The position numbers and the translations under genes are program-made. The notes beneath the pieces were generated by a model. That model was not told the DNA's origin. It did not search any database and saw only the letters and a program-made list of their open reading frames with translations. This document shows, piece by piece, positions 1 through 64,000 of a stretch of DNA of 64,000 nt (position 1 is its first letter; each line of letters starts with the position of its first letter). This DNA comes from an uncultured bacterium (GTDB lineage: Bacteria > CSSED10-310), in the NCBI GenBank assembly GCA_964404285.1, contig CAYOJK010000003.1, positions 69,511 to 133,510 of the forward strand, given 5' to 3'.

Positions 1-749
1 GCATTGATATGTCGGAATTCATGGAAAAACACTCTGTTTCGCGAATGGTTGGATCGCCGCCTGGATATGTCGGCTATGGCGAAGGCGGTCAATTGACGGA
101 AAAAGTTCGCCGTCGTCCTTATTCCGTAGTTTTGCTTGATGAAATCGAGAAGGCCAGCCCGGAAATTTACAATATTTTGCTCCAAGTTATGGAAGAAGGA
201 CATCTAACTGATGGAATGGGTCGTCAGATAGATTTTCGTAACTGTATTCTGATCATGACTTCAAATATTGGAGCCAAGTTTATACGGACGGGAACTATGT
301 TGGGATTTACTCCGGATACTGAGGCTGATCGCAGATCATATTCAGCAATGAAGGAAACCGTGCTCCGAGAAATGAAGTCGACTTTCAGTCCGGAATTTCT
401 GAATAGGATCGATGAAGTTGTCGTGTTTCACCAATTGAGCAAAGATCATATTCAATCCATCATGGATTTGAATTTATCTAGGTTAAACAAACAGCTTCAA
501 GAATTGGGATTGGATATGGAAATTACACCTGCTGCACGAGATTGGCTGGTTGAAAAAAGTTATCAACCCGCTTATGGAGCTCGACCTGTCAAGCGATCTA
601 TACGCCGATATATTGAAAATCCGCTCTCAGAGGAATTGCTGAGGTTCCCTGATGGTATGAAGGATGCTTGTGTCAGGATATCACTAGAAAACGATCAATT
701 AAAATTCAGCATTGAAGTAAAAAACCAATGCGCGATTGTGAGCGAGTGA
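1..749 (+). CDS. Clp/Hsp100 family AAA+ ATPase (ClpA/ClpB/ClpC-like), C-terminal fragment; 5' end lies outside window
   Basis: Translation contains the D2 sensor/small domain typical of Clp ATPases (LLDEIEKA...[32 protein letters not shown]). The reading frame is open to position 1. Confidence 0.8.
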
Positions 750-863
750 TTCAAAGTTGATTTAGGACAGACCATCTTGACCTAATACTGCAAAACACAT
801 TACACTGGCGCTCGACTTGAATTCCTTGTAAGTATATGGGTCAGGATCAGGAATGGTTGTCAA

Positions 864-3242
864 TTGACTGAAAATAATCATATTAGGCTTTTTGTTTTCA
901 TATTGTTATCGATAGGATTTGCTGCTCTAACGTTCGCAGACGAAATACCTGGGAGCTTAGCTGTCATCAGGGAAATTATCATTGTTGGAAACCAGACAAT
1001 CAGCGCAGATGTTATCGAACATTTGATAAAACTAACCCCGGGCGCTGAATTGATTGAAAAAGATATTCGGCGAGATGTTAAATCCTTATATGCTTCCGGC
1101 TTTTTTGAGGATATCTATGTTGAGCGTGAACCGATGGATGTGGGATATCGTCTGATTTTTACGGTCAAAGAATATCCAATTATACATGACATCGTGATTT
1201 CCGGCGCTTCATCTATTGGACTTAACACGTTACGTGATGAGCTGACTGTTTCGATCGGCGATCGATATAATCCGGTCATTATTCAACAGAGCGCTACAAA
1301 AATCGAACAAAAATATCGTGATAAAGGCTTTAATTTTGCTGTGGTCACGCCCCGTCTGACGCCGGCTCAACTTGGTCTTGCTTCGTTGATCTTTGATGTT
1401 GATGAAGGAACAAAATTGAAGATTCGAGAAGTCACGATTAGGGGAAACCAAAATATTTCGACAGGAACCCGGTTATGGGGATTGAAGTCAAAAATTAAAA
1501 AGAACCAAAAGTGGTGGTGGTTGTCCTTTATTACAGACTCTGGTGTTTTCAAGGAAGAAGAAATAAAGGAAGATATCAAAGGTTTGGAGCAGTATTACAA
1601 AAATCGAGGTTATCTTCGAGTATCAATCACTGAACCTCAAATTACGTTGAATCGACCTGAAAAACCTGGCGCCTCTGCGTCATTGAGCATTTCATACGAT
1701 ATAGATGAAGGCGATATTTACACACTTGGGCAATTGAATTATCAGGTTGCAGATTCATCGATCATACCTGAATCCATTGTGCGAAACGTCGTTGAGTCTA
1801 TTCGTCCGGAGAGTTATGAAAAATATTTTGGAGGTTCCGCTTTATGGGGAGAAGGACCACGATTTCAAACCGGACGCAGATACTCTTTAGCATTGGAAGA
1901 TCTTGCAATTAAAACACTTAGCGAAATATATGGCACGCTTGGTTATGTATATGTTTATATTTCTCCCGAGAAGAAAATTGATGACCGAAATAAAACAGTT
2001 GATATCACATTTTCGATCATTGAAGGTAAGCAGGCCTTTTTAAATCGTTTGGAGTTTATTGGTAATTATCGTACCAAGGATAGGGTTCTTAGACGCAACT
2101 TTATCATTCCTGAAGGAAGAGTCTTTAACACAGCACAACTTCAAAGCTCAATCGGGCGCTTACAATACCTGGCCTATATCGATAATGTCGTTCCTGATAT
2201 CGAACCTCAGGTCGATCCAACTAAAATTGACGTGATGATCTCACTGTCCGATAACCGGCAGACTGAAATACAGCTAGCTGGGGGCTATTCGGGATATAAC
2301 AAATTATACGGCACCTTGGGATTGTCGGAACACAATTTATTTGGTCGAGGTCAGGAGCTGAATCTTTCTGCTACCTCGGGCAGCAGAAGCGACACAGTAA
2401 GATTTTCATTTATTGATGAATGGGTGATGGACAGGCCGTATTATGGTTCAATCTCGGCGTGGAATTCTCGAGAAAGATATGATAATTCAACGCAACGAAA
2501 ACAGGGAGGTAGTGTATTTGTCGGTAGAGGGGTCGGCAGTCTGTTTTCTACCCGACTTGGATATACGTTTGAGCACAATAGAATATATGATATCTCAGCA
2601 TCGGCTGATGAAAATGTGAAAATGCTTGAAGGGACTCAGATCACATCCAGCTTGACTCATCTGTGGATATTGAACACGCTCAACAACAAATTGGATCCCA
2701 CAAAGGGTTGGTATGGAACGGTTTCTTTCCAATTTGCGGGAAGCATACTTGGGGGCGATAACGATTTCTACAAAACCTATCTGTCTGTATCAAAGTACTG
2801 GTCCTTGCCTAGGCGCTTGGTTTTTTCGCTACAGGGAAGATTTAATTACGGTGCAGGCTTAAGGGGTAAAGAATTGCCTTATTATGAACTCTTTCGTCTT
2901 GGAGGTCCCTACACTGTTCGAGGATATAAAGATTATGGAATTGGTCCGGTTGGTGAGGCTGGGTATGTTCTTGGTGGAAACAAATCCTTATTGTTATCAT
3001 CTGAATTACAAATTCCGATAGCTCGACCCTTAAAATTGGTTTTTTTTATTGATGCCGGCGATGCCTGGGATACAAAAGATCATGTTGATTTAAGGACTTT
3101 GAGACCTAGCACAGGATTTGAAGTTCGATTTTTTATGCCAGGCTTCGGGATTCCATTGCGGTTTATTTGGGGGTATAATCTGGACCCGCATGAAAATGAA
3201 AGTCGAAATGATTTTCAGTTTACCATGGGGCGGATGTTTTAA
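864..3242 (+). CDS. bamA: Outer membrane protein assembly factor BamA (Omp85; POTRA repeats plus C-terminal beta-barrel)
   Basis: 792 aa with an N-terminal signal peptide and POTRA-like repeats. The C-terminal barrel carries the motifs RGY..GGN...FFIDAGDAWD and a terminal aromatic residue. The gene sits in the classic bamA-skp-lpxD context. TTG start inferred. Confidence 0.9.
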   Translation: MTENNHIRLFVFILLSIGFAALTFADEIPGSLAVIREIIIVGNQTISADVIEHLIKLTPGAELIEKDIRRDVKSLYASGFFEDIYVEREPMDVGYRLIFTVKEYPIIHDIVISGASSIGLNTLRDELTVSIGDRYNPVIIQQSATKIEQKYRDKGFNFAVVTPRLTPAQLGLASLIFDVDEGTKLKIREVTIRGNQNISTGTRLWGLKSKIKKNQKWWWLSFITDSGVFKEEEIKEDIKGLEQYYKNRGYLRVSITEPQITLNRPEKPGASASLSISYDIDEGDIYTLGQLNYQVADSSIIPESIVRNVVESIRPESYEKYFGGSALWGEGPRFQTGRRYSLALEDLAIKTLSEIYGTLGYVYVYISPEKKIDDRNKTVDITFSIIEGKQAFLNRLEFIGNYRTKDRVLRRNFIIPEGRVFNTAQLQSSIGRLQYLAYIDNVVPDIEPQVDPTKIDVMISLSDNRQTEIQLAGGYSGYNKLYGTLGLSEHNLFGRGQELNLSATSGSRSDTVRFSFIDEWVMDRPYYGSISAWNSRERYDNSTQRKQGGSVFVGRGVGSLFSTRLGYTFEHNRIYDISASADENVKMLEGTQITSSLTHLWILNTLNNKLDPTKGWYGTVSFQFAGSILGGDNDFYKTYLSVSKYWSLPRRLVFSLQGRFNYGAGLRGKELPYYELFRLGGPYTVRGYKDYGIGPVGEAGYVLGGNKSLLLSSELQIPIARPLKLVFFIDAGDAWDTKDHVDLRTLRPSTGFEVRFFMPGFGIPLRFIWGYNLDPHENESRNDFQFTMGRMF

Positions 3243-3263
3243 TGGTATGAAAGGAATGAATTT

Positions 3264-3788
3264 ATGAAAAAAATTGTGTATCTGGTTGTTATTTTAGCGC
3301 TCTTGGTTATGAATAGCCCATTAAGAGCAGATACTTCAGCAAAGATCGGCTTCATTCAAACACAAAGGGTAATCCTTGAAACTAAAGCGGGTAAAGAAGG
3401 ATATACCACTCTGCAAAATCTTGTTGACCAACGACGGCAGGAAATGACCGCGAAAGAAAACGAAATAAAGAAAATGGAAGACGATTTGGCAAAACAAAGT
3501 CAAATGCTGACAGATGAGGCTAGACTGGAGCAACGCGAACGACTCCAACGGGCAGTTTTGGATTTTCAGCGAATGAAAGAGGACGCTCAAACAGAAATTG
3601 GTAATCGAGAAAAACTCCTGTTGGACCGAATTATTGACCAATTGGCCGAGGTTATAGAGAAAATAGGAAAAGAGCAGGGCTTTACGATAATTCTGGACGC
3701 CGACGGACCTTCTGTTCTTTATTCCGATCGGGCATTGGATATCTCAAACCTGGTCATTGCTGAATTCGATAAAGCTTTTAAACAATAA
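3264..3788 (+). CDS. skp: Periplasmic chaperone Skp/OmpH family
   Basis: 174 aa with a signal peptide and a charged coiled-coil-rich body. Positioned between bamA and lpxD as in many diderms. Confidence 0.75.
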   Translation: MKKIVYLVVILALLVMNSPLRADTSAKIGFIQTQRVILETKAGKEGYTTLQNLVDQRRQEMTAKENEIKKMEDDLAKQSQMLTDEARLEQRERLQRAVLDFQRMKEDAQTEIGNREKLLLDRIIDQLAEVIEKIGKEQGFTIILDADGPSVLYSDRALDISNLVIAEFDKAFKQ

Positions 3789-3840
3789 TCCTTGGTAACA
3801 GAATCGTATTACTACCTGGGTTAGGAAAGAGACGTATGGA

Positions 3841-4926
3841 ATGAATCTTAAACCCTCGGATCGTAGCCTTACGATTAAAGAGTTTCTCAAAACGATTGAA
3901 GGCGAGTTTATTGGTGAGACCATCGTCACTCATATCAAGGGGATTGCGCCATTAGACAGAGCAGGACCCGATGACGTTTCATTTTATTCCGGGCCCAAAT
4001 ACGCTGATCAATTGAAGAGAACAAAAGCGGGCATTGTTCTAATATCAGAACTTCCGCAAATAGAGACAACTGCTGTTCTTGTCAAAGTAAAAAATATTCA
4101 TCTTAGCTTGGCACGGCTTTTGTCAATCTTTTACCCTCCGATTCTTCCACCAGCCGGAATTCATCCGACAGCTATTATCGATGAAAGCGCTAAAATCGAT
4201 AAAACGTGTTTTGTCGATGCAAATGTCGTTATTAAAAAGGGAGTTCGAATTGGGCCGAATTCGGCTTTATTTGCAGGCGTATATGTTGGAGAACACACTG
4301 TTATTGGTTCGGATTGTATTCTTTATCCCAATGTTACGATTTACCACAAAGTCGTTATTGGAAACCGTGTAATCATTCATGGTGGAGCGGTGATAGGTTC
4401 GGACGGTTTCGGATTTGCACGCGATGGTGATGCATATATTAAAATTCCGCAAATTGGAAGTGTTGACGTGAAAGATGATGTAGAAATAGGCGCGAATACT
4501 ACAATCGATCGAGGCAGTATTGCCATGACGACGATTGAACAAGGCGTGAAAATTGACAACTTGGTTCACGTTGCTCACAATGTTTCGATTGGAAAAAATA
4601 CAGCAATAGCTGCTCAAACAGGAATAGCCGGAAGCTCAAAAATAGGACAGAATGTCACCTTGGGAGGACAAGTAGGCATCTCCGGTCATGTAAACATTAG
4701 TGAAAATGTTATTGTGACATCTCGAGGAACGATTACGAAAAATACGCCCGCAAATCAGGTGATCTCAGGTTTTCCACAGATGCAGCATCATGAATGGAAA
4801 CGAAACCAAGTTGCTTTGCGACAGGCATCGAAATGGATGGATATGATCAAAGAAATGTCTGAAAAGATTAAGAAGTTGGAATCTGATTTGGCGAATTTGA
4901 AAAGAAAGGAAATTACCGGTGATTGA
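3841..4926 (+). CDS. lpxD: UDP-3-O-acylglucosamine N-acyltransferase LpxD
   Basis: LpxD-type N-terminal domain followed by a long run of hexapeptide (left-handed beta-helix) repeats and a C-terminal helical tail. Overlaps lpxA by 8 nt. Confidence 0.9.
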
Positions 4927-5689
4927 AAAAACAGCTATAATTGATCCATCAGCAAAATTGGCGGACAATGTTAAGGTTGGTCATTATACGATAATTGGTC
5001 CGGATGTTGAAATTGGTTCAGGATGTGAGATCGGATCGCATGTGGTTTTAGAAGGTCCAATGACGATTGGGGAACGTAACCGTATTTTCCATTTTGCCTA
5101 TATTGGAGGTGTTCCACAGGATATCACCTATAAAGGCGAAAAAAGTCGCGTTGAGATAGGATCTGACAATATCATACGGGAATATGTCACCATCCATCGA
5201 GGAACACCAAAACAAGATTGTCTTACTCGTGTAGGCAGTCACAATTTATTCATGGCTTACGTCCATATCGCGCATGATTGTATTATTGGAAATCATTGTA
5301 TTTTAGCCAATGCTGTCAATATGGGTGGTCATGTAGAGATCGATGATTATGCTTCGATTGGTGGATTGGTTGGTATTCATCAGTTTGTAAGAATTGGTCG
5401 CTATAGTTTTATTGGTGGGCTGAGCGCGGTTACTCGGAATGTATTACCCTTTAGTCTTATATCTGGTGAACGGGCATCGTTGCGTGGAACCAATATAACC
5501 GGATTGCGTCGACATGGGTTCAGCACAGAACGACGAAGTAAAATTGAAAAGGCTATCCGGTATTTTCTGACTCCTGAAACAGCCCCCTCGACAGCTCTGG
5601 AAAAAATAATTAACGAATATCCTAATGATGAAGACATCAAGGAAATCATCAATTTTGCCAACTCTTCAAAGCGTGGTATCACGACTTGA
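4919..5689 (+). CDS. lpxA: Acyl-ACP--UDP-N-acetylglucosamine O-acyltransferase LpxA
   Basis: 256 aa with hexapeptide repeats and an LpxA-like N-terminus ([30 protein letters not shown]) plus the LpxA C-terminal helical domain. Confidence 0.9.
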
Positions 5690-5707
5690 CACGTGATCAA
5701 AACAAGA

Positions 5708-6613
5708 TCATAGCTTTTGACCTAAAAAATAAACATCCGGGTGATTGATCTTACCTTTTAACGTTAATGGTATATACACGTCCGTGTTAAACGATTGATT
5801 TTCATCGAGCACATAGAGTCTCACCTGAAAATCGACAACTGAATCGGAAACAGGCATCCGCTGATTAATCGTTCCCAGAATCTGGACCATTGTATCAGAT
5901 TGCACAAGCTCAATTTTTTGGACTTGAATTTCTGAATGGTTCATTACAAAGTCGGCTTTTATGGTGTTAAATTCCAAAATTTCAAGATAATTCTTGAATT
6001 TGTCTGGTAGATTGAAATGTGTCTTATCAATTGTGATATGCACGGGTCCTTTATAGATGAAGTCTTGATTAAAATCAGCGATTAGTTCTGCTTTTCCCTG
6101 GAAGTTTCCTGAAGAAATCAAAAAGTCAGGATAATCTTCCAGTAGATATGATAGATCGATATCGTCCCAGTTCACGATAAGCTCTAATGGTTGTGGGCGT
6201 GTGGATAGAGCTGTTTTGATTACCCCATTGATAGCGCCGCCATAGGCGTTACTTTTCAGATTTAAGCCGGCTTTCCCTAAAAAAAGTGTACGAAAAGCGA
6301 TTGACACTGAAAGTCGCTCACCGTTAAAAATAACTCTCTCGCCCTTTATTGACTCAGTAGCTAATACCTGTTTTCCATCTTGTTTCAATAGTGGATCGAC
6401 TATAATGATTTTTCCGGGAAAAATAAGTTTAACATCGGAATAATCCAAAAGGATTCCTGCTCTGTCTTTTAAAAGAACGGAAATATGTTCTATTAGTCTT
6501 TTTTCAGGACGAAAGATCAGGGCAAAAAAATAGAAATTAGCTATTAAAATTATGATTGTGATAAAGATTTTTTTGAATATAGCGATAATACGTTGTTTCA
6601 TCCCAGACGTCAT
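5708..6613 (-). CDS. Hypothetical membrane-anchored periplasmic protein (single N-terminal TM helix)
   Basis: 301 aa with an N-terminal hydrophobic helix and no recognisable catalytic motif. Convergent with lpxA. Confidence 0.45.
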   Translation of the reverse strand: MTSGMKQRIIAIFKKIFITIIILIANFYFFALIFRPEKRLIEHISVLLKDRAGILLDYSDVKLIFPGKIIIVDPLLKQDGKQVLATESIKGERVIFNGERLSVSIAFRTLFLGKAGLNLKSNAYGGAINGVIKTALSTRPQPLELIVNWDDIDLSYLLEDYPDFLISSGNFQGKAELIADFNQDFIYKGPVHITIDKTHFNLPDKFKNYLEILEFNTIKADFVMNHSEIQVQKIELVQSDTMVQILGTINQRMPVSDSVVDFQVRLYVLDENQSFNTDVYIPLTLKGKINHPDVYFLGQKL

Positions 6614-6735
6614 CCCTCAAAAATAGATATGGAACATTCCATCTTCAATGAAGAATAAAATGATGGTAGGTATGAGGGAGCAGGTTGTCAAGAATTGCTT
6701 CTGTCATTACAATACTGAAGGGAGGATTAGAGTTA

Positions 6736-7134
6736 ATGAACTATTCAAAACGTTTGTTTCATAGATTGATAATCTGCCTGTTTCTAAGTCTCTTTGGACT
6801 GATGTTGGTATCCTGTGCTTATAAAACTCCAAGAACTCCTGGGCACCTTGTTCGTTATGGCATCGAACTTGCCGAAGCAGGGTATTGGAAAGAGGCACGA
6901 AGGCAATGGGAGATGGTTTTGAGTGAAGATCCAGAAAACGTTGCCGCCCTGAATAATCTGGCGGTTGTCTCCGAATTGTTTACCGATTTTGCTGCTGCCC
7001 AGGAATTATTGGTAAAGGCAAGCGCTATTAAACCGAAAGATGCTCGAATAAAGCATAATATAAATGCACTTCAAAAGCGGATCGATGACCAGACTGGTCA
7101 GGAGAAAACAGATGAAAAAACGAAGAAACAATAA
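6736..7134 (+). CDS. Small TPR-repeat lipoprotein
   Basis: Signal peptide with lipobox (LMLVSC|AY), followed by TPR-like helical repeats. The internal Met at 6736 is preferred over the longer ORF start at 6685. Confidence 0.55.
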   Translation: MNYSKRLFHRLIICLFLSLFGLMLVSCAYKTPRTPGHLVRYGIELAEAGYWKEARRQWEMVLSEDPENVAALNNLAVVSELFTDFAAAQELLVKASAIKPKDARIKHNINALQKRIDDQTGQEKTDEKTKKQ

Positions 7135-7807
7135 AGCCAGGCTAGGGCGGATTTGTGTTCTATTGATATTCTTTCTATTCACAGGGTGTGCAGGTCACAA
7201 AAAAGTTATGGTTGAATACAGGCAGAAAGCGCTGACCGATGAACCGGAATCAAAAAAACTCCTCATCGGACCCTTTTATCAAAAATGTGAAAACTTTCAG
7301 GCTGTAACTGATTTTATAAGGTATATACAAAGAGTATTAGAAAAAGATTCGGTTTTTAAAAAAATAGAGGTTCGTTTTGATATCAGCAACTACTTGAGCG
7401 ATTTAAAGAGCACAGAAAAGCATCTTGAAAAATTGAAAGAAGTTGATTGGATCAAAACGTATGGTGATTCAGGCGCTGATTTTCTTTTAGCTGGAGCCAT
7501 TCAATACGACACAAAAGATCGTTCTGGGTATGATTCTGAATGGCAGGAAACGAGATCTGGTCTGAGAGCGCCTAAAAAAGTATACAAAGAACGACTTCTT
7601 TTCGACTTGGAATTAGGCTTGCTGTTGATCGATATGAAAACCGGAAAAATACTTTTTGAAGATATATATACCGACAAAGGCCAGACCGAGGGCCAGGCGG
7701 ATGAAATCGCAGTGTTTTTCGAATTGATCGATAAACAAATTCAGGCATTTCTGGATGAAATACTAGGTAAACAAACGCATACAAGAAGATATTTATTATA
7801 TGATTGA
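7112..7807 (+). CDS. Hypothetical lipoprotein
   Basis: MKKRRNNKARLGRICVLLIFFLFTGC|AG is a lipoprotein signal peptide. The start was chosen at the internal Met, which removes the large overlap with the upstream ORF. Confidence 0.5.
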   Translation: MKKRRNNKARLGRICVLLIFFLFTGCAGHKKVMVEYRQKALTDEPESKKLLIGPFYQKCENFQAVTDFIRYIQRVLEKDSVFKKIEVRFDISNYLSDLKSTEKHLEKLKEVDWIKTYGDSGADFLLAGAIQYDTKDRSGYDSEWQETRSGLRAPKKVYKERLLFDLELGLLLIDMKTGKILFEDIYTDKGQTEGQADEIAVFFELIDKQIQAFLDEILGKQTHTRRYLLYD

Positions 7808-7839
7808 TGCGAAATGGTTGGAAATGAAGGAGTCATAAA

Positions 7840-10710
7840 ATGAAGATATGTCGGTTCAGATATATTTTGTTTGTGATCGGATCGATATTGTTGTTCACGT
7901 TTTCCATGGCAGATGCAAATGCTTTTGGAAAAAACAAAGTAACCTATTCCAAATTTGGCTGGAAAGTACATTCCACAGACCATTTTGAATTTTATTATTA
8001 TATGGACGAAACGGAATCGATGTTGGAGATTATCCGCTATTTTGAAACTGCTTATACACGAATATCTTCTGATCTTGGGACTGATCTTTCCGGGAAAATC
8101 CCAGTTATTCTTTACAGAACATATTCCGATTTTCAGCAAACAAATGTGTTGTCGGGTTTTATACCCACAGGTGTTGGAGGTTTTTCTGAGCTGCTGAAAA
8201 GAAGAATAGTGATACCGCTTCAAAATTCAAAAAAAGATCTAGAATCATTGATCAATCATGAATTAGTCCATTCATTTCAATTTGAAGTCTTTTTCCAGAA
8301 TCGTATCAGCAGAATTTCGGAGGTGCCGTTATGGATTATGGAGGGAATGGCAGAGCATTTATCAGCAGATTGGGACGCGACTGGACGAATGGTGTTGAGA
8401 GACGCTGTTATAAATGGATATGTGCCTGATCTGGAGAGGTTGAATACATTTGATTATCTGCCTAACCCGTATATGGGATATAAAATATCTCAATCAGCAA
8501 TTGATTTTTTACGAAAAGAATACGGCATGGATAAGTTTAGATCGCTGATGTGGGAAGTCAGAAAGACTCTCCGTTCTCGTGAATATATGCAAAATGCGGC
8601 TAAAGAGATTTACGGAATGACTCTAAGTGAAATATCGGCAAAATGGCAGAATGATTTAAGACGTCGTGTCATCGAACTCGAACGTCGACGCGAAAGTGTC
8701 GTAGAATTTGAAAAATCCGTGATGCCCTCTGAGCAATATTCCAGAAGGTTTTCTCCTGTTTTTGGTTTGGGTAATGAGGTCATTCATTTTGTTGAGGTTA
8801 CCCAGGATGGATTCAATATCCACACAGGAGCAGTGAAAGATCCGGATAAAAAACAAATGGACCTGTGCCTTACTTGTAGATTGAATAAACGTAAATACCG
8901 TGGAATAGTCACTGAAGGCAGACCTCTGTCAAGTTGTCTTGATGATGGGCGGCTGGTTTATATCAATAATTATGAAAACCGACATTTCATACAAATACTT
9001 GACCCGGCTGTCAAAGGCCTGACTAAAATTATTCAAATACCGGAAGATTCCCCGTCCTCACCGGCTTTCAGTCCGGATGGGCGTTTCGTCGCTTATGCTG
9101 CTTGGGTAGGCATGCAATCGGATATTTTTATAATGGATCTGGATACCGGAAAAACACGAAATGTAACTCAGGACCAACATGTGGATCGTACACCATATTG
9201 GTCTCCTGATGGTTCCTGGATTGTTTATTCTTCAGAAAGACAAGGACAATTCGATTTGATGTTGGTCAACGTTCATACAGGTCAATTCAGGCTATTGATT
9301 TCTGAGCAAGGAGACCAGATTACGCCTGCTTGGTCACCAGATGGGAAAAAAATTGTTTATATTTCGGATCAAATCGACGGTGTTCCAGATCCCCATATTC
9401 TGGATATGGAAACCATGCAATCCCACAGGCTGGCTGCACCTGTGACAGGGTGCATGACACCATCATTTTCTATAGATAGCCAAGATATTGTGCTTACGTT
9501 TTACGCCCAAGGAACTGAGAAAATCGTTGTTTTCCCTGCAGATAGAAGACCGGTTATACCCGCTGTCGCTGTTGATGCAGAAGAATTAGATGCTGATGGT
9601 GAGGCCTACTTTACATCGTTGAAACACGTCGATCCGCAGGCGCCATTGCCCCAATCAGCAAATGATTTGCAAAATGGCGATGTCAAGTTTCGTTTAATAC
9701 CGGATTATGCCGTTGGCATGATGGCTTATGGCACAAGTGGAGAGTTCTACCTGGAGGGAGGAGTCGTCCTGTCTGACATACTTGGAGATCATCGCATAGA
9801 GGTGATAGGAAGTAGAAGAGATAACCAGAGTGGTCTTATGGCCAAATATATGTATTTACGCCAAAGGATCAATTATGGGGCAGCTTTTATTCAGGATAGT
9901 GACTACTATTATGTGTTCAATATACTTAAAAATGAGTTTCAACGTGTCAGTTGGGATGAATATTGGGCATTGTACTATATGGAATATCCCTTTTCTACTT
10001 ATTACAGAGCGGATATCAGTGTTGGATATCAACATTTTGAATATGAAACGAGTGTTAGTGGGTTTAGAGACTTTAAAAGACAGTACGCCTACATAGAACC
10101 TGCTCTATCCGGCGATACCATAGAATATAAGTATATGGCGGGATATCCTGAGATCTATCGAGGTTGGAGATTCCGAGTAAGCGCTCAGATACCGTTGGAA
10201 ATGGGAGATTCTTTTGAGAGCTATTGGAATACTCACTATGATTTTCGTGAGTACATACCTGTCGGTAAAAGAACTGTTCTGGCTTTCAGGCAGTGGGGAG
10301 TGATGTCGCGTGGCCGAGATACGTTGTATTATGGAATTGGTGGACCAGGCACCATACGCGGCTATGGTTACAAGCAAATTGTTGGGAATAAAGTGGTTAT
10401 AGCCAATGCTGAATTCCGCTTTCCCATTTTGGATCATTTGATCTTTCCAGGAAACATTGGGTTTCATGGTTTTAGAGGAAAATTCTTCGTTGATGCCGGC
10501 GCCGCTTTGATCGATTCGGAATCAATGGAATGGCGATTTGACAACCCTAGAACACTGACTCGAGAAGGATCTTGGAACGCCTCTTATGGATGGGGTATCA
10601 ATTTCTGGTTGATTGGAGTCGAATGGCATTTCGAATGGGCGAGAAAAACGAATTTTAACAAGTCTTCGAGAGGCTGGTCTTATGAGTGGTCTATTCGGAG
10701 AAGTTTTTAG
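7840..10710 (+). CDS. Secreted multidomain protein: peptidase-MA-like zinc metalloprotease (HExxH...EGxAEH), TolB/PD40 beta-propeller repeats, and a C-terminal Omp85/Bac_surface_Ag-like beta-barrel
   Basis: Signal peptide, then HELVH followed about 25 aa later by WIMEGMAEHL (Peptidase_MA_2-like). Repeated SPDG..IVY/DIF PD40 motifs follow. The C-terminus aligns to the BamA barrel of this same window (GGPGTIRGY..GN..AEFRFPI..FFVDAGAA..) and ends in F. Confidence 0.7.
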   Translation: MKICRFRYILFVIGSILLFTFSMADANAFGKNKVTYSKFGWKVHSTDHFEFYYYMDETESMLEIIRYFETAYTRISSDLGTDLSGKIPVILYRTYSDFQQTNVLSGFIPTGVGGFSELLKRRIVIPLQNSKKDLESLINHELVHSFQFEVFFQNRISRISEVPLWIMEGMAEHLSADWDATGRMVLRDAVINGYVPDLERLNTFDYLPNPYMGYKISQSAIDFLRKEYGMDKFRSLMWEVRKTLRSREYMQNAAKEIYGMTLSEISAKWQNDLRRRVIELERRRESVVEFEKSVMPSEQYSRRFSPVFGLGNEVIHFVEVTQDGFNIHTGAVKDPDKKQMDLCLTCRLNKRKYRGIVTEGRPLSSCLDDGRLVYINNYENRHFIQILDPAVKGLTKIIQIPEDSPSSPAFSPDGRFVAYAAWVGMQSDIFIMDLDTGKTRNVTQDQHVDRTPYWSPDGSWIVYSSERQGQFDLMLVNVHTGQFRLLISEQGDQITPAWSPDGKKIVYISDQIDGVPDPHILDMETMQSHRLAAPVTGCMTPSFSIDSQDIVLTFYAQGTEKIVVFPADRRPVIPAVAVDAEELDADGEAYFTSLKHVDPQAPLPQSANDLQNGDVKFRLIPDYAVGMMAYGTSGEFYLEGGVVLSDILGDHRIEVIGSRRDNQSGLMAKYMYLRQRINYGAAFIQDSDYYYVFNILKNEFQRVSWDEYWALYYMEYPFSTYYRADISVGYQHFEYETSVSGFRDFKRQYAYIEPALSGDTIEYKYMAGYPEIYRGWRFRVSAQIPLEMGDSFESYWNTHYDFREYIPVGKRTVLAFRQWGVMSRGRDTLYYGIGGPGTIRGYGYKQIVGNKVVIANAEFRFPILDHLIFPGNIGFHGFRGKFFVDAGAALIDSESMEWRFDNPRTLTREGSWNASYGWGINFWLIGVEWHFEWARKTNFNKSSRGWSYEWSIRRSF

Positions 10711-12067
10711 TTAATTTCTGCAGAATAGATCGGCATAATTCTGGTAGAGATGGATCTCTGGCCCCCATTACTACAACCCAATCGCCTTTGTTGACGATCT
10801 TGGAAACAAGAAAAGGGATTGACCCTCTTTCAACAGCTACGGCCTCTTTGCCTCTAGAACGAATAGAGGCTGCCAGCTCATCGGAGCTCACCGTTTTTCC
10901 GGCTGTTCCTCCTGCATAGAATATCGGAGCCAGTATCAGCGTATCCTTCTCACGAAGCCCGTCGGCGAATTGATCAACGATATCCTCAAATAAAAAGCGT
11001 GTCGGCCCAAAACCATGTGGTTGATAAACATAGATGACTCGAGGACTTTGGGCGCCGGCGACTGACATGGTGGCATGTATTTTATCTGGATTATGAGCGA
11101 AATCATCGATTACAGTGATATCGTTTTGAGTTCCTATTAACTGAAAGCGACGCTGTATCCCTCGAAAACCCTCCAGCGCATCGATGCTTTCAGGTGATGA
11201 TCGACCCAGAAAACGTAGCAACGTATATGCAGCCAATGCATTCTCAAGATTATAATATCCGGGCAGATTTATTTGAAACCGTTTGCCTTCCAGCCGGCCA
11301 CCCGATGTCAAACCCTCAAAAAAAGGATCGACGATGTGAAAATCCGAATCTGTCGTAAAACCAAAACTCAGTCGTTTTCGCGCAAAACTTGATAGTCTGC
11401 TGCTCAAATGACATCGAGAATTGAATATCAATGTATCTTTGATATTGCCAATGTAGATTTTGAAAATCTCGGTTAATTCAGCAATAGAAAGGTGATCTTT
11501 GCTGATATTGGTCAATATCCCAATTTCAGGCTTATATTTTTTCAGACTTCCATCACTTTCATCTGCCTCGTATATTGCCCATGAGCTGTTCCCACAAAGA
11601 AATTCACTATCTTCTCCTAAATCTGTTATCCCAATAATCTTTGCTCCATTGATTACCGTTGGATCAAGTCCCGCTTTTTTCATTCCCCATGCACAAAAAC
11701 CTGTCACAGTGCTTTTGCCGGATGTTCCCGCTACGGCGATACACCGCATTGATTGAGTCAATTCATTCAACGCATCAGACCGATGAATGATGGGTATCCC
11801 TTTTTCTTGAGCAGCTTTGACATCTGGAATAGTTGATTCCACAGCGGTTGAAGCAACTACAAAATCCAAATCATGGTGAATACCCGATCCGTCTTGTGAA
11901 AATAACTGGATACCACTCGCTACCAATTCTTGGTAAAAATCAGGCCGATTGCCTTTGTCATGATCGCGATCAGAACCGCTCACACAATGCCCCATATTAT
12001 TCATTATTCTGGCGATACCATTCATTCCGGAACCGCCTATGCCGATAAAAAAAATGGATTGTTTCAT
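10691..12067 (-). CDS. Mur ligase, MurC/Mpl family (UDP-N-acetylmuramate--L-alanine ligase or murein peptide ligase)
   Basis: The N-terminus FFIGIGGSGMNGIA...GHCVSGSD matches the MurC/Mpl Rossmann start, followed by a Mur ligase central domain (GTSGKST). 458 aa. Confidence 0.8.
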   Translation of the reverse strand: MKQSIFFIGIGGSGMNGIARIMNNMGHCVSGSDRDHDKGNRPDFYQELVASGIQLFSQDGSGIHHDLDFVVASTAVESTIPDVKAAQEKGIPIIHRSDALNELTQSMRCIAVAGTSGKSTVTGFCAWGMKKAGLDPTVINGAKIIGITDLGEDSEFLCGNSSWAIYEADESDGSLKKYKPEIGILTNISKDHLSIAELTEIFKIYIGNIKDTLIFNSRCHLSSRLSSFARKRLSFGFTTDSDFHIVDPFFEGLTSGGRLEGKRFQINLPGYYNLENALAAYTLLRFLGRSSPESIDALEGFRGIQRRFQLIGTQNDITVIDDFAHNPDKIHATMSVAGAQSPRVIYVYQPHGFGPTRFLFEDIVDQFADGLREKDTLILAPIFYAGGTAGKTVSSDELAASIRSRGKEAVAVERGSIPFLVSKIVNKGDWVVVMGARDPSLPELCRSILQKLTKNFSE

Positions 12068-12103
12068 GGTCCCCCATCCTTAAAGATACCAGGAATCACA
12101 TTA

Positions 12104-13243
12104 CTAGAAATAGTCAAGGCAATCTATCAAATAAGGGTGCAAAGCTTTCAGTTCATCGAGGGATGTAATTTCGTGTGCGAGTAGAGGGATTTTGGCGCTA
12201 GCTACCTGTATAGGAAAACCTTTTAAAAGAGATTTCATTAGATGAGTTTCATTTTTAACTTGTTTTTGATGAAGACTAATAAACGTATCAAGTTCATACA
12301 GTTGCTCTTTTATAGAGTCTTTAAAATGAGGTTTTACAGTAACCGTTTTGGTTTGTGAGGAAACGCTTGGAAAGAATGGGGAAGAAATACGATTGAAAAT
12401 AATGCCTTTCAAAGGCAATTGAGCTGATAAAAGTGTAGAAGCGATACGGTGAGTTTCCTGAATACTGGATGGATGACACGATGAAACCAGAAGGATACTT
12501 GTTCGTTGAGGGTTTTTCAGAATGCATTGAAGGTCATAGACACGATGGTAAAAGTCATCGTAGAAATCTTGCAGAGAAAAGACTAAATCGCGAGCTTCAT
12601 CCAGCCAAGCTTTTCCGGTTATTCCCGATAGAAAAGCTGCCGGCAGGCTTGACGCATCTTTTTTGGGCTCAGTTTTTCGTTTGAATAACACTTTTAAGGG
12701 TTTTTTAATTAAGTCAATATGTGATGGATCAAGAAGTTGCAGCAGTTGATCGGGAGCATGAAAAAATTTGGGGGCGCTTCCTGCTGGGGGAGTATCGATG
12801 ATTAGGGTATCCATTGGTATATCCGTTAGCAGTTGATAAGCTTTTCCCCATGCTAAACATTCCTCTGTGTTGCTCATTTGCCTGAGCGCAGCCAAAAAAA
12901 CAGGGTTGGTAATAATCGTGTCGGCAAGGGAGGGAAGGGGTGAATAACGTGTAACTAGAGTTTTGGCCGCGGTTTCTAAATGCAGCATAGATACTTTTAG
13001 GAAACCGACTTGTTCATCGGGATTGGAGTTGACTTTCACATCTATCAATTCGTCGCCTGTTATCGAAAGTCCAAGAGAATCAGCAAGCCTGCGAGCAGGA
13101 TCGACTGTGAACACAACGGTATCTCGGCCTTTTAGCGCTGATAGGGCAGCAAGGGATGCCGCAATACTGGTCTTACCGACGCCTCCTATTCCATATAAAA
13201 GAAGTAGGCGAGTGGGCATGGTGCGTGGTTCGTTATCCCTCAT
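12104..13243 (-). CDS. ArsA/GET3-family P-loop ATPase homologue with a degenerate deviant Walker A
   Basis: Contains YGIGGVGKTS (the signature Lys of KGGxGK is missing) and the A-loop-like IIDTPPAGSA. Overlaps the upstream ArsA-like gene by 11 nt. Confidence 0.65.
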   Translation of the reverse strand: MRDNEPRTMPTRLLLLYGIGGVGKTSIAASLAALSALKGRDTVVFTVDPARRLADSLGLSITGDELIDVKVNSNPDEQVGFLKVSMLHLETAAKTLVTRYSPLPSLADTIITNPVFLAALRQMSNTEECLAWGKAYQLLTDIPMDTLIIDTPPAGSAPKFFHAPDQLLQLLDPSHIDLIKKPLKVLFKRKTEPKKDASSLPAAFLSGITGKAWLDEARDLVFSLQDFYDDFYHRVYDLQCILKNPQRTSILLVSSCHPSSIQETHRIASTLLSAQLPLKGIIFNRISSPFFPSVSSQTKTVTVKPHFKDSIKEQLYELDTFISLHQKQVKNETHLMKSLLKGFPIQVASAKIPLLAHEITSLDELKALHPYLIDCLDYF

Positions 13244-14168
13244 AATTTATCTCGATCAGTCGTTCTGCTGTTAATAAAGAAATTTCTTGTGGTTTAGATG
13301 ACAAGAAATAGGGAATTTTTAAAACCGGTTCTTGCCACCAATTTGTCAGATTTTGAATATGATGATTCGCCTGCTGAAAACGCTGTTGAACAATCTGGGC
13401 AACGTTTCTCATCGATCTGGAGTCGATATCGACCTTCAACACATTAGTCAATATTTCTTGTAATTCGTTGTCTGATAAGGTTTTCAACCAATTATAAGTT
13501 TTATCTGACAAGGGCTCAGCAGGAACTTGGTTGACCAAAAGGGTATCTATAGCCATTTCTCCTCGGTTTTGAAAATCAAGTATCATCTCACGTGTTTCTC
13601 GAATAGGCGTTTCTTCTGGAAGAGCAACAACGAATAATTTGCTGATCGAAGGGTCTCGAAGATATTCCTGATTGCGTTTAAAGCGTTGATGTAGAGGACC
13701 GTGAGTAATTATTCCGCTGATTGTATCCGTTGCTGCAAAAAGGTTTGAGCTGAAACCGCTTGAAGGCATATCGACTATGACGGTTTGCCAAGGATAGCGT
13801 GATTCTTGTGACGCATAATGAAAAATTTTATCCATTAACAAAATTTCGCGTAAACCAGGCACGACTGCTGACAAAGAAGAATATAGTGGATGGTTTAAAA
13901 TCCATTTTCTAAATGGTTTAAGAGCAAAATAATGGTCGATGGTTTCATCCAGAACGCTTTGTCGATCAAGAACCATTGCGTAGAATCCACTTGGTGTCAA
14001 AACAGTATCTGATGATAGATTGGGTAGGCCGGTATGTTCCTTAAAACTCAAAGACCAGTCCAAAGATATTGCCAGAGCTCCGCCGTTAGCGGCATAATGG
14101 CTGCCTAAGGCTGCCGTAATGGCAGTTTTGCCGACTCCACCTTTTCCACAAACAAAAATAACTTTCAT
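13233..14168 (-). CDS. ArsA/GET3-family P-loop ATPase homologue (intact deviant Walker A; degenerate DTAPTGH region)
   Basis: Contains VCGKGGVGKTAITAAL (deviant Walker A with intact KGG). The downstream VIVDMPSSGF replaces the canonical DTAPTGH motif. Confidence 0.7.
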   Translation of the reverse strand: MKVIFVCGKGGVGKTAITAALGSHYAANGGALAISLDWSLSFKEHTGLPNLSSDTVLTPSGFYAMVLDRQSVLDETIDHYFALKPFRKWILNHPLYSSLSAVVPGLREILLMDKIFHYASQESRYPWQTVIVDMPSSGFSSNLFAATDTISGIITHGPLHQRFKRNQEYLRDPSISKLFVVALPEETPIRETREMILDFQNRGEMAIDTLLVNQVPAEPLSDKTYNWLKTLSDNELQEILTNVLKVDIDSRSMRNVAQIVQQRFQQANHHIQNLTNWWQEPVLKIPYFLSSKPQEISLLTAERLIEINYEG

Positions 14169-14279
14169 CGTAATCCTACAAATAGAAATTTAGTTTTCTT
14201 TCTATATGAAAGCAACACTTTTGAAGGATTTGTATTGAATGATTTTTACCTATCGAGTAATCTGCACCCGCTGCTGGAA

Positions 14280-15482
14280 ATGGAGGGCTTAATTTTGAAA
14301 ATCCATGAATACCAAGCTCATGATCTGATGAAAAAATATGGAATCCCGGTTTTGCCTTTTCGATTGGCAGACTCGGTTAAATCCGGACTGGATGCGGCGC
14401 ATTCAATGTTTGACGCCGGTATGTCGCAACTGGCGATAAAAGCACAGATACACGCTGGAGGCAGGGGAAAAGCCGGAGGTATCGCTCTTGTTCGGTCTGT
14501 CAAAGAAGCGGAGGACGCCTTACGTAGGATCCTGGGTATGCGCCTGGTGAACCCTCAAACCGGCCCAAGCGGCAAATTGGTTCGTAAAGTGATGATAGTC
14601 AGCGCTGACAATAGAATTCAACAAGAGTTTTATGTCGGCTTAGTATTGGATCGCGATAGCGAAGCGCCTCTGATGCTGGTTTCAGCAGAAGGCGGAGTCG
14701 ATATAGAAGAAACATCTCAAAAAAAACCAGAATCAATCACTAGAATTGGAATTGATCCTTATTTGGGACTGTTAAATTTTCAGATCAGAACCTTAGCAGA
14801 TAAACTTGGATTGACGGGTAAAGCTCTTCAAGCTGCGTTTCCCTTGTTTTCGGGGCTTTACAAAATGTTTATTGCTCTGGATTGCTCGCAAATTGAAATA
14901 AACCCGTTAGTGCTGACCGATACAGATGATCTGTATCCTTTGGATGCAAAAATCAACCTGGATGAGTCAGCCTTTTTTAAACACCCCGAACTGGTCGAAT
15001 TGAAAGATTCGCATGAAGAAACAGAACAGGAAGTCAGCGCGGCCCGATATCATCTAAATTATGTCAAACTCGATGGCGAAATCGGCTGTATGGTCAATGG
15101 AGCCGGCTTGGCAATGGCGACAATGGATACGATCAGTATGTATGGAGGGAAACCGGCTAATTTTTTGGATATAGGGGGGAGCGCGGGTAAACAGTCTGTT
15201 ACAGAGGCTTTTAAAATTTTACTGAGTGATCCTGACGTTGAAGCCGTGCTGGTAAATATTTTTGCAGGAATTGTTCGTTGTGATTGGGTTGCAGAGGGTA
15301 TAATTGCGGCAGTTGAAGAAATACGGATGGAGCGCCCGCTAGTGGTGCGCCTTGCAGGAACGAATTCTCGGCAGGGAATGGCATTGTTAAAAGAATCCGG
15401 TTTACCATTGCATACGGCAACAACATTGGAGGAAGCTGCTGAGCGAGTAGTAGCTTTAGCGCGTGGAGGTCGGGTTTCATGA
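14280..15482 (+). CDS. sucC: Succinyl-CoA synthetase beta subunit (ADP/GDP-forming)
   Basis: ATP-grasp N-terminus (K)[17 protein letters not shown]...[10 protein letters not shown] and a CoA-ligase C-terminal domain. An alternative TTG start at 14295 sits behind GGAGGG and gives the canonical M-x-(I/L)-H-E-Y-Q start. Confidence 0.9.
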
Positions 15483-16351
15483 GTATTTTGGTTAATAGGC
15501 AAACTAAGGTGATTGTTCAGGGGATAACGGGTCGAGAAGGTTCTTTTCATACAGCTCAAATGCTTGCGTATGGCACCGATGTCGCAGGAGGGGTAACACC
15601 TGGAAAGGGTGGAACCAGGGTGAACGGTGTGCCGGTCTTTAACTCGATGGAAGAAGCTGTAGAAAAAACTCATGCTGATACATCCATTATTTTTGTTCCC
15701 TCACAATTTGCCGTTGATGCAATCTTTGAAGCGGCATTTTCTGGTATTCGGCTGATAATTTGTATATCGGAAGGGCTTCCTGCACTGGATATGATGCTGG
15801 CTAAAAAGCGCTTGAAAGAAATGGGAGTAAAGATTATCGGCCCCAATTGTCCAGGTATTATCACTCCTGGAGAATGTAAAATTGGTATCATGCCGTCTGA
15901 TATTCATCGTCCCGGACGAATAGGGATTATTTCCAGAAGTGGCACTTTGACGTATGAGGTTGTTTCACAGGTAACCACTTTGGGATTAGGACAATCCACT
16001 GCGGTTGGCATTGGAGGTGACCCGATAACGGGGATGAGTTTTGTGGATTGCTTGGAATTGTTCGAGAAAGATCCCGAGACAGATGCCGTGATCATGATAG
16101 GTGAAATCGGTGGCCAAGCAGAAGAAAAGGCTGCAGACTTTGTTGCGGCGTCGATGACAAAACCCGTTATTGGATTTATAGCGGGAAAAACTGCGCCACC
16201 AGAAAAACGGATGGGGCACGCCGGCGCGATCATTTCCGGTGGAAAGGGCACCGCTGAAGACAAAGTCGGCAAAATGAAAGATGCAGGGATAATTGTTGTC
16301 GACAGCCTGGAAAATATTGGTAAGATGTTATTGAAACATCTTGATCAATGA
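15479..16351 (+). CDS. sucD: Succinyl-CoA synthetase alpha subunit
   Basis: [21 protein letters not shown]...GVTPGKGG and the CoA-binding/His-phosphorylation domain. 4-nt overlap with sucC. Confidence 0.9.
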
Positions 16352-16430
16352 TCAACAATATGTTTCAATGCTGCATTGAAAAGACCGATCTGTAGTGAAA
16401 CATACTGTTCGGTCGGTTAACATGTTAAGT
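16331..16430 (+). promoter_or_regulatory. Cluster of nested/overlapping inverted repeats built on TGAAACAT/ATGTTTCA and TTAACATGTTAA, spanning the sucD stop and the korD leader
   Basis: TTGAAACAT(16331-39)...ATGTTTCAA(16360-68). TTGATCA-A-TGATCAA (16341-55). TTTCAATGC-T-GCATTGAAA (16363-81). GTGAAACAT (about 16395). TTAACATGTTAA (16417-28). Confidence 0.3.
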
Positions 16431-16456
16431 CAATAAGATTTTTTAGGAGAATCAAC

Positions 16457-16672
16457 TTGAGTCGATCAAGAAAACTTAAAGAAATCAAACTAAAAACAGA
16501 ATGGTGTAAAGGTTGTGCCATCTGTGTTGAAGTTTGCCCGAAAAGTGTGTACGAAATCAAAAGGTTCAAAGCAGTTGCCGCTCACCCTGAAGCCTGTATA
16601 GTTTGTGGACGATGTGAGGAGGCCTGCCCTGATTTCTGTATAGAAATCATACCTGACGAATTAAACCAATAG
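16457..16672 (+). CDS. korD: 2-oxoacid:ferredoxin oxidoreductase delta subunit (2x[4Fe-4S] ferredoxin)
   Basis: Two CxxCxxCxxxCP motifs (CKGCAICVEVCP / CIVCGRCEEACP). TTG start 6 nt after AGGAGA. Confidence 0.75.
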   Translation: MSRSRKLKEIKLKTEWCKGCAICVEVCPKSVYEIKRFKAVAAHPEACIVCGRCEEACPDFCIEIIPDELNQ

Positions 16673-16685
16673 GAAAAAAGAGACC

Positions 16686-17825
16686 ATGAATCAGACCATT
16701 AAGCCTGTGTTTGTCCAGGGGAATCATGCTTGTGTTTTGGGCGCTCTGAAAGCCGGATGTCAATTTTTTGCCGGATATCCCATAACACCATCCTCAGAAA
16801 TTGCCGAAATTCTTGCCCAGGAATTACCCAAAAAAGGTGGTAAATTTATCCAAATGGAAGATGAATTGGCGGCTATGGGCGCTGTTATCGGCGCTTCCTT
16901 GACTGGCCTCAAATCCTTGACGGCAACAAGTGGTCCGGGGTTTTCATTGAAACAAGAAAACATCGGCTACGCTGTTATGACGGAAATTCCCTGTGTTATT
17001 GTCAACGTGCAAAGGGGAGGCCCTAGTACGGGGTTACCGACACAATCTTCCCAAAGCGATGTTCAACAAGCTCGCTGGGGGACTCATGGTGACCATGAAA
17101 TTATTGTGCTGGCGCCATCAACTGTTCCGGAAATTTATCAGATGACCATCAGAGCCTTTAACCTGGCGGAAAAATACCGGACACCGGTCATTTTACTGCT
17201 CGATGAGATTATCGCCCATATGCGCGAAATTTTGGTTGAAATACCTGATGACCAGGTTGTCAGAATCGATCGTCCAAGACCCTCTTGTCCTTATGATGAA
17301 TATCTTCCCTATAAAATGGTTGAAAGCGATATTCCACCAATGGCGGATTTCGGGTCGGGATATCGATATCATGTAACAGGTCTTTGCCATGACGAGACGG
17401 GTTTTCCGACAAATAATCCTGACAAAATCGACGCATTTATGCGACGATTGAATAGAAAGATTTCTAGATATACCGATGAGATAGTTGAGTATAAAACCGC
17501 TGGAAATCCGGAAGCGGATGTGCTTGTTCTAGCTTATGGTTCATCAGCCAGATCAGCCAGACAAGCTTTAAAAATGATGGAAAATGATGACAAACAACCT
17601 GTTTTATTCCAGCCTCTGACACTTTGGCCTTTCCCTGAACAGGCATTCATAGATACGGTCAAATCATGTAAAGGCGTTGTGGTAGTTGAAGCAAATATGG
17701 GTCAGGTAAAACGGGAAATCGAACGGTTGGTCAATACAGATATGCCGATAATCCTTGTCAATTCGTTAAATGGTGAACCAATCGAACCGAAATTAATCGT
17801 CCAAGCGGCCAAGGAGATTGTGTGA
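16686..17825 (+). CDS. korA: 2-oxoglutarate (2-oxoacid):ferredoxin oxidoreductase alpha subunit
   Basis: N-terminus typical of POR/KOR alpha subunits (GNHACVLGALKAGCQFFAGYPITPSSEI). 379 aa. Confidence 0.85.
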   Translation: MNQTIKPVFVQGNHACVLGALKAGCQFFAGYPITPSSEIAEILAQELPKKGGKFIQMEDELAAMGAVIGASLTGLKSLTATSGPGFSLKQENIGYAVMTEIPCVIVNVQRGGPSTGLPTQSSQSDVQQARWGTHGDHEIIVLAPSTVPEIYQMTIRAFNLAEKYRTPVILLLDEIIAHMREILVEIPDDQVVRIDRPRPSCPYDEYLPYKMVESDIPPMADFGSGYRYHVTGLCHDETGFPTNNPDKIDAFMRRLNRKISRYTDEIVEYKTAGNPEADVLVLAYGSSARSARQALKMMENDDKQPVLFQPLTLWPFPEQAFIDTVKSCKGVVVVEANMGQVKREIERLVNTDMPIILVNSLNGEPIEPKLIVQAAKEIV

Positions 17826-18637
17826 TGTTTAATTATGAAAAGTATTTAAGAATAAATAAGTTTCCACATATATGGTGCCCGGGATGTGGTGATGGAACCG
17901 TTTTAAAAAGTCTTCTTAGAGCAATTGATACGTTAAAATGGGATAAAAACGATATTGTCTTGATTTCAGGTATAGGCTGCTCATCCAGAACTCCAGGATA
18001 CGTCGATTTCAATACTCTTCATACGACTCACGGCAGAGCTCTTGCGTTTGCAACCGGTGTCAAATTAGCGAATTCCAAACTTCATGTCATCGTAGTATCC
18101 GGTGATGGCGATGCGACTGCTATTGGAGGTAATCACTTTATTCACGCAGCTCGTCGAAATATCGATATTACAATGATTCTATATAATAATTTTATCTATG
18201 GCATGACGGGCGGCCAGGCTTCTCCAACAACTCCTGCGGGGGCGTATGCTAGCACAGCCCCATACGGATCAATTGAGCCGAACTTCGATATCAGTGAGTT
18301 GGCTAAAGCTGCGGGAGCATCGTTTGTTGGTCGATCTACCGCGTATCATACCAAACAGATGGAAACACTTTTTGTCAAAGCTTTATCCAAAAAGGGATTC
18401 AGCCTTGTTGAGGTTTTCGTTCAATGTCCTACCTCCTATGGACGCAGAAATAAACTTCGTACCCCAGTTGAGATGTTAAGATGGATGAAAGATAATTCTG
18501 TTCCGGTTACGGCAAAACTCACACCGGAACAAATGGAGGGTAAGTTTACCACGGGCATTTTATGGGATATTGAACGACCTGAATATACGGAACAATACGA
18601 TAAACTTGCCCAGCAGGCGCTTGGGGCGAATGATTAG
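17822..18637 (+). CDS. korB: 2-oxoacid:ferredoxin oxidoreductase beta subunit (TPP-binding)
   Basis: WCPGCGDG...GIGCSS...GDGD TPP-binding signature. Overlaps korA by 4 nt. Confidence 0.85.
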   Translation: MMFNYEKYLRINKFPHIWCPGCGDGTVLKSLLRAIDTLKWDKNDIVLISGIGCSSRTPGYVDFNTLHTTHGRALAFATGVKLANSKLHVIVVSGDGDATAIGGNHFIHAARRNIDITMILYNNFIYGMTGGQASPTTPAGAYASTAPYGSIEPNFDISELAKAAGASFVGRSTAYHTKQMETLFVKALSKKGFSLVEVFVQCPTSYGRRNKLRTPVEMLRWMKDNSVPVTAKLTPEQMEGKFTTGILWDIERPEYTEQYDKLAQQALGAND

Positions 18638-18659
18638 CCAGTAGTGGAGATTATAAATC

Positions 18660-19211
18660 ATGAGATATGAAATACGTTTAAGCGGTTCAGGGGGACAAGG
18701 AATGATACTTGCCGGAGTGATCCTGGCAGAAGCAGCGGCAATTTATGACCAAAAAAATGCCACTCAAAGTCAATCATACGGTCCTGAAGCTCGTGGTGGA
18801 GCCAGTAAATCAGAAGTTATCATCAGCGATGAGGATATCTTTTTTCCCAAAGCAACCAATATTGATCTTTTATTGGCGCTGACTCAGGAAAGCTGTGATA
18901 AATATATTCATGACTTGAAACCCGATGGGATTCTTATTGTCGATGAAGATTTTGTGCAAAAATTACCCTCGGGGGATTTCAAAACACACATAGTGCCAAT
19001 AACCCGAATCGCTCAAGAAAAAATCGGCAAAATCATTGTCGCCAATATTGTTGCCCTAGGTGTAGTTGTGGCGCTGTCAGGTATCGTGAGCGAATCAGCC
19101 ATAGAGAGCGCTGTTTTGACAAGAGTTCCAAAAGGTACTGAAGAACTCAACCGAAAAGCTCTTCAAGCTGGTCTGGAAGCCATAAAAAAAGCTGAAAAGA
19201 AGTCCAGTTGA
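18660..19211 (+). CDS. korG: 2-oxoacid:ferredoxin oxidoreductase gamma subunit
   Basis: 183 aa with the POR/KOR gamma fold signature (SGSGGQG...EARGG). It is the last gene of the sucCD-korDABG block. Confidence 0.8.
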   Translation: MRYEIRLSGSGGQGMILAGVILAEAAAIYDQKNATQSQSYGPEARGGASKSEVIISDEDIFFPKATNIDLLLALTQESCDKYIHDLKPDGILIVDEDFVQKLPSGDFKTHIVPITRIAQEKIGKIIVANIVALGVVVALSGIVSESAIESAVLTRVPKGTEELNRKALQAGLEAIKKAEKKSS

Positions 19212-19271
19212 AAAAAGTTGTGGACTCCACGTAAGCAAAGTAGCGGTTATAACAGACCCGTCAAAGAACAC

Positions 19272-20735
19272 TCAAAGAAAAGAGAATTCTACAACGTCAA
19301 TATCACCCAATAAAGATCCTTTGGAATCAAGCATACCTGCCCAAATTCTAACCGGACCAAACTGCGGCATATCCAAAGGAACAATAAATTGAAGAATGTT
19401 CTGATTGATTGTGCTGTTACCTCCAAGAATCGTGTAATTGAAATCAACATCTCGTGACCAAGAAGGCCAAAAATAAAACTGCTCATTCCCAAATTGCGCA
19501 CCGATATCCAGGATAATATATTCGGAAAAATTCACTGAAGCATGGCTGGGATTAACCACTGAAGCACTCAAGATAAAAAAACTTCCCGGTAAGAATTCTG
19601 TCTGATTGATTGAAAACTTGATGATTGGGTCTTTATCCCCTGGATCGAATCCATAATAATTTCGATGGAATTCCTTATAAAATTCCCAGGCAATTGCCTG
19701 ATCATGAATAATCAGAGTATTTTCATCGTTGATTGTCTGAGCTGCTAATGTCCAATTGTATGAGCCGGTAACAACCCTGGCTGTTGACAGGTTGGCATCA
19801 AAGACAGCAAATTTATGGTGAAGAAGATTGGCATGAGGTTCAATCTGTTTGCTTGTGAGCACATCGACATAATTATTTTTAAGATATTTATATACTGAAT
19901 ATGGCGCAGATGCTTGATATTCATCCATGACGCCCTGAACATGAATACCATCTTGATGTTTTTGGATCAGCTTTCCAGCCAAGTTTGTTTGCGTGAAGGT
20001 AAACATACAGAAGTGGATTGAATCGATTGCTTCGTCCATATTGTTCATCAATGCATCATACGCGGTATTGGGAGATGGGTTTTTTGTTGGGGAGAAATAG
20101 ACTTCTATCGGAACTCCATTACAGATAACTAGATTATCGACAACTGTTCTTTTATTGGTTGAAAAGGAACAGTCACCAGGTGGCCCGAATTCAGCTCCCC
20201 ACATTTCATTGAATTCTATTAAATAGGTTTGAGCCAAATCAGGGCAGTCAATAGCTACAGCATGGTTGTTATTGTAGATAGTGCCCGAGTCTGTGATGTT
20301 ATATGAGCCGGTCCAGACTGTTTTGCCATCGATCACGCAAAATTTATTATGAGAATTCAGGCTATCACCAGACCAGCCGTCACAAGTTTCATCGATCACG
20401 TGAAGCCCGGCTGCTTCCAGTCGTTTACAAGCTGACAAGTGACGATTATTTGCATCGGTAATAATGCGTATATTATCTATACCTAATCGATTGGCGGCCT
20501 CGATAAACGCTTCGACAATGGCGACTCTTCCAATAGAATAAAAGGCGGCGGCGACTGATTTATCCGCGCTCTCGATCAGCTTTATCAATTCCGTATCGAT
20601 TCCATTACTTTGACTGTGGGATGCATCGTTAAAAATCACTTGAAAACCTTCAGGGAGATTCGAGGCGGATAGGGATGCCATTCCGGCTAATATTGCGAAA
20701 AGTCCTAAAATTGCTGATAATAAAACGCGTTTCAT
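19272..20735 (-). CDS. Secreted phospholipase D-superfamily protein with two HKD motifs (PLD/Nuc-like phosphodiesterase) plus a C-terminal domain of unknown function
   Basis: Signal peptide MKRVLLSAILGLFAILAGMASLSA. First HKD: HNKFCVIDGKTVWTGSYNIT. Second HKD: HHKFAVFDANLSTARVVTGSYNWT. Each matches HxKxxxxD...GSxN. Confidence 0.7.
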   Translation of the reverse strand: MKRVLLSAILGLFAILAGMASLSASNLPEGFQVIFNDASHSQSNGIDTELIKLIESADKSVAAAFYSIGRVAIVEAFIEAANRLGIDNIRIITDANNRHLSACKRLEAAGLHVIDETCDGWSGDSLNSHNKFCVIDGKTVWTGSYNITDSGTIYNNNHAVAIDCPDLAQTYLIEFNEMWGAEFGPPGDCSFSTNKRTVVDNLVICNGVPIEVYFSPTKNPSPNTAYDALMNNMDEAIDSIHFCMFTFTQTNLAGKLIQKHQDGIHVQGVMDEYQASAPYSVYKYLKNNYVDVLTSKQIEPHANLLHHKFAVFDANLSTARVVTGSYNWTLAAQTINDENTLIIHDQAIAWEFYKEFHRNYYGFDPGDKDPIIKFSINQTEFLPGSFFILSASVVNPSHASVNFSEYIILDIGAQFGNEQFYFWPSWSRDVDFNYTILGGNSTINQNILQFIVPLDMPQFGPVRIWAGMLDSKGSLLGDIDVVEFSFL

Positions 20736-20829
20736 TTAGTGCCTCCTGGAAAATAGATGTACTGGAGATACTGATTTGCGTCAAGATCAAACCGTAAAGA
20801 AAACGTTGACCGACGTCTGAAAGGCTTGA

Positions 20830-22755
20830 ATGACAAAAGAAAAACTGATGGTCAAAACGGGTATGTTCTGGGTAGCGCTAATAGCTGCGTTTTTCCGCTT
20901 TGGTCACCTTGTCATGCTTCATACGGATCCGGTTGCGGATATTCTAGTTTTAGACAGTTTGGCGTATGACACGACAGCAACACAAATAGTGAGCGGGAAT
21001 TTACCGCAAACCATATACTTCCAAGCGCCTTTTTACCCCTACTTCCTTGCTGCTTTTTACTCTATTTCAAACCATAATGTTCAACTGATTCGAATCATTC
21101 AAGCTTTTATCGATTTACTAACAATCATATTGGTTTATAGGATAACGCAGAATCTATTCAATTATGCAGCCGCTGTTTTAGCTGGATTGTCACTGGCAGT
21201 ATATCCCGTTTTAATTTTCCAAACAGGTTTGGTTTTAAAGACGACTTTGAATGTTTTCTTTGCCGCTTTAATGCTCTGGCTGATACTGGAACGTCATTTG
21301 AAAATTCCTATCAGTATCAGATTGATATTATTGGGGTTAACTAGCGGTTATGCCTCTGCAGCTCAAGGGTCGGTTCTTTTGCAGTTACCTTTTATAGTTT
21401 TATGGATTGTTATTGACGCTGATTGGAAAAAACCAAGCAAGTGGATTGTGCGCTTAGGTTTCTTTTTAATCGGCTTGATTATCAGTATCGGTCCTTTTAC
21501 ATGGCGAAATTACCGTATGAGTGGTCGATTTGTACTTTTGACATCTCAAGGTGGAGCAAATCTTTATTTGGGTAATAGTCCGTATTCTGACGGAACATCC
21601 AAAAGACCACCGCGTATTCGGGCAACTCCTGAGTTTGAAGAGGCGGATTTTCATCGTGAAGCAGAAAGAGCTGCAGGAAGAAAATTATCTCCGGAAGAAT
21701 CGGGAAAATACTGGCGAAATGAGGCGTTAAAATGGATTCGAGATAATCCGAAGGAAGCCTTGCTTTTACAGATACGGAAACTGGGTTTATTTTGGAATAG
21801 AGTTGAAATACCGGATAATTATGACTTCGATTTTTACCGTAGATATTCGATTTTTATCAGATACCCCCGATTTCCTTTTTGGTTTTTAGGATCGCTGGGT
21901 TTGACCGGAATGCTCTTCTTTATGAAAACGTGGAAGAAAACCTGGTTTTTATATCTATGGACTGTGTCTTATTGTCTTATCTGGGTAGCCTTTCATATCT
22001 ATTCCAGATACCGATTGCCTGTGGTAGTTTTTTTGGCGCCGTTCTTTGGCGCCTGCTGTTACGAAATATTTCTGTTGATAAAGTCTGGCCAACTTGGAAA
22101 ACTACTCAAAATTGGGATTGTTTTACTGATTTTTATTTTATTACAGGCGATTCCACTTACCTCTTATTCACACGCTCAGCCATTGTTCAATTTGGGAAGC
22201 GGCTTGACAAAATTGGGCAAAATGGAAGAAGCAAGGCAAGCTTATCTGGATGCGCTAGCCGAAAAACCAGATTATGAACCGGCGATGGTGAATCTAGGTA
22301 AACTTGCTTGGAATCTTGGAAATCATTATGAAGCAGGTTCATGGTGGATAAAGACTTTGAAATTGTACCCTAATTCGGTTGAAGCGCATTCAAATCTTGG
22401 TACTTTTTTAGCTATGAACAGCAATATGCCGGCGGCTAAGGAGCATTTCGAAAAAGCCGTGGAAATCCAACCTTATTATTCGCTTGGTTGGCTTCATTTA
22501 GCTCAAGCAGAACAGAGTCTGGAAAATTGTGCAAAAGCGATCATTGCTTTTGACAAGGTATTGGATTTGGAACCTTCAGATGTTCAGGCTCTTTATGGTA
22601 AGGCAATGTGTTTAGAATCATTGGGTCAAACAGAGTCAGCTATTGAAACCTGGCGAATGTATGTACTGGAAGCGGAGCATAAGGTTGAAGAGTCCACCTA
22701 TATTAAGGAAGCTGTCCGGCGGCTTCAATTGTTGAGTTCAGATGCCGATTATTAA
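20830..22755 (+). CDS. Polytopic membrane glycosyltransferase-like protein (PMT_2/ArnT-like GT-C fold) with C-terminal TPR repeats
   Basis: About 11 predicted TM helices in the N-terminal 430 aa, with aromatic-rich loops. The C-terminal roughly 200 aa are TPR repeats (AYLDALAEKPDYEPAMVNLGKLAW...). Confidence 0.6.
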   Translation: MTKEKLMVKTGMFWVALIAAFFRFGHLVMLHTDPVADILVLDSLAYDTTATQIVSGNLPQTIYFQAPFYPYFLAAFYSISNHNVQLIRIIQAFIDLLTIILVYRITQNLFNYAAAVLAGLSLAVYPVLIFQTGLVLKTTLNVFFAALMLWLILERHLKIPISIRLILLGLTSGYASAAQGSVLLQLPFIVLWIVIDADWKKPSKWIVRLGFFLIGLIISIGPFTWRNYRMSGRFVLLTSQGGANLYLGNSPYSDGTSKRPPRIRATPEFEEADFHREAERAAGRKLSPEESGKYWRNEALKWIRDNPKEALLLQIRKLGLFWNRVEIPDNYDFDFYRRYSIFIRYPRFPFWFLGSLGLTGMLFFMKTWKKTWFLYLWTVSYCLIWVAFHIYSRYRLPVVVFLAPFFGACCYEIFLLIKSGQLGKLLKIGIVLLIFILLQAIPLTSYSHAQPLFNLGSGLTKLGKMEEARQAYLDALAEKPDYEPAMVNLGKLAWNLGNHYEAGSWWIKTLKLYPNSVEAHSNLGTFLAMNSNMPAAKEHFEKAVEIQPYYSLGWLHLAQAEQSLENCAKAIIAFDKVLDLEPSDVQALYGKAMCLESLGQTESAIETWRMYVLEAEHKVEESTYIKEAVRRLQLLSSDADY

Positions 22756-22770
22756 AGGGATGTCTTATTT

Positions 22771-24186
22771 TTACCGATCGAGATTTAAAAGGTGTCGAGC
22801 TCCAGGTGTTCTAGCAAGAATCCATTTGACTGTATGAAGAAAGCCGCCTGTTCGAATATTGTTCATGATAGAAGCTCGATAGTGACCCATGGTGTGGGCG
22901 ATATAGTCAGTATGTGACCAAGATTCGGGGCTGTATTTATCGTCATAATCAGGCGCTCGGCGAGGATTTTTTATCCATTCTTGCAGCGGGCGCGTAGTTA
23001 TTTCAGACGTAAAATGCTCAAAGCAGTAATTAAATGCTTTTTGAGCTGTTGAATTTAACATGTCCGGGTTGTCAATAGCATAGGTTAATGCATTGACCAA
23101 ACCGTCAACATTTTCCGGTTCAAATGTCAATCCAAGAGAATTATTCTTAATAATTATGGATAAATCACATAATTCAGAAGTCAAAACAGGAAGTTTAAAT
23201 TGCATCCAATCCAACAATCGATTTCTGCTTCCCAGAATACCCTCATATGAAAACAGATCGATGTTGACGCCGATGTTTGCTTCTTGAAGGTATGATGGAA
23301 TATCCGTGAAGGGTATCCATCCTCTCATAATGAACCGATTTTTATATTTTGACTGCCCGATTTTATTCAAGAAATAACGGTATGTTATTTCATCGTGAGA
23401 AGATATCTCGCCTCCTGTGCTGACAAAATAGGCATTTGGATGGATTTGAAAGAGTATTTCCAAAGATTTGAACAGCGTTTTTACATCTGCCCAGGTATTA
23501 TATCCACCACTCCAAAGAATGATGAAAGCATCCTCGGGAACATGAACGCCTCTAAGGAGAGGTTTTTTATCACTATGGTCGAACAATGTATTTTCACTTA
23601 TTGAACAGGGTATGACATGGGTGAACTGGTATCCAGTTGTGGCTCGGTTTAAACGGAATCGAGTTCCTAATTCTCCAATTGTGGCAAAAGACTGAGGTGT
23701 TGCAACAACAGAGAATATGTCAGCTCTGTCGAGAATGGTTTTTTCCTGATGCCAGAGTTGTGATAGGTAATAATTGTCTTTGAAAACCTGTGATTTTGTT
23801 TGGGCTTCAGCCATGATATGTCCAAACAAATCGGCCCAGATAGGGCGATTAGTATTTAGTTTTGTTGCTATATATGATGGATATACAGTGGCTCCAACGA
23901 TGCAATCGGGATCGAAATTATCATGTATTTGCTGAAGCCAGGTTTTATTTTCAAACATCTCTTGAGTGACATTATAATAAATGAGATTACCATGCTCTTC
24001 GGCTCTTATTTTTTCTTTATCACCAGATTGTTTTGCTGCAAGGTGCCGACTACAGACAAGACAGATTCTGTGATTTTTTTCGAGTAAAGGCGACACAAAT
24101 TGCCAGGTGCGTTTTCCTGGTGCAAGGGTGAATCTTTCATTTTCAGTAGGTAATGGGCTCAGACCTAACAATAATATTCGTTTCAC
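22771..24186 (-). CDS. Putative GT-B-fold glycosyltransferase (paralogue of the N-terminal half of the upstream gene)
   Basis: 471 aa. Its N-terminus MKRILLLGLSPLPTENERFTLAPGKRTWQF parallels MPKLLVFGFSPLPFENTQKTYGPGIRAWQF of the neighbour. Shared motif LWSGG(Y/F)NTW(A/T)D(V/I) and FVSTGG...HDEITY. Confidence 0.5.
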   Translation of the reverse strand: MKRILLLGLSPLPTENERFTLAPGKRTWQFVSPLLEKNHRICLVCSRHLAAKQSGDKEKIRAEEHGNLIYYNVTQEMFENKTWLQQIHDNFDPDCIVGATVYPSYIATKLNTNRPIWADLFGHIMAEAQTKSQVFKDNYYLSQLWHQEKTILDRADIFSVVATPQSFATIGELGTRFRLNRATTGYQFTHVIPCSISENTLFDHSDKKPLLRGVHVPEDAFIILWSGGYNTWADVKTLFKSLEILFQIHPNAYFVSTGGEISSHDEITYRYFLNKIGQSKYKNRFIMRGWIPFTDIPSYLQEANIGVNIDLFSYEGILGSRNRLLDWMQFKLPVLTSELCDLSIIIKNNSLGLTFEPENVDGLVNALTYAIDNPDMLNSTAQKAFNYCFEHFTSEITTRPLQEWIKNPRRAPDYDDKYSPESWSHTDYIAHTMGHYRASIMNNIRTGGFLHTVKWILARTPGARHLLNLDR

Positions 24187-26531
24187 TTAAAGACCTTCCG
24201 TTGAAAACCTCGAAAAACCAGCCAGATAATTCGAGGTGTAACATGTAGATAAGCTCGACATATTGGGATGAACTGTTCGTTGATGGCAAATTTACGAATC
24301 CATTCCCATTCAGCACGTCGAAATGTGCCCAGAAAATATCGAAGCGGGAAATGTTTTAAAACTAATTTCAGACGATTCCGATGATACAGAGTATAAAATC
24401 GTCGGCTAAACTTTCCCGTTGACGTGGATTCTTTATGTAAAGCAATGGCTTTATGACAGTATCTGACTCGATAACCGGCCCTTGAAGCCCGGATACAAAA
24501 ATCCAACTCTTCAAAGTAAGCAGGGGAAAACCGTTTGTCAAAATAACCTATTTCTCGAACAAGCGCTTTTTTAAATGCAAAGGCTGCGCCGGTAACATAG
24601 TCGACATCTCGGTCTTCATCGTATTGGCCCCTATCTTTTTCTCCGGCGCCGAAGTGATCAGTCAATCCATTGGGATGAAAAATGCCGCCGGCATGCTGCA
24701 AAGTGATGCCATCAGGATGATAAATTTTGCAGCCGGCAATTGCTACTGATTCGGTCATCAAAACATGTACAATCTCTGTTAAGAGCCCTTTTTGCATTAT
24801 TGCATCTTGATTTAAAAGAAATACGACGTCTCCAACTGATTTCTCGACACCTTGGTTAACACCGAGAGTAAATCCTTTGTTATGTGAATTGCGTATCAGT
24901 GTTATTTCTGGATAAAACTGTTGAATGTGCTCAGGTGTTCCATCCGAAGAACCATTATCGATGACAATGCATTCCAGATTTGGGTAATCGTGGTTAAGAA
25001 CCGATTTTAAACAGGGGTCAATATCATCTTTTCCATTCCAAGTGACAATAACGACGCTGATGAGCGGGTCTTTGGGTATTGGCAGCGGGGCAGAGGTCAG
25101 TTTAGGTCGATTGATAACCATATTTTCAATTTGACTGTTCTGACATTTTTGCTCAAACTGTTTTTCCAGATGTCTGATATATCGTTCCAGTTCGGTAATA
25201 TGGCTGTTTTTATTTTCAAGATCTTTTTCAATTATTTGTATGTAATTATGTGAAATATCTTTTGGAAAATCTGTCATACCTAAGTCAGGTTGTTGGGCAT
25301 GTTTGTCCGGCGCTTTTTCTGGGGAGTTCAGCCATTGTCGAAAGGGTAGTGTTGTTGCTTCAAATGAAAGATGTCGTAATGCATATTCCCTTGCACGCCG
25401 ACCTGTTAATTTGACTTCTTCAGGGTTTTGCGCGAGCTTCAAGATACGGTTACTTAGCGCCTCAGAATCGCCAAGAGGGTAGCTATATCCCAATCCTTTT
25501 TGCGGTAAATCGATGGAAAGCTCACATAATTCGCCTATTAAAGCCGGCAAATCAGCTTTCATCCAGTCCATCACTCTGTTTTTGCTACCGAAAATGCCTT
25601 CATACATATACCGATCAATATTAATCCCAATATTTGCTTCAAAATATGTGTTATGCACATCTTCCTTGGGAATCCAGCCTTTCAAGACAAATCTATCGGC
25701 ATACTTCGAACGATTCACAAGTTTGACAAATTTGGGGTAAGTGATCTCATCGTGACCATCTATCTGTCCGCCAGTGCTGACAAAATAAATATTCGGATTT
25801 TCTGCCATAGCTTTTTCAAGAGCATTAAACAGTGTATCGATATCTGTCCAGGTATTGAATCCGCCTGACCAGAGGACGACAAAAGCATTTTGAGGCACAT
25901 CTTTTCCTCGAAAGATAGTTTTATCATGCGTATAGAGCTCAGGTTCAATTGCGCAAGGGATTGAATGACAGAATTCATACCCCGTTGTTTGCGCTGAGAG
26001 GCGCTTGATTAGACCTAATTCACCTATCGTTGCATAAGATTGAGCTCTGGAAACGGTAGAAAACTTATCACCTGTTCGCAAAGCTAGGTATTGATGGTGT
26101 AAAAAATGATCCAGATATTCATTCGATTGATAGCGAAAGGCTTTTGCTTGTGCCTCTGCCATAACGTGTCCGAAAAGATCGATCCATACAGGGGCTGAAT
26201 ATTTTAGTTTTTCCAGTGGTTTGCAAGCAAAAACGGTGGCTGCCAAAATTACATCCGGTTTAAAACGATCGTGGATATCCTGAATTCTATGTTTATCGTT
26301 AAACACTTTATCAGACAGGTTGTAATACGTAAAACCATGTTTTTCTGTGATAATTTCTGGTGGTGTAGAGTCGGGATAAACAGAGGGTATTCGGTTGGCA
26401 ATTAAGGTCAACTCAATATTATCATCCAGAAGAGGTTGAATAAATTGCCAAGCACGAATTCCTGGTCCATAGGTCTTTTGTGTGTTTTCAAATGGAAGCG
26501 GGCTGAATCCAAAAACAAGAAGTTTGGGCAT
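24183..26531 (-). CDS. Bifunctional glycosyltransferase: N-terminal GT-B-like domain, central coiled coil, C-terminal GT2 (GT-A) domain
   Basis: The C-terminal VVIVTWNG...IVIDNGSSDGT...LNQD...EELDFC is a family-2 glycosyltransferase signature. The N-terminal 430 aa are paralogous to ORF 22771-24186. Confidence 0.65.
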   Translation of the reverse strand: MPKLLVFGFSPLPFENTQKTYGPGIRAWQFIQPLLDDNIELTLIANRIPSVYPDSTPPEIITEKHGFTYYNLSDKVFNDKHRIQDIHDRFKPDVILAATVFACKPLEKLKYSAPVWIDLFGHVMAEAQAKAFRYQSNEYLDHFLHHQYLALRTGDKFSTVSRAQSYATIGELGLIKRLSAQTTGYEFCHSIPCAIEPELYTHDKTIFRGKDVPQNAFVVLWSGGFNTWTDIDTLFNALEKAMAENPNIYFVSTGGQIDGHDEITYPKFVKLVNRSKYADRFVLKGWIPKEDVHNTYFEANIGINIDRYMYEGIFGSKNRVMDWMKADLPALIGELCELSIDLPQKGLGYSYPLGDSEALSNRILKLAQNPEEVKLTGRRAREYALRHLSFEATTLPFRQWLNSPEKAPDKHAQQPDLGMTDFPKDISHNYIQIIEKDLENKNSHITELERYIRHLEKQFEQKCQNSQIENMVINRPKLTSAPLPIPKDPLISVVIVTWNGKDDIDPCLKSVLNHDYPNLECIVIDNGSSDGTPEHIQQFYPEITLIRNSHNKGFTLGVNQGVEKSVGDVVFLLNQDAIMQKGLLTEIVHVLMTESVAIAGCKIYHPDGITLQHAGGIFHPNGLTDHFGAGEKDRGQYDEDRDVDYVTGAAFAFKKALVREIGYFDKRFSPAYFEELDFCIRASRAGYRVRYCHKAIALHKESTSTGKFSRRFYTLYHRNRLKLVLKHFPLRYFLGTFRRAEWEWIRKFAINEQFIPICRAYLHVTPRIIWLVFRGFQRKVFK

Positions 26532-26534
26532 TGG

Positions 26535-27617
26535 TCAGTTCTTTCTATCTATAAACTCAGTCAAGATGTTCAGGTATTTTTCTTGTAGATATAAAACAGT
26601 GCGCTGCTTTTCCGTAATTATTTTTTCAAGGTGAAAACAATATTGTTCCAATTTCCCATATTCAATTTGGTGTTCTTCAAATACGATATTCTTCTCCTTT
26701 ATATCAGTTGACAATTCATGGATTTTCTTATTTAAACCTGTAATGGAAGTTGAGTGACTCTTTAATTCCAATTCTAATTTTTTTATTGTGGATTCAAGTT
26801 TTTCCGCGTAATTAACCAAGTTTTTGAGCGCTGTATGTGTTTTTTTAAAAGCATCAACTATATTACCTGTATCTTGTTTTACGGGTGGCAATTTTAAATT
26901 CGAGCCTTTAAAAACAGGCAATGGAAAATGGCTGGCAACAATAAAAGTACGGTAAGAATCTGTTTCATCCTTACATGTTGTCGGCGCGCTGTTGATCAAT
27001 GCAAAAACTTCATTTCGTATAGGTTGTGCGTCGGGAAGAATGCCTAAAAAGTGGTCGATCAAAGAAGAAAGCAGCCAGATATGGTTAGGAAAGATATATA
27101 GTTTTTTTATGTATTTAAATGTTTCTGCAAGTTTTTGCTCGACGTGATCAGAATTGACGCCGGAAAAAGTAAAATGCTCATCCAAATAACGGTTTGATTT
27201 GCTATATAGATAAGTATAAATATCAGAAAGGGTTTTCTCATGAGTTATGCTGAATTCATGCTTTATGGGAAAAGCAAATATTGCCGTGTGTGAAGTGATT
27301 CTGGATATTTCTTGCAGCATTCTCCCACGGTTTACTTCATCTAAATGTTCCAGGACATCTAAACATACAATGATATCGAAAGCTTTTTTTCTAAACGGCA
27401 ACTGCTCACCATAGCATTGAATCAATGTCCCTTTGGTATTCTTTCGATCAATGTCAGCTTGTATTACAGGATATTGGTTTAAAAAAGATGTTAAAAGATT
27501 TTCGTTTGAACCTAAGTCAAGAATAGTTGGATTAGCCAAACCAGACGCCCTCAATGTTCGGATGTACTCGGTCGTAAAATAATATCTGTTGAATTTATCT
27601 GGCGCTTCGAAGATCAT
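26535..27617 (-). CDS. Class I SAM-dependent methyltransferase with C-terminal coiled-coil tail
   Basis: ILDLGSNENLL...DIIVCLDVLEHLDE matches the Methyltransf_11/23-like motifs I and post-II. The last roughly 110 aa are heptad-rich. Confidence 0.7.
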   Translation of the reverse strand: MIFEAPDKFNRYYFTTEYIRTLRASGLANPTILDLGSNENLLTSFLNQYPVIQADIDRKNTKGTLIQCYGEQLPFRKKAFDIIVCLDVLEHLDEVNRGRMLQEISRITSHTAIFAFPIKHEFSITHEKTLSDIYTYLYSKSNRYLDEHFTFSGVNSDHVEQKLAETFKYIKKLYIFPNHIWLLSSLIDHFLGILPDAQPIRNEVFALINSAPTTCKDETDSYRTFIVASHFPLPVFKGSNLKLPPVKQDTGNIVDAFKKTHTALKNLVNYAEKLESTIKKLELELKSHSTSITGLNKKIHELSTDIKEKNIVFEEHQIEYGKLEQYCFHLEKIITEKQRTVLYLQEKYLNILTEFIDRKN

Positions 27618-27734
27618 AACTTGATTATTTTATCAGAAAGAGAGATACTTTCACATAAGGAATGCGTCATAATAGACGCCAGGATATCTTATCTGGATGT
27701 AATTGGTATTTACAGTTTTTATGGGAGGTTCTCA

Positions 27735-28145
27735 ATGAAAACAAAACTCTTCTTTTTATCCTTCGTTCTGCTTGTAGTGTTACCAGTAGTTGGAGCAACT
27801 GACATTTCTAAAACAACATGGATTGATATTACAAAAGAGGTTGCGGCCAACCCAATAAATCAGGGCGGGTGGACAGTTGACAAAGCCGGTAAGGTCTTTC
27901 GTTCGGAAGACAGTGACTCGATTATGATCGAGCACTCTGAATACGGGAAATTTGTTGTAGACTTGAAAAATGGCACGGTCAACAAAGTTGAGAAAAATGA
28001 TCCTATTTTACAAAAAGGTTCCTCGTTACTTAATCGAGAAGGTGGCACAATGCTGGTTGTCAGGACTTCGGAATACAAATTTAGGCTTCGGTTCACTGAG
28101 AAGGTGGCCGGCATGAAGGCGATCGCAGGCATTACAGGAATGTAA
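27735..28145 (+). CDS. Small secreted hypothetical protein
   Basis: Internal ATG preceded by GGGAGG. Signal peptide MKTKLFFLSFVLLVVLPVVGA. The upstream extension of the ORF is not supported. Confidence 0.4.
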   Translation: MKTKLFFLSFVLLVVLPVVGATDISKTTWIDITKEVAANPINQGGWTVDKAGKVFRSEDSDSIMIEHSEYGKFVVDLKNGTVNKVEKNDPILQKGSSLLNREGGTMLVVRTSEYKFRLRFTEKVAGMKAIAGITGM

Positions 28146-28310
28146 TCCAATAGTGGTTTCTTGGTGTTAAAAAGGGATACTGTAAGCTTAGAAAAATTGC
28201 ATAAGAGTAATGCAGGAAAAGGGATTTGATTTTACAACCAATACCGTCTGGATTTAAAAAGGCTATTTGCTGCTGAAATTATAATGTTGGAAGAAAGAAT
28301 CAGGTCATAA

Positions 28311-30209
28311 TTGACGATGAAGACAGTAGTTGTCCGTTCCTATTTCAAACTGGTTGGCTTTCTTTTTTTGATAGGCTTATTAGCAATGTCAGCTTTTAGC
28401 CAAGATGAAGATAATGCTATTACCGGGATTCAAACCTTATGGTCTCAACAAGTCGATGTATTTACAAGAGGGTCTGCTCATCCAGAGTGTCAGGAGGCAA
28501 AGAGTCAAATACAAAAGTATTTCTTGGAAAATGCAACATCGCGTACTCCTGAAATCGCCGTAGCATATATTCTTTTGGGAACTCAAGCCCTTGAAAGGAA
28601 AAAATGGGAGGACGCTCAATGGGCCTTCTTGGCTGCTCTGGAGTTTGATCCTTTTAGTGTTCGCGCATCCCAATATGCATTAATAAATTCACGACATTTG
28701 GGTTTGACCAACATGGCATCGATGTTGGTCAATCATGTTCTGGTTGTAGTAAAAAGAGCATTTCAACCCGGTATTTATCACCTTATCTTTGGCAATGCTG
28801 CTGATGTTTTAAGGTCTGCATTTCTTTTAGCGGCGTTCGTGATCATTTTAGTAGTAATGATCAAGCATTTCAGCTTGGTCGTTCATCAATGCTCAGATGT
28901 TCTTCCATTCAATGTTGATCCCAGAATTATTGCCGCCGGTCTAATATTGCTTTTAACCTCAATTCTTGCTTCTCCGTTAGGATTGGTTGGTTTTACCTTG
29001 TTGATTTTACTGCTTTCCGGGCTATTTGCAGAAAAACAATATAGAACGGCTATTTGGATATCATGGCTACTGATAAGTACCTTGTTTCCTCTGACTTTAA
29101 TCTCTGCGCATGCCATGGTTACCGAGAATAATCGTTTGTTTTCGGTTATTCGTTATGCTACGACCGGAGGATATTCAGAGCCTGCAATAGCTGAATTGAA
29201 ATTGCTTTTAGAGGAAGCGCCCGACTCTGACGGAGACACTATCTCAAAAATCCATTATTTAATGGGCTCACTATATAAACGAGGGGGTTTTTATACGGAT
29301 GCCCAGCAGGAATTCGAATTATATAAGACGATGATGCCACGGGATTCAGCGGTCTATATTAACCTTGGGAATATTGACTTCGTCAATGATCGATATCAAG
29401 CAGCTATTGAGAATTACAGGCGAGCAGAAAATATTGAACCGCAAAACCCGATAATATTTTTTAATCTATCCAAAGCGAATTTGGCGCTATTCCGTTTTGA
29501 TGAGGCTAGAAATATGCAAAATCAGGCCTCTAGACTGAATCCTGATCTGACTAGTAAATTAAATCTTTTATATGGCTCAGATTTGATCCGTATGGTTGCA
29601 GATGCTGGTGTACCTAAGCATTGGCTGACCAGAGAGCTTAATACGGGTTGGTCGAAAGCGCTGCAATCGCTACCTGAATTTTGGCATGCTCCGTTAGTAG
29701 ATATCCCTTTGAAAAAGGCGGTTTTAGGATGGATTTTTTTAACGGTTTTGTTGGTTGTCCTGAACCGCTTGGCAGTAAAATATCGCTTTAGCCGGTTTTG
29801 CCTTAAATGTAGAAAACCAATGAAGCCCAATTTTGATGATGGCACTGAAAGAATCTGCCCGACTTGCCATAGAATTTATTTAAGAAAAACGACTATAGAC
29901 AAATCATTTACTCAGAAAAAGGAAGAAAAAAAAGACATGTCCTGGTATGACAGACTATTTAGTATAGCGCTGTCAATCATTATTCCGGGTGGAGGAAAAA
30001 TTTATTCTGGTTATATGTTTTTCGGAATTTTGGCGATCCTGTCTTGGTCAGTAGTAGTAGCTTACTTTTTGTCACCTTGTCGAACATTCGATTCTTTTCT
30101 AAGAATTCCGGTTATAGAGACTGAACCTGGTAACCTATTCGCATGGATAGTTTTGTGTGGCTTATACGTTTTATCCATTATTCAGGCTTTTAGGGAGAAA
30201 ACAGAGTGA
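28311..30209 (+). CDS. Multi-pass membrane protein with TPR repeats and a CxxC...CxxC zinc-ribbon
   Basis: Signal/TM start, then alternating TPR-like blocks and hydrophobic helices, with CLKCRKP...CPTCHRIY. The likely true start is ATG 28317. Confidence 0.5.
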   Translation: MTMKTVVVRSYFKLVGFLFLIGLLAMSAFSQDEDNAITGIQTLWSQQVDVFTRGSAHPECQEAKSQIQKYFLENATSRTPEIAVAYILLGTQALERKKWEDAQWAFLAALEFDPFSVRASQYALINSRHLGLTNMASMLVNHVLVVVKRAFQPGIYHLIFGNAADVLRSAFLLAAFVIILVVMIKHFSLVVHQCSDVLPFNVDPRIIAAGLILLLTSILASPLGLVGFTLLILLLSGLFAEKQYRTAIWISWLLISTLFPLTLISAHAMVTENNRLFSVIRYATTGGYSEPAIAELKLLLEEAPDSDGDTISKIHYLMGSLYKRGGFYTDAQQEFELYKTMMPRDSAVYINLGNIDFVNDRYQAAIENYRRAENIEPQNPIIFFNLSKANLALFRFDEARNMQNQASRLNPDLTSKLNLLYGSDLIRMVADAGVPKHWLTRELNTGWSKALQSLPEFWHAPLVDIPLKKAVLGWIFLTVLLVVLNRLAVKYRFSRFCLKCRKPMKPNFDDGTERICPTCHRIYLRKTTIDKSFTQKKEEKKDMSWYDRLFSIALSIIIPGGGKIYSGYMFFGILAILSWSVVVAYFLSPCRTFDSFLRIPVIETEPGNLFAWIVLCGLYVLSIIQAFREKTE

Positions 30210-31483
30210 ATCGACCATTTCCTTATGAAGGATTATTGGAGAATCTACCGCTTCATAAGATTCTAGCCGAAATAAGCTCACAACAGTTATCTGGAGTACT
30301 GACTGTTTCAGGAGAAAACGACACTGTTGAACTTCGTTTCAAAAAAGGGGCATGCATCTTTGCTGAATCACACTATCCAAGATCGGCAGTTCGGCTTGGT
30401 CAATTGCTTGTGAAGAAGGGATTTTGTGAACAGAATCACATTGACAGTCTGCTGAATGAACAGAATACAAAGATGGTACGGTTGGGTGCACTTGCAGTCG
30501 AACATGGTTATCTAAAAGATACGGATTTGATACGTGTTCTGGAAGATCAGATATTGTTGATAATTTTTCCTTGCCTGACTTGGGATAGGGGGCTATATTT
30601 TTTCAAGCAAGAATCCAATATTCCTTTTGATGACAAGCTTTCCAAACCTGTTAACTTAAATACCATTGTTAGATCAGGACCCAAAATCGAAAAAAACTGG
30701 AATTGGGTCAATGAACGCCTTCCCGATGATGATGTGATTCCTCAAAGAATACGAGGTATTGAGATCGTTTCTGAAGGAGTGAAAATAGACCATTCTATTG
30801 ACAACAAGAAAACCAAAATTTTAACGGGCGCTCAGGAAATCATATATGAGTTGGTAGACGGAATTCGTACAATACGGGAAATTTGTGATACTGCACATGT
30901 GTTCGAATGGTTTTCAAGAATTGCCTTGCTTGACCTTCAAGATGCAGACATCATCTCTATTGAAGAACCGTCCATAAAAAAAGCATTTAAATCAAAAGAT
31001 ACAAACGGTGAAGAGCATGGCTTTACAAGCCGCCTAAAATCAGGACTCCTTTTAACTGGAAAGTTAGTGATTCTATTGGCTTGTGTATACTCAGTTGGGC
31101 TTTTAATTGCCAATAAATCGATAAAACCAACTCATACAGTCGCTCCTGAAGATGTAAGAATAGCTTCTTTTAAAACTACAAATAGAGCTAAAGAAATTCA
31201 GTCTGCCCTAATTGTTTACCATTTATTCGAAGATTTTTTTCCGGATGATTTGACACAATTTGTTGCAGACCGTTGGATCGATTCGTCTTGTTTGAAAGAT
31301 GGCTGGTCTAATGAATTTGCATATAATAAAACAGATACCGGATATGAATTAGTGAGTTCGGGATCAGATGGAACATTGTTTTCAGAAGATGATATGAAGT
31401 TTTCCGGGCATGTTAGAGACTTTTTATTTGGTAGTTATTATCCATGCCGGATTAAAGCTGGTGGGATGATTGAAGAAGAATAA
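30206..31483 (+). CDS. DUF4388 (PATAN-like) N-terminal domain - TM helix - type II secretion pseudopilin (GspG)-like C-terminal domain
   Basis: The N-terminal 140 aa match the DUF4388 pattern (LSGVLTV...G.I.FAES...RLGQLLVKKG...RLGALAVEHG). Central hydrophobic helix LLLTGKLVILLACVYSVGLLIA. The C-terminus (EIQSALIVYHL..DGWSNEFAYNKTDTGYELVSSGSDG) resembles the GspG globular domain. Confidence 0.55.
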   Translation: MNRPFPYEGLLENLPLHKILAEISSQQLSGVLTVSGENDTVELRFKKGACIFAESHYPRSAVRLGQLLVKKGFCEQNHIDSLLNEQNTKMVRLGALAVEHGYLKDTDLIRVLEDQILLIIFPCLTWDRGLYFFKQESNIPFDDKLSKPVNLNTIVRSGPKIEKNWNWVNERLPDDDVIPQRIRGIEIVSEGVKIDHSIDNKKTKILTGAQEIIYELVDGIRTIREICDTAHVFEWFSRIALLDLQDADIISIEEPSIKKAFKSKDTNGEEHGFTSRLKSGLLLTGKLVILLACVYSVGLLIANKSIKPTHTVAPEDVRIASFKTTNRAKEIQSALIVYHLFEDFFPDDLTQFVADRWIDSSCLKDGWSNEFAYNKTDTGYELVSSGSDGTLFSEDDMKFSGHVRDFLFGSYYPCRIKAGGMIEEE

Positions 31484-31495
31484 GGAGATAAGGGG

Positions 31496-32506
31496 ATGAA
31501 GTATTTTTTAATTGTAGTGGTATTGATTGCAGCAGCTCTTGCTATTTGGGGATGCTCTGAAATTGGTCCTCAAGAAGCGGGCGTTCGCACTGTGATGATA
31601 GGGTTTGAAAACGGTTTTGGCGCATCAAATTGGTTGAAAAGAGGCACAAGTCCTAACGCTTTATCTCCAGGTCTGTATATCAATATTCCACATGTTGTGA
31701 ATATCGATAAATATCCTGTAAATGAACTTGGCTACGATATGTTCAAAGAGAATGAACAGGGAAGAAACGATATTTCTTTTAAAACAAAAGACGGGCAGAC
31801 GGCTTGGATCGATGTAACGGTAAGATATCGTCTTGAACCTGAAAAGATACCGGTTTTGCATAGAGAGTATGGGCGTTTATATCTTGAAAACGTGCTTTTA
31901 CCTACAGTTCGATCTTATCTGAGCAACGAACTAGGCCAGTATTCAGCTGAAGATATTTTCGATGGCCGGATTCGACGGAATATTTCTACTGAGGTTGTCA
32001 ATTTGATAAATGCGGGGGAAGAAGGACGAAGAGGGACTCAGGAAATAGGGTTGGAAGTGATAGATATACTATTGCGTCAATTTGAGTTTACTGCTGAATA
32101 TCAAGAAGCGGTTAATCAGAAAAAAATTGCGTCAGATCAATACCTTGCCGCTCTGGATTTGGCAAAAAAACGCGAAGCTGAAGCTGAAGGGGAAAAGCTT
32201 GCTGCGGTTCAGGAAGCTGAAGCCCATGCTGAACGAATTCGGCTCGAAGCGGATGCAGAATTATATGCTCGCCTGAAAGAAAGTGAAGGCATTTTGCAAG
32301 TTGGTAAAGCTCAAGCTGAAGCCCAAGCAGCTATGGTAGAGGCGCTGGGGGGAGGAGATATACTTGTTAAACTTGAATTTGCCAAAAGTTTAAGCCCGAA
32401 ACTTCAAATTTGGGGTGTCCCAACCGGCCAACAAAACTGTTCACTATTAGATTTATCCGGTATTTTTGGGCCCTTGCTCCCAGTGCCTGATAAACCCACA
32501 CCGTGA
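31496..32506 (+). CDS. SPFH/band-7 (prohibitin/HflC-like) lipoprotein
   Basis: Lipobox AIWGC|SE, an SPFH domain, and an Ala/Glu-rich coiled coil (AEAEGEKLAAVQEAEAHAERIRLEADAE). Confidence 0.75.
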   Translation: MKYFLIVVVLIAAALAIWGCSEIGPQEAGVRTVMIGFENGFGASNWLKRGTSPNALSPGLYINIPHVVNIDKYPVNELGYDMFKENEQGRNDISFKTKDGQTAWIDVTVRYRLEPEKIPVLHREYGRLYLENVLLPTVRSYLSNELGQYSAEDIFDGRIRRNISTEVVNLINAGEEGRRGTQEIGLEVIDILLRQFEFTAEYQEAVNQKKIASDQYLAALDLAKKREAEAEGEKLAAVQEAEAHAERIRLEADAELYARLKESEGILQVGKAQAEAQAAMVEALGGGDILVKLEFAKSLSPKLQIWGVPTGQQNCSLLDLSGIFGPLLPVPDKPTP

Positions 32507-32548
32507 CGCCTCGATCCAAACAAAGAAATTTAATATCCGGGCAAAACC

Positions 32549-32968
32549 ATGAAAGTAATGACATCAGAATTTTTTAAAAAAACAGAGGGTAATGGGCATA
32601 CATTAGATATTACATCGGACGTGAGCTTACATCTTGCCAATACCCAATTGAATTCAGGGATTGTAACGGTGTTTATTCCGGGTTCGACCGCAGCTGTAAC
32701 AACGATTGAATACGAATCAGGGGCAATAAGTGATTTTAAGGATGCATTTGAACGTGCTGTACCAAGAAATATCCCCTATAAACATGATCAGCGTTGGGGA
32801 GACGGCAACGGGTTTTCCCATGTCAGAGCAGCTTGGTTGGGACCTTCTATCACCGTGCCTTTTGTCAACGGCAAAATGTGTTTAGGGACATGGCAACAAG
32901 TCGTTCTTATAGATTTTGATCGACATCCTAGAGACCGAAAGATCGTTTTACAATTCATCGGGGAATGA
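32549..32968 (+). CDS. yjbQ: YjbQ/UPF0047 family protein (secondary thiamine-phosphate synthase family)
   Basis: 139 aa with characteristic motifs (TVFIPGSTAAVTTIEYESG...GDGNGFSHV...GTWQQVVLIDFD). Confidence 0.85.
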   Translation: MKVMTSEFFKKTEGNGHTLDITSDVSLHLANTQLNSGIVTVFIPGSTAAVTTIEYESGAISDFKDAFERAVPRNIPYKHDQRWGDGNGFSHVRAAWLGPSITVPFVNGKMCLGTWQQVVLIDFDRHPRDRKIVLQFIGE

Positions 32969-33363
32969 TCATGCATGATAAGCCTGATTTAACACCTAAA
33001 TACCGAATTTCAGCATTGGCTGACATGTTGAACATGCATCCTCAAACTATCAGAACCTACGAAAAATTTGGCTTTATAAAACCGGTAAGAACCAAGGGAA
33101 ATGCCAGGCTTTTTTCTGATTATGACGTATGGGTTATTACAACAATAAAGAATCTGACCCAGGATCTCGGAGTTAACTTGGCGGGTGTTGAAATAATTTT
33201 ACGTATGCGAAGCCAGATTGAAGACATGTTGAACGAAGCTACAAAAATCATGGAATTTACACAGAAATTGGCGCCTTATATCGATCAAGACAAACTTTCT
33301 TTGTTACATGAGATCCAAGAAGGATGTCGTTTTATGCTTGGCGACGATGAATCCATAAAATAG
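32965..33363 (+). CDS. MerR-family transcriptional regulator
   Basis: The N-terminal HTH YRISALADMLNMHPQTIRTYEKFGFIKPVRTKGNARLFS is MerR-type. 4-nt overlap with yjbQ. Confidence 0.65.
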   Translation: MIMHDKPDLTPKYRISALADMLNMHPQTIRTYEKFGFIKPVRTKGNARLFSDYDVWVITTIKNLTQDLGVNLAGVEIILRMRSQIEDMLNEATKIMEFTQKLAPYIDQDKLSLLHEIQEGCRFMLGDDESIK

Positions 33364-33385
33364 ATATAACGATGAGACTTGATGA

Positions 33386-34219
33386 ATGAACAGCAACAGA
33401 AGTGAGACACAGAGGTATTATCAAGAGATTAGGAAATATAAAGTTTTAACTCTTGAAGAAGAATTGGAATTAGCTAGACGTATTCAGGCAGATAATGACG
33501 AACAGGCCGTTCGGGAACTTGTTGAGGCAAACTTGCGATATGTTGTGAATATTGCTCGAAGATATGAAAGATCGGGAATCCCTTTGGCAGATTTGATCAG
33601 CGAGGGCAACCTCGGCTTACTCGCTGCCACTCATCGTTTTGAACCCGATAAGGGAGTGAAATTCATCACATATGCATCATGGTGGATTCGTCAGGCGATC
33701 AGCAGCGCGATAACAACAAAGGGCAGAATGATTCGGTTGCCCTCAAAACAAGAAATACAGATTTATAATTATCGAAAAACGAAAGATCATTTAACTCAGG
33801 AACTGGGTAGAGAGCCGTCAAAAGAAGAGATAGCTGAAAAATTAGATCTTGAAGTACAGGATATCGATGCGTTGATGCAGATGAAAATGAATTCAATTAG
33901 CCTGGATACGCCGAGTAATGATCAAGAAGACGGCAAGACTGGAATAGATATACCCGATACGGGACCGGATGTTGAAGATCTGGTTATTAAGGATGAAATT
34001 GCTGAAGATATCGAATTATTGTTATCCGGCTTATCTGATCGAGAAAAAGAGATTCTTCGAATGCGCTACGGGTTTAACGGTGAATTATTTACTTTGCAGC
34101 AGATTGGAGAAAAATTTAATCTCACACGTGAACGAGTTAGACAAATAGAGCGTCGAGCAATAGAAAAATTGAGAAACAAAGCAAAATTCAAACAATTAGA
34201 AGATTATTTATACGAATAG
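33386..34219 (+). CDS. RNA polymerase sigma-70 family factor lacking region 1.1 (short primary-like sigma)
   Basis: Regions 1.2, 2 (NLRYVVNIARRY...LISEGNLGLL..A..RF...G.KF.TYA.WWIRQAI), 3 and 4 (REKEILRMRYG...TLQQIGEKFNLTRERVRQIE) are present. 277 aa. Confidence 0.85.
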   Translation: MNSNRSETQRYYQEIRKYKVLTLEEELELARRIQADNDEQAVRELVEANLRYVVNIARRYERSGIPLADLISEGNLGLLAATHRFEPDKGVKFITYASWWIRQAISSAITTKGRMIRLPSKQEIQIYNYRKTKDHLTQELGREPSKEEIAEKLDLEVQDIDALMQMKMNSISLDTPSNDQEDGKTGIDIPDTGPDVEDLVIKDEIAEDIELLLSGLSDREKEILRMRYGFNGELFTLQQIGEKFNLTRERVRQIERRAIEKLRNKAKFKQLEDYLYE

Positions 34220-34239
34220 TTTTATTAGGAGGAAAGAAC

Positions 34240-35145
34240 ATGTCATCTGTTTTGATTGTCGGTTCGGTTGCATTAGATTCTGTTGAAACCCCTTATGGAA
34301 AAAAAAGTGATATGCTGGGAGGCTCAGCTACTTATTCCAGTCTGGCAGCCTCTCATTTTGCTTCAGTGCGTTTGGTGGCGGTGGTGGGAAATGATTTTCC
34401 GGCTGAGTGCCGTCAATTACTAGAGTCAAGAAAAATAAATCTAACCGGTCTGCAAGTAGTTGAAGGGAATACCTTTCGCTGGAGTGGTGAATATCATACC
34501 GGTAAAATGGGTGATGCCATCACGCTTGATACTCAGTTGAATGTGTTTCAAGACTTTAACCCGATGATTCCACCTGAATATCAAGATTCTGAATGGGTTT
34601 TTCTTGGAAATATTGATCCGGCTCTTCAACTTAATGTGTTGTCTCAAATTCCAAACCCTAAGCTGATTGCCTTGGATACGATGAACTTTTGGATTGAAAA
34701 TCCAGATAATCGCTTACCGGAAGTTCTTAAAAAAGTTGATCTGTTGATTATCAATGAAGGTGAACTAAAGTTGTTGACGGGTAAATCTGATTTGCGTAAA
34801 GGTGTGGAAATAGCTATGGGTCTAGGCCCCAAAATTCTAGTGGTCAAACTAGGGAAATATGGCGCCGTGCTATTTTATGATAACACGTGGTTTTTTGCTC
34901 CAGCGCACCCGCAATCCGATTGTATCGATCCGACGGGCGCTGGAGATTCTTTTGCGGGTGGCTTGATGGGTTCGTTGGCACGTGATGGTGAGGTAACCCC
35001 GGAAACATTGCGTAGAGCCATGGTGTTTGGATCTGTCGTGGCGTCGTTCAATATCAATGATTTTGGACCCTGGAAGCTTGCAAACCTGACCAGCGAACAA
35101 ATCATGGATCATTATGAAGATTTTAAAGATATTGTTGCCTTTTAA
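34240..35145 (+). CDS. PfkB-family carbohydrate/nucleoside kinase
   Basis: Ribokinase-like fold with the C-terminal DPTGAGDSFAGG motif. Confidence 0.8.
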   Translation: MSSVLIVGSVALDSVETPYGKKSDMLGGSATYSSLAASHFASVRLVAVVGNDFPAECRQLLESRKINLTGLQVVEGNTFRWSGEYHTGKMGDAITLDTQLNVFQDFNPMIPPEYQDSEWVFLGNIDPALQLNVLSQIPNPKLIALDTMNFWIENPDNRLPEVLKKVDLLIINEGELKLLTGKSDLRKGVEIAMGLGPKILVVKLGKYGAVLFYDNTWFFAPAHPQSDCIDPTGAGDSFAGGLMGSLARDGEVTPETLRRAMVFGSVVASFNINDFGPWKLANLTSEQIMDHYEDFKDIVAF

Positions 35146-37538
35146 TAATCTTGTAACGCGTGCTTTAAAACATCTGTAATTCGCGAAACAGGAATAAAAG
35201 TTATTTTATTTCGTACATACTCCGGTACATCTTCAAGATCTGTCATGTTTCGTTCAGGCAGAATAATTGTCTCAACATCAGATCGATAGGCTGCAAGACT
35301 CTTTTCTTTGATTCCACCAACCGGCAGAACATCACCACGCAAAGTGATTTCACCAGTCATAGCTACCTTGCGTTTAGGCATTTTGTTCGTCAATAACGAG
35401 ACCAACGCAGTCGCAATAGTTACTCCAGCAGACGGTCCATCTTTTGGAACAGCGCCTTCAGGAACATGGATATGAATATCGGTTTTTTCAAAAAAATCGG
35501 GTTCAATACCCAATTCCTCAGCCATCGATCTAATAAAAGACAGAGCCGCCTGCGCAGATTCTTTCATCACATCACCCAGTTGCCCTGTCAAAATTAATTG
35601 TTTTTTTCCCGCCATACGTGTGGCTTCGACAAATAAAACGTCACCGCCGTAAGGTGTATACGCTAATCCAATAGCGATTCCTGGTTGGTGTGAGCGCAGG
35701 TCGGTTTCTGAGAAAAATTTCGGCGGCCCTAAAAATGAATGAAGTTTAGATTTGGTTATTATGGTGACTGACTTTTTGCCTTCCACAACTTTGCGTGCTG
35801 TAGCCCGACAGATTTTCGAGATTTCTCGTTCAAGATTTCTGACCCCGGCTTCAAGCGTATACTCTCGGATGATACGTCTGACTGCTTCGGTCTGAAATCG
35901 GAGATGTTTACCTTTTAAACCATGCTCAAACAGTTGACGGGGTATCAAATGATTTTTCGCTATCTCGAGCTTTTCTTCGATGGTATAGCCAGCCAGTCGT
36001 AGCACCTCCATTCTATCACGCAGCGCTGGTGGGATTGTTTCAAGAATATTTGCCGTTGTTATGAACATGACTTTTGAAAGGTCAAAATTGACGTTCAAAT
36101 AGTGATCGGCAAATGAATTATTCTGCTCAGGGTCAAGTACCTCTAGAAGGGCAGAGGCTGGATCACCACGAAAATCCATGCCGATTTTATCCACTTCATC
36201 CAGCATAAAGACAGGATTGTTCGAGCCGGCTTTACGAATACCCTGAATTATCCTTCCAGGTAATGCTCCAATATAGGTGCGTCTATGACCACGAATTTCA
36301 GCTTCGTCTTTGACGCCTCCAACAGACATACGAAAAAATTTCCTGTTCATAGCTCTGGCAATACTTTTTCCAAGAGACGTTTTTCCGGTTCCTGGAGGGC
36401 CGACAAAACACAGGATCGGTCCTTTCATATCGGGTTTTAGATGTCTGACAGCAATATATTCGACAATACGCTGCTTGATTTTTTCAAGTCCGAAGTGGTC
36501 TTCATCTAGGATGGTCTGCACTTTAATTGTATCCAAAGAATCTTTAGTTTTTACATTCCATGGCAATTCTAAAATCCAGTCAAGATATGTTCTTGAGACG
36601 GTATATTCTGCGGCTGCCGGCGGCATTCGTTTAAGCCTGTCAAGTTCTTTTGTAGCGGCTTCATGTGCCTCCTCTGGAAGTTGTGCTTTGGTAATTTGTT
36701 CCGCTAAATCCTCAATTTCATGGGTTCTGTCATCTGTTTCACCAAGCTCCTTTTGAAGCGCTCGCATCTGTTGACGAATAAAATATTCTTTCTGCGATTT
36801 ATCCATCTCATCCTTGATCTGATTTTGAATTCGATTACCCAGTTCTTGGATTTCTATCTCACGGTTTAACAAAATATTCAGCTTTTTGAGCCTGGCTCCG
36901 ATATCAATGATCTCCAGTAATTCCTGACGTTCTTCAAGTGCAAGGTTTAAACTGGATGAAATAATATCCGCCAACTTACCAGGATCGGTGATGTTTTGAA
37001 CAATAGAATTCAGCTCCTTGGGAAGATTGGCAGACATTGTCACCAGTTTTTGAAATAGATCTTTAATATTTCTACTGATTGCATCTTGACGTCTTGTTTT
37101 CTTTACAGTGTCGAAAACTGGCGAAATTTTGGCGAGAAAATAAGGTTCTGAAATAAGGAATTCTTCGACACGTATTCTACAAATGGCTTCGATCATGATT
37201 CTAATCGCATCATCAGGCATTTTGATCATTTTTATAATCTGTGCTGCTACTCCAATAGAATAGATGTCTTCAAAATCAGGGTTTTCCTGTTCAGGATATT
37301 TTTGAGCGACAAGGCCTAGTATTCGATTACCTTCCAGTATTTCCTGTATCATCTGAACAGATTTTTCTCGCGCTACCAAAAGAGGAATCACCATTGTGGG
37401 ATAAATAACGGTTCCCCTAATTGGTAAAATGGGGAGCAATTCAGGTATCTTTTTTCCGTTGACTTCAAACAGAATTTCCTGATCGTTGTTTTCTGAAGTC
37501 TCTGTTGTCATTTTTGATTCTAAGTTTTGTTCTGTCAT
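35142..37538 (-). CDS. lon: ATP-dependent protease Lon (La)
   Basis: Lon N-domain, AAA+ module ([15 protein letters not shown]), and the Lon proteolytic Ser-Lys dyad region ([15 protein letters not shown]). 798 aa. Confidence 0.95.
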
Positions 37539-37659
37539 TTTCTACCTTGGTTAAACATACGTTGAATTAAAGGAATAACCTCCTGTGGGCTATCAAGCGC
37601 CGAACCATAAATTATAGGATATTTACTCAATTAGAGCAACTATTCGCACCAATCCAATC

Positions 37660-37688
37660 TTGTTATTATCTATCCTTTTTGATATTAT
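37660..37688 (+). promoter_or_regulatory. Sigma-70-like promoter candidate upstream of tmk (TTGTTA - 17 nt - TATTAT)
   Basis: Hexamers read directly from the sequence in the lon/tmk divergent intergenic region. The organism may instead use an FCB-type consensus, so this is tentative. Confidence 0.25.
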
Positions 37689-37729
37689 ACCTTTTCTGGA
37701 AAATGGACGGGAACTTGGCGGAATTGAGA

Positions 37730-38392
37730 ATGGAAGGGCACGTGAAAGGTTTATTTATTACATTTGAAGGTATAGAGGGATCGGGTAAGACAACCCAAAT
37801 TAAACTGTTGACTGAACGCTTAACGCAATCCGGGTATCAGGCGCTTATAACAAGAGAACCCGGAGATGGTGAAATCGGGAGCCGAATTCGGGAACTGCTT
37901 TTATCTGTATCCAGTTCATTGGATGCGTTGACTGAACTGTTTTTGTTAGCTGCCGATAGGACAAGACATGTAATCGAAGTGATCACGCCGGCATTGAAAA
38001 AAGGATGCATAGTGATATCCGATCGATACACAGATTCATCGGTTGCCTATCAAGGGTATGGTCGGGGGTTGCCGCTTGATTTCATCAATAAAGTGAATGA
38101 ATTAGCTGTCAACGGCATTTATCCGGATTTAACCATAGCGCTGGATATCGATCCGAATATCAGTCTTGAAAGGTCACGATCGAGATTGCGGCAGCAGAAC
38201 ATGTTTGAAGCCGAAGGAAGATTTGAGCAAGAAAACATGGGTTTTCATCAACGTGTACGTGAGGGCTATTTAAATATTGCTAAGATGCAACAACGACGAT
38301 TTGTTGTCTTTGACGCCGAATTGAGTATCCCCAAGCTGAGTGAACAAATCTCAAAAGAGGTATTCGACCGAATCCATAAATGGATGGTTTAA
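37730..38392 (+). CDS. tmk: Thymidylate kinase
   Basis: FITFEGIEGSGKTTQ P-loop, DRY motif (SDRYTDS) and lid region. The internal Met start is preferred, because the longer ORF begins inside a promoter-like sequence. Confidence 0.85.
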   Translation: MEGHVKGLFITFEGIEGSGKTTQIKLLTERLTQSGYQALITREPGDGEIGSRIRELLLSVSSSLDALTELFLLAADRTRHVIEVITPALKKGCIVISDRYTDSSVAYQGYGRGLPLDFINKVNELAVNGIYPDLTIALDIDPNISLERSRSRLRQQNMFEAEGRFEQENMGFHQRVREGYLNIAKMQQRRFVVFDAELSIPKLSEQISKEVFDRIHKWMV

Positions 38393-38402
38393 TAGAAATC
38401 AA

Positions 38403-39404
38403 ATGATTGAGATTGTCGGTATACTGGTTAGAGGAGAATCGTTTTCATTAAGATTCAATTCGCAGCGTATCCCCTTGAAAGTTGGCGATGCCTGTCTTGT
38501 TGAGTCTGGTTTTGGTTTACAAATAGGCAAAGTGATGAATGCTCCAACTATGGTCAAACCTCGTTTTATTGAAGGAAAACTGCCAAGGGTCATCAGAAAA
38601 GCGTCGGCGGAAGATGTTGAAAATCTTGATAAGATAATTTCCATTGAAAGTGAAGCGAAACAGTTCTGTATTGAAAGAATGCGTTCCTACAATCTAGAAA
38701 TGAAGCTTGCTAAAGTTATTTTTGCTTTTGATAAGTCAAAGGCAACGTTTATGTTTACTGCTGAAGGAAGAATTGATTTTAGAGGGTTAGTGCGTGATCT
38801 GGCCCAGCAGTTTAAAACCCGTATCGAGATGAAACAAATCGGTATTAGAGATGAAGCCAGGCTGATTGGTGGAATTGGTAACTGCGGGTGTACATTATGC
38901 TGTACAACATTTCTGCGCGATTTTCACTCCGTGTCGATAAAAAAAGCCAAAGATCAAGGTCTCAGTTTGATACCCAATAAAATATCCGGCCTGTGTGGTA
39001 GGTTGATGTGTTGCCTAGAATACGAACACGAACATTATTCTGAACAGGCTAAATTAATGCCCAAAATTGGAAAACGTGTGATAACGCCTAAAGGTGTAGG
39101 AAAAGTTCGACAATTGGGTATTTTAAAACAACTGGTTTTTGTGGAACTAGAAGATGGTGAATGTGCAGAGTTTAAGCTAGAAGATATTGAATTTACACTA
39201 AAACCCTCTTCGGAAAAAACGCAGGAAAATATTCAGGTTGAACAGCCATCGGATAGGCAACGACCGGGGAGTTCCTGTTTTGACGAACAAGACGATATTT
39301 TAATAGATGATGATTCTGACGATGAAGATGAAAATGACGATATATACAGTGCAGATGATGAGTTTGATAGTCTCGGCAATAACACTGATAAATGGGGTGA
39401 CTAA
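38403..39404 (+). CDS. ricT: PSP1 C-terminal domain protein (RicT/YaaT family)
   Basis: The conserved PSP1 block with a Cys cluster (IGGIGNCGCTLCCTTFL...GLCGRLMCCLEYE) is present. Frequently linked to tmk. Acidic C-terminal tail. ATG 5 nt after the tmk stop. Confidence 0.75.
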   Translation: MIEIVGILVRGESFSLRFNSQRIPLKVGDACLVESGFGLQIGKVMNAPTMVKPRFIEGKLPRVIRKASAEDVENLDKIISIESEAKQFCIERMRSYNLEMKLAKVIFAFDKSKATFMFTAEGRIDFRGLVRDLAQQFKTRIEMKQIGIRDEARLIGGIGNCGCTLCCTTFLRDFHSVSIKKAKDQGLSLIPNKISGLCGRLMCCLEYEHEHYSEQAKLMPKIGKRVITPKGVGKVRQLGILKQLVFVELEDGECAEFKLEDIEFTLKPSSEKTQENIQVEQPSDRQRPGSSCFDEQDDILIDDDSDDEDENDDIYSADDEFDSLGNNTDKWGD

Positions 39405-39429
39405 GTAAGCCGACCTAAATAGCACACGC

Positions 39430-40782
39430 TCAGGCCAGTGTTTTTAGAAAATCAACGATTTTTTCCGCACGCATCGATCGGGATGCTTTAATCAAAACAA
39501 CACCATTTTTCAGGGATAGCTTTTGAAGCTCCTGTATCACCTGACTTAAATCGTCACAATAGATACACGGTAACCCCATTGAGACTGCCTGGAGATAAGC
39601 TAGTCTCATTTCGTTACCAAATACGATACAGATATCCAAATTATAGTTTCTTAAACTCTTGCCAAGAGATTCATGTTCTGCTTGAGATCGTGTTCCCAGT
39701 TCCAACATGTCCCCAAGAACAGCAATGCGACGCCCTGTAGAAGGGTAGTCTGCGAGTAGCTGAAGCGCACATCGCATGGATTCCGGAGCGGCGTTATAGG
39801 CATCATCGATAACGGTCAATTCCGAAATTCGGAATATGTGAGATCTATGTGGTGATAAAATCAGTGAATCAAGTCCTTTTTGTATAGTTGAATAGCTAAG
39901 ACCCATTGTTCTGGCGACGGCTATTGCACCGAGAGCATTAGTGACATTATGTTTCCCGTGGTAAGGAAGAAAAAGTTCCTCAGCTTCTGCTGAGGGTTCT
40001 TTTACAAAAAACTTTATTCCCTCAATAGTTGGCTGCAAATTGATCGCTTGGTAAACTCCCTTTTTCAATCCAAATAAAACGGCATTTTTATTCGAAGCAA
40101 ATAACAATCGGTCATCTGCATTTAAAAACAATTGGCCATTAGGATCGATCCAGTTAGCAAGCTCAAACTTTTCTGTAGCAATATCGCTGAGTGTTGGTAG
40201 AAATTCGCTGTGCGCCGGGGCGATGCATGTAAAAATGGCATGAGTAGGGCGTACGAGCGGCGCTAAAATTTTCATTTCCCCTGGTTTGGATATACCAATC
40301 TCGATGACCAATGCCTGATCATCTTCATTCAACTGCATCAATGTTAACGGCACACCTATCAATCCATTAAGATTTTGAAATGTCGAACGGGTTTTCATCG
40401 ATTGCGAAAGAATCGATGAAAGGATGTCCTTAGTCGTTGTTTTTCCATGACTACCCGTTATCGCAATAACAGGAATATTTACTCTCTTTCTTACACTTCC
40501 TGCGAGCGCCTGCAATGCTTTTAGGGGATCATCGACCTCAATTCTAGGAGAGATATCCAAAGCGGCATCTCTTCGAACCAAAACTCCGGATGCACCTTTG
40601 TTTAAGGCATCTTCTGCAAAATTGTGCCCATCAAAATTATCTCCCTTTAAAGCAATGTAAAGGTCACCGGGTTTAATTGTCCTGGAATCGGCGCTGACTC
40701 CTTTGAACTCGGTAGAAAGTGTGCCGATAACTTTTCCTCCACCCTGTAGTGATCGTAAAATAAAAGGCCAGTCAAGTTTCAT
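39430..40782 (-). CDS. murF: UDP-N-acetylmuramoyl-tripeptide--D-alanyl-D-alanine ligase MurF
   Basis: N-terminus (SADSRTIKPGDLYIALKGDNFDGHNF) and Mur ligase domains. 450 aa. Confidence 0.85.
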   Translation of the reverse strand: MKLDWPFILRSLQGGGKVIGTLSTEFKGVSADSRTIKPGDLYIALKGDNFDGHNFAEDALNKGASGVLVRRDAALDISPRIEVDDPLKALQALAGSVRKRVNIPVIAITGSHGKTTTKDILSSILSQSMKTRSTFQNLNGLIGVPLTLMQLNEDDQALVIEIGISKPGEMKILAPLVRPTHAIFTCIAPAHSEFLPTLSDIATEKFELANWIDPNGQLFLNADDRLLFASNKNAVLFGLKKGVYQAINLQPTIEGIKFFVKEPSAEAEELFLPYHGKHNVTNALGAIAVARTMGLSYSTIQKGLDSLILSPHRSHIFRISELTVIDDAYNAAPESMRCALQLLADYPSTGRRIAVLGDMLELGTRSQAEHESLGKSLRNYNLDICIVFGNEMRLAYLQAVSMGLPCIYCDDLSQVIQELQKLSLKNGVVLIKASRSMRAEKIVDFLKTLA

Positions 40783-40808
40783 TTGGTCAATTCCTTATAA
40801 TTGGTTTA

Positions 40809-43019
40809 TTAGTTTCTTAGCGTTAGAAATAAAAAGACTCCTGAAATAAATAGTAACGATCCGAACAGCAAAGCAGTTTGTGGTATGCCTGCAGTAGGCA
40901 GAAAAAGTGTAGACACAAATATGGCGGCAACGGCGCCGCCGATTAAATCCATGCTATAGAATAACGGCATCGAGTCTGGATGCACACGTGATGCGAGAAC
41001 AAATTGAGCGCTCCCCAGAAGACCAGAAAGAAATGCAAATACAAGAATAAATAAAACAGAAGGTGTTCCTAATGTGGATGAGATAACTCCGAGCAAACAG
41101 AGTAGAGCGGCCAAGCAGGTTTGTACCGTTGGAAGAAAAAGCTTGTGTTGCGACTTGAGCAGACTGAACAGGGAACTCCCAAGCGCCAATCCCAAAGCGA
41201 AAATGCCCAGTAATATGCCAGCTTCACGATAAAGCGCTCCCGTGCGGAGCTGGATGAGGAATATCAATAGAACCTGAGTGATCATGGTAACGGACCCTGT
41301 CAGAAAAACAGCGAAAGAAATTTGATGCAATCGGTTTCGAAACAGTGCATGTGTCAAAATGACCACAAAAAAACAAAGTATTGTTATTATTATAATGGTT
41401 TGGCCTTTCAAATGGAAAGGTTTGAAGGTGTCTGGCCGCCATTGCGAATGCCATAAATCAAGGAAAGCTGGAAAAACAATAGGCTTGGTATCTGTAGAAA
41501 ACTCTTTCGTATCAATAGCTGACAATGCATCGATAAAAGACTGAGATTTCAAGGGATTCATGCGATAGGGAAGATATCCTTCAATGGAATAAAAAGGCTG
41601 TAGATTCATGGTTTCAATCCGCTTTAAGATATCATTTGAATCAATCGCCAATGGATTATGAATACCGGCAAATATATGGATGACATCGCCGGAAAGAATA
41701 AGCATGGAATCACGAGAAAAACTCTTGTCTATCGAGTTTAAAATAATATTTATATATCTTCCTTGCTCATCACTAAGAACGTTTTCAGAACCCGTGAGCG
41801 TCATGGCAAATATCCCATCGGGTCGCAACACTTTTCTGATTTCTTTATAGAACTCTTCTGAATAGAAACGTGATGCACTCAAGGATCCAGGAGCGCCGGC
41901 ATTTGATATGACTATATCATAGGTGTTTTCCGGCTGAGCAGCCAGGTATCTTCTTGGGTCGTTTTGAAAGAGCTTTCGTGATTTGGTTTCCGGTGTATAA
42001 CCGATACCGATAAGGTGATTTTGCTCCATGATGGATAAAGGCCCTGTATCCAATGTGACGATATCAATTTCAACGTGCTCGAGCTGATCGGTGATGGTTT
42101 CCATTTTATTTAACAGACCTTCAAGAAGAAGAATTTTGGTCGGATTAGGATGGAGAGCAAGCGCGTAACAGATGGTTTCTTCGTCGATCTGTGAGATGGA
42201 TTGTTGGGACGCAAGTTGAAAATTGTTGAAGAGCGTTAGGGTATCTTCATATTTAACTAAATGCCATCGACCGTAGAGAGTATCGAAGACGGATACTAAA
42301 GATTGTCCGGGCCAGGCGAAAGCATCGAGTTTTTTACCAAGTGTTTTACCGGTGAAGAGAAATGAGAGGGAGAGACATATCAAAACAAAAATAGCTGCTG
42401 TCAATAAAACGGGTTTACGCTGGCCAGGATTTTGTACAAGCAGATAGACGAAGAGAAAAAGAGGGATGAGCATGGCAAGAATAAAGCCGGCCAAGTGTAG
42501 TGTACTGGCGCTGGCAAAGTGAATGGATCGAATACAGACTGCTGATGTGAGAGCGCCAAAAGCTTCGGTAGCGTAAATCGCCGCAGCTTTTCGATGGTTG
42601 CCGCCTGCTGCTCTAATGAACCTGACAGGTAAGGCGAAAAGGAGACCATTCACTATACAAAAAGGTATCAAGATCAGGGAAGGAGATAAAAAGAAATCCA
42701 CTAGCCTGGGTAATTCCCCGGGTGTGCGATCAAGAAAAGCTGGAAAAATTCTGTAACCAATCAATGTCAGCGGTAATAGACAAGCCATAACAAACGGAAG
42801 GATCATCAGTTGTTTTCGGTGTAATGATAATCGATGACCAATGAAGCTGCCTAAACCGGTTAAAATCAGCCATATTCCAAGAAAAATTGACACAGATAAC
42901 TCGTTATCGTTATTTTGAGCCAGGCTTTCTTGGATTAAGATGATCTGCAATGAAGTAGCCGCATAACCAGAAAATAGAGTCACCAACATGGGGGTATAAT
43001 AAATTCGATTACTATTCAT
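40809..43019 (-). CDS. Polytopic membrane protein with an embedded spermidine/spermine synthase-like (PABS) methyltransferase-fold domain
   Basis: Hydrophobic helices at both ends. The central domain carries the PABS signature (DIVISNAGAPGSLSASRFYSEEFYKEIRKVLRPDGIF). Confidence 0.65.
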   Translation of the reverse strand: MNSNRIYYTPMLVTLFSGYAATSLQIILIQESLAQNNDNELSVSIFLGIWLILTGLGSFIGHRLSLHRKQLMILPFVMACLLPLTLIGYRIFPAFLDRTPGELPRLVDFFLSPSLILIPFCIVNGLLFALPVRFIRAAGGNHRKAAAIYATEAFGALTSAVCIRSIHFASASTLHLAGFILAMLIPLFLFVYLLVQNPGQRKPVLLTAAIFVLICLSLSFLFTGKTLGKKLDAFAWPGQSLVSVFDTLYGRWHLVKYEDTLTLFNNFQLASQQSISQIDEETICYALALHPNPTKILLLEGLLNKMETITDQLEHVEIDIVTLDTGPLSIMEQNHLIGIGYTPETKSRKLFQNDPRRYLAAQPENTYDIVISNAGAPGSLSASRFYSEEFYKEIRKVLRPDGIFAMTLTGSENVLSDEQGRYINIILNSIDKSFSRDSMLILSGDVIHIFAGIHNPLAIDSNDILKRIETMNLQPFYSIEGYLPYRMNPLKSQSFIDALSAIDTKEFSTDTKPIVFPAFLDLWHSQWRPDTFKPFHLKGQTIIIITILCFFVVILTHALFRNRLHQISFAVFLTGSVTMITQVLLIFLIQLRTGALYREAGILLGIFALGLALGSSLFSLLKSQHKLFLPTVQTCLAALLCLLGVISSTLGTPSVLFILVFAFLSGLLGSAQFVLASRVHPDSMPLFYSMDLIGGAVAAIFVSTLFLPTAGIPQTALLFGSLLFISGVFLFLTLRN

Positions 43020-43067
43020 ATTTCAATTTTTCTTCTGATACGATACCATGATAAAAGTGGTGTTACG

Positions 43068-44198
43068 TTGTTTGGAGTTAAAATGGATCATATAAAGTTC
43101 CGTTCAGTATCACTCAATTTCCGGATCGCTCTTGCTATTATTGCATATAGCATCCTTTTTGTATACCACCTGCCTGTGGTCGAGGCTGGATCTGTCACAG
43201 TTCGGGCTGTTGATGGATCGGTAGCGGGTAGAATTGAAGTACAGGAATTCGAAGGCGTCGAAATGCTTTCGATGACTGGGTGGGCGCAGTTGATCGATGC
43301 AGAGTTTGATTGGGACTACGTGACCGGCGTTGCTGAAATGCGATTTCGTGATCATCGATTGCGGGTGGCTGACAGAGGTCGAGGTATCTGGATAAATGGC
43401 CGGATGCATTCCTTACCTGTGCCGATAAGACAACAGGATGGCGATCTTTGGATTCCATTGAAAATTCTCGATGATGTGGTGGATGCATTATGGGAAGGGG
43501 AGATTATTTGGAACTCTGCAGAGAACGAACTGCGTTTGTATATGGTGGGATCAAAAGGAAAACCTGCGGACGATTGGCAAGATGATGATGGTCAATGGGT
43601 GATAGTACTGGACGCTGGTCATGGAGGCGCTGATTCAGGTTGTCTCACAGAAGAAGGTGTTACCGAAAAAGAGGCTGTTTTGAATCTTGTTCTTCGAGTA
43701 GGTGATATTCTGACGAATAGAATGGGCGCTCATTGTGTTTTCACACGGAAAAGTGACAATAATCCCAGAGCTGATGAACGGGTTGCTGAAGCCAATCGAT
43801 CAGCTGCCGACCTGTTTATTTCGTTCCATATTGCCCCACGCGAAGACATGCAAGGGAACAGCTTCAATCTTTTTCTGCCGACTGTCGAGCCTAAAACAAC
43901 GGAAATTGACACTAAACTTGAATTATGGGCAAGTCGATCTGCTTCCTTGATTGAGCGGATGAGAATTTATACGAAACGGTTTGCTGATGGGATGGTCGCA
44001 ACAGCAAACGATAAGAAATTTGGGATTTTTAATCGAGATTTGTCAATTTTGAAGGGGTTATCCATGCCCGCTTTAGTGTTGGAGCTATCGTGGGATAGCG
44101 CATTCTATGGAGATATAAAAATTTCTGAGGAAAGTGGGCGTAACCGGGCAGCGGAAGCAATTTATGATGGAATTCGAAGCTGTCTGAATGTGGAGTAG
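43068..44198 (+). CDS. N-acetylmuramoyl-L-alanine amidase (Amidase_3/AmiC-like) with N-terminal AMIN-like domain
   Basis: The catalytic domain starts at VIVLDAGHGGADSGC and includes the conserved E/H zinc ligands. N-terminal signal-anchor. Confidence 0.8.
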   Translation: MFGVKMDHIKFRSVSLNFRIALAIIAYSILFVYHLPVVEAGSVTVRAVDGSVAGRIEVQEFEGVEMLSMTGWAQLIDAEFDWDYVTGVAEMRFRDHRLRVADRGRGIWINGRMHSLPVPIRQQDGDLWIPLKILDDVVDALWEGEIIWNSAENELRLYMVGSKGKPADDWQDDDGQWVIVLDAGHGGADSGCLTEEGVTEKEAVLNLVLRVGDILTNRMGAHCVFTRKSDNNPRADERVAEANRSAADLFISFHIAPREDMQGNSFNLFLPTVEPKTTEIDTKLELWASRSASLIERMRIYTKRFADGMVATANDKKFGIFNRDLSILKGLSMPALVLELSWDSAFYGDIKISEESGRNRAAEAIYDGIRSCLNVE

Positions 44199-44202
44199 TG
44201 TC

Positions 44203-44784
44203 ATGGATGCCGAGTTAACACCTCAACCGCGTTCAACGATTACCAGCCGTATCATTGTCGCTTTACCGTTTATTGTGGTGGCATTGCTTGCAGGATATGT
44301 CTGGGCGGAGTGGCATCGGAAACCATCACGACCGGACTATGTGACATGGACAAAATCTCAATCGGCTTTTTCTCGTGTCGAACGAGATTTAACTCTGGTT
44401 TACTTGTCAGCAAATGAGGAGTGGGTTACAGAATCCCGCACAATAAGGGGATTTGAGACAGAACGCCAGGAAGTTCAATCTTGTCTTGAAACATTTTTAG
44501 GTGGCCCCGTATCTGCAGAAGCGCGATTGCCGGGTAAAGAGCTTATCCAGATTGGTGGAGTGTATTTGGATGGAAAAGGCGGGATAATTATCAATTTCGA
44601 GACACAGGCCGAGATATTGAATATGGGTGGTATCGAAGCGGAGAATGTTTTTATTCAATCTTTGATTCATACGATTAAATCCAACTATCCCTCTATAAAA
44701 CACATGCAGTTGATAGTGAACGGTTCAGTGGCGGAAACACTGGCAGGTCATCTAGATATTCGTGGATTATTTTATATCGGCTGA
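44203..44784 (+). CDS. GerMN-domain-like membrane-anchored protein
   Basis: N-terminal TM helix. The C-terminal domain resembles GerM/GerMN domains, which commonly pair with amidases. GGAG lies 7 nt upstream of ATG 44203. Confidence 0.45.
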   Translation: MDAELTPQPRSTITSRIIVALPFIVVALLAGYVWAEWHRKPSRPDYVTWTKSQSAFSRVERDLTLVYLSANEEWVTESRTIRGFETERQEVQSCLETFLGGPVSAEARLPGKELIQIGGVYLDGKGGIIINFETQAEILNMGGIEAENVFIQSLIHTIKSNYPSIKHMQLIVNGSVAETLAGHLDIRGLFYIG

Positions 44785-44836
44785 TTACAAAAGAAAGAAC
44801 GAGTTATTTGATTATTCTCAGCAAACGGGTCGAAAA

Positions 44837-45445
44837 ATGTCGATAGAAAAAATCACTTCAATTGTGATAGCGACGAGCAACAATAATAAAATCAAAGAGA
44901 TCAGTAGGATTATTGGAGAGATAGGGGTGGATTGGGTTGCGGGTAGTGATTTCTTGGTTGGAGAAGTTGAAGAGAACGGATCGACATATGCCGAGAATGC
45001 TGAAATAAAAGCACGTGCATATTCAAATATATCTGGTTTACCGGCTTTAGCGGATGATTCTGGTTTGGAAGTGGATGCTTTAGATGGGCTGCCTGGTATT
45101 CATTCGAACAGATTTTTTGGTCGGAGCAAAACAGATGCAGAGAAGGTGGCTGAGCTTTTAAAACGCTTGGAAGGTGTGCCGAAAAATAAGCGGACAGCTC
45201 GTTTTATTTGCCATGCAGTATTATTGGCTGGGGATCAGATGCTGGCCTCGGTTAGAGGAACTGTTGAAGGGTTTATTCTCTATCAGCCTCAAGGAAGCGG
45301 TGGATTTGGTTATGATCCGGTTTTTTATTATCCTGAACTGAGGAAGACTTTAGCTGATTTGAGTGTGGCTGAAAAGAATATTAGAAGCCATCGTGGACAG
45401 GCAATGAGAAAAATTCGAGAATTTTTGTTGCGTTTTGGTGTATAA
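44837..45445 (+). CDS. rdgB: Non-canonical purine NTP pyrophosphatase (RdgB/HAM1, dITP/XTPase)
   Basis: IVIATSNNNKIKEI start, and the SGGFGYDPVF plus RSHRGQA C-terminal motifs. The internal ATG is chosen as the start. Confidence 0.8.
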   Translation: MSIEKITSIVIATSNNNKIKEISRIIGEIGVDWVAGSDFLVGEVEENGSTYAENAEIKARAYSNISGLPALADDSGLEVDALDGLPGIHSNRFFGRSKTDAEKVAELLKRLEGVPKNKRTARFICHAVLLAGDQMLASVRGTVEGFILYQPQGSGGFGYDPVFYYPELRKTLADLSVAEKNIRSHRGQAMRKIREFLLRFGV

Positions 45446-45495
45446 ACGTGGTAATAACTTGGCGCTGTGTGCCGGCTGAACCCAATGGCGCGTGA

Positions 45496-45570
<75 letters not shown>

Positions 45571-45595
45571 TTGAAAGGATGTTGGAAGTCGATGC

Positions 45596-45669
<74 letters not shown>

Positions 45670-45721
45670 TCGATGTGAATGACGGTGTACCACCGGTATC
45701 TCGGAGGTTTGAAAAGATGAT

Positions 45722-45796
45722 GGTGAGTGTAGCTCAGTTGGTTAGAGCGCCTGACTGTGGATCAGGAGGTCGAGGGTTCAAGTCCCTTCACTCACC
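45722..45796 (+). tRNA. tRNA-His (anticodon GTG) with encoded G-1
   Basis: Extra 5' G pairs with discriminator C. Acceptor GTGAGTG/CACTCAC. Anticodon loop CTGTGGA. Confidence 0.85.
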
Positions 45797-45805
45797 CTGT
45801 ATGGA

Positions 45806-45828
45806 GCCGAAGAAGCGTTGTCTTCGGC
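45806..45828 (+). other. Perfect 8-bp stem / 7-nt loop hairpin (GCCGAAGA-agcgttg-TCTTCGGC) followed by TTTGT, between tRNA-His and tRNA-Arg(TCG)
   Basis: Direct reading of the sequence. It could be a weak intrinsic terminator or a processing structure inside the tRNA operon. Confidence 0.4.
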
Positions 45829-45837
45829 TTTGTCTAT

Positions 45838-45911
<74 letters not shown>

Positions 45912-45930
45912 TATGAAAAACGGATTACCT

Positions 45931-46012
45931 GCGAGGATGGCGGAATTGGCAGACGCGCTGGACTTAGGATCCAGTGCCGCAAGGTGTGGGGGTTCAACTC
46001 CCCCTCCTCGCA
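45931..46012 (+). tRNA. tRNA-Leu (anticodon TAG), class II with long variable arm
   Basis: Acceptor GCGAGGA/TCCTCGC, anticodon loop CTTAGGA, long extra arm (GTGCCGCAAGGTGT), T-arm GGGGGTTCAACTCCCCC. Confidence 0.85.
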
Positions 46013-46089
46013 TGAAGTTGATACTCCGTAAGATGCGTGAATTAATGACAACTTCTTGTTGCGAATCCCTTTAAATGAGGTAGCTTAAA

Positions 46090-47412
46090 ATGAAATTTAA
46101 TATCGAAACGGTTTCAGAAAAGTCCAAATTAATCAAAGTTGAAATCCCTCATGAACGTGTTCAAAAAGAATTTGAAAAATTGTATTCTGAACTCGCCCAA
46201 AATGCTGTTATTCCAGGTTTCAGAAAAGGAAAAATACCACGGGGGATGCTTAAACTTAGATTGGGTGAAGATATAGCGAATCAAATAGGGTTTGACTTGA
46301 TACGTGAAACTCTGCCGGACATTTTGAAATCTATAGAGGATGTCATCGTCGGTACGCCGGAGGTTGCTGAATGGAAGATCGATGAAAACCAAGCTTTTCA
46401 GTTTGAAGTTAGTGTTGAAATCCTTCCACCGATGGATCTAAAAGAATATAAAGGTATTGAAGTGCCTAAAAAATCCTTGGAAATTTCTGATGATGAAATC
46501 CAGGAAAGTCTGGAACGTATCCGTGAAGGACAAGCAACATACGAAGTTGTTCGTGACCGCCCGGCCGAACTTAATGATCGCATCTATGGCCGAATTACCC
46601 TGAAAGGTGATGACGAACCGGTGCCTGGCTGGACAAACCGACATCTTGAGGTGAATATCGGAGAAGACACATTTTTTCCTGGATCGGGTATGGAAGAAAA
46701 AATGATCGGCGCTGAAATCGAAAAGGAACATACATTTACAATGGATTTTGCTTCCGATTATTCTTATTACAAAGATCTAGCAGGTAAATCTGTAACGGCT
46801 ACATTGGCTTTGACTGAGATAAAAATTAAGACGCTGCCGGACATCAATGACGATTTGGCAAGAGATATGGGTCTTGAAACTAAAGATGAATTGATGGAAA
46901 TGGTTCGGAAGAATATTGAGCAAGAACGTAATCAAAGGATCGATCATGAATTTGAAAGCGCTATTATCGAAAAGATAGTCAAAGCTAATTCAGTTGAAGT
47001 GCCGGAAGCGCTGGTCGATCAGGAGTCGGAATTTTTTGTGGATTCATACTTTAGTCAAGGCGCTATGGATGAAAAAACCAGGGAGATGTTTATTAATCAA
47101 ATGAAGCCGGCTGCTAAATTGCGGGTTCAGGAAAGGTTGATTTTGAGTCGTATAGCTGAACTTGAACAAATTGAAACGACAGAAGAAGAGCTTGAAAATA
47201 CGTTTAAAGAAATGGCTGAACAACAGAAGAAGACGTTGGAAGCGATTCGAAGTGAATGGGAAGAAGAAAAGGCAGTTGACAATTTAAAGCGCGAGTTGGC
47301 TAGAAAAAAAGCGATGGATTGGTTGAAAGAAAATGTGACGATTGGTGATTGGATCGAACCTTCTGAGACGGCCGATCCGCAAGAAAGCCAAAATGAAGAA
47401 TCTGATACCTAG
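46090..47412 (+). CDS. tig: Trigger factor
   Basis: N-terminal ribosome-binding domain with GFRKGKIP motif, PPIase and C-terminal arms. 440 aa. Canonical tig-clpP order. Confidence 0.9.
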   Translation: MKFNIETVSEKSKLIKVEIPHERVQKEFEKLYSELAQNAVIPGFRKGKIPRGMLKLRLGEDIANQIGFDLIRETLPDILKSIEDVIVGTPEVAEWKIDENQAFQFEVSVEILPPMDLKEYKGIEVPKKSLEISDDEIQESLERIREGQATYEVVRDRPAELNDRIYGRITLKGDDEPVPGWTNRHLEVNIGEDTFFPGSGMEEKMIGAEIEKEHTFTMDFASDYSYYKDLAGKSVTATLALTEIKIKTLPDINDDLARDMGLETKDELMEMVRKNIEQERNQRIDHEFESAIIEKIVKANSVEVPEALVDQESEFFVDSYFSQGAMDEKTREMFINQMKPAAKLRVQERLILSRIAELEQIETTEEELENTFKEMAEQQKKTLEAIRSEWEEEKAVDNLKRELARKKAMDWLKENVTIGDWIEPSETADPQESQNEESDT

Positions 47413-47421
47413 GAGTAAAAG

Positions 47422-48024
47422 ATGAAAGATCCTCTTATGCAGTTAATTCCTATAGTTGTTGAGCAGTCCAGTCGTGGTGAGCGGGCGTATGATATTTATT
47501 CTCGATTGCTGAAAGAAAATATTCTGTTTATTGGGACCGCGATCGACGACCAGGTTGCAAACCTTGTCATTGCACAGTTGTTGTATTTGGCAGCTGAAGA
47601 CCCGGAAAAAGATATTCATATTTATATCAACTCTCCTGGCGGTCATGTGATGTCTTGTCTGGCTATTTATGACACAATGCAATATGTAAAGCCGGATGTC
47701 TCAACGATCTGTGTAGGACACGCAGACAGCGCAGCCGCTGTTCTTCTAGCGGCCGGCGCACCAGGAAAGAGATTTGCACTGAAAAACGCTCGGATAATGA
47801 TTCATCAACCTTGGGGCGGATTTCAAGGACAAGCCTCTGATATCGATATTCACGCTCAGGAAATTCTACGAATGCGAGCAGAATTGAATAGGATACTTGC
47901 AGATCATACAGGGCAGAGTATCGATAAAATTGCTCGTGATACCGACCGCGATTTTTTTATGTCCGCTGAAGAATCGATAAAATATGGTATTATCGATAAA
48001 ATTCTTGAGCGCGACAAAAAATGA
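47422..48024 (+). CDS. clpP: ATP-dependent Clp protease proteolytic subunit
   Basis: 200 aa ClpP fold ([15 protein letters not shown]...YINSPGG...HQPWGG). Confidence 0.9.
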
Positions 48025-48030
48025 TAAAGT

Positions 48031-48633
48031 GTGAAAATTACGAGCGCTGAATTTGTAAAAAGCGCGGTTGTACCGGAAGGTTACCCTGCTTCAGACTTGC
48101 CGGAAATAGCTTTTGTCGGCAGATCAAACGTCGGAAAATCAACCCTGATAAACACGCTTGTCCAGCGAAAAAAGCTGGCTAAAACCAGTTCGACACCCGG
48201 AAAAACCCGTTTAATAAATTTTTATTTGGTTAATTCCAGACTGTTTTTAGTCGATCTGCCCGGGTATGGTTATTCGAAGGCTCCGGAGCGGATCAGCCAA
48301 ACCTGGATGCAGGCTGTCGATAAGTATTTTCAGACTCGAAAGACACTTTTAGGAGTTTATCAACTGATAGACTGCCGCCATCCTCCTACTGAACTCGATC
48401 GAAAAGTGTGTCAATGGTTGGTCGAAACAAATTTGCTCAAAGGTGTCAGTGCCGTTAAAACGGATAAAATTTCACCTTCAAAAGTCCAAGAATCCCTCAA
48501 ACGTATTCGACAAACACTGAACTTGGCTGATGACTATCCGCTTATCCCATTTTCTTCAATAACGGGAACCGGGCGCGGTGAACTTTGGAGATATATCCTC
48601 CAGATTACAAATCTAAAAGTATCGGCAGATTAA
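48031..48633 (+). CDS. engB: Ribosome biogenesis GTPase EngB/YihA
   Basis: GRSNVGKSTLIN (G1), DLPGYGY (G3) and the EngB-like overall layout. GTG start. Confidence 0.85.
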   Translation: MKITSAEFVKSAVVPEGYPASDLPEIAFVGRSNVGKSTLINTLVQRKKLAKTSSTPGKTRLINFYLVNSRLFLVDLPGYGYSKAPERISQTWMQAVDKYFQTRKTLLGVYQLIDCRHPPTELDRKVCQWLVETNLLKGVSAVKTDKISPSKVQESLKRIRQTLNLADDYPLIPFSSITGTGRGELWRYILQITNLKVSAD

Positions 48634-48670
48634 ATAACTTCTATTTTCGGATTTGATCGAGTATCAGTCG

Positions 48671-49435
48671 TCAAGCCTGCTTTTGTTCGTATTGTTTGCG
48701 TAGCATTAAAGCTGCAGCGTAACCTGCGCCAAATCCATTATCGATATTGACCACAGTCAATCCGGCAGCACAGGATATCAACATGGAAAACAATGCGGTA
48801 AATCCTCCTAAAGCAGCTCCGTAACCTACGGAAGTAGGAACCCCGATAACGGGGCAATTGACAATGCCGGCAATGACGCTGGGGAGAGCGCCTTCCATGC
48901 CGGCAACTGCAATGATGACATCGGCCTTTTGCAATGTGGACTGGTGCGACAGAAGCCTGTGCAGCCCAGCGACTCCAATGTCGATAAGTCGGTCAACGGA
49001 ATGTCCCATCGTTTCTAAAGTGATAGCAGCTTCCTCCATTACAGGAATATCAGATGTACCGGCTGCACAAATCACTATCGTTCCAGGGTAAACAGACGTA
49101 TCTGTTCGAAAAAATGCGCATCGGGCGCTTTCCGAATAGGTTAACCAACAGATTTTCCGTTTGATCACCTCCCATTTTTCCGGCTGTAATCGGGTAATGA
49201 GTACGGGCATGTTTTTCAACCTGATCCGATCGGCAATACCAATGATCTGCTCAACGGTTTTATCTTCCCCGTAAATGACTTCTGGAAGCCCGCGTCTGAG
49301 ATTGCGGTGGTGATCGATGGTGGCATATGACAGGTCTTCAGAGATAAAAGATTTAAGCTCTTGAACTGCGTGCTCAGGAGATATAATTCCGTTTTGGACT
49401 CGTTTAAGGAGGTCGTACAGCGAGCTGTTGGTCAT
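48671..49435 (-). CDS. larB: LarB-like / PurE-family (AIR carboxylase fold) protein with N-terminal extension
   Basis: The C-terminal half is PurE-like (IIAVAGMEGALPSVIAGIVNCPVIGVPTSVGYG). The roughly 100-aa N-terminal extension is typical of LarB. No larC or larE nearby. Confidence 0.6.
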   Translation of the reverse strand: MTNSSLYDLLKRVQNGIISPEHAVQELKSFISEDLSYATIDHHRNLRRGLPEVIYGEDKTVEQIIGIADRIRLKNMPVLITRLQPEKWEVIKRKICWLTYSESARCAFFRTDTSVYPGTIVICAAGTSDIPVMEEAAITLETMGHSVDRLIDIGVAGLHRLLSHQSTLQKADVIIAVAGMEGALPSVIAGIVNCPVIGVPTSVGYGAALGGFTALFSMLISCAAGLTVVNIDNGFGAGYAAALMLRKQYEQKQA

Positions 49436-50367
49436 GATAGAGATTCTTTCAGCCGTTTTTGAGCTAAGTTTAGCGTGTTGACCATCAGCATTGCGACTGT
49501 CATGGGGCCGACTCCACCAGGAACTGGAGTAAAAAAAGATGCTCTGCCGATTGCTGCATCGGGATCAACATCCCCGACCAGCGCGGAACCTTTCTTATCA
49601 ATTTTTCGCTTGATTGGAGTGTCTTTCTCGATCCAATGGGGGAGAGCTTGTTCGAGGGTGATCCGGTTGATGCCGACATCTATAATAACAGCTCCAGGTT
49701 TAATGTAGTCTGCGGTTACAAGACCTGGCTTACCAACTGCTGCTATTAAAACGTCTGCAGTTCGACACATAGCAGGCAGGTCCTGCGTTCTGGAATGTGT
49801 GATGGTAACTGTTGCATGCTCACGTAAAAGAAGCGCAGCCAAAGGTTTCCCAACAATATTACTGCGTCCGATAATAACGGCATGCTTGCCTTTGAGGGGA
49901 ATGGAATATTCGTGAAGTATTCGAAGTATTCCAGCAGGTGTACATGGCGCCAAATCACTTGTTCCAGACCATAAACTACCGACAGATTCAGGATGAAAGC
50001 CATCGACATCTTTCGATACTGATATCTTATGGATTACGTCATTTTCATTTGTGATCGATGCTGGCAAAGGAAGTTGGACAATAAGACCATCACAGGTATC
50101 ATCCTGATTACATAAGTCAATTGCGTCCATAATTTCTTCCATTTGCACTGTTTCCGGTAACGTTATATTCCTGAATTCAATTTCGGAGGAAAGACAGGCT
50201 TTTTCTTTATTCCGAATATAGACTTTTGAAGCTGGATCATCACCGGCATTTATGACCACTAGGCACGGTTTTCTACCTGTTTGTCGATAAAACTCCTCTG
50301 CATCCTTCTTAACGGACTCAATAACACCGGCTGCCACCCGTTTTCCATCCAGTAAAACTGTCTCCAT
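49432..50367 (-). CDS. folD: Bifunctional 5,10-methylene-tetrahydrofolate dehydrogenase / cyclohydrolase
   Basis: FolD motifs (YIRNKEKAC, LIVQLPLP, GRSNIVGKPLA..L). Start taken at internal Met (METVLLDGK). Confidence 0.9.
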   Translation of the reverse strand: METVLLDGKRVAAGVIESVKKDAEEFYRQTGRKPCLVVINAGDDPASKVYIRNKEKACLSSEIEFRNITLPETVQMEEIMDAIDLCNQDDTCDGLIVQLPLPASITNENDVIHKISVSKDVDGFHPESVGSLWSGTSDLAPCTPAGILRILHEYSIPLKGKHAVIIGRSNIVGKPLAALLLREHATVTITHSRTQDLPAMCRTADVLIAAVGKPGLVTADYIKPGAVIIDVGINRITLEQALPHWIEKDTPIKRKIDKKGSALVGDVDPDAAIGRASFFTPVPGGVGPMTVAMLMVNTLNLAQKRLKESLS

Positions 50368-50540
50368 TTCTGACTGTCTCCTTTCCAATGAAAGATACAA
50401 CATAGTTCGATACCTTTCTACCTTGCGAACAGAAAAACATCAACTTTCTTGATAGGTGATGGCGATGTTTCGCTCTGGATACCGGTATAGAATAAAATAA
50501 TGGAAACTAATTCCGGCTACATGATAGACTTCAATTCATT

Positions 50541-52676
50541 ATGATTGGAAAGAGTAAATTATCAAAATTTGGATTATTTACTAAAAGGCTTGGAATCATG
50601 ATTATTGGGATTCTGGCTGTCGTCATGATAAGCAAGCTTACAATCCAATACGCTCAAAGCCAGTTTCAATCAGGCATTGGCGTTTTTCATCAATTTGACC
50701 CTGTGTTTTCGATCTTTCGCCTTATAGGTGAGTGGGTTATCACCTCAAGCAGTGCTCATTGGTGTGTTTTTTCAGTGTTTACCACAATCATAATAGTGAC
50801 CATGTCTTGTGTTATATGCATAAAACATAAAAGCATCTGTAAGCCAATGGTTTTTATTGCTTTATCGATTGTTTTGGGTTTGTGGGCACGGTTTATCTCG
50901 TTTCACAACTCATCATCCTCTTGCTTACCCTGGATATTGTTGTGTTGTTCGGTTTTATCCGCCTTTTTTGCTGCCCTTATGTCTGGAACCGATATGAATG
51001 AAACACATTCAAAACCGGCTAAAAGAGTTTGGATCTGTGTAGCTCTAGTATTGATAGCAGGCTTTTTATTTCGAGTGTACCGATTGGATACTTTGCCGCC
51101 GGGACATGCACAGCACACGGCTCAATGGGGAATGATCGGAGCACGGAAGGCGTTACAACAAAAAGCAACATGGATAGACGAAGAAGGTCGACGTTTTTTT
51201 CTGGAACAAGTGAAATTGCTTATAGTGAATGAGCCGCATCAGGAAGGCCTCAATATATTTGTTGACTGGTTGCTTGCGAGCTGGTTTGGACCATCGCTTG
51301 TAGTTCAGCGAACAGCAACGGCCATGGTAGGACTTTTATCCCTGGTTGCGCTTTATTGGACAGCAGGTATCAACTTCGGCCGAAAAACCGCCTGCTTGAC
51401 CATGTTTTTTGCGGCAATATCACCATGGCATATTATGCATTCGCGCTATTCAAATATTGAACATATTTTACCACTCTTACTTGTTATTTTGTCGATGGGA
51501 CTACTGAAGAAATATCTACAAACTCGTTCGCTTAAAACTGCCATTTTACTACTTCTTGTCTTAGTTGCAGATTTTCATGTCTATGTCATTGCTCAATTTA
51601 TTGTCCCGATTATTCTGATAGTCTGGATAAATTCAATTTTTCAGACCAAAGATTTTCGTAAAACATCATTGGTTACTCTTGGGGTGGTATTCTTGTTATT
51701 TAGCATTGGTATAGCGCCAAAAACCGGTTTGTATGGCTGCAAAGATCACATTTCACTTTTAAACACATCGATAATGGCGCATCCATCTTATGTTATTCAA
51801 GGACAGAATGTTGTTGTTAGAAATATAATTACTGTCTTTCGTGGTTTATTTCTAAATGGAGAGGGTTCATTTTGGTTTCATAAAACGAATGGACATCTGA
51901 TTTGGCCGATTTCGATATCTCTAGTTATCGGTTTGGCTTATGCTTTCGTCAATCTTCACAAGTGGGCTTATCATTCGTTAATAATGTGGTTTTTTATTGG
52001 TTTGATTCCTGCCTTACCTTCGTCTGATCCAGCGCCTCGGCGTATTTTATGTGCATTACCTGCGATATACATTTTAGCAGCGTTAGGAGTTGACCATTTA
52101 CTCTCTCGATTAGTCGTGTGGCCGCTTATTCAGAGACGGTGGATGATAGTTTTTTTGTCGGGAGCATTGGCAGTATTGTTGTTATGCGGGGCATGGGTCT
52201 CATTTGAATACAATTCTATCAGCAGGGAAGACTTTTTGAATGGAAAAGAAAGGCGTTTTGCTGAAATTGTGTGTAGTTATCTGCCGGATTATACGGTTTA
52301 TTCTTTTTTGGACTCCTATACCAGGATTCAAAAAATCTGGATGATTTGTGGATGGTTGGGGCCGGAAGAGCCGTCACCCAATGCCGTGAAATTTTTAGAT
52401 CCGGAAAATGATCTGGATACATTGATCAAAACACGTGCTATACAACCGGTTTCCGAAGAAAAGCGTGGAGTCGTTTTTATTCTTCCCGCTTATCAAAATG
52501 GCTTGACAACGATTCAGGATGTGATGAAGCTTTTTTCAGAAGGAGACCATCAGTATTATAGGTTTGATCCTTATTTTAAGAATCATGATAAGGGTGAGCA
52601 GGAGTTTATTAGCTGGAAAGTCCAGAAGCATCTATTTAACGAAGTGTTAGAGATGTGGTCGTTTTCCGATATTTAA
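50541..52676 (+). CDS. Large polytopic membrane protein, GT-C/PMT_2-like putative glycosyltransferase
   Basis: 711 aa with at least 12 hydrophobic helices and an architecture like the ArnT/PMT-type membrane transferases encoded downstream. No soluble catalytic motif recognised. Confidence 0.45.
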   Translation: MIGKSKLSKFGLFTKRLGIMIIGILAVVMISKLTIQYAQSQFQSGIGVFHQFDPVFSIFRLIGEWVITSSSAHWCVFSVFTTIIIVTMSCVICIKHKSICKPMVFIALSIVLGLWARFISFHNSSSSCLPWILLCCSVLSAFFAALMSGTDMNETHSKPAKRVWICVALVLIAGFLFRVYRLDTLPPGHAQHTAQWGMIGARKALQQKATWIDEEGRRFFLEQVKLLIVNEPHQEGLNIFVDWLLASWFGPSLVVQRTATAMVGLLSLVALYWTAGINFGRKTACLTMFFAAISPWHIMHSRYSNIEHILPLLLVILSMGLLKKYLQTRSLKTAILLLLVLVADFHVYVIAQFIVPIILIVWINSIFQTKDFRKTSLVTLGVVFLLFSIGIAPKTGLYGCKDHISLLNTSIMAHPSYVIQGQNVVVRNIITVFRGLFLNGEGSFWFHKTNGHLIWPISISLVIGLAYAFVNLHKWAYHSLIMWFFIGLIPALPSSDPAPRRILCALPAIYILAALGVDHLLSRLVVWPLIQRRWMIVFLSGALAVLLLCGAWVSFEYNSISREDFLNGKERRFAEIVCSYLPDYTVYSFLDSYTRIQKIWMICGWLGPEEPSPNAVKFLDPENDLDTLIKTRAIQPVSEEKRGVVFILPAYQNGLTTIQDVMKLFSEGDHQYYRFDPYFKNHDKGEQEFISWKVQKHLFNEVLEMWSFSDI

Positions 52677-52802
52677 AGTGATGGAGCTGGGGTCAGGATT
52701 GACAGGAGTTGGCTTTAAATGCTAGATTTATATCTTGTTTTTGTCATATCGGCAACGATCGCTGTAGGAAGAGTTTTTGACGATGATTAAGGGGTAGCAG
52801 TA

Positions 52803-55760
52803 ATGGAAAACGAATCACCATCAATTAAATCAAATAAAACGAACAAACTATACGCAGGTTTGACATTACAATCCTGGCTGTGGATAGGTTTATTTGTATT
52901 TGTTATTTTCACTCGATTCCATCATTTAGGTGATAAACCGTTTCATCACGATGAAAGTTTGTATGGTAAATACATTTGGAATTTCCATGTAGGACAAGGG
53001 TATAAGTATGACCCGATGCAGCATGGCCCCTTTTTATTTCATATCAGTCAGGTGATTTTATTTCTGTTTGGCGTCACGAATTACACCATACGGATAGTGC
53101 CGGCATTGACAGGTGTATTCATCACGCTGGCATTTTTTCTGATGAGAAGACGATTGCCGTCTGGGGTGGCATTAATGACTGGGTGGTTATTTGCCATTAA
53201 TTCCGTCGCGATGTATTTCCAGCGCTTTCTTCTTCATGATCAACTGTTTGCACTCTTCGCCATGTTGATGATCTTGGTGGCTTTATTGTGGTTTGCTGAT
53301 CGAAAACAATGGCAGTTTTATCTGTTTTGTGCCTCGACATCGATATTGTATTGCATCAAGGGAAATGCTTTTGTCCATTATTTAACGATTTATTTGTTTG
53401 TGATTTTGTTTGCGGTTTACTGGCTGTTCATGCAAAAGAAAAAGTTATCCGAGTTGTTTCAGACCTACCCACTGGCGACAAAAACATTTGGAGCGGTGAC
53501 TTTTTGGGGAATATTATTTGTTGTCTATGCTGCGGTCAATCAATTTTGGAAATCCGGATTCGGCAATTGGGAAAAAGCGGTTCACTCGTACTGGATTATT
53601 GTATATGTCATATTTTTCCTGTTAATTGGGATTTTTGTCTATTTAGGTGAAGCTGTTCGGATCAATCCTGATAAACGTCCGTTGGGCCTAGCTTCGTCTT
53701 TTTATAAAGACAGTCATGTTTTTGCCTTTGGAACAGTAATTTTCTTCGGTATTTTAATTTTGCTGTACACAACACTCGGACAAAATCCAAAAGGGTTTTG
53801 GGGCGCTATGTACGAATGGTACACGTACTGGCTGCATCAACACTCAATTGCTCGAATATCCGGACCATTCCATTATTTCCATCATCAGATGGCGATATAC
53901 GCCTTTTTATCACTGAGTGTTTTGTTGGTCGCTGTTTTAGGCAGAGGAATTCGTAGAAATCCTGTCATATTCACTATTTACATAGTCGGATCAATTCTAT
54001 TGATATTTGGATTTAGATCATTGAATAGCCCGCTTCCTTTAACGAAAGAAAACCTTTTCACCAATGAGCATTTAGCGCTCGCCATAGTTGTGCTCGTTGG
54101 TGGGTTATTGATGACGTTTTCATATTTTCGGCAGCGTGAATATTTAAAAAGCTTTTATATATGGTGGTTTACTATAGCTTATATTATTTATTCCTATCTG
54201 CAGGAAAAAGTGCCTTGGTTGGTCATGCATATCGTGACACCGATGATTCTATATGCGGCTTTGGTTATGGCTGACGTTATCCGAGACAGGAAAAGTTTTC
54301 AAAAGTGGGCTAGGTACACAATTTTCACAATTTTTGGTTTCCTGATAGCCTATGAATTACACACATCCTTTCAATTATGTTGGCATAATGAAGCTGACCC
54401 GGTTGAGCAGATGGTATATGTTCAGACGACCTATGAAGTCCCCAAAATCATGGAAGAGATCGAGCGGATTGCTCATTGGGAAAACACGTTACACAAGAAA
54501 GAGCTGCCTATTGTAATCAATGGTCATGCAACCTGGCCGTTCTATTGGTATCTGCGTGATTGGAAGGGAATCAGTTATGGTTCAACGGTCAATCCGTCAA
54601 CTCACCTAATGGTTATCTGCAACTGGGAAGACCGTCACAAGTTTGCTGAGAAGATGGACGACAAATATGTCGCAAGACAATATGGTTTAAGAGCGTGGTT
54701 TTTACCTAAATATGCCGATGTTGCCAAAGATGGTAAGTTTTGGCGAAATGCTTGGCGATGGCTGGTATATCGCGAAAAATTCAACCCGACTTTGTATGGC
54801 GCTCAACAGATTTGTGTTTTTACACGAAAAGATGTTGCTATGTTTCAAAAAGGTATCGATTTAGGGCCTGCGCCAACTAAGCCCCAACGTCGTGAAGCGC
54901 CCAGACGGGATTCGATTAATATCAGCAGCATTAAAACATTTGGCTTATTTGGATCTCAGCGTGGAAATCTGAACTCGCCCAAAGGTGTAGCAATGGATTC
55001 CATAGGAAATATTTATGTGGCCGATCAACGAAATAATCGTATTCAGAAGTTTGATCAGAACGGTAAATTTTTATTGGCCTGGGGATCAAGCGGCTCAGAA
55101 AACGGTCAGTTCAATCAGCCAAGCGGCATTTTTGTAGGTAATCAAGACAACGTATTTGTAACGGATACCTGGAATCATCGAATTCAAAAGTTTGATTCTG
55201 AGGGGAAGTTTATTATGGCCTTTGGTGATAGTTCGACATTTTGGGCGCCAAAAGGTGTTGTCGAAGATCCTGACGGTTTCCTTTATGTTGCCAACACGGG
55301 TTTCCACAATATCATGAAATACACACGCGGCGGCAGCAAATTGTGGAGTGTTGGAGTCAAAGGCGATGGCCCCAAGGAATTTACTGAACCGGTAGGTATA
55401 TGCCTGGATAAAAAAGGCCAAGTGTATGTTGCAGATACTGCAAATAAACGAATATCGGTGTTTGATGGTAATGGAAACCATTTGCGCCAGATTTCTGTGT
55501 TTGGGTTGGAGGAATATTACACTGAGCCCTATATAGCTATCGATGAGACAAACCAGAGAGTTTTTCTAACGGATTCACGAAATAATCATATTCAAATATT
55601 TGATTTAAATGGTGAATTCATTGGTTTCTGGGGTTCGGAAGGTGCAGATGACGGCCAATTCAAATTGCCGACTGGTATTGCATTTCGTGATGGCAAACTT
55701 GTTGTGACCGAAGCTCAGAATCATCGAATACAGGTTTTCGATGCTGCTATGTTGAATTAA
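52803..55760 (+). CDS. PMT_2/GT-C-like polytopic membrane domain (TIGR03663-like) fused to a C-terminal NHL-repeat beta-propeller
   Basis: N-terminus TRFHHLGDKPFHHDESLYGKYIW...MQHGPFLF, with a DE motif in the first loop as in PMT/ArnT families. The C-terminal 290 aa contain six or more NHL repeats (GIAMD..GNIYVADQRNNRIQKFD). Confidence 0.65.
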   Translation: MENESPSIKSNKTNKLYAGLTLQSWLWIGLFVFVIFTRFHHLGDKPFHHDESLYGKYIWNFHVGQGYKYDPMQHGPFLFHISQVILFLFGVTNYTIRIVPALTGVFITLAFFLMRRRLPSGVALMTGWLFAINSVAMYFQRFLLHDQLFALFAMLMILVALLWFADRKQWQFYLFCASTSILYCIKGNAFVHYLTIYLFVILFAVYWLFMQKKKLSELFQTYPLATKTFGAVTFWGILFVVYAAVNQFWKSGFGNWEKAVHSYWIIVYVIFFLLIGIFVYLGEAVRINPDKRPLGLASSFYKDSHVFAFGTVIFFGILILLYTTLGQNPKGFWGAMYEWYTYWLHQHSIARISGPFHYFHHQMAIYAFLSLSVLLVAVLGRGIRRNPVIFTIYIVGSILLIFGFRSLNSPLPLTKENLFTNEHLALAIVVLVGGLLMTFSYFRQREYLKSFYIWWFTIAYIIYSYLQEKVPWLVMHIVTPMILYAALVMADVIRDRKSFQKWARYTIFTIFGFLIAYELHTSFQLCWHNEADPVEQMVYVQTTYEVPKIMEEIERIAHWENTLHKKELPIVINGHATWPFYWYLRDWKGISYGSTVNPSTHLMVICNWEDRHKFAEKMDDKYVARQYGLRAWFLPKYADVAKDGKFWRNAWRWLVYREKFNPTLYGAQQICVFTRKDVAMFQKGIDLGPAPTKPQRREAPRRDSINISSIKTFGLFGSQRGNLNSPKGVAMDSIGNIYVADQRNNRIQKFDQNGKFLLAWGSSGSENGQFNQPSGIFVGNQDNVFVTDTWNHRIQKFDSEGKFIMAFGDSSTFWAPKGVVEDPDGFLYVANTGFHNIMKYTRGGSKLWSVGVKGDGPKEFTEPVGICLDKKGQVYVADTANKRISVFDGNGNHLRQISVFGLEEYYTEPYIAIDETNQRVFLTDSRNNHIQIFDLNGEFIGFWGSEGADDGQFKLPTGIAFRDGKLVVTEAQNHRIQVFDAAMLN

Positions 55761-55827
55761 AGTCGGAAGCATTTTTCCGGTTTTCATCCATAGTAGTCAT
55801 CGTTTTCTGACAGGGAGGATCAGTGAC

Positions 55828-58197
55828 GTGGCTGAAGGACTGCTGCTGGTGTTTAAGTGGTGGTTGTTGATCCAGGTAATGGGGTTGGTTACCTGGCCAT
55901 TGGCACATCGATTTTTTCGAAGTTACCCGGACAGAGGATATATATTGAGCAAAGGGCTTGGCCTGATTCTGACTGGGTTTCTTAACTGGTTTCTTGTTTC
56001 GATACATCTTTTTAGATTTTCCCGTTTTTCAATTTGGTTTGCTATTGTCTGTGTTGCTCTGGCGTCTTGGTTTTTAAAAGTTGTGCCGATTCGGGAACTG
56101 TTCCGATTTTTTAAAGAACAAAAACGACTTGTCTTAACGATAGAAATAGTGTTTTTAGCAGCATTTATAGCTTTTACACTCGTTAGAATGGGGAACCCTG
56201 AAATTGCTCAGACAGAAAAAATGCCTGATTTCGCATTTCTTACAGGAGTCGTAACCAGTGATTATTTTCCCCCACGAGATCCATGGTACGCCGATGGAAC
56301 CATCAACTATTTTTATTACGGCCATTATCTTGTTGGAGTGCTCACAAAATTAGCGGGCACTGCTCCAGAATATGGGTTTAACTTAGGTGTTGCCGTGATT
56401 TTTGCGTTTACATTGTTAAATGCATCCGGAGTTGCGTTCGGTTTGATAAAAAAACTCCGATATGGAGTCTTAGGTGGTCTTTTTGTCGCTTTTATTGGAA
56501 ATCTTGACTGTGCAATACAATTATTCTCCAGCTTGAGCAAAATCCTAGCAGGTAGCCAAAAGTTTTATCCTTTCAATTGGTTTAACTGGTGGATGAGTTC
56601 GCGTGTTATTGTTCGTGAGGGGATAGATATCACTATCAATGAATTTCCGTTCTGGAGCTATATTTTGGGCGATTTGCATGCGCACATGAATGTCGTTCCG
56701 ATTTCTTTGATTGTTTTAGCAATTATACTTGAACATTTCAGGCACTCCGCGACAGGTTTAGATGGTCTAGGGGTGGGTCGTGATAAATGGTTCAGAATTG
56801 TTATAACAGCAATTGTTTTAGGCGCAATTCCATGTGCTAACACCTGGGATACACCGACATATTTTGCTCTGATGGTAGCTGCGATTCTACTAGCCAGACA
56901 ATTTCGGCCTGCAAGTCAATTGTTAACAGCAACGGATCAAGGTGAGATTTCTGTTGCTAAAATTATTGTGTCGCCGCTTAAAGAGTTATTCAACCGCATT
57001 TTGCCTAAAACTCTGCCGGGTGAGAAGAATGATTGGAAAGAATATCTGCTTTCCTGGCTTGGTGTTGTCATTATTATTGTGGCGGCATTATCCTTTTATG
57101 CTCCCTTTTATGCTTCTTTTCATCGGGTTGAAACAGGAGGATTAAAAATCGTCAATCCGAATCAATACACGTTAGCCGATGATTTCCTGACAATCTACGG
57201 ATTCTTCTTTTATTGTATGTTCCCCTTTGTTTTGGCACTAGTGTACCACCGGTTTACAAGCTTGAACGAACGGTTGAAGCCTTTAGTCGGTATTGCTTTG
57301 ATTCTGTTCTTTTTTGCTTTGTTCCTCGCTTTTGATCGGTTCATGATACCGTTCTGTCTGTTTTTTCTGTTCTTTACACTTGCTGTCCCGTTAAAAAAAG
57401 ATGACCCTGACATCAAAGAAAAGTTTTTTGCTCTGGCCTTGTGCGTGATGGTGTTGCTTGTTTTGTTGGGATGCGAGTTTTTCTATATTAAAGACGCTTA
57501 TGGCAAGACTCTGGAACGGCAAAATACGATTTTTAAATTTTACTATCAGGCATGGATATTTTGTGGCATTTCGGCTGCCTATGCCGTCTATTGGTTTCAA
57601 TGGAAAGCTCCAAAAACATTGAGTATTGTTTGGGAGCCTGTTTATAGACTTCTTCTGATTTGTACTTTGATGTTTCCATTTGTTGGATCAGCTGTAAAGA
57701 CCAATTATTTCCATAGTTTCACCCGTCCTTCTTCCCATGCAAAAGCCACTCTAGATGGGATTCATTATATGAGTTGGCAATATAAAGGAGATTATGAAGC
57801 TATCAAATGGCTGAAAAAACATGCCGGCCCCAAACAACGCGTTTTGGAGGCGACTGGGCCGGCTTTTTCTCATTACGGCCGGATATCGGCCGCGACAGGA
57901 ATGGCGACCATTTTAGGTTGGGGAAACCATGAAAACCTTTGGCGTGATGGTACCTGGAAAGTGATTGGAGTTCGATCAGAAGAGGTTAAGCAGGTTTACA
58001 CATCGAATAATCCGGTAAAAATCAGAGAGATTCTTGATAAATATAAAATAGACTTTGTTTTTTATGGCAAACTGGAAAGGGAGCAGTATCCGGGATCATC
58101 ACCGACACATTTCACGTTTTTAGAAAAAGTTTTGGAAGCAGGCGAAGCTGATGGAAACACATCATATTTGTTTCGGTACTCAACTTCGAATGGTTGA
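55828..58197 (+). CDS. YYY-domain (DUF2298 / TIGR03662-like) polytopic membrane protein
   Basis: DYFPPRDPWYADGTINYFYYGHYLVG and EFPFWSYILGDLHAHM motifs. Paralogous to the middle of ORF 58216-63990. GTG start after GGGAGG. Confidence 0.6.
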   Translation: MAEGLLLVFKWWLLIQVMGLVTWPLAHRFFRSYPDRGYILSKGLGLILTGFLNWFLVSIHLFRFSRFSIWFAIVCVALASWFLKVVPIRELFRFFKEQKRLVLTIEIVFLAAFIAFTLVRMGNPEIAQTEKMPDFAFLTGVVTSDYFPPRDPWYADGTINYFYYGHYLVGVLTKLAGTAPEYGFNLGVAVIFAFTLLNASGVAFGLIKKLRYGVLGGLFVAFIGNLDCAIQLFSSLSKILAGSQKFYPFNWFNWWMSSRVIVREGIDITINEFPFWSYILGDLHAHMNVVPISLIVLAIILEHFRHSATGLDGLGVGRDKWFRIVITAIVLGAIPCANTWDTPTYFALMVAAILLARQFRPASQLLTATDQGEISVAKIIVSPLKELFNRILPKTLPGEKNDWKEYLLSWLGVVIIIVAALSFYAPFYASFHRVETGGLKIVNPNQYTLADDFLTIYGFFFYCMFPFVLALVYHRFTSLNERLKPLVGIALILFFFALFLAFDRFMIPFCLFFLFFTLAVPLKKDDPDIKEKFFALALCVMVLLVLLGCEFFYIKDAYGKTLERQNTIFKFYYQAWIFCGISAAYAVYWFQWKAPKTLSIVWEPVYRLLLICTLMFPFVGSAVKTNYFHSFTRPSSHAKATLDGIHYMSWQYKGDYEAIKWLKKHAGPKQRVLEATGPAFSHYGRISAATGMATILGWGNHENLWRDGTWKVIGVRSEEVKQVYTSNNPVKIREILDKYKIDFVFYGKLEREQYPGSSPTHFTFLEKVLEAGEADGNTSYLFRYSTSNG

Positions 58198-58215
58198 TAC
58201 AGTGAAGGAGAAATC

Positions 58216-61200
58216 ATGAAATCTAAAGATCATTGGACAGAGGCCGGGAAAATCAGACGACGTAACTGGCTTCTGGTTCTCCTGTTTTTCTTAGGATTAG
58301 GCTTGAGATTGCATGGATTCAATTGGGGATTACCGCATCACTTTCATCCGGATGAACGTCAAATTGTCGATTTTCAAGCCCCCAAGGTACGCCTTGATAT
58401 CCTTAATCCTAAAAAATCACTCCCGCTATTGGTCAAAGGTGATTGGAAACAGCTCGATACGATGCTTTCCGGTATGAACACCAAGTTTTTCGCCTACGGA
58501 CCCCTGCCCATGTACACGTTGGTCATCGCTGTTGAAACACAGGATTGGATTAATAATCATGTGCGATCTTTTTCCGCCAATCAATCTTGGATATCTTTAG
58601 AGACTCATTTGAAGATAAATAATTGGTTTCCTCCATTAAAAGATGGTAGGGGGCGAATTATCATGGGTCGGATTTTAGCGGCGCTATTTTCAGCTTTTAC
58701 GATCTTGATTGTATTTCGGCTGGGAAAATACATGTACAATGTCAAAATCGGATATTTAGCTGCCGCGTTTTTTACATTCACTGTGCTATCTATTCAACAA
58801 GCACATTTTATGATTGTCGATGGCCCGCAGACATTTCTTGTTGCATGCGCAATGTATTACCTTGTACGAATAGCCATGGGTGACCGCCGACGTGACTACT
58901 ATTTATCCGGTATTTTTATCGGCCTAGCAATGGCGACTAAATTCAGCACTTCTCCAATAGCGCTCTCATATATATTGGCTCAGCTTCTATCGATGACGCT
59001 GGGCCGTCGTCGGGACAAAGCCTACTGGATTCACTGGATAGCAGGTGGAATTACCGCATTAGTGGTCATGACTATAGTCATGCCTTTTTGGATACTCGAT
59101 TCTCAAACGTTTTTCCGAGATATTACCGCTCAAAGCAATATGGTCACCGGTATCGCTGATTTGCCTTATACCATTCAGTTCGAACACACGATGCCGATAG
59201 TGTACATGCTTCAAAACCTAGTGTTATGGTCATTGGGATTGCCATTGGGTTTGGCAGCTCTTATTGGTTTAATTGCCGCAATTAGAAGAATCTGGAAAAA
59301 TCCTGAAGATCTGGGAAATATCGTTATTTTGTCATTTATTCTGCCACTAATGTATTTTAATGGAACATTTTTCGCCAAGTTTCTCAGATACACACTGGTT
59401 ACTATACCATTTCTAACTTTGTTTGCCGCCCGTTTGCTGCTCACCATGAAATCCTGGGCAGGGCGACGCTGGGAAAGAATAGCGACACTAGCGGTTATGA
59501 TTGGAACAATTCTTTGGGCAACAGCTTTTCAGACGATTTATTTGAAGCCGCATACTCGAATTCAAGCATCAGATTGGATATATGAGAACATTCCCGCTGG
59601 TAAAAACATTGTCCTGGAAAGCTCCTGGGATGATTCGGTGCCGGTATCAACTGAAAAAGGAACCCCAAGGATTTACAGCAGCAAACAAATGGGTGTCTAC
59701 AAGGAACCGGACAACCAGCTCCGTGCCAAGGCTATGGCAGAAATTTTGGAATGGGGGGATGTGGTCGTCCTGGCCTCTCGAAGACATTATGGATCAGTCA
59801 CTCGAGTTCCGAATCGCTATCCGGTATCTACTAATTTTTACAAACTTCTTTTTAATGAAAAACTGGGATATCAACATGTTAAAACGTTCGACAACCCTCC
59901 TGCATTGGGTCGACTGAAATTTAGAGATGATTTGGCTGATGAGAGCTTTAGAGTCTATGAACACCCTCGAGTCGATATTTTTGTCAAAGAATCAGGAATT
60001 TCAGCAAGTGGAATCGAAGCTCTTTTAATGGCGCCTCCGTCTGATGTTGTCGACATGAGCTACACGGAACTGCTGACCCGAAGACCTGCTACAGAGCTAG
60101 GATCACACGTTAATTATCCGATTATAAAATGGCTGTTGGCTATCTATATATTGGGATTCATTTGTATCCCTTTTGCCTATGTTATCTTTTCCAAATTTGA
60201 GCACAAAGGGTATCCATTTACCAAGTTAATGGGTTTGTTGATTGTTGGCTATTTTTCTTGGTTGATACCTAGCGCTCAATGGCTGCCTTTCTCTAGAACT
60301 TTGATCATTGCTGTAATGATTTTATTAGGATGGGCTGCCTATGTTACGTTTACAAAGCATTATACAGGAATTGCCAAATTTGTTCGTGAACGATGCTGGA
60401 GTATTGCCGGATATGAAATTTTGTTCTTAATAATATTTTGCTTATTTGGACTACTGAAAAGTTATAATCCGAACATTTACTGGAGTGAAAGCTCCATGGA
60501 TTTCGGCTTTTTAAACGCTGTTCTCAGAGCTGAATATTTTCCACCTGAGGATCCATGGATCCAGGGTCAGGGCATTAATTATTATTATTATGGACACTAT
60601 CTAGCAGGTTTTTTAACTAAGTTGACCGGCATAGAAGCTCATTACGGATACAATCTGTTTTTTATTACCATTCCCTCTTTAGTAGCGTTAAGTGTAGCCG
60701 CAATTCTTCTAGCCTTGACGCGACGTGTATGGGTTGCGTTAATAGGAGTTGTATTCTCCATTTTAATTGGAAACCTGGACGGATTGCCACAAATGGCCAA
60801 TATATGGGTTCGAAATTCACGCGGAACTAACACCTATCGCTTTGCAACCTTTTTTCAGACCATTATCGGTCAGGTTTTTAATCTTGGAAGACAAGACAAT
60901 CATTTTCGTTTTTTCCGTTCGGCACATGAACTCATACGACCAACGGTTCATGAATTTCCTTTTTGGAGTTATAACTTCATGGACCTTCATGCACACACTC
61001 TTGCGACAATGTTAACCGTGTTCTTCCTGGCGCTTCAATTAGTACTTTTACGAAATGAAAAAAATGGGATCAATTTGTTTGGTGATACCAAAACTGGCCG
61101 AGCCATGACCTTAGGGATTTTGTGGATAACATTTGGAGCGATGATCTCGACAAATTCATGGGATATACCGATACAGGTGATCTTGATGCTTTTAATATCT

Positions 61201-63990
61201 TTGTGGGTGATGGTTTATGTATCACGTCACCCTACCTATAGTATCAAAACCCAGCGCATTCCATCAGCGCCTTATCTGGATACACACGCCCAATCAGAAG
61301 ATTCCCTTTCCACTGAAAAACAGATCGATCAAAGCGAACAGATTCAATCTGGTGATGATTTAACAGTGACATTTTCAGAAATGTCCGTATCAGAGCCTGA
61401 CTCGTCAGAGTTACTGGACAGTGACACCAGAATTATCAATATAGAAGATCTATCAGATCCTGAACAAGAAAATGAAATTGAACCTCAAATTAAAGGAATA
61501 GATCAGCAAACTGAATCGGTTAATCAATCGAGTAATATGGCCGACCAGGTTTTCAAATCAGTAAACAAAGAAACGGAAGCGCATACATTTGAAGAGATAG
61601 AGTCAAAAGAGGTGTCTCTAAATGATGGTGATTCTGATAACACTGAACTGTCAAAACCGTTTTTGGATCGTTTGATCACTTGGGTGGACAATGGAATCAA
61701 ATGGGTGGCAACAGAGATATTTTTGACGCTATCATTTCTATGGAAACTTTTGTGGCCTTTAGCAGCGGTAATTGTTGGCGGCGTCGTTCTGCATTTACCT
61801 TTTCTAAATACATTTCACCGAGCAGGCATGGGTATAGGAACGCTATGGAAATACCGGCAGACAACCAATTTGGATGGTTTTCTAACCATGTTTGGATTCT
61901 TTATATTTATCTTTATCACACAATTTATCCTATGGTGGTGGAAAATACAGAAAGATAAAGGCCGCTCAACCGTTCAGATTTTATTCATCCTGGTAGCGGT
62001 TGTTACGATTTTGGCCCTGGTTTGGTATGGCCTTCTGACAATTCCAACGCGAAGTATCGATCATGCTGTTTTGCTGATAAGCATTTTTATCATTTACCTC
62101 CTTGGTTCCATTATTCTTGAAGGGCAGCCTGATGCCAATGAGGTGTTCCCATTGCTTCTGGCATTAGGTGCAGTCGGTATTACTGCCGGGTGTGAACTGG
62201 TATTTATAAAAGATTTCTACCACGGCAGCGATATGCGTCGATTCAATACGATTTTCAAGTTTTATATGCAAGCTTGGTTCATGTTTGCCCTTGTCTCAGC
62301 ATATTTAATGGCAAGACGATCACGTATTCGACATCGAGCTTATAAAAAGGCATCAACGAAATTTTTTGTTCAACTTGGATCCTGGGGATGGAGCATCGTA
62401 TTCCTGTTTCTATTTGGCGGATCCTTGATTTTTACATTTTGGGGAGTTTATGCACGTCATCATAATGGTGATTTTCAACAAGGCTTCAACTTTCCACCTG
62501 GCAGTCGAAGCCAATTAAAGGAACTTCCGTTAACGCTCGATGGTTGGGCATATATGAAAAAAGGGTATAGGCCTGTCAGCGAATATCGTGCGATTGATTG
62601 GTTGCAAAAGCACGTCAAGGGCACACCTGTTATTCTTGAAGCAAGTGGAGCTGACTATCTTTACCAATATGGAAATATTTCCGGTAATACCGGGCTGCCA
62701 ACAGTATTGGGCTGGTGGAGTCATGTCGATCAGCGAGAGTACTTGGTTCGAAAGGCTCGTGGAAAAGGGGAACGTGATAGACCTATTGATACCGGCAAAA
62801 TAAAGCGCGATATCGTCACGATGTATAGTAGTGTTGATATTCCAAAAGTCCTGAGTCTTCTAGGCCAATACCGGGTACGATATATTTTCGTTGGACCAAC
62901 CGAAAAAGCAGAATATGAATCACTTGGGTTGGAAAAGTTTAAAGAGATGACAACGTTTTTGACGCCTGTGTATTCCAATTCTGAAGTTGTAATATACGAA
63001 GTTCACGATTATGGACAAAGTGTTGATTTGGCTACGGCTATACAAGACAACACAGCGCTGAAAAGATTGCAGCAAGAAATGGCTGAGCGTGAAGAACAAG
63101 AACGTCTAAAGAAGATCGAAGCAGAACAAGAACAACAGCGGCGCATAATCAATATGCCGGCTCGAACGCTTTTCAAAGGATCCAAAGGCATTGGACGAGG
63201 TATGTACGAAGAGCCACGATCACAATCTGTTGCACCGGATGGTTCGATATATATTGCAGATTTTCGTAATCATCGCATCCAAAAATTTAATGCTGAAGGT
63301 GAATGGCAGTTGATGTGGGGCTCAACCGGAAATATGCCAGGGCAATTTAACGATATTTGCGATGTCGCAGCTAACTCACAATATGTTTATGTTCTGGATA
63401 CCTTCAACAATCGTATACAGATGTACTCGCATCAAGGTAGCTTTATTAGACTAATTGTGCCTGGTGATTACTCTATTTCGCACCCACGAGGAATTGCTGC
63501 CGATGAAGATTATATTTTCCTGTCCGATACAGGGAATTCTAGAATCATTCGAATGAATGCGTCAGGAGCCGACCCGATGCTGATCGGTAAAAGCGGTAAA
63601 GGCCAACTGCAATTTGGACACCCTGTTGGCATAGATATCAAGGGTGATGAAGTTTTTATTGTTGATACCCAAAACCAGCGTATTCAGGTAATCTCCAAGG
63701 ACGGTGCATATCTTCGCGAGTTCCCGGTTGAAGGTTGGGTAGCTGAAGTCTATAACGAACCTTATGTTGTCGTTGCATCGGATGGAACACTTTATTATTC
63801 AGATCCTTCTAAAGGTCAGGTAACTCAAATCGATCAAGATGGAAAAATTCTGAAACGTATCCGTAACAGTATCGATGGCAACTCATTATCGCTTCCTATG
63901 GGATTGGGCATAATGCCTAACGGGGATGTTTTCGTTGTGGATGCTGGAAATCATGCGGTTGTAAAAATATTTTCTCAGCATGAAGAATGA
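58216..63990 (+). CDS. Giant (1924 aa) fusion: PMT_2/GT-C-like membrane domain, YYY (DUF2298) membrane domain split by an acidic disordered linker, coiled coil, and a C-terminal NHL-repeat beta-propeller
   Basis: N-terminus GLRLHGFNWGLPHHFHPDERQIV. Mid-protein EYFPPEDPWIQGQGINYYYYGHYLAGF and EFPFWSYNFMDLHAHT. Acidic low-complexity segment at about aa 1010-1140. The C-terminal NHL repeats (SIYIADFRNHRIQKFN...) are paralogous to ORF 52803-55760. Confidence 0.65.
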   Translation: MKSKDHWTEAGKIRRRNWLLVLLFFLGLGLRLHGFNWGLPHHFHPDERQIVDFQAPKVRLDILNPKKSLPLLVKGDWKQLDTMLSGMNTKFFAYGPLPMYTLVIAVETQDWINNHVRSFSANQSWISLETHLKINNWFPPLKDGRGRIIMGRILAALFSAFTILIVFRLGKYMYNVKIGYLAAAFFTFTVLSIQQAHFMIVDGPQTFLVACAMYYLVRIAMGDRRRDYYLSGIFIGLAMATKFSTSPIALSYILAQLLSMTLGRRRDKAYWIHWIAGGITALVVMTIVMPFWILDSQTFFRDITAQSNMVTGIADLPYTIQFEHTMPIVYMLQNLVLWSLGLPLGLAALIGLIAAIRRIWKNPEDLGNIVILSFILPLMYFNGTFFAKFLRYTLVTIPFLTLFAARLLLTMKSWAGRRWERIATLAVMIGTILWATAFQTIYLKPHTRIQASDWIYENIPAGKNIVLESSWDDSVPVSTEKGTPRIYSSKQMGVYKEPDNQLRAKAMAEILEWGDVVVLASRRHYGSVTRVPNRYPVSTNFYKLLFNEKLGYQHVKTFDNPPALGRLKFRDDLADESFRVYEHPRVDIFVKESGISASGIEALLMAPPSDVVDMSYTELLTRRPATELGSHVNYPIIKWLLAIYILGFICIPFAYVIFSKFEHKGYPFTKLMGLLIVGYFSWLIPSAQWLPFSRTLIIAVMILLGWAAYVTFTKHYTGIAKFVRERCWSIAGYEILFLIIFCLFGLLKSYNPNIYWSESSMDFGFLNAVLRAEYFPPEDPWIQGQGINYYYYGHYLAGFLTKLTGIEAHYGYNLFFITIPSLVALSVAAILLALTRRVWVALIGVVFSILIGNLDGLPQMANIWVRNSRGTNTYRFATFFQTIIGQVFNLGRQDNHFRFFRSAHELIRPTVHEFPFWSYNFMDLHAHTLATMLTVFFLALQLVLLRNEKNGINLFGDTKTGRAMTLGILWITFGAMISTNSWDIPIQVILMLLISLWVMVYVSRHPTYSIKTQRIPSAPYLDTHAQSEDSLSTEKQIDQSEQIQSGDDLTVTFSEMSVSEPDSSELLDSDTRIINIEDLSDPEQENEIEPQIKGIDQQTESVNQSSNMADQVFKSVNKETEAHTFEEIESKEVSLNDGDSDNTELSKPFLDRLITWVDNGIKWVATEIFLTLSFLWKLLWPLAAVIVGGVVLHLPFLNTFHRAGMGIGTLWKYRQTTNLDGFLTMFGFFIFIFITQFILWWWKIQKDKGRSTVQILFILVAVVTILALVWYGLLTIPTRSIDHAVLLISIFIIYLLGSIILEGQPDANEVFPLLLALGAVGITAGCELVFIKDFYHGSDMRRFNTIFKFYMQAWFMFALVSAYLMARRSRIRHRAYKKASTKFFVQLGSWGWSIVFLFLFGGSLIFTFWGVYARHHNGDFQQGFNFPPGSRSQLKELPLTLDGWAYMKKGYRPVSEYRAIDWLQKHVKGTPVILEASGADYLYQYGNISGNTGLPTVLGWWSHVDQREYLVRKARGKGERDRPIDTGKIKRDIVTMYSSVDIPKVLSLLGQYRVRYIFVGPTEKAEYESLGLEKFKEMTTFLTPVYSNSEVVIYEVHDYGQSVDLATAIQDNTALKRLQQEMAEREEQERLKKIEAEQEQQRRIINMPARTLFKGSKGIGRGMYEEPRSQSVAPDGSIYIADFRNHRIQKFNAEGEWQLMWGSTGNMPGQFNDICDVAANSQYVYVLDTFNNRIQMYSHQGSFIRLIVPGDYSISHPRGIAADEDYIFLSDTGNSRIIRMNASGADPMLIGKSGKGQLQFGHPVGIDIKGDEVFIVDTQNQRIQVISKDGAYLREFPVEGWVAEVYNEPYVVVASDGTLYYSDPSKGQVTQIDQDGKILKRIRNSIDGNSLSLPMGLGIMPNGDVFVVDAGNHAVVKIFSQHEE

Positions 63991-64000
63991 CAGAGAATAA

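What the first reader, a model, noticed from the sequence alone, without database searches (positions are those of the whole stretch)
7840..10710. Peptidase-MA zinc metalloprotease + TolB-like PD40 propeller fused to an Omp85-type outer-membrane beta-barrel
This is a 956-aa secreted protein. Its N-terminal domain carries HELVH plus a downstream EGMAEH, the Peptidase_MA_2 pattern. Its middle has several PD40 (TolB-like) blades. Its last 150 aa or so align motif-for-motif with the BamA barrel encoded 5 kb upstream (GGP.T.RGY, GN, E.R.PI, FF(I/V)DAG.A, C-terminal Phe). Omp85-superfamily barrels normally carry POTRA domains. A barrel whose periplasmic partner is a protease plus a propeller suggests one of two roles: a specialised OM-anchored quality-control or processing protease, or a new Omp85 subclass that couples substrate capture (propeller) and cleavage to membrane insertion or secretion. 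The gene also lies right next to the bamA-skp-lpxD-lpxA envelope cluster.
Basis: partly seen in the sequence, partly recalled or inferred. Interest (0 to 1): 0.75.

Follow-up and report, generated by a model that had tools for sequence, protein, structure and literature searches.

The report
Known-type peptidase–propeller–Omp85 barrel protein
The gene is real and encodes an outer-membrane protein that joins a zinc peptidase and a TolB-like propeller to a BamA-like barrel. This architecture was catalogued in 2014 as the 'WD40-Omp85' subfamily, it is widespread, and nobody yet knows what it does.

Summary
Window 7840..10710 (+) is one 956-aa ORF with four parts:
- a signal peptide;
- a gluzincin peptidase domain (HELVH, E168, Y214);
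- a six-bladed TolB-type propeller;
- a complete 16-strand Omp85 barrel with conserved loop-6 RGY and FxDxG motifs and a C-terminal Phe.

The gene is not a chimera. More than 100 full-length homologues share the architecture, with invariant zinc ligands, and at least 584 species-representative genomes encode a relative.

The "new Omp85 subclass" reading fails. Heinz & Lithgow (2014) defined this WD40-Omp85 subfamily, and their supplement records its aminopeptidase-like N-domain. It has never been characterised experimentally.

The bamA adjacency is lineage-specific (2 of 84 loci). What is conserved is a three-gene unit: a small TPR protein, then a protein with the PelC/LptE/TolB-N fold, then this gene. 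Both partners were found in 54 of 67 loci, and both are lipoproteins here.

The best reading is a periplasm-facing, outer-membrane-anchored metallopeptidase complex. Its substrate is unknown. This is a new member of a known, uncharacterised kind, of moderate interest.

The parts
6736..7134 (+). Gene 1 of the conserved unit: a small TPR protein (132 aa), predicted to be a lipoprotein here (MNYSKRLFHRLIICLFLSLFGLMLVSC, lipobox LVSC)
   Evidence: Pfam TPR_19, TPR_2 and TPR_14 hits. NCBIfam gives only generic TPR similarity. A GGGAGGA Shine-Dalgarno sequence lies about 10 nt upstream of the ATG at 6736. A homologue lies upstream of the main gene in 62/67 loci.
7112..7807 (+). Gene 2 of the conserved unit: a 231-aa envelope protein with the PelC/LptE/TolB-N/FlgT-type fold, predicted to be a lipoprotein here (lipobox FTGC). 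Its start overlaps the stop of gene 1.
7840..10710 (+). Main gene: a 956-aa peptidase-propeller-Omp85 protein, a member of the WD40-Omp85 subfamily
7840..7923 (+). Signal peptide, residues 1-28 (MKICRFRYILFVIGSILLFTFSMADANA, then FGKN)
   Evidence: Read from the sequence: a basic n-region, a hydrophobic h-region and an A-x-A site. The model has a helix at 2-21 with low pLDDT at 18-28. Conservation begins at F29-G30-x-N32-K33. No dedicated signal-peptide predictor was run.
7924..8709 (+). Gluzincin (clan MA) zinc-peptidase domain, residues about 29-290
   Evidence: Pfam Peptidase_MA_2, 40.2 bits. The profile hits M1 aminopeptidase 3cia (E 6e-4) and M9 collagenases. This domain subfamily is almost always N-terminal in proteins of about 900-1200 aa: 111 of the best 150 representatives.
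8257..8271 (+). HELVH zinc-binding and catalytic motif (H140, E141, H144)
   Evidence: Invariant in 118/118 and 116/116 homologues. Coordinates checked.
8341..8346 (+). E168-G169 of the WxxEG motif; E168 is the predicted third zinc ligand
   Evidence: W165, E168 and G169 are invariant. It aligns with the WLNEG glutamate of M1 aminopeptidase 3cia.
8479..8481 (+). Y214, an invariant tyrosine; candidate transition-state-stabilising residue
   Evidence: Invariant in 116/116. It aligns with the P-Y tyrosine of M1 aminopeptidase 3cia. The catalytic role of that tyrosine in M1 enzymes comes from background knowledge.
8722..9549 (+). Six-bladed TolB-type PD40 beta-propeller, residues about 295-570
9550..9693 (+). 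Linker with little regular structure, residues about 571-618, between propeller and barrel; no POTRA domain
   Evidence: Secondary structure of the model. No PF07244 hit.
9694..10707 (+). 16-strand Omp85-type beta-barrel, residues about 619-956
10339..10365 (+). Loop-6 motif GGPGTIRGY, the Omp85 (V/I)RG(Y/F) hallmark
   Evidence: R840 is invariant and G834 and G841 are each 115/116. It pairs with BamA GGPYTVRGY in BLASTP.
10486..10500 (+). FVDAG, the strand-13 (F/G)xDxG Omp85 hallmark
   Evidence: F883 is invariant and D885 is 115/116. It aligns with BamA FIDAG.
10705..10707 (+). C-terminal Phe (beta-signal-type terminus)
   Evidence: F in 106/116 homologues, Y in 8 and W in 1.

Best explanation
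This is a member of the published but uncharacterised WD40-Omp85 subfamily, from a bacterium of candidate phylum CSSED10-310. It most likely works as an outer-membrane-anchored zinc metallopeptidase that faces the periplasm.

Steps shown here:
- An N-terminal signal sequence.
- A gluzincin domain with an invariant HExxH, a third-ligand Glu and a Tyr.
- A six-bladed TolB-type propeller.
- A short linker and a complete 16-strand Omp85 barrel with the loop-6 RGY and strand-13 FxDxG lock and a C-terminal Phe.
- A conserved operon with two envelope proteins: a small TPR protein and a protein with the PelC/LptE/TolB-N fold.

Steps inferred:
- After Sec export, BAM inserts the barrel. Both barrel termini lie on the periplasmic side, as in every solved Omp85 protein, so the roughly 590-residue peptidase-propeller module hangs under the outer membrane.
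- The propeller binds or filters unfolded or extended polypeptide segments and presents them to the peptidase. TolB binds disordered peptides in this way, and the propellers of tricorn and S9 peptidases gate substrates.
- The TPR protein and the LptE/PelC-like protein are subunits or adaptors on the inner face of the outer membrane. In this organism both are lipoproteins with Ala at +2.
- The likely role is processing or quality control of envelope proteins at the outer membrane, analogous in function to BepA at BAM. The substrate is unknown.
For: Architecture.

Barrel:
- Foldseek finds BamA barrels over about 390-420 columns.
- R840 (loop 6), E858 and P862 (strand 12) and F883 (strand 13) are invariant; G841, R860 and D885 are 115/116 and N856 is 108/116; 106/116 end in Phe.

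Peptidase, predicted competent:
- H140, E141, H144, W165, E168, G169 and Y214 are invariant in 116-118 homologues at only about 27% overall identity.
- They align with the catalytic residues of M1 aminopeptidase and M9 collagenases.
- The peptidase subfamily is essentially dedicated to this architecture.

Not an artefact: more than 100 full-length homologues and at least 584 species-representative genomes.

Operon: the TPR gene is present in 62/67 loci, the PelC/LptE-fold gene in 58/67 (median gap 18.5 nt) and both in 54/67. In the window the genes overlap or are tightly spaced.

Topology precedent: the non-POTRA enzymatic domain of the Omp85 protein PlpD 'resides exclusively in the periplasm' (PMC11116518).

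Functional analogy: BepA is a periplasmic Zn-metallopeptidase that acts on stalled OMPs at BAM (PMC8423444, PMC13478230).

A canonical BamA with 5 POTRA domains is also present, so this protein is not the cell's main insertase.
Against: - There is no experimental datum for any member of the subfamily.
- No substrate is known.
- Topology is inferred, not shown.
- The strict conservation of the loop-6 and strand-13 lock and of several barrel residues is more than a passive anchor would seem to need. This leaves room for a working barrel.
- Physical association with the two co-encoded proteins rests on synteny alone.
- Their lipoboxes are present in only a minority of lineages (8/58 and 27/62).
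- Whether the enzyme is an exo- or an endopeptidase is unresolved. The Glu at the GxMEN-like position is only 83/116 conserved.
Confidence: 0.55

Rival explanations
1. The barrel is a working Omp85 machine. On this reading the protein is an insertase or translocase in which the propeller replaces POTRA as the client dock. The peptidase would process or clear the client, coupling cleavage to insertion or export. The LptE/PelC-like partner could then act as a plug or funnel for the barrel.
For: The Omp85 functional hallmarks are nearly invariant across very divergent members: loop-6 RGY, strand-13 FxDxG and strand-12 NxExRxP. The last strand in the model is short (947-952) against a 12-residue first strand, as at the BamA seam. 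The partner's fold class includes LptE, which sits in the LptD barrel, and PelC, which works with the PelB barrel. Heinz & Lithgow suggested that these proteins resemble a BamA-BamB fusion (PMC4104836).
Against: There is no POTRA domain. The propeller is six-bladed and TolB-like, not the eight-bladed BamB type (BamB description in PMC11358297). The same hallmarks are also present in Omp85 proteins with other roles, so they do not discriminate. No candidate cargo gene is conserved next to it: the neighbours beyond the three-gene unit differ between loci. PlpD shows that an Omp85 scaffold can serve as something other than a translocase.
Confidence: 0.17
2. Surface display or secretion. On this reading the barrel exports its own N-terminal peptidase-propeller module to the cell surface or the medium, as in the original type Vd model. 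There it would act as an extracellular protease for nutrition or for interactions with other cells.
For: Heinz & Lithgow raised this possibility for Omp85 proteins with enzymatic domains. M9 collagenases, among the nearest solved relatives of the peptidase domain, are secreted enzymes.
Against: The prototype for this model, PlpD, was shown to keep its enzymatic domain in the periplasm (PMC11116518). A module of roughly 590 residues with a closed six-bladed propeller would have to cross unfolded. The co-encoded partners have folds typical of proteins on the periplasmic face of the outer membrane. In the window they have lipoboxes with Ala at +2, which points to the inner leaflet of the outer membrane by the E. 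coli Lol rule (inference). No cleavage site or autotransporter-like linker helix is evident in the 571-618 linker.
Confidence: 0.1
3. A Tol-Pal-like envelope tether or remodelling module. Between them, the three genes supply a TolB propeller (in the main protein), a TolB-N-like domain (gene 2) and a CpoB-like TPR protein (gene 1). An Omp85 barrel would take the place of Pal as the outer-membrane anchor. The peptidase would trim peptidoglycan-linked or Pal/OmpA-type proteins during division or envelope maintenance.
Against: The TolB score is far below the equivalog cut-off (118.7 vs 343). Gene 2 resembles PelC, HpaA and FlgT more closely than TolB-N. The TPR protein shows only generic TPR similarity. 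No tolQRA or pal genes are linked in the loci examined. The Mur ligase neighbour is not conserved (1/84 loci).
Confidence: 0.1
4. Artefact: a chimeric assembly, or a read-through fusion of adjacent genes.
For: None found.
Against: An identical 956-aa protein exists, and a full-length member of its >=90%-identity cluster was seen on 28 contigs of up to 235 kb. Homologues at 87% down to 25% identity keep the full length and all three domains. Composition is smooth across the gene. The single-chain model is confident (pTM 0.85).
Confidence: 0.01

Closest known systems
WD40-Omp85 ('WD40-like') subfamily of the Omp85/TpsB superfamily (Heinz & Lithgow 2014, PMC4104836)
   Same: PD40 (PF07676) repeats N-terminal to a PF01103 barrel, with no POTRA domain. 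TolB is the best structural match for the propeller. The paper's Table S3 records an aminopeptidase- or collagenase-like N-terminal domain, which matches here.
   Different: Nothing differs in architecture. This copy comes from a candidate phylum (CSSED10-310) that was not sampled in 2014. The paper does not discuss the peptidase domain in its main text, and in the passages I retrieved it does not mention the two conserved upstream genes. I could not fetch its UniProt members for a direct alignment.
BamA / TamA (Omp85 insertases)
   Different: No POTRA domains. Only 13-15% identity in the structural superpositions and 23% in the local BLASTP alignment. NCBIfam Omp85_fam scores 28.4 against a cut-off of 200. 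A canonical BamA with 5 POTRA domains is encoded 4.6 kb upstream. The NCBI name 'BamA/TamA family outer membrane protein' given to the 87%-identical homologue overstates the relationship.
TolB (Tol-Pal system)
   Different: The chain lacks the TolB N-terminal domain. TIGR02800 scores 118.7 against a cut-off of 343. Here the propeller is fused to a peptidase and a membrane barrel. A protein with a TolB-N-like fold is encoded separately, just upstream.
PlpD / patatin-like Omp85 proteins (PMC11116518)
   Same: An Omp85 barrel carrying an N-terminal hydrolytic enzyme domain. It sets the precedent that such a domain stays in the periplasm and that the Omp85 scaffold has been re-used for new functions.
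   Different: PlpD has a patatin lipase and one POTRA domain. This protein has a metallopeptidase and a propeller, with no POTRA domain.
BepA (M48 Zn-metallopeptidase with a TPR domain, acting at BAM; PMC8423444, PMC13478230)
   Same: A periplasmic HExxH metallopeptidase that works at an Omp85 barrel with the help of a TPR module. It is the closest functional analogy for a quality-control role.
   Different: It belongs to a different peptidase family: there is no M48 hit here and the top hit is Peptidase_MA_2. BepA is soluble and docks onto BamA. Here the peptidase is covalently fused to its own barrel and the TPR module is a separate small protein.
M1 aminopeptidases and M9 collagenases (gluzincins, clan MA)
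   Same: HExxH, a downstream Glu in a W-x-x-E-G context, and a Tyr all align.
   Different: The E-values are only 6e-4 to 0.17. There are 23 residues between the second His and the Glu, against 18 in M1 enzymes. The GxMEN exopeptidase motif is not clearly present. The other M1 and M9 domains are missing.
LptE, PelC, CsgG, FlgT and TolB-N class of outer-membrane-associated proteins (for the co-encoded gene 2)
   Different: There is no significant sequence match to any of them for the window copy. It carries extra long beta-hairpins at residues 124-193. Its oligomeric state and binding partner are unknown.

Membership tests
WD40-Omp85 subfamily (Heinz & Lithgow 2014) | PD40/WD40-like repeats (PF07676) N-terminal to an Omp85 barrel (PF01103) | tested here: met
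   PD40 80.2 bits at residues about 395-517, and PF01103 47.1 bits at 700-921. This matches the Table S2 domain profiles.
WD40-Omp85 subfamily (Heinz & Lithgow 2014) | No POTRA domain | tested here: met
   No PF07244 or PF08479 hit at E<=1. The linker 571-618 has almost no regular structure.
WD40-Omp85 subfamily (Heinz & Lithgow 2014) | Propeller structurally closest to TolB, plus an aminopeptidase- or collagenase-like N-terminal domain (Table S3) | tested here: met
WD40-Omp85 subfamily (Heinz & Lithgow 2014) | Sequence clustering with the paper's listed members (for example H1XQ58, D0MEQ5, B0VIY2) | not tested
   UniProt sequences could not be fetched with these tools. Membership rests on identical architecture and identical structural matches.
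Omp85 superfamily | 16-stranded beta-barrel | tested here: met
   16 strands in the model. 291/314 residues of the TamA barrel superpose at rmsd 2.7 A. This is a prediction, not an experiment.
Omp85 superfamily | Loop-6 (V/I)RG(Y/F) motif and strand-13 (F/G)xDxG motif | tested here: met
   IRGY at 839-842 and FVDAG at 883-887. R840 and F883 are invariant; G841 and D885 are each 115/116.
Omp85 superfamily | [quoted passage not shown] | tested here: not met
   No POTRA hit. This is shared with the other published non-POTRA subfamilies, so it excludes the classical definition but not the superfamily.
BamA/TamA family (the name NCBI gives the 87% homologue) | POTRA arm plus a barrel that scores above family cut-offs | tested here: not met
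   NF047779 Omp85_fam scores 28.4 against a cut-off of 200. There is no POTRA domain. A true BamA lies at 864..3242.
TolB (TIGR02800) | Full-length match above the equivalog cut-off, including the TolB N-terminal domain | tested here: not met
   118.7 bits against a cut-off of 343. Only profile positions 157-355 are matched.
Clan MA(E) gluzincin metallopeptidases / Pfam Peptidase_MA_2 | HExxH plus a downstream Glu as third zinc ligand, conserved in orthologues | tested here: met
   PF13485 40.2 bits against a cut-off of 32.4. H140, E141, H144 and E168 are invariant in 118/118.
Clan MA(E) gluzincin metallopeptidases / Pfam Peptidase_MA_2 | Zinc-dependent peptidase activity | not testable with these tools
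   Needs biochemistry.
M1 aminopeptidase family | GxMEN exopeptidase motif and HExxH-x18-E spacing | tested here: not met
   The equivalent segment reads G-V-G-G-F-S-E, with the Glu in only 83/116. There are 23 residues between the second His and the Glu. The match to 3cia is only E 6e-4.
Type Vd secretion / PlpD family | Patatin-like domain plus POTRA plus Omp85 barrel | tested here: not met
   No PF01734 or PF07244 hit.
BepA / M48 peptidases | Peptidase_M48 domain fused to a TPR domain | tested here: not met
   No M48 hit. The TPR module is a separate gene. BepA is an analogy only.

The most novel reading that the evidence does not exclude
The conserved trio could be a previously unrecognised outer-membrane machine. 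The trio is a small TPR protein, a protein with the PelC/LptE/TolB-N fold, and the peptidase-propeller-Omp85 protein. In this machine the Omp85 barrel would do real work with its LptE/PelC-like partner, for example opening laterally to extract stalled beta-barrel proteins or exporting peptide products. The fused propeller-gated metallopeptidase would degrade or mature the client. That would be a self-contained triage or processing system for the outer membrane, independent of BAM and BepA. It would be widespread in Acidobacteriota, Gemmatimonadota, Latescibacterota, Poribacteria and candidate phyla.
Probability: 0.2. Interest if true: 0.7.

Novelty: new member of a known kind. Interest (0 to 1): 0.38.

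Why it matters
Omp85 proteins are central to building the outer membranes of diderm bacteria and organelles. Nearly all functional knowledge comes from the POTRA-bearing members: BamA, TamA, TpsB, Sam50 and Toc75.

The non-POTRA subfamilies are explicitly flagged in recent literature as uncharacterised and 'intriguing targets' (PMC11116518). A barrel permanently fused to a conserved, apparently active zinc peptidase and a TolB-type propeller could reveal one of two things. It could be a new way to do proteolysis at the outer membrane, or a new use of the Omp85 scaffold.

This window adds no new architecture. The analysis does contribute three practical points:
- The catalytic residues and Omp85 hallmarks are invariant across the family.
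- The bamA linkage is incidental.
- The gene travels with two specific envelope proteins, which are obvious candidates for complex partners.

It also shows that current annotations of the family are inconsistent. They include 'BamA/TamA family', 'PD40 domain-containing', 'Tol biopolymer transport system component', 'peptidase MA family' and 'hypothetical'.

Tried and rejected
- **Chimera or mis-assembly.** Rejected on independent contigs and on more than 100 full-length homologues.
- **bamA-skp-lpxD-lpxA linkage as a family trait.** Rejected. The BamA POTRA region was found in the flanks of only 2/84 loci, and LpxD/LpxA in 2/84. It is absent from the Poribacteria locus (L002) and from L003 and L004.
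- **Heinz & Lithgow's 'Metallo' Omp85 subfamily.** This is not the same thing. It carries PF00149, a calcineurin-like phosphoesterase domain.
- **BamA-BamB fusion idea.** Judged weak, because the propeller is six-bladed and TolB-like.
- **Literature searches for experimental work.** Omp85+PD40+peptidase returned 0 papers, PD40+Omp85 returned 0, and 'WD40-Omp85' returned only 2, neither experimental.
- **Foldseek against afdb50.** The library was not available, so I could not list UniProt models with the same three-domain fold.
- **Promoter and terminator scan.** The counts were not above chance. One plausible -35/-10 pair lies at 6685-6713, upstream of the TPR gene.
- **NCBIfam on the two partner proteins.** Nothing specific was found.


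Full report
**1. The observation**

Window 7840..10710 (+) is a single 956-codon ORF with an ATG start. An AAGGAG ribosome-binding site lies 7 nt upstream. Base composition is smooth across it.

Pfam finds three domains, each above its curated gathering score:
- Peptidase_MA_2, residues 71-273, 40.2 bits against 32.4.
- PD40 repeats, 80.2 bits against 20.9.
- The Omp85 barrel PF01103, residues 700-921, 47.1 bits against 24.

No POTRA hit appears even at E<=1. NCBIfam sees a partial TolB propeller (residues 370-568, 118.7 bits, far below the 343-bit equivalog cut-off) and a weak Omp85_fam match.

BLASTP of the C-terminal 356 residues against the window's own BamA (864..3242) gives a 202-column alignment at 23% identity and E 8e-8. 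It pairs the RGY, FxDAG and terminal-Phe motifs.

The N-terminus reads as a Sec signal peptide ending ANA, followed by FGKN. Family-wide conservation starts exactly at F29-G30. No dedicated signal-peptide predictor was available.

**2. Structure**

I built an AlphaFold2 model from a 116-sequence alignment. It is confident, with mean pLDDT 87.4 and pTM 0.85. It shows four parts:
- An alpha/beta-plus-helical peptidase domain, residues 42-281.
- 23 strands at residues 302-566, which is a six-bladed propeller.
- A linker with little regular structure, residues 567-619.
- 16 long strands from 620 to 952, with the RGY-bearing loop between strands 11 and 12 as in BamA.

So the barrel is a complete Omp85 barrel of about 340 residues, not only the 'last 150 aa'. 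No solved structure belongs to this family.

**3. Is it real and conserved?**

An identical protein is on record. One full-length member of its 90%-identity cluster occurs on 28 contigs of up to 235 kb. The nearest named relatives, at 56-63% identity, are from 'candidate division CSSED10-310', a candidate phylum.

More than 100 full-length homologues of about 950-1050 aa were returned. Most are at 26-30% identity and come from Thermoanaerobaculia and other Acidobacteriota, Poribacteria and unclassified bacteria.

These include Gemmatimonadetes, Latescibacterota, Holophagales and others.

In 118 full-length homologues H140, E141, H144, W165, E168 and G169 are invariant. The alignment also shows invariant Y214, R187 and A189 in the peptidase, and invariant R840, E858, P862 and F883 in the barrel. 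G841, R860 and D885 are each 115/116. Mean column identity is 30%.

**4. The peptidase**

A profile of the N-terminal domain hits the M1 cold-active aminopeptidase 3cia (E 6e-4) and M9 collagenases (E 0.002-0.17). HExxH, the W-x-x-E-G glutamate and the invariant Tyr214 align with their counterparts. In M1 enzymes that Tyr stabilises the transition state; this last point is background knowledge.

The domain therefore looks catalytically competent. Whether it is an exo- or an endopeptidase is open. The segment at the GxMEN position reads G-V-G-G-F-S-E, and its Glu is kept in only 83/116 sequences.

I searched the domain alone against 1.84 billion representatives. That gave 469 clusters at E<=1e-30. 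In 111 of the best 150 the domain is N-terminal in a protein of at least 880 aa. This peptidase lineage is essentially dedicated to this architecture.

**5. Genomic context**

The bamA-skp-lpxD-lpxA block is indeed upstream, and the arrangement recurs in a CSSED10-310 genome (L001). It is absent from a Poribacteria locus and from two further distant loci, L003 and L004. Across 84 loci a BamA POTRA region lies in the flanks of only two. The linkage is lineage-specific and says little about function.

What is conserved is a three-gene unit on one strand. I tested loci with at least 2 kb of upstream sequence by iterative profile search:

| Gene | Window coordinates | Found upstream |
|---|---|---|
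| Small TPR protein | 6736..7134 | 62/67 loci |
| Protein of about 230-265 aa with no Pfam hit | 7112..7807 | 58/67 loci, median gap 18.5 nt |
| Both together | | 54/67 loci |

In the window the first two genes overlap by 23 nt, and the second ends 32 nt before the main ATG.

Both window copies have lipoboxes, LVSC and FTGC, each followed by Ala. In most other lineages a plain signal peptide seems to replace the lipobox (8/58 and 27/62 lipobox-like).

This is a fold class of envelope proteins that sit at the outer membrane, and several of them partner barrels or form rings. The TPR protein shows only generic TPR similarity.

**6. How it most likely works**

Shown here:
- The domain composition.
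- The invariant catalytic and Omp85 hallmark residues.
- The 16-strand barrel and six-bladed propeller, as predictions.
- The conserved operon.
- A separate canonical BamA in the same window.

Inferred:
- After Sec export, BAM inserts the barrel. Both of its termini face the periplasm, so the peptidase-propeller module hangs beneath the outer membrane.
- The propeller captures or gates extended polypeptide segments for the peptidase.
- The two co-encoded proteins are subunits or adaptors on the inner face of the outer membrane.

The most economical function is processing or quality control of envelope proteins. It is functionally analogous to BepA, a periplasmic Zn-metallopeptidase that acts on stalled OMPs at BAM (PMC8423444, PMC13478230). 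BepA belongs to a different peptidase family.

I put about 0.55 on this overall picture. The architecture and subfamily assignment are near certain. My other estimates are about 0.75 for topology, about 0.8 for active peptidase, about 0.6 for a complex with the partners and about 0.35 for the quality-control role.

The rivals, with confidence:
- A working Omp85 barrel coupled to proteolysis, 0.17.
- Surface display or secretion, 0.10.
- A Tol-Pal-like tether or remodelling module, 0.10.
- Artefact, 0.01.

I could not inspect model coordinates, so domain packing and lumen state remain unchecked.

**7. Comparison with what is known**

Heinz & Lithgow (2014, PMC4104836) divided the Omp85/TpsB superfamily into ten subfamilies. 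One is 'WD40-Omp85', with PF07676 repeats plus PF01103 and a TolB-like propeller. They describe it as reminiscent of a BamA-BamB fusion.

Their Table S3 has a column headed 'best aminopeptidase hit' for this cluster. It lists tricorn-interacting factor F3, ERAP1 and ColG at about 99% Phyre2 confidence. The peptidase-like N-domain was therefore already seen, though it is not discussed in the main text.

Later papers refer to 'WD40 and peptidase domains' (PMC11358297). They call these subfamilies not well characterised and 'intriguing targets' (PMC11116518). I found no experimental study.

The paper's 'Metallo' subfamily is a different thing, carrying PF00149.

The protein meets every tested defining feature of WD40-Omp85. 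The one untested feature is direct clustering with the paper's accessions. It fails the membership tests for BamA/TamA, TolB, M1 aminopeptidases, PlpD and BepA.

**8. Verdict**

The 'new Omp85 subclass' claim and the bamA-linkage argument are not supported.

This is a new member, from a poorly sampled candidate phylum, of a known but functionally unexplored kind. The added value of the analysis is the conserved three-gene module and the invariance of the catalytic and barrel hallmarks. Together these make the subfamily a well-defined experimental target.

Interest is 0.38. The most novel reading not excluded is a self-contained outer-membrane triage or processing machine in which the barrel does real work. 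I give that about 0.2 probability, and about 0.7 interest if true.

Noticed in passing
window 6736..7134 and 7112..7807 (+); also L002 6492-7918, L003 6340-7967, L004 6928-7984: Two small envelope-protein genes always precede the main gene: a TPR protein, then a protein with the PelC/LptE/TolB-N fold. Both are found in 54/67 loci. In the window both carry lipoboxes. The passages of the 2014 subfamily paper that I retrieved do not mention them.
   Followed up: yes
family-wide (alignment A1; table): Precomputed Pfam calls and source names for homologues are inconsistent. Many lack a PF13485 or PF01103 call even though HExxH...E and the RGY and FxDxG motifs are invariant. Their names range from 'BamA/TamA family' to 'Tol biopolymer transport system component' and 'hypothetical'.
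   Followed up: partly
loci: The lipobox on the two partner proteins is present in only a minority of lineages (8/58 and 27/62 by a simple pattern). Elsewhere the N-termini look like ordinary signal peptides. My ORF starts may be over-extended, so these counts are rough.
   Followed up: partly
L001 9484-9981 (protein P0138, 165 aa): In the CSSED10-310 genome the orthologue of the middle gene is annotated as 165 aa, against about 231 aa elsewhere. It lacks the signal or lipobox region in the alignment. A mis-called start or a local frameshift is likely.
   Followed up: no
window 5708..6613 (-): The divergently oriented 301-aa ORF passes the NCBIfam cut-off for the Leptospira-type T2SS protein GspN (TIGR04411, 60.7 bits against 50). 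It has only a weak AsmA Pfam hit. No other T2SS genes were checked.
   Followed up: no
window 10691..10710: The 3' end of the main gene overlaps the 3' end of the convergent Mur ligase gene (10691..12067, -) by 20 nt. No convincing terminator lies between them.
   Followed up: no
window 45496..46013 (+): A cluster of five tRNA genes: Pro-TGG, Arg-TCT, His-GTG, Arg-TCG and Leu-TAG.
   Followed up: no
window 52803..63990 (+): A run of very large genes. One is 985 aa with NHL repeats, one is a 789-aa DUF2298 membrane protein, and one is 1924 aa combining PMT_2, DUF2298 and an NHL propeller. A PMT_2+TPR protein also lies at 20830..22755. These may form a glycosyltransferase-related envelope system.
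   Followed up: no
window 9..749 (+) and 35142..37538 (-): The 3' end of ClpB lies just upstream of bamA, an arrangement also seen in L001. A Lon protease is encoded elsewhere in the window.
   Followed up: no

Follow-up and report, generated by a model that had tools for sequence, protein, structure and literature searches.

The open reading frame at positions 58216 to 63990 (+ strand) of the window, i.e., the whole 64,000-nucleotide stretch of DNA that was analyzed, encodes a real membrane protein of 1,924 amino acids and is not an artefact. It is probably a single inner-membrane polypeptide in which two tandem GT-C glycosyltransferase modules, joined to an NHL propeller, would use polyprenyl-phosphate sugars; its activity, donor, and topology, as well as the role of the propeller, are what we infer in this reading. 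The frame runs unbroken from ATG to TGA in the sequence and its translation, with a gap of 18 nt from the stop codon of the preceding gene, and a Shine-Dalgarno sequence, AAGGAG, can be read at positions 58205 to 58210, 5 nt upstream of the ATG at 58216. All features of this gene and the three genes preceding it, as given below, lie on the + strand.

Integrity of the open reading frame

That this long frame is one fused gene, as originally predicted, is borne out by the recovery of the identical 1,924-aa protein from at least five independent sequencing runs or samples, in which 21 contigs carry it, and by collinear orthologues (45 to 83% identity) in seven related loci, five full-length and two cut by a contig end. 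Three of the seven loci are labelled candidate division CSSED10-310. Homologues with the predicted order of fusion comprise both these orthologues and hundreds of database proteins, to which the same module order is common. Furthermore, in an alignment of the 14 closest orthologues, the junction between module 1 and the YYY module (aa 590 to 640) and the linker leading from YYY to NHL (aa 1590 to 1660) are both gap-free. Each of these observations speaks against an assembly or gene-calling artefact that would have merged two or three adjacent genes, a reading to which we attach next to no credence. What can be adduced for it is the orthologue in the related assembly L008, which is split into at least six frame-shifted pieces. 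However, the neighboring gene in L008 is broken as well and the pieces run collinearly from aa 1 to 1918, which fits an indel-prone assembly or a pseudogene and not separate genes. The artefact reading is thus effectively refuted. The possibility that P0121 (733 aa, 71% identity) represents a genuinely split gene was rejected, since its locus is collinear and frame-shifted throughout and the neighbor is broken too.

Domain architecture

Both modules have a multi-helix GT-C membrane fold. Module 1 (aa 1 to 621) would be a PMT/ArnT-like GT-C enzyme with an HPDE motif after helix 1. Its membrane core (aa 1 to 446, positions 58216 to 59553) is PMT_2-like, with about 13 helices and a Pfam PMT_2 match over aa 151 to 287 (46.5 bits; cutoff, 26.1), and is followed by a soluble alpha/beta domain (aa 447 to 621, positions 59554 to 60078) that is predicted to be periplasmic. 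The motif H44-P45-D46-E47 (positions 58345 to 58356), which lies directly after the first membrane helix (aa 18 to 32) and is at least 90% conserved in an alignment of 45 sequences, provides conserved acidic residues in the first extracytoplasmic loop of the module. By analogy with the DE motif of the PMT family, from which a catalytic role can be inferred, D46 and E47 are deemed the candidate catalytic pair of module 1.

A sequence search of the PDB returned no match to module 1. The claim that this PMT_2-like module also occurs as a separate gene of the cluster fails for the open reading frame at 52803 to 55760, to which no similarity was detectable (BLASTP E value, 0.9; hhalign probability, 0.5%), and persists only as a weak profile match to the one starting at 50541 (hhalign probability, 63%). 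Module 1 likewise has no match to TIGR03663 at an E value below 0.01, and its hhalign comparison with the YYY module gave only a trivial overlap of 40 residues due to the constructs, with no evidence of internal duplication. Stand-alone relatives of the N-terminal module exist; in the one genome examined, that of Dictyobacter aurantiacus, they are not adjacent to a YYY gene.

Module 2 (aa 635 to 1612) would be a YYY (DUF2298) GT-C enzyme whose C-terminal globular domain resembles the one in AglB, an archaeal oligosaccharyltransferase. It matches TIGR03662 with 413.4 bits (cutoff, 300.25) and PF10060 with 280.3 bits (cutoff, 27.8), in two stretches separated by an acidic insert, in keeping with the prediction that the YYY domain is interrupted between two membrane bundles. 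The N-terminal membrane half (aa 635 to 1002, positions 60118 to 61221) carries E758, YYYY at aa 789 to 792 (the YYYxG motif being present as YYYYG, aa 789 to 793), EFPFW..DLHAH at aa 913 to 927, and NSWD at aa 980 to 983. The C-terminal membrane half (aa 1149 to 1416, positions 61660 to 62463), supported by AlphaFold2 (AF2) helices and 29% identity to the neighboring YYY protein, contains the invariant R1342-x-N-T-x-F-K1348, and the globular domain (aa 1417 to 1612, positions 62464 to 63051), of the AglB/STT3 type and predicted to be periplasmic, contains the invariant H1503 and E1563. The YYY invariants E758, E913, D923, H925, H927, R1342, N1344, K1348, H1503, and E1563 are all kept, each being found in 99 to 104 of 104 sequences. 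Unlike module 1, module 2 does have the predicted separate counterpart in the cluster, i.e., the protein encoded at 55828 to 58197, to which it aligns in two blocks with 31 and 29% identity (E values, 4e-51 and 1e-26). The original domain list was incomplete in that it missed the two soluble alpha/beta domains of the AF2 model, aa 447 to 621 and 1417 to 1612. YYY itself adopts a GT-C fold, which had also been missed, so that the fusion would amount to a tandem of two enzymes.

The YYY/DUF2298 family is unstudied and widely distributed, with members in Archaea, CPR, Chloroflexota, and Proteobacteria; our literature search found neither a characterized member nor work on a GT-C enzyme combined with NHL. 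YYY had no sequence match to solved or characterized glycosyltransferases, and among the best 60 matches of a family profile to the PDB there were only NHL structures and no membrane glycosyltransferase. The lack of such a match would fit an alternative which we regard as unlikely, namely, that only module 1 is enzymatic and that YYY is a non-catalytic partner of GT-C fold, for which PIG-U in the GPI transamidase offers an analogue, binding, scrambling, or presenting a lipid-linked donor or acceptor. This alternative would also be in line with the report that Agl23, a protein with PMT_2-like similarity, flips lipid-linked glycans, having been described as a lipid-linked sugar flippase (PMC11182771). 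However, the invariant acidic, His, and Arg/Lys residues form a dense set that resembles an active site, and a C-terminal domain of the AglB type is typical of catalytic subunits. Moreover, distant stand-alone YYY genes lie beside GT2 and GtrA genes (Halomicrobium mukohataei), a GT2 gene (Devosia sp. A16), or a PMT_2 gene (CPR, Coatesbacteria, Chloroflexota) in five of the five cases looked up, and in Halomicrobium and Devosia YYY fills the slot of the transferase GtrC, with no other GT-C gene in the immediate operon.

Beyond module 2, a stiff, charged helix of 34 residues (aa 1613 to 1646, positions 63052 to 63153) links the enzyme to the propeller and would hold the latter beyond the second enzyme. 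This segment had been taken for a coiled coil, a description we do not retain, since the best heptad register has hydrophobic residues at no more than 3 of 10 a/d positions and AF2 renders it as one continuous, monomeric helix. With 65% E/Q/R/K/D and no gaps across the 14 orthologues, it looks like a charged single helix. The C-terminal NHL propeller was correctly recognized: the Pfam match (PF01436, 65.8 bits; cutoff, 20) and six blade motifs at aa 1678, 1724, 1767, 1813, 1859, and 1905, spaced by about 45 aa, define a six-bladed beta-propeller (aa 1655 to 1924, positions 63178 to 63987), which is predicted to be periplasmic. A profile of the family alignment, in which NHL-bearing homologues were included, matches solved NHL domains, and the propeller shares 32% identity (E value, 5e-39) with the C terminus of the protein encoded at 52803 to 55760.

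Acidic insert and membrane topology

The acidic, disordered segment that had been predicted inside the YYY membrane domain is an insert of 146 residues (aa 1003 to 1148, positions 61222 to 61659), rich in Ser, Asp, and Glu, which begins with SRHPTYSIKTQR. It contains 34 D+E versus 10 K+R and 34 S+T (23% Ser+Thr), giving a net charge of −24, and its disorder is reflected in an AF2 pLDDT of about 30 over aa 1008 to 1146. The insert is real and clade-specific: of the 14 closest orthologues, 13 have it, at 4 to 34% identity, and it is missing in 92 other fusions and in 103 stand-alone YYY proteins. In the fusions other than the 14 closest orthologues the loop has a length of 0 to 66 aa, and in the 92 it amounts to a short turn of basic character (median, 8 aa; K+R, 2.3 versus D+E, 0.8). 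The insert would thus be a lineage-specific expansion of a normally short, basic cytoplasmic turn between YYY helices 7 and 8, counted from the helix before the YYYY loop, and may serve as a spacer, a regulator, or a docking site. Tandem-repeat expansion was considered as its origin and rejected, there being no repeats in its DNA.

The topology was derived from sequence rules and secondary structure and not from model coordinates. On the basis of the K/R distribution over 106 sequences and of helix counts that agree whichever end they start from, the two soluble domains and the two predicted active sites would lie in the periplasm; one loop, l-m (+1.1), runs against the positive-inside pattern. 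The window also encodes BamA, which identifies the organism as a diderm. The insert, in turn, most likely faces the cytoplasm. Its content of Ser and Thr could instead suggest a periplasmic segment that is itself O-glycosylated by the enzyme, and a precedent exists in streptococci, where extracytoplasmic Ser/Thr-rich disordered regions are reported to be glycosylated (PMC12041528), in this case by GT-C enzymes. We consider this rather improbable, since the equivalent loop of the 92 other fusions is a short basic turn of the kind typical of cytoplasmic loops, since helix counts put the insert inside, whether taken from the q-r loop, which is strongly basic, or from conserved outward-facing motifs, and since it starts with SRHPTYSIKTQR.

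Putative glycosylation island and comparison with known systems

GT-C enzymes build and decorate cell envelopes, with products such as O-antigens, arabinogalactan, and protein glycans. Judging by gene context (GT2, GtrA, and additional GT-C genes), the system would serve extracytoplasmic glycosylation with polyprenyl-phosphate sugars as donors. The island comprises seven GT-C genes (eight GT-C modules), three NHL propellers, and one GT2 gene, the last outside the 64-kb window. The best matches of this GT2 are polyprenyl-phosphate sugar synthases such as AglJ, Dol-P-hexose transferase, PpgS, and ArnC, all below the equivalog cutoffs; a flippase of the GtrA type was not observed among the island genes. 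Its first gene, at 50541 to 52676, encodes a 711-aa membrane protein with a PMT_2 score of 20.2 bits, below the cutoff, and occupies this position only in the genome of the window and its two closest relatives (L001 and L008); it is split in two in L008, called as 692 aa in L015, and relocated in L006. There follow a 985-aa Agl23-like membrane protein with a C-terminal NHL domain (52803 to 55760; TIGR03663, 244 bits against a cutoff of 126; NHL, 134.7 bits) and the stand-alone YYY/DUF2298 protein (55828 to 58197; 789 aa; TIGR03662, 537 bits), a paralogue of module 2. All seven related loci, down to 45% identity, retain the synteny of the block formed by these two genes and the fusion, and the same pattern of gene types is seen in a Chloroflexota MAG, which argues for a shared pathway.

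According to our proposal, the donors would be polyprenyl-phosphate sugars, made in the cytoplasm by the GT2 of the island and then flipped across the membrane, with the adjacent Agl23-like protein as the candidate flippase, and the propeller would most likely capture the acceptor, either a protein or a glycan. Agl23-like proteins may, on the other hand, be glycosyltransferases rather than flippases. The overall logic would be that of Gtr/Arn-type three-component glycosylation, in which a GT2 polyprenyl-phosphate sugar synthase, a small flippase, and a GT-C transferase cooperate (PMC11127046). What the island has in common with such systems is its putative GT-C transferases, together with a GT2 that would be of the polyprenyl-phosphate synthase type, and one distant stand-alone YYY gene lies beside GT2 and GtrA genes. 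Where these systems have a single GT-C, the island has eight GT-C modules, two of which share one polypeptide; it also differs in its NHL propellers and in the Agl23-like candidate flippase.

The deep synteny of the three-gene block, the recurrence of its gene types in the Chloroflexota MAG, and the related NHL propellers shared by three island proteins could also be taken as signs that the fusion and the separate proteins of the cluster (Agl23-like plus NHL, YYY, and further PMT_2) form one multisubunit membrane complex. We hold this to be doubtful, since sequential steps of one pathway explain the synteny equally well. Furthermore, the N-terminal module belongs to a GT-C subfamily different from that of the Agl23-like neighbor, so that the fusion cannot serve as a Rosetta stone linking the Agl23-like and YYY genes. 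Returning to the reading of two tandem enzymes, a bolder version, which we put forward only tentatively, would make YYY an unrecognized catalytic GT-C family with an AglB-type C terminus and a signature of its own (E, ExPxW..DxHxH, RxNTxFK), here forming a covalent "heterodimer" with a PMT-like GT-C so that two successive transfers would be made onto an acceptor held by NHL, while the acidic cytoplasmic insert would connect the enzyme with either a partner in the cytoplasm or the donor supply.

Databases already contain many fusions of PMT_2 with DUF2298, some including NHL and some lacking it. They show the same order, a PMT_2-like GT-C followed by YYY (for example, in “Candidatus Vecturithrix,” “Candidatus Moduliflexus,” Ktedonobacteria, Thermoanaerobaculaceae), and are uncharacterized, being annotated as “DUF2298 domain-containing protein,” “YYY domain-containing protein,” or “glycosyltransferase family 39 protein”; those other than the 14 closest orthologues are without the long acidic insert. 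Among the best 120 matches to the fusion, 37 also have a C-terminal NHL domain and 3 have TPR repeats. The fusion protein is thus a good lead from a widespread, unstudied family and overturns nothing known. Its interest lies in a family with a GT-C fold and an oligosaccharyltransferase-like C terminus in which fusions to a second GT-C and to repeat domains, putatively acceptor-binding, have recurred. Together with the placement of YYY in the transferase slot of three-component systems, these features give the family a concrete, testable function in Archaea and Bacteria, and the island, with its eight GT-C modules and three propellers, points to unusually elaborate envelope glycosylation machinery in an uncultured phylum.

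When compared with Pmt1, Pmt2, and Pmt4 (GT39), module 1 is closest in fold to Pmt4, at 11 to 13% identity, and module 2 belongs to a different family. The protein has no Pfam match to the PMT (PF02366) and MIR domains; precomputed PF02366 matches exist in some of the orthologues. With AglB, PglB, and STT3 (GT66), YYY has in common only the fold of the C-terminal domain: the STT3 Pfam domain and the WWDYG motif are absent from this protein, where the sequence reads LGWWSHVDQ, and YYY has an invariant set of its own (E, YYYxG, ExPxW..DxHxH, NxWD, RxNTxFK). Agl23 of Haloarcula hispanica (TIGR03663) resembles the neighbor at 52803 to 55760, which passes the cutoff and adds an NHL propeller, and is unlike the N-terminal module of the fusion, which has no match. 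Enzymes of the TMTC1-4 type combine a GT-C core with a C-terminal protein-binding repeat domain (TPR), a soluble domain that could select the acceptor, as in the fusion, which differs in having NHL instead of TPR and two GT-C modules in tandem. A PMT_2 protein with TPR repeats is encoded elsewhere in the window, at positions 20830 to 22755.

Integrity and domain composition of the fusion protein

According to our analysis, the ORF running from 58216 (ATG) to 63990 (TGA) on the forward strand translates without interruption into a 1924-aa protein. A ribosome-binding site (AAGGAG) lies 5 nt 5' of its ATG, 18 nt separate it from the stop of the preceding gene, and the base composition is even over the region. 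The identical protein is found on 21 contigs from at least five sequencing or assembly accessions, with the same neighbours at each of the five places listed, and collinear orthologues (45 to 83% identity) occur at seven related loci, three labelled candidate division CSSED10-310 and the other four from unclassified bacterial MAGs, which bears out the single continuous frame of the original prediction. When the 14 closest full-length orthologues are aligned, both the junction between the N-terminal PMT_2-like module (module 1) and the YYY module (aa 590-640) and the linker preceding the propeller (aa 1590-1660) are free of gaps. An assembly artefact is thus ruled out by the 21 contigs, the collinear orthologues, and the gap-free junctions. 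At L008 (8001-14165), the locus of a relative, the orthologue is distributed over six or more ORFs in shifting frames (3, 1, 2, 1, 2, and 1), collinear over aa 1-1918, and its upstream neighbour is likewise split. We rejected a naturally split gene at this locus, since collinear pieces in alternating frames beside a broken neighbour indicate an indel-prone assembly or a pseudogene or decaying copy.

The Pfam scan detected PMT_2 at aa 151-287 (46.5 bits; cut-off, 26.1), and the Pfam and NCBIfam scans placed DUF2298/TIGR03662 ("Chlor_Arch_YYY") in two stretches (413 bits; cut-off, 300). The NHL propeller expected at the C terminus is recovered by Pfam at aa ~1655-1912, with six blade motifs spaced by ~45 aa, and shares 32% identity with the propeller at the C terminus of ORF 52803-55760. 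Two blocks of the YYY part align with its stand-alone counterpart, gene 55828-58197 (31 and 29% identity; E values of 4e-51 and 1e-26), and the acidic insert falls between them, confirming that this domain also exists as a separate gene of the cluster. For the N-terminal domain, the same claim is true of the broad PMT_2 superfamily but of nothing narrower, since module 1 has no detectable kinship with ORF 52803-55760 (BLASTP E value of 0.9; hhalign probability of 0.5%) and matches ORF 50541 only weakly by profile (probability of 63%); in BLASTP, module 1 matched none of the island's other GT-C genes. ORF 52803-55760 matches TIGR03663 (Agl23-like; 244 bits against a cut-off of 126), whereas module 1 had no match to this model in the NCBIfam scan and falls outside the family. 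Stand-alone relatives of module 1 elsewhere are ~600 aa long, ~30% identical, and annotated "GT39"; the one examined, from Dictyobacter aurantiacus, adjoins other PMT_2 genes and no YYY gene.

Acidic insert, linker helix, and propeller

The acidic disordered insert predicted within the YYY domain is present at aa 1003-1148, with 34 Asp+Glu against 10 Lys+Arg, 34 Ser+Thr, a net charge of -24, and an AlphaFold2 pLDDT of ~30 over aa 1008-1146; no tandem repeats were found in its DNA. In the 14 closest orthologues, the segment aligned to aa 1003-1165 is 72 to 412 aa long, carries a net charge of -5 to -124, and is only 4 to 34% identical, against 47 to 88% for the flanking modules. The orthologues share the composition of this segment but hardly its sequence, which fits a disordered region. 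The segment aligned to aa 1003-1148 measures 0 to 66 aa in 92 other PMT_2+YYY fusions, in which the wider loop between helices k and l of the YYY module (aa 1003-1170) is a basic stretch with a median length of 8 aa (K+R of 2.3 against D+E of 0.8), and the equivalent loop spans 1 to 26 aa in 103 stand-alone YYY proteins; judging from these alignments, the insert is clade specific. The loop that carries it is quite probably cytoplasmic, since the positive-inside pattern over 106 sequences, from which the l-m loop departs, places it there, as does a count of helices, which arrives at the same side with either starting point, the conserved motifs that face outward or the strongly basic loop ahead of the final helix.

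A coiled coil had been predicted ahead of the propeller, and this is not borne out. AlphaFold2 predicts one long helix for the segment aa 1613-1646, but 65% of its residues are E/Q/R/K/D, no heptad register has more than 3 hydrophobic residues at its 10 a/d positions, and its length is invariant across orthologues; a spacer made of a single charged helix thus seems likelier than a classical coiled coil. To our knowledge, in all GT-C enzymes with a C-terminal domain of this type, that domain is extracytoplasmic. Since the NHL propeller follows such a domain and BamA (Omp85+POTRA) is encoded in the window, the propeller is predicted to be periplasmic.

Predicted active site and relation to known proteins

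AlphaFold2 models of parts of the fusion were built from 45-sequence alignments. The protein qualifies as YYY/DUF2298, PMT_2, and NHL, and as GT-C fold in both modules. The GT-C kinship is invisible in sequence, since module 1 has no sequence match in the PDB and profile comparison gave no similarity between module 1 and the YYY module; among its best 60 PDB matches, the family profile retrieved NHL structures only. Conservation was assessed over the query and 103 stand-alone YYY proteins of widely separated lineages. E758, Y789 and Y791 of the YYYxG motif, E913, P915, D923, H925, and H927 of ExPxW..DxHxH, N980, W982, R1342, N1344, K1348, H1503, and E1563 are each conserved in 99 to 104 of the 104 sequences, and none is lost from the fusion. 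This set resembles an active or ligand-binding site and not a degenerate domain.

The homologue search returned 718 proteins at an E value of 1e-10 or better, and nearly all of the best 120 are PMT_2+DUF2298 fusions (37 with NHL, 3 with TPR), under automated names including "DUF2298 domain-containing" and "glycosyltransferase family 39". The same fusion order is therefore found in homologues, and the PMT_2+DUF2298(+NHL) architecture is already present in databases. We found no paper on DUF2298 function, no publication on YYY proteins as GT-C or tandem GT-C/NHL enzymes, and no characterised member among the homologues. The fusion lies outside GT39 proper (no PMT or MIR match) and GT66 (no STT3 match, no WWDYG), and we rate it as belonging with the GT-C glycosyltransferases of putative three-component-type pathways. 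Its distinctive features would be the tandem GT-C arrangement, an AglB-like domain on YYY, the helix-tethered propeller, and the clade-specific acidic loop, predicted to be cytoplasmic. For the unstudied YYY family it offers a solid lead towards function, albeit one unlikely to surprise a specialist.

Glycosylation island and proposed role

The island, unusual and from an uncultured phylum, comprises on the forward strand a weakly PMT_2-like gene (50541-52676), the Agl23-like+NHL gene (52803-55760), the stand-alone YYY gene (55828-58197), and the PMT_2+YYY+NHL fusion (58216-63990). Past the window end, at a same-genome locus (L015, 15965-25025) and in a relative (L001, 18203-27254), the opposite strand encodes PMT_2 proteins of 1021 and 714 aa, an N-terminal NHL+PMT_2 protein of 969 to 980 aa, and a GT2 of 320 aa; in these same or sister genomes a Dus gene comes next after the GT2. 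In total, the island holds eight GT-C-type modules, three NHL propellers, and one GT2, whose best family matches are the polyprenyl-phosphate sugar synthases AglJ, Dol-P-hexose transferase, PpgS, and ArnC, all below equivalog cut-offs. ORF 50541-52676 encodes a 711-aa membrane protein (692 aa from the later start called in other assemblies) with sub-threshold PMT_2 similarity at aa 242-386 only, kept in place only in the closest relatives (L001 and L008) and relocated in another (L006).

All five distant stand-alone YYY genes looked up adjoin GT2, GtrA, or PMT_2-type genes. The gene of Halomicrobium mukohataei (L010, 3677-7385) lies next to GT2 and GtrA-like genes in divergent orientation, a minimal three-component layout that would be the simplest system for probing YYY function. 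In Devosia sp. A16 (L011, 2938-7070) a GT2 gene overlaps the YYY gene start and a UDP-galactopyranose mutase (GLF) gene precedes, a hint that galactofuranose may be the sugar transferred by some YYY enzymes. The YYY gene lies beside PMT/PMT_2/PAP2/UbiA in a CPR bacterium and beside PMT_2+PA14 in Coatesbacteria. In the Chloroflexota MAG SCUE01000012 (L013, 1-12373) a PMT_2+YYY fusion overlaps a stand-alone YYY gene, followed by a 599-aa gene with no Pfam match and by PMT_2+NHL; three gene types of the island thus recur in another phylum.

In the three-component scheme of extracytoplasmic glycosylation, a synthase loads polyprenyl phosphate with a sugar, which is exported by a flippase and then transferred by a GT-C enzyme (PMC11127046). 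The neighbourhoods of YYY genes appear to match this scheme, with YYY in the putative transferase slot. Since Agl23 is reportedly associated with lipid-linked sugar flipping (PMC11182771), the Agl23-like neighbour 52803-55760 is a candidate flippase. Because the genomic context appears to match the scheme, we propose that the fusion would be a bifunctional glycosyltransferase facing the periplasm, with putative activity, donor, and module cooperation, and that its NHL propeller would choose the acceptor, itself putative.

Elsewhere in the window, the forward-strand gene 20830-22755 encodes a GT-C protein with PMT_2 and C-terminal TPR repeats in a TMTC-like layout, adjoined by GT1, GT2, and methyltransferase genes (22771-27617). 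An unusual outer-membrane architecture is encoded at 7840-10710 on the forward strand (956 aa; Peptidase_MA_2, PD40 beta-propeller, and C-terminal Omp85 barrel), a few genes downstream of the canonical BamA gene (864-3242). Five tRNA genes (Pro-TGG, Arg-TCT, His-GTG, Arg-TCG, and Leu-TAG) occupy 45496-46013 on the forward strand, with trigger factor, clpP, and GTPase genes directly downstream.
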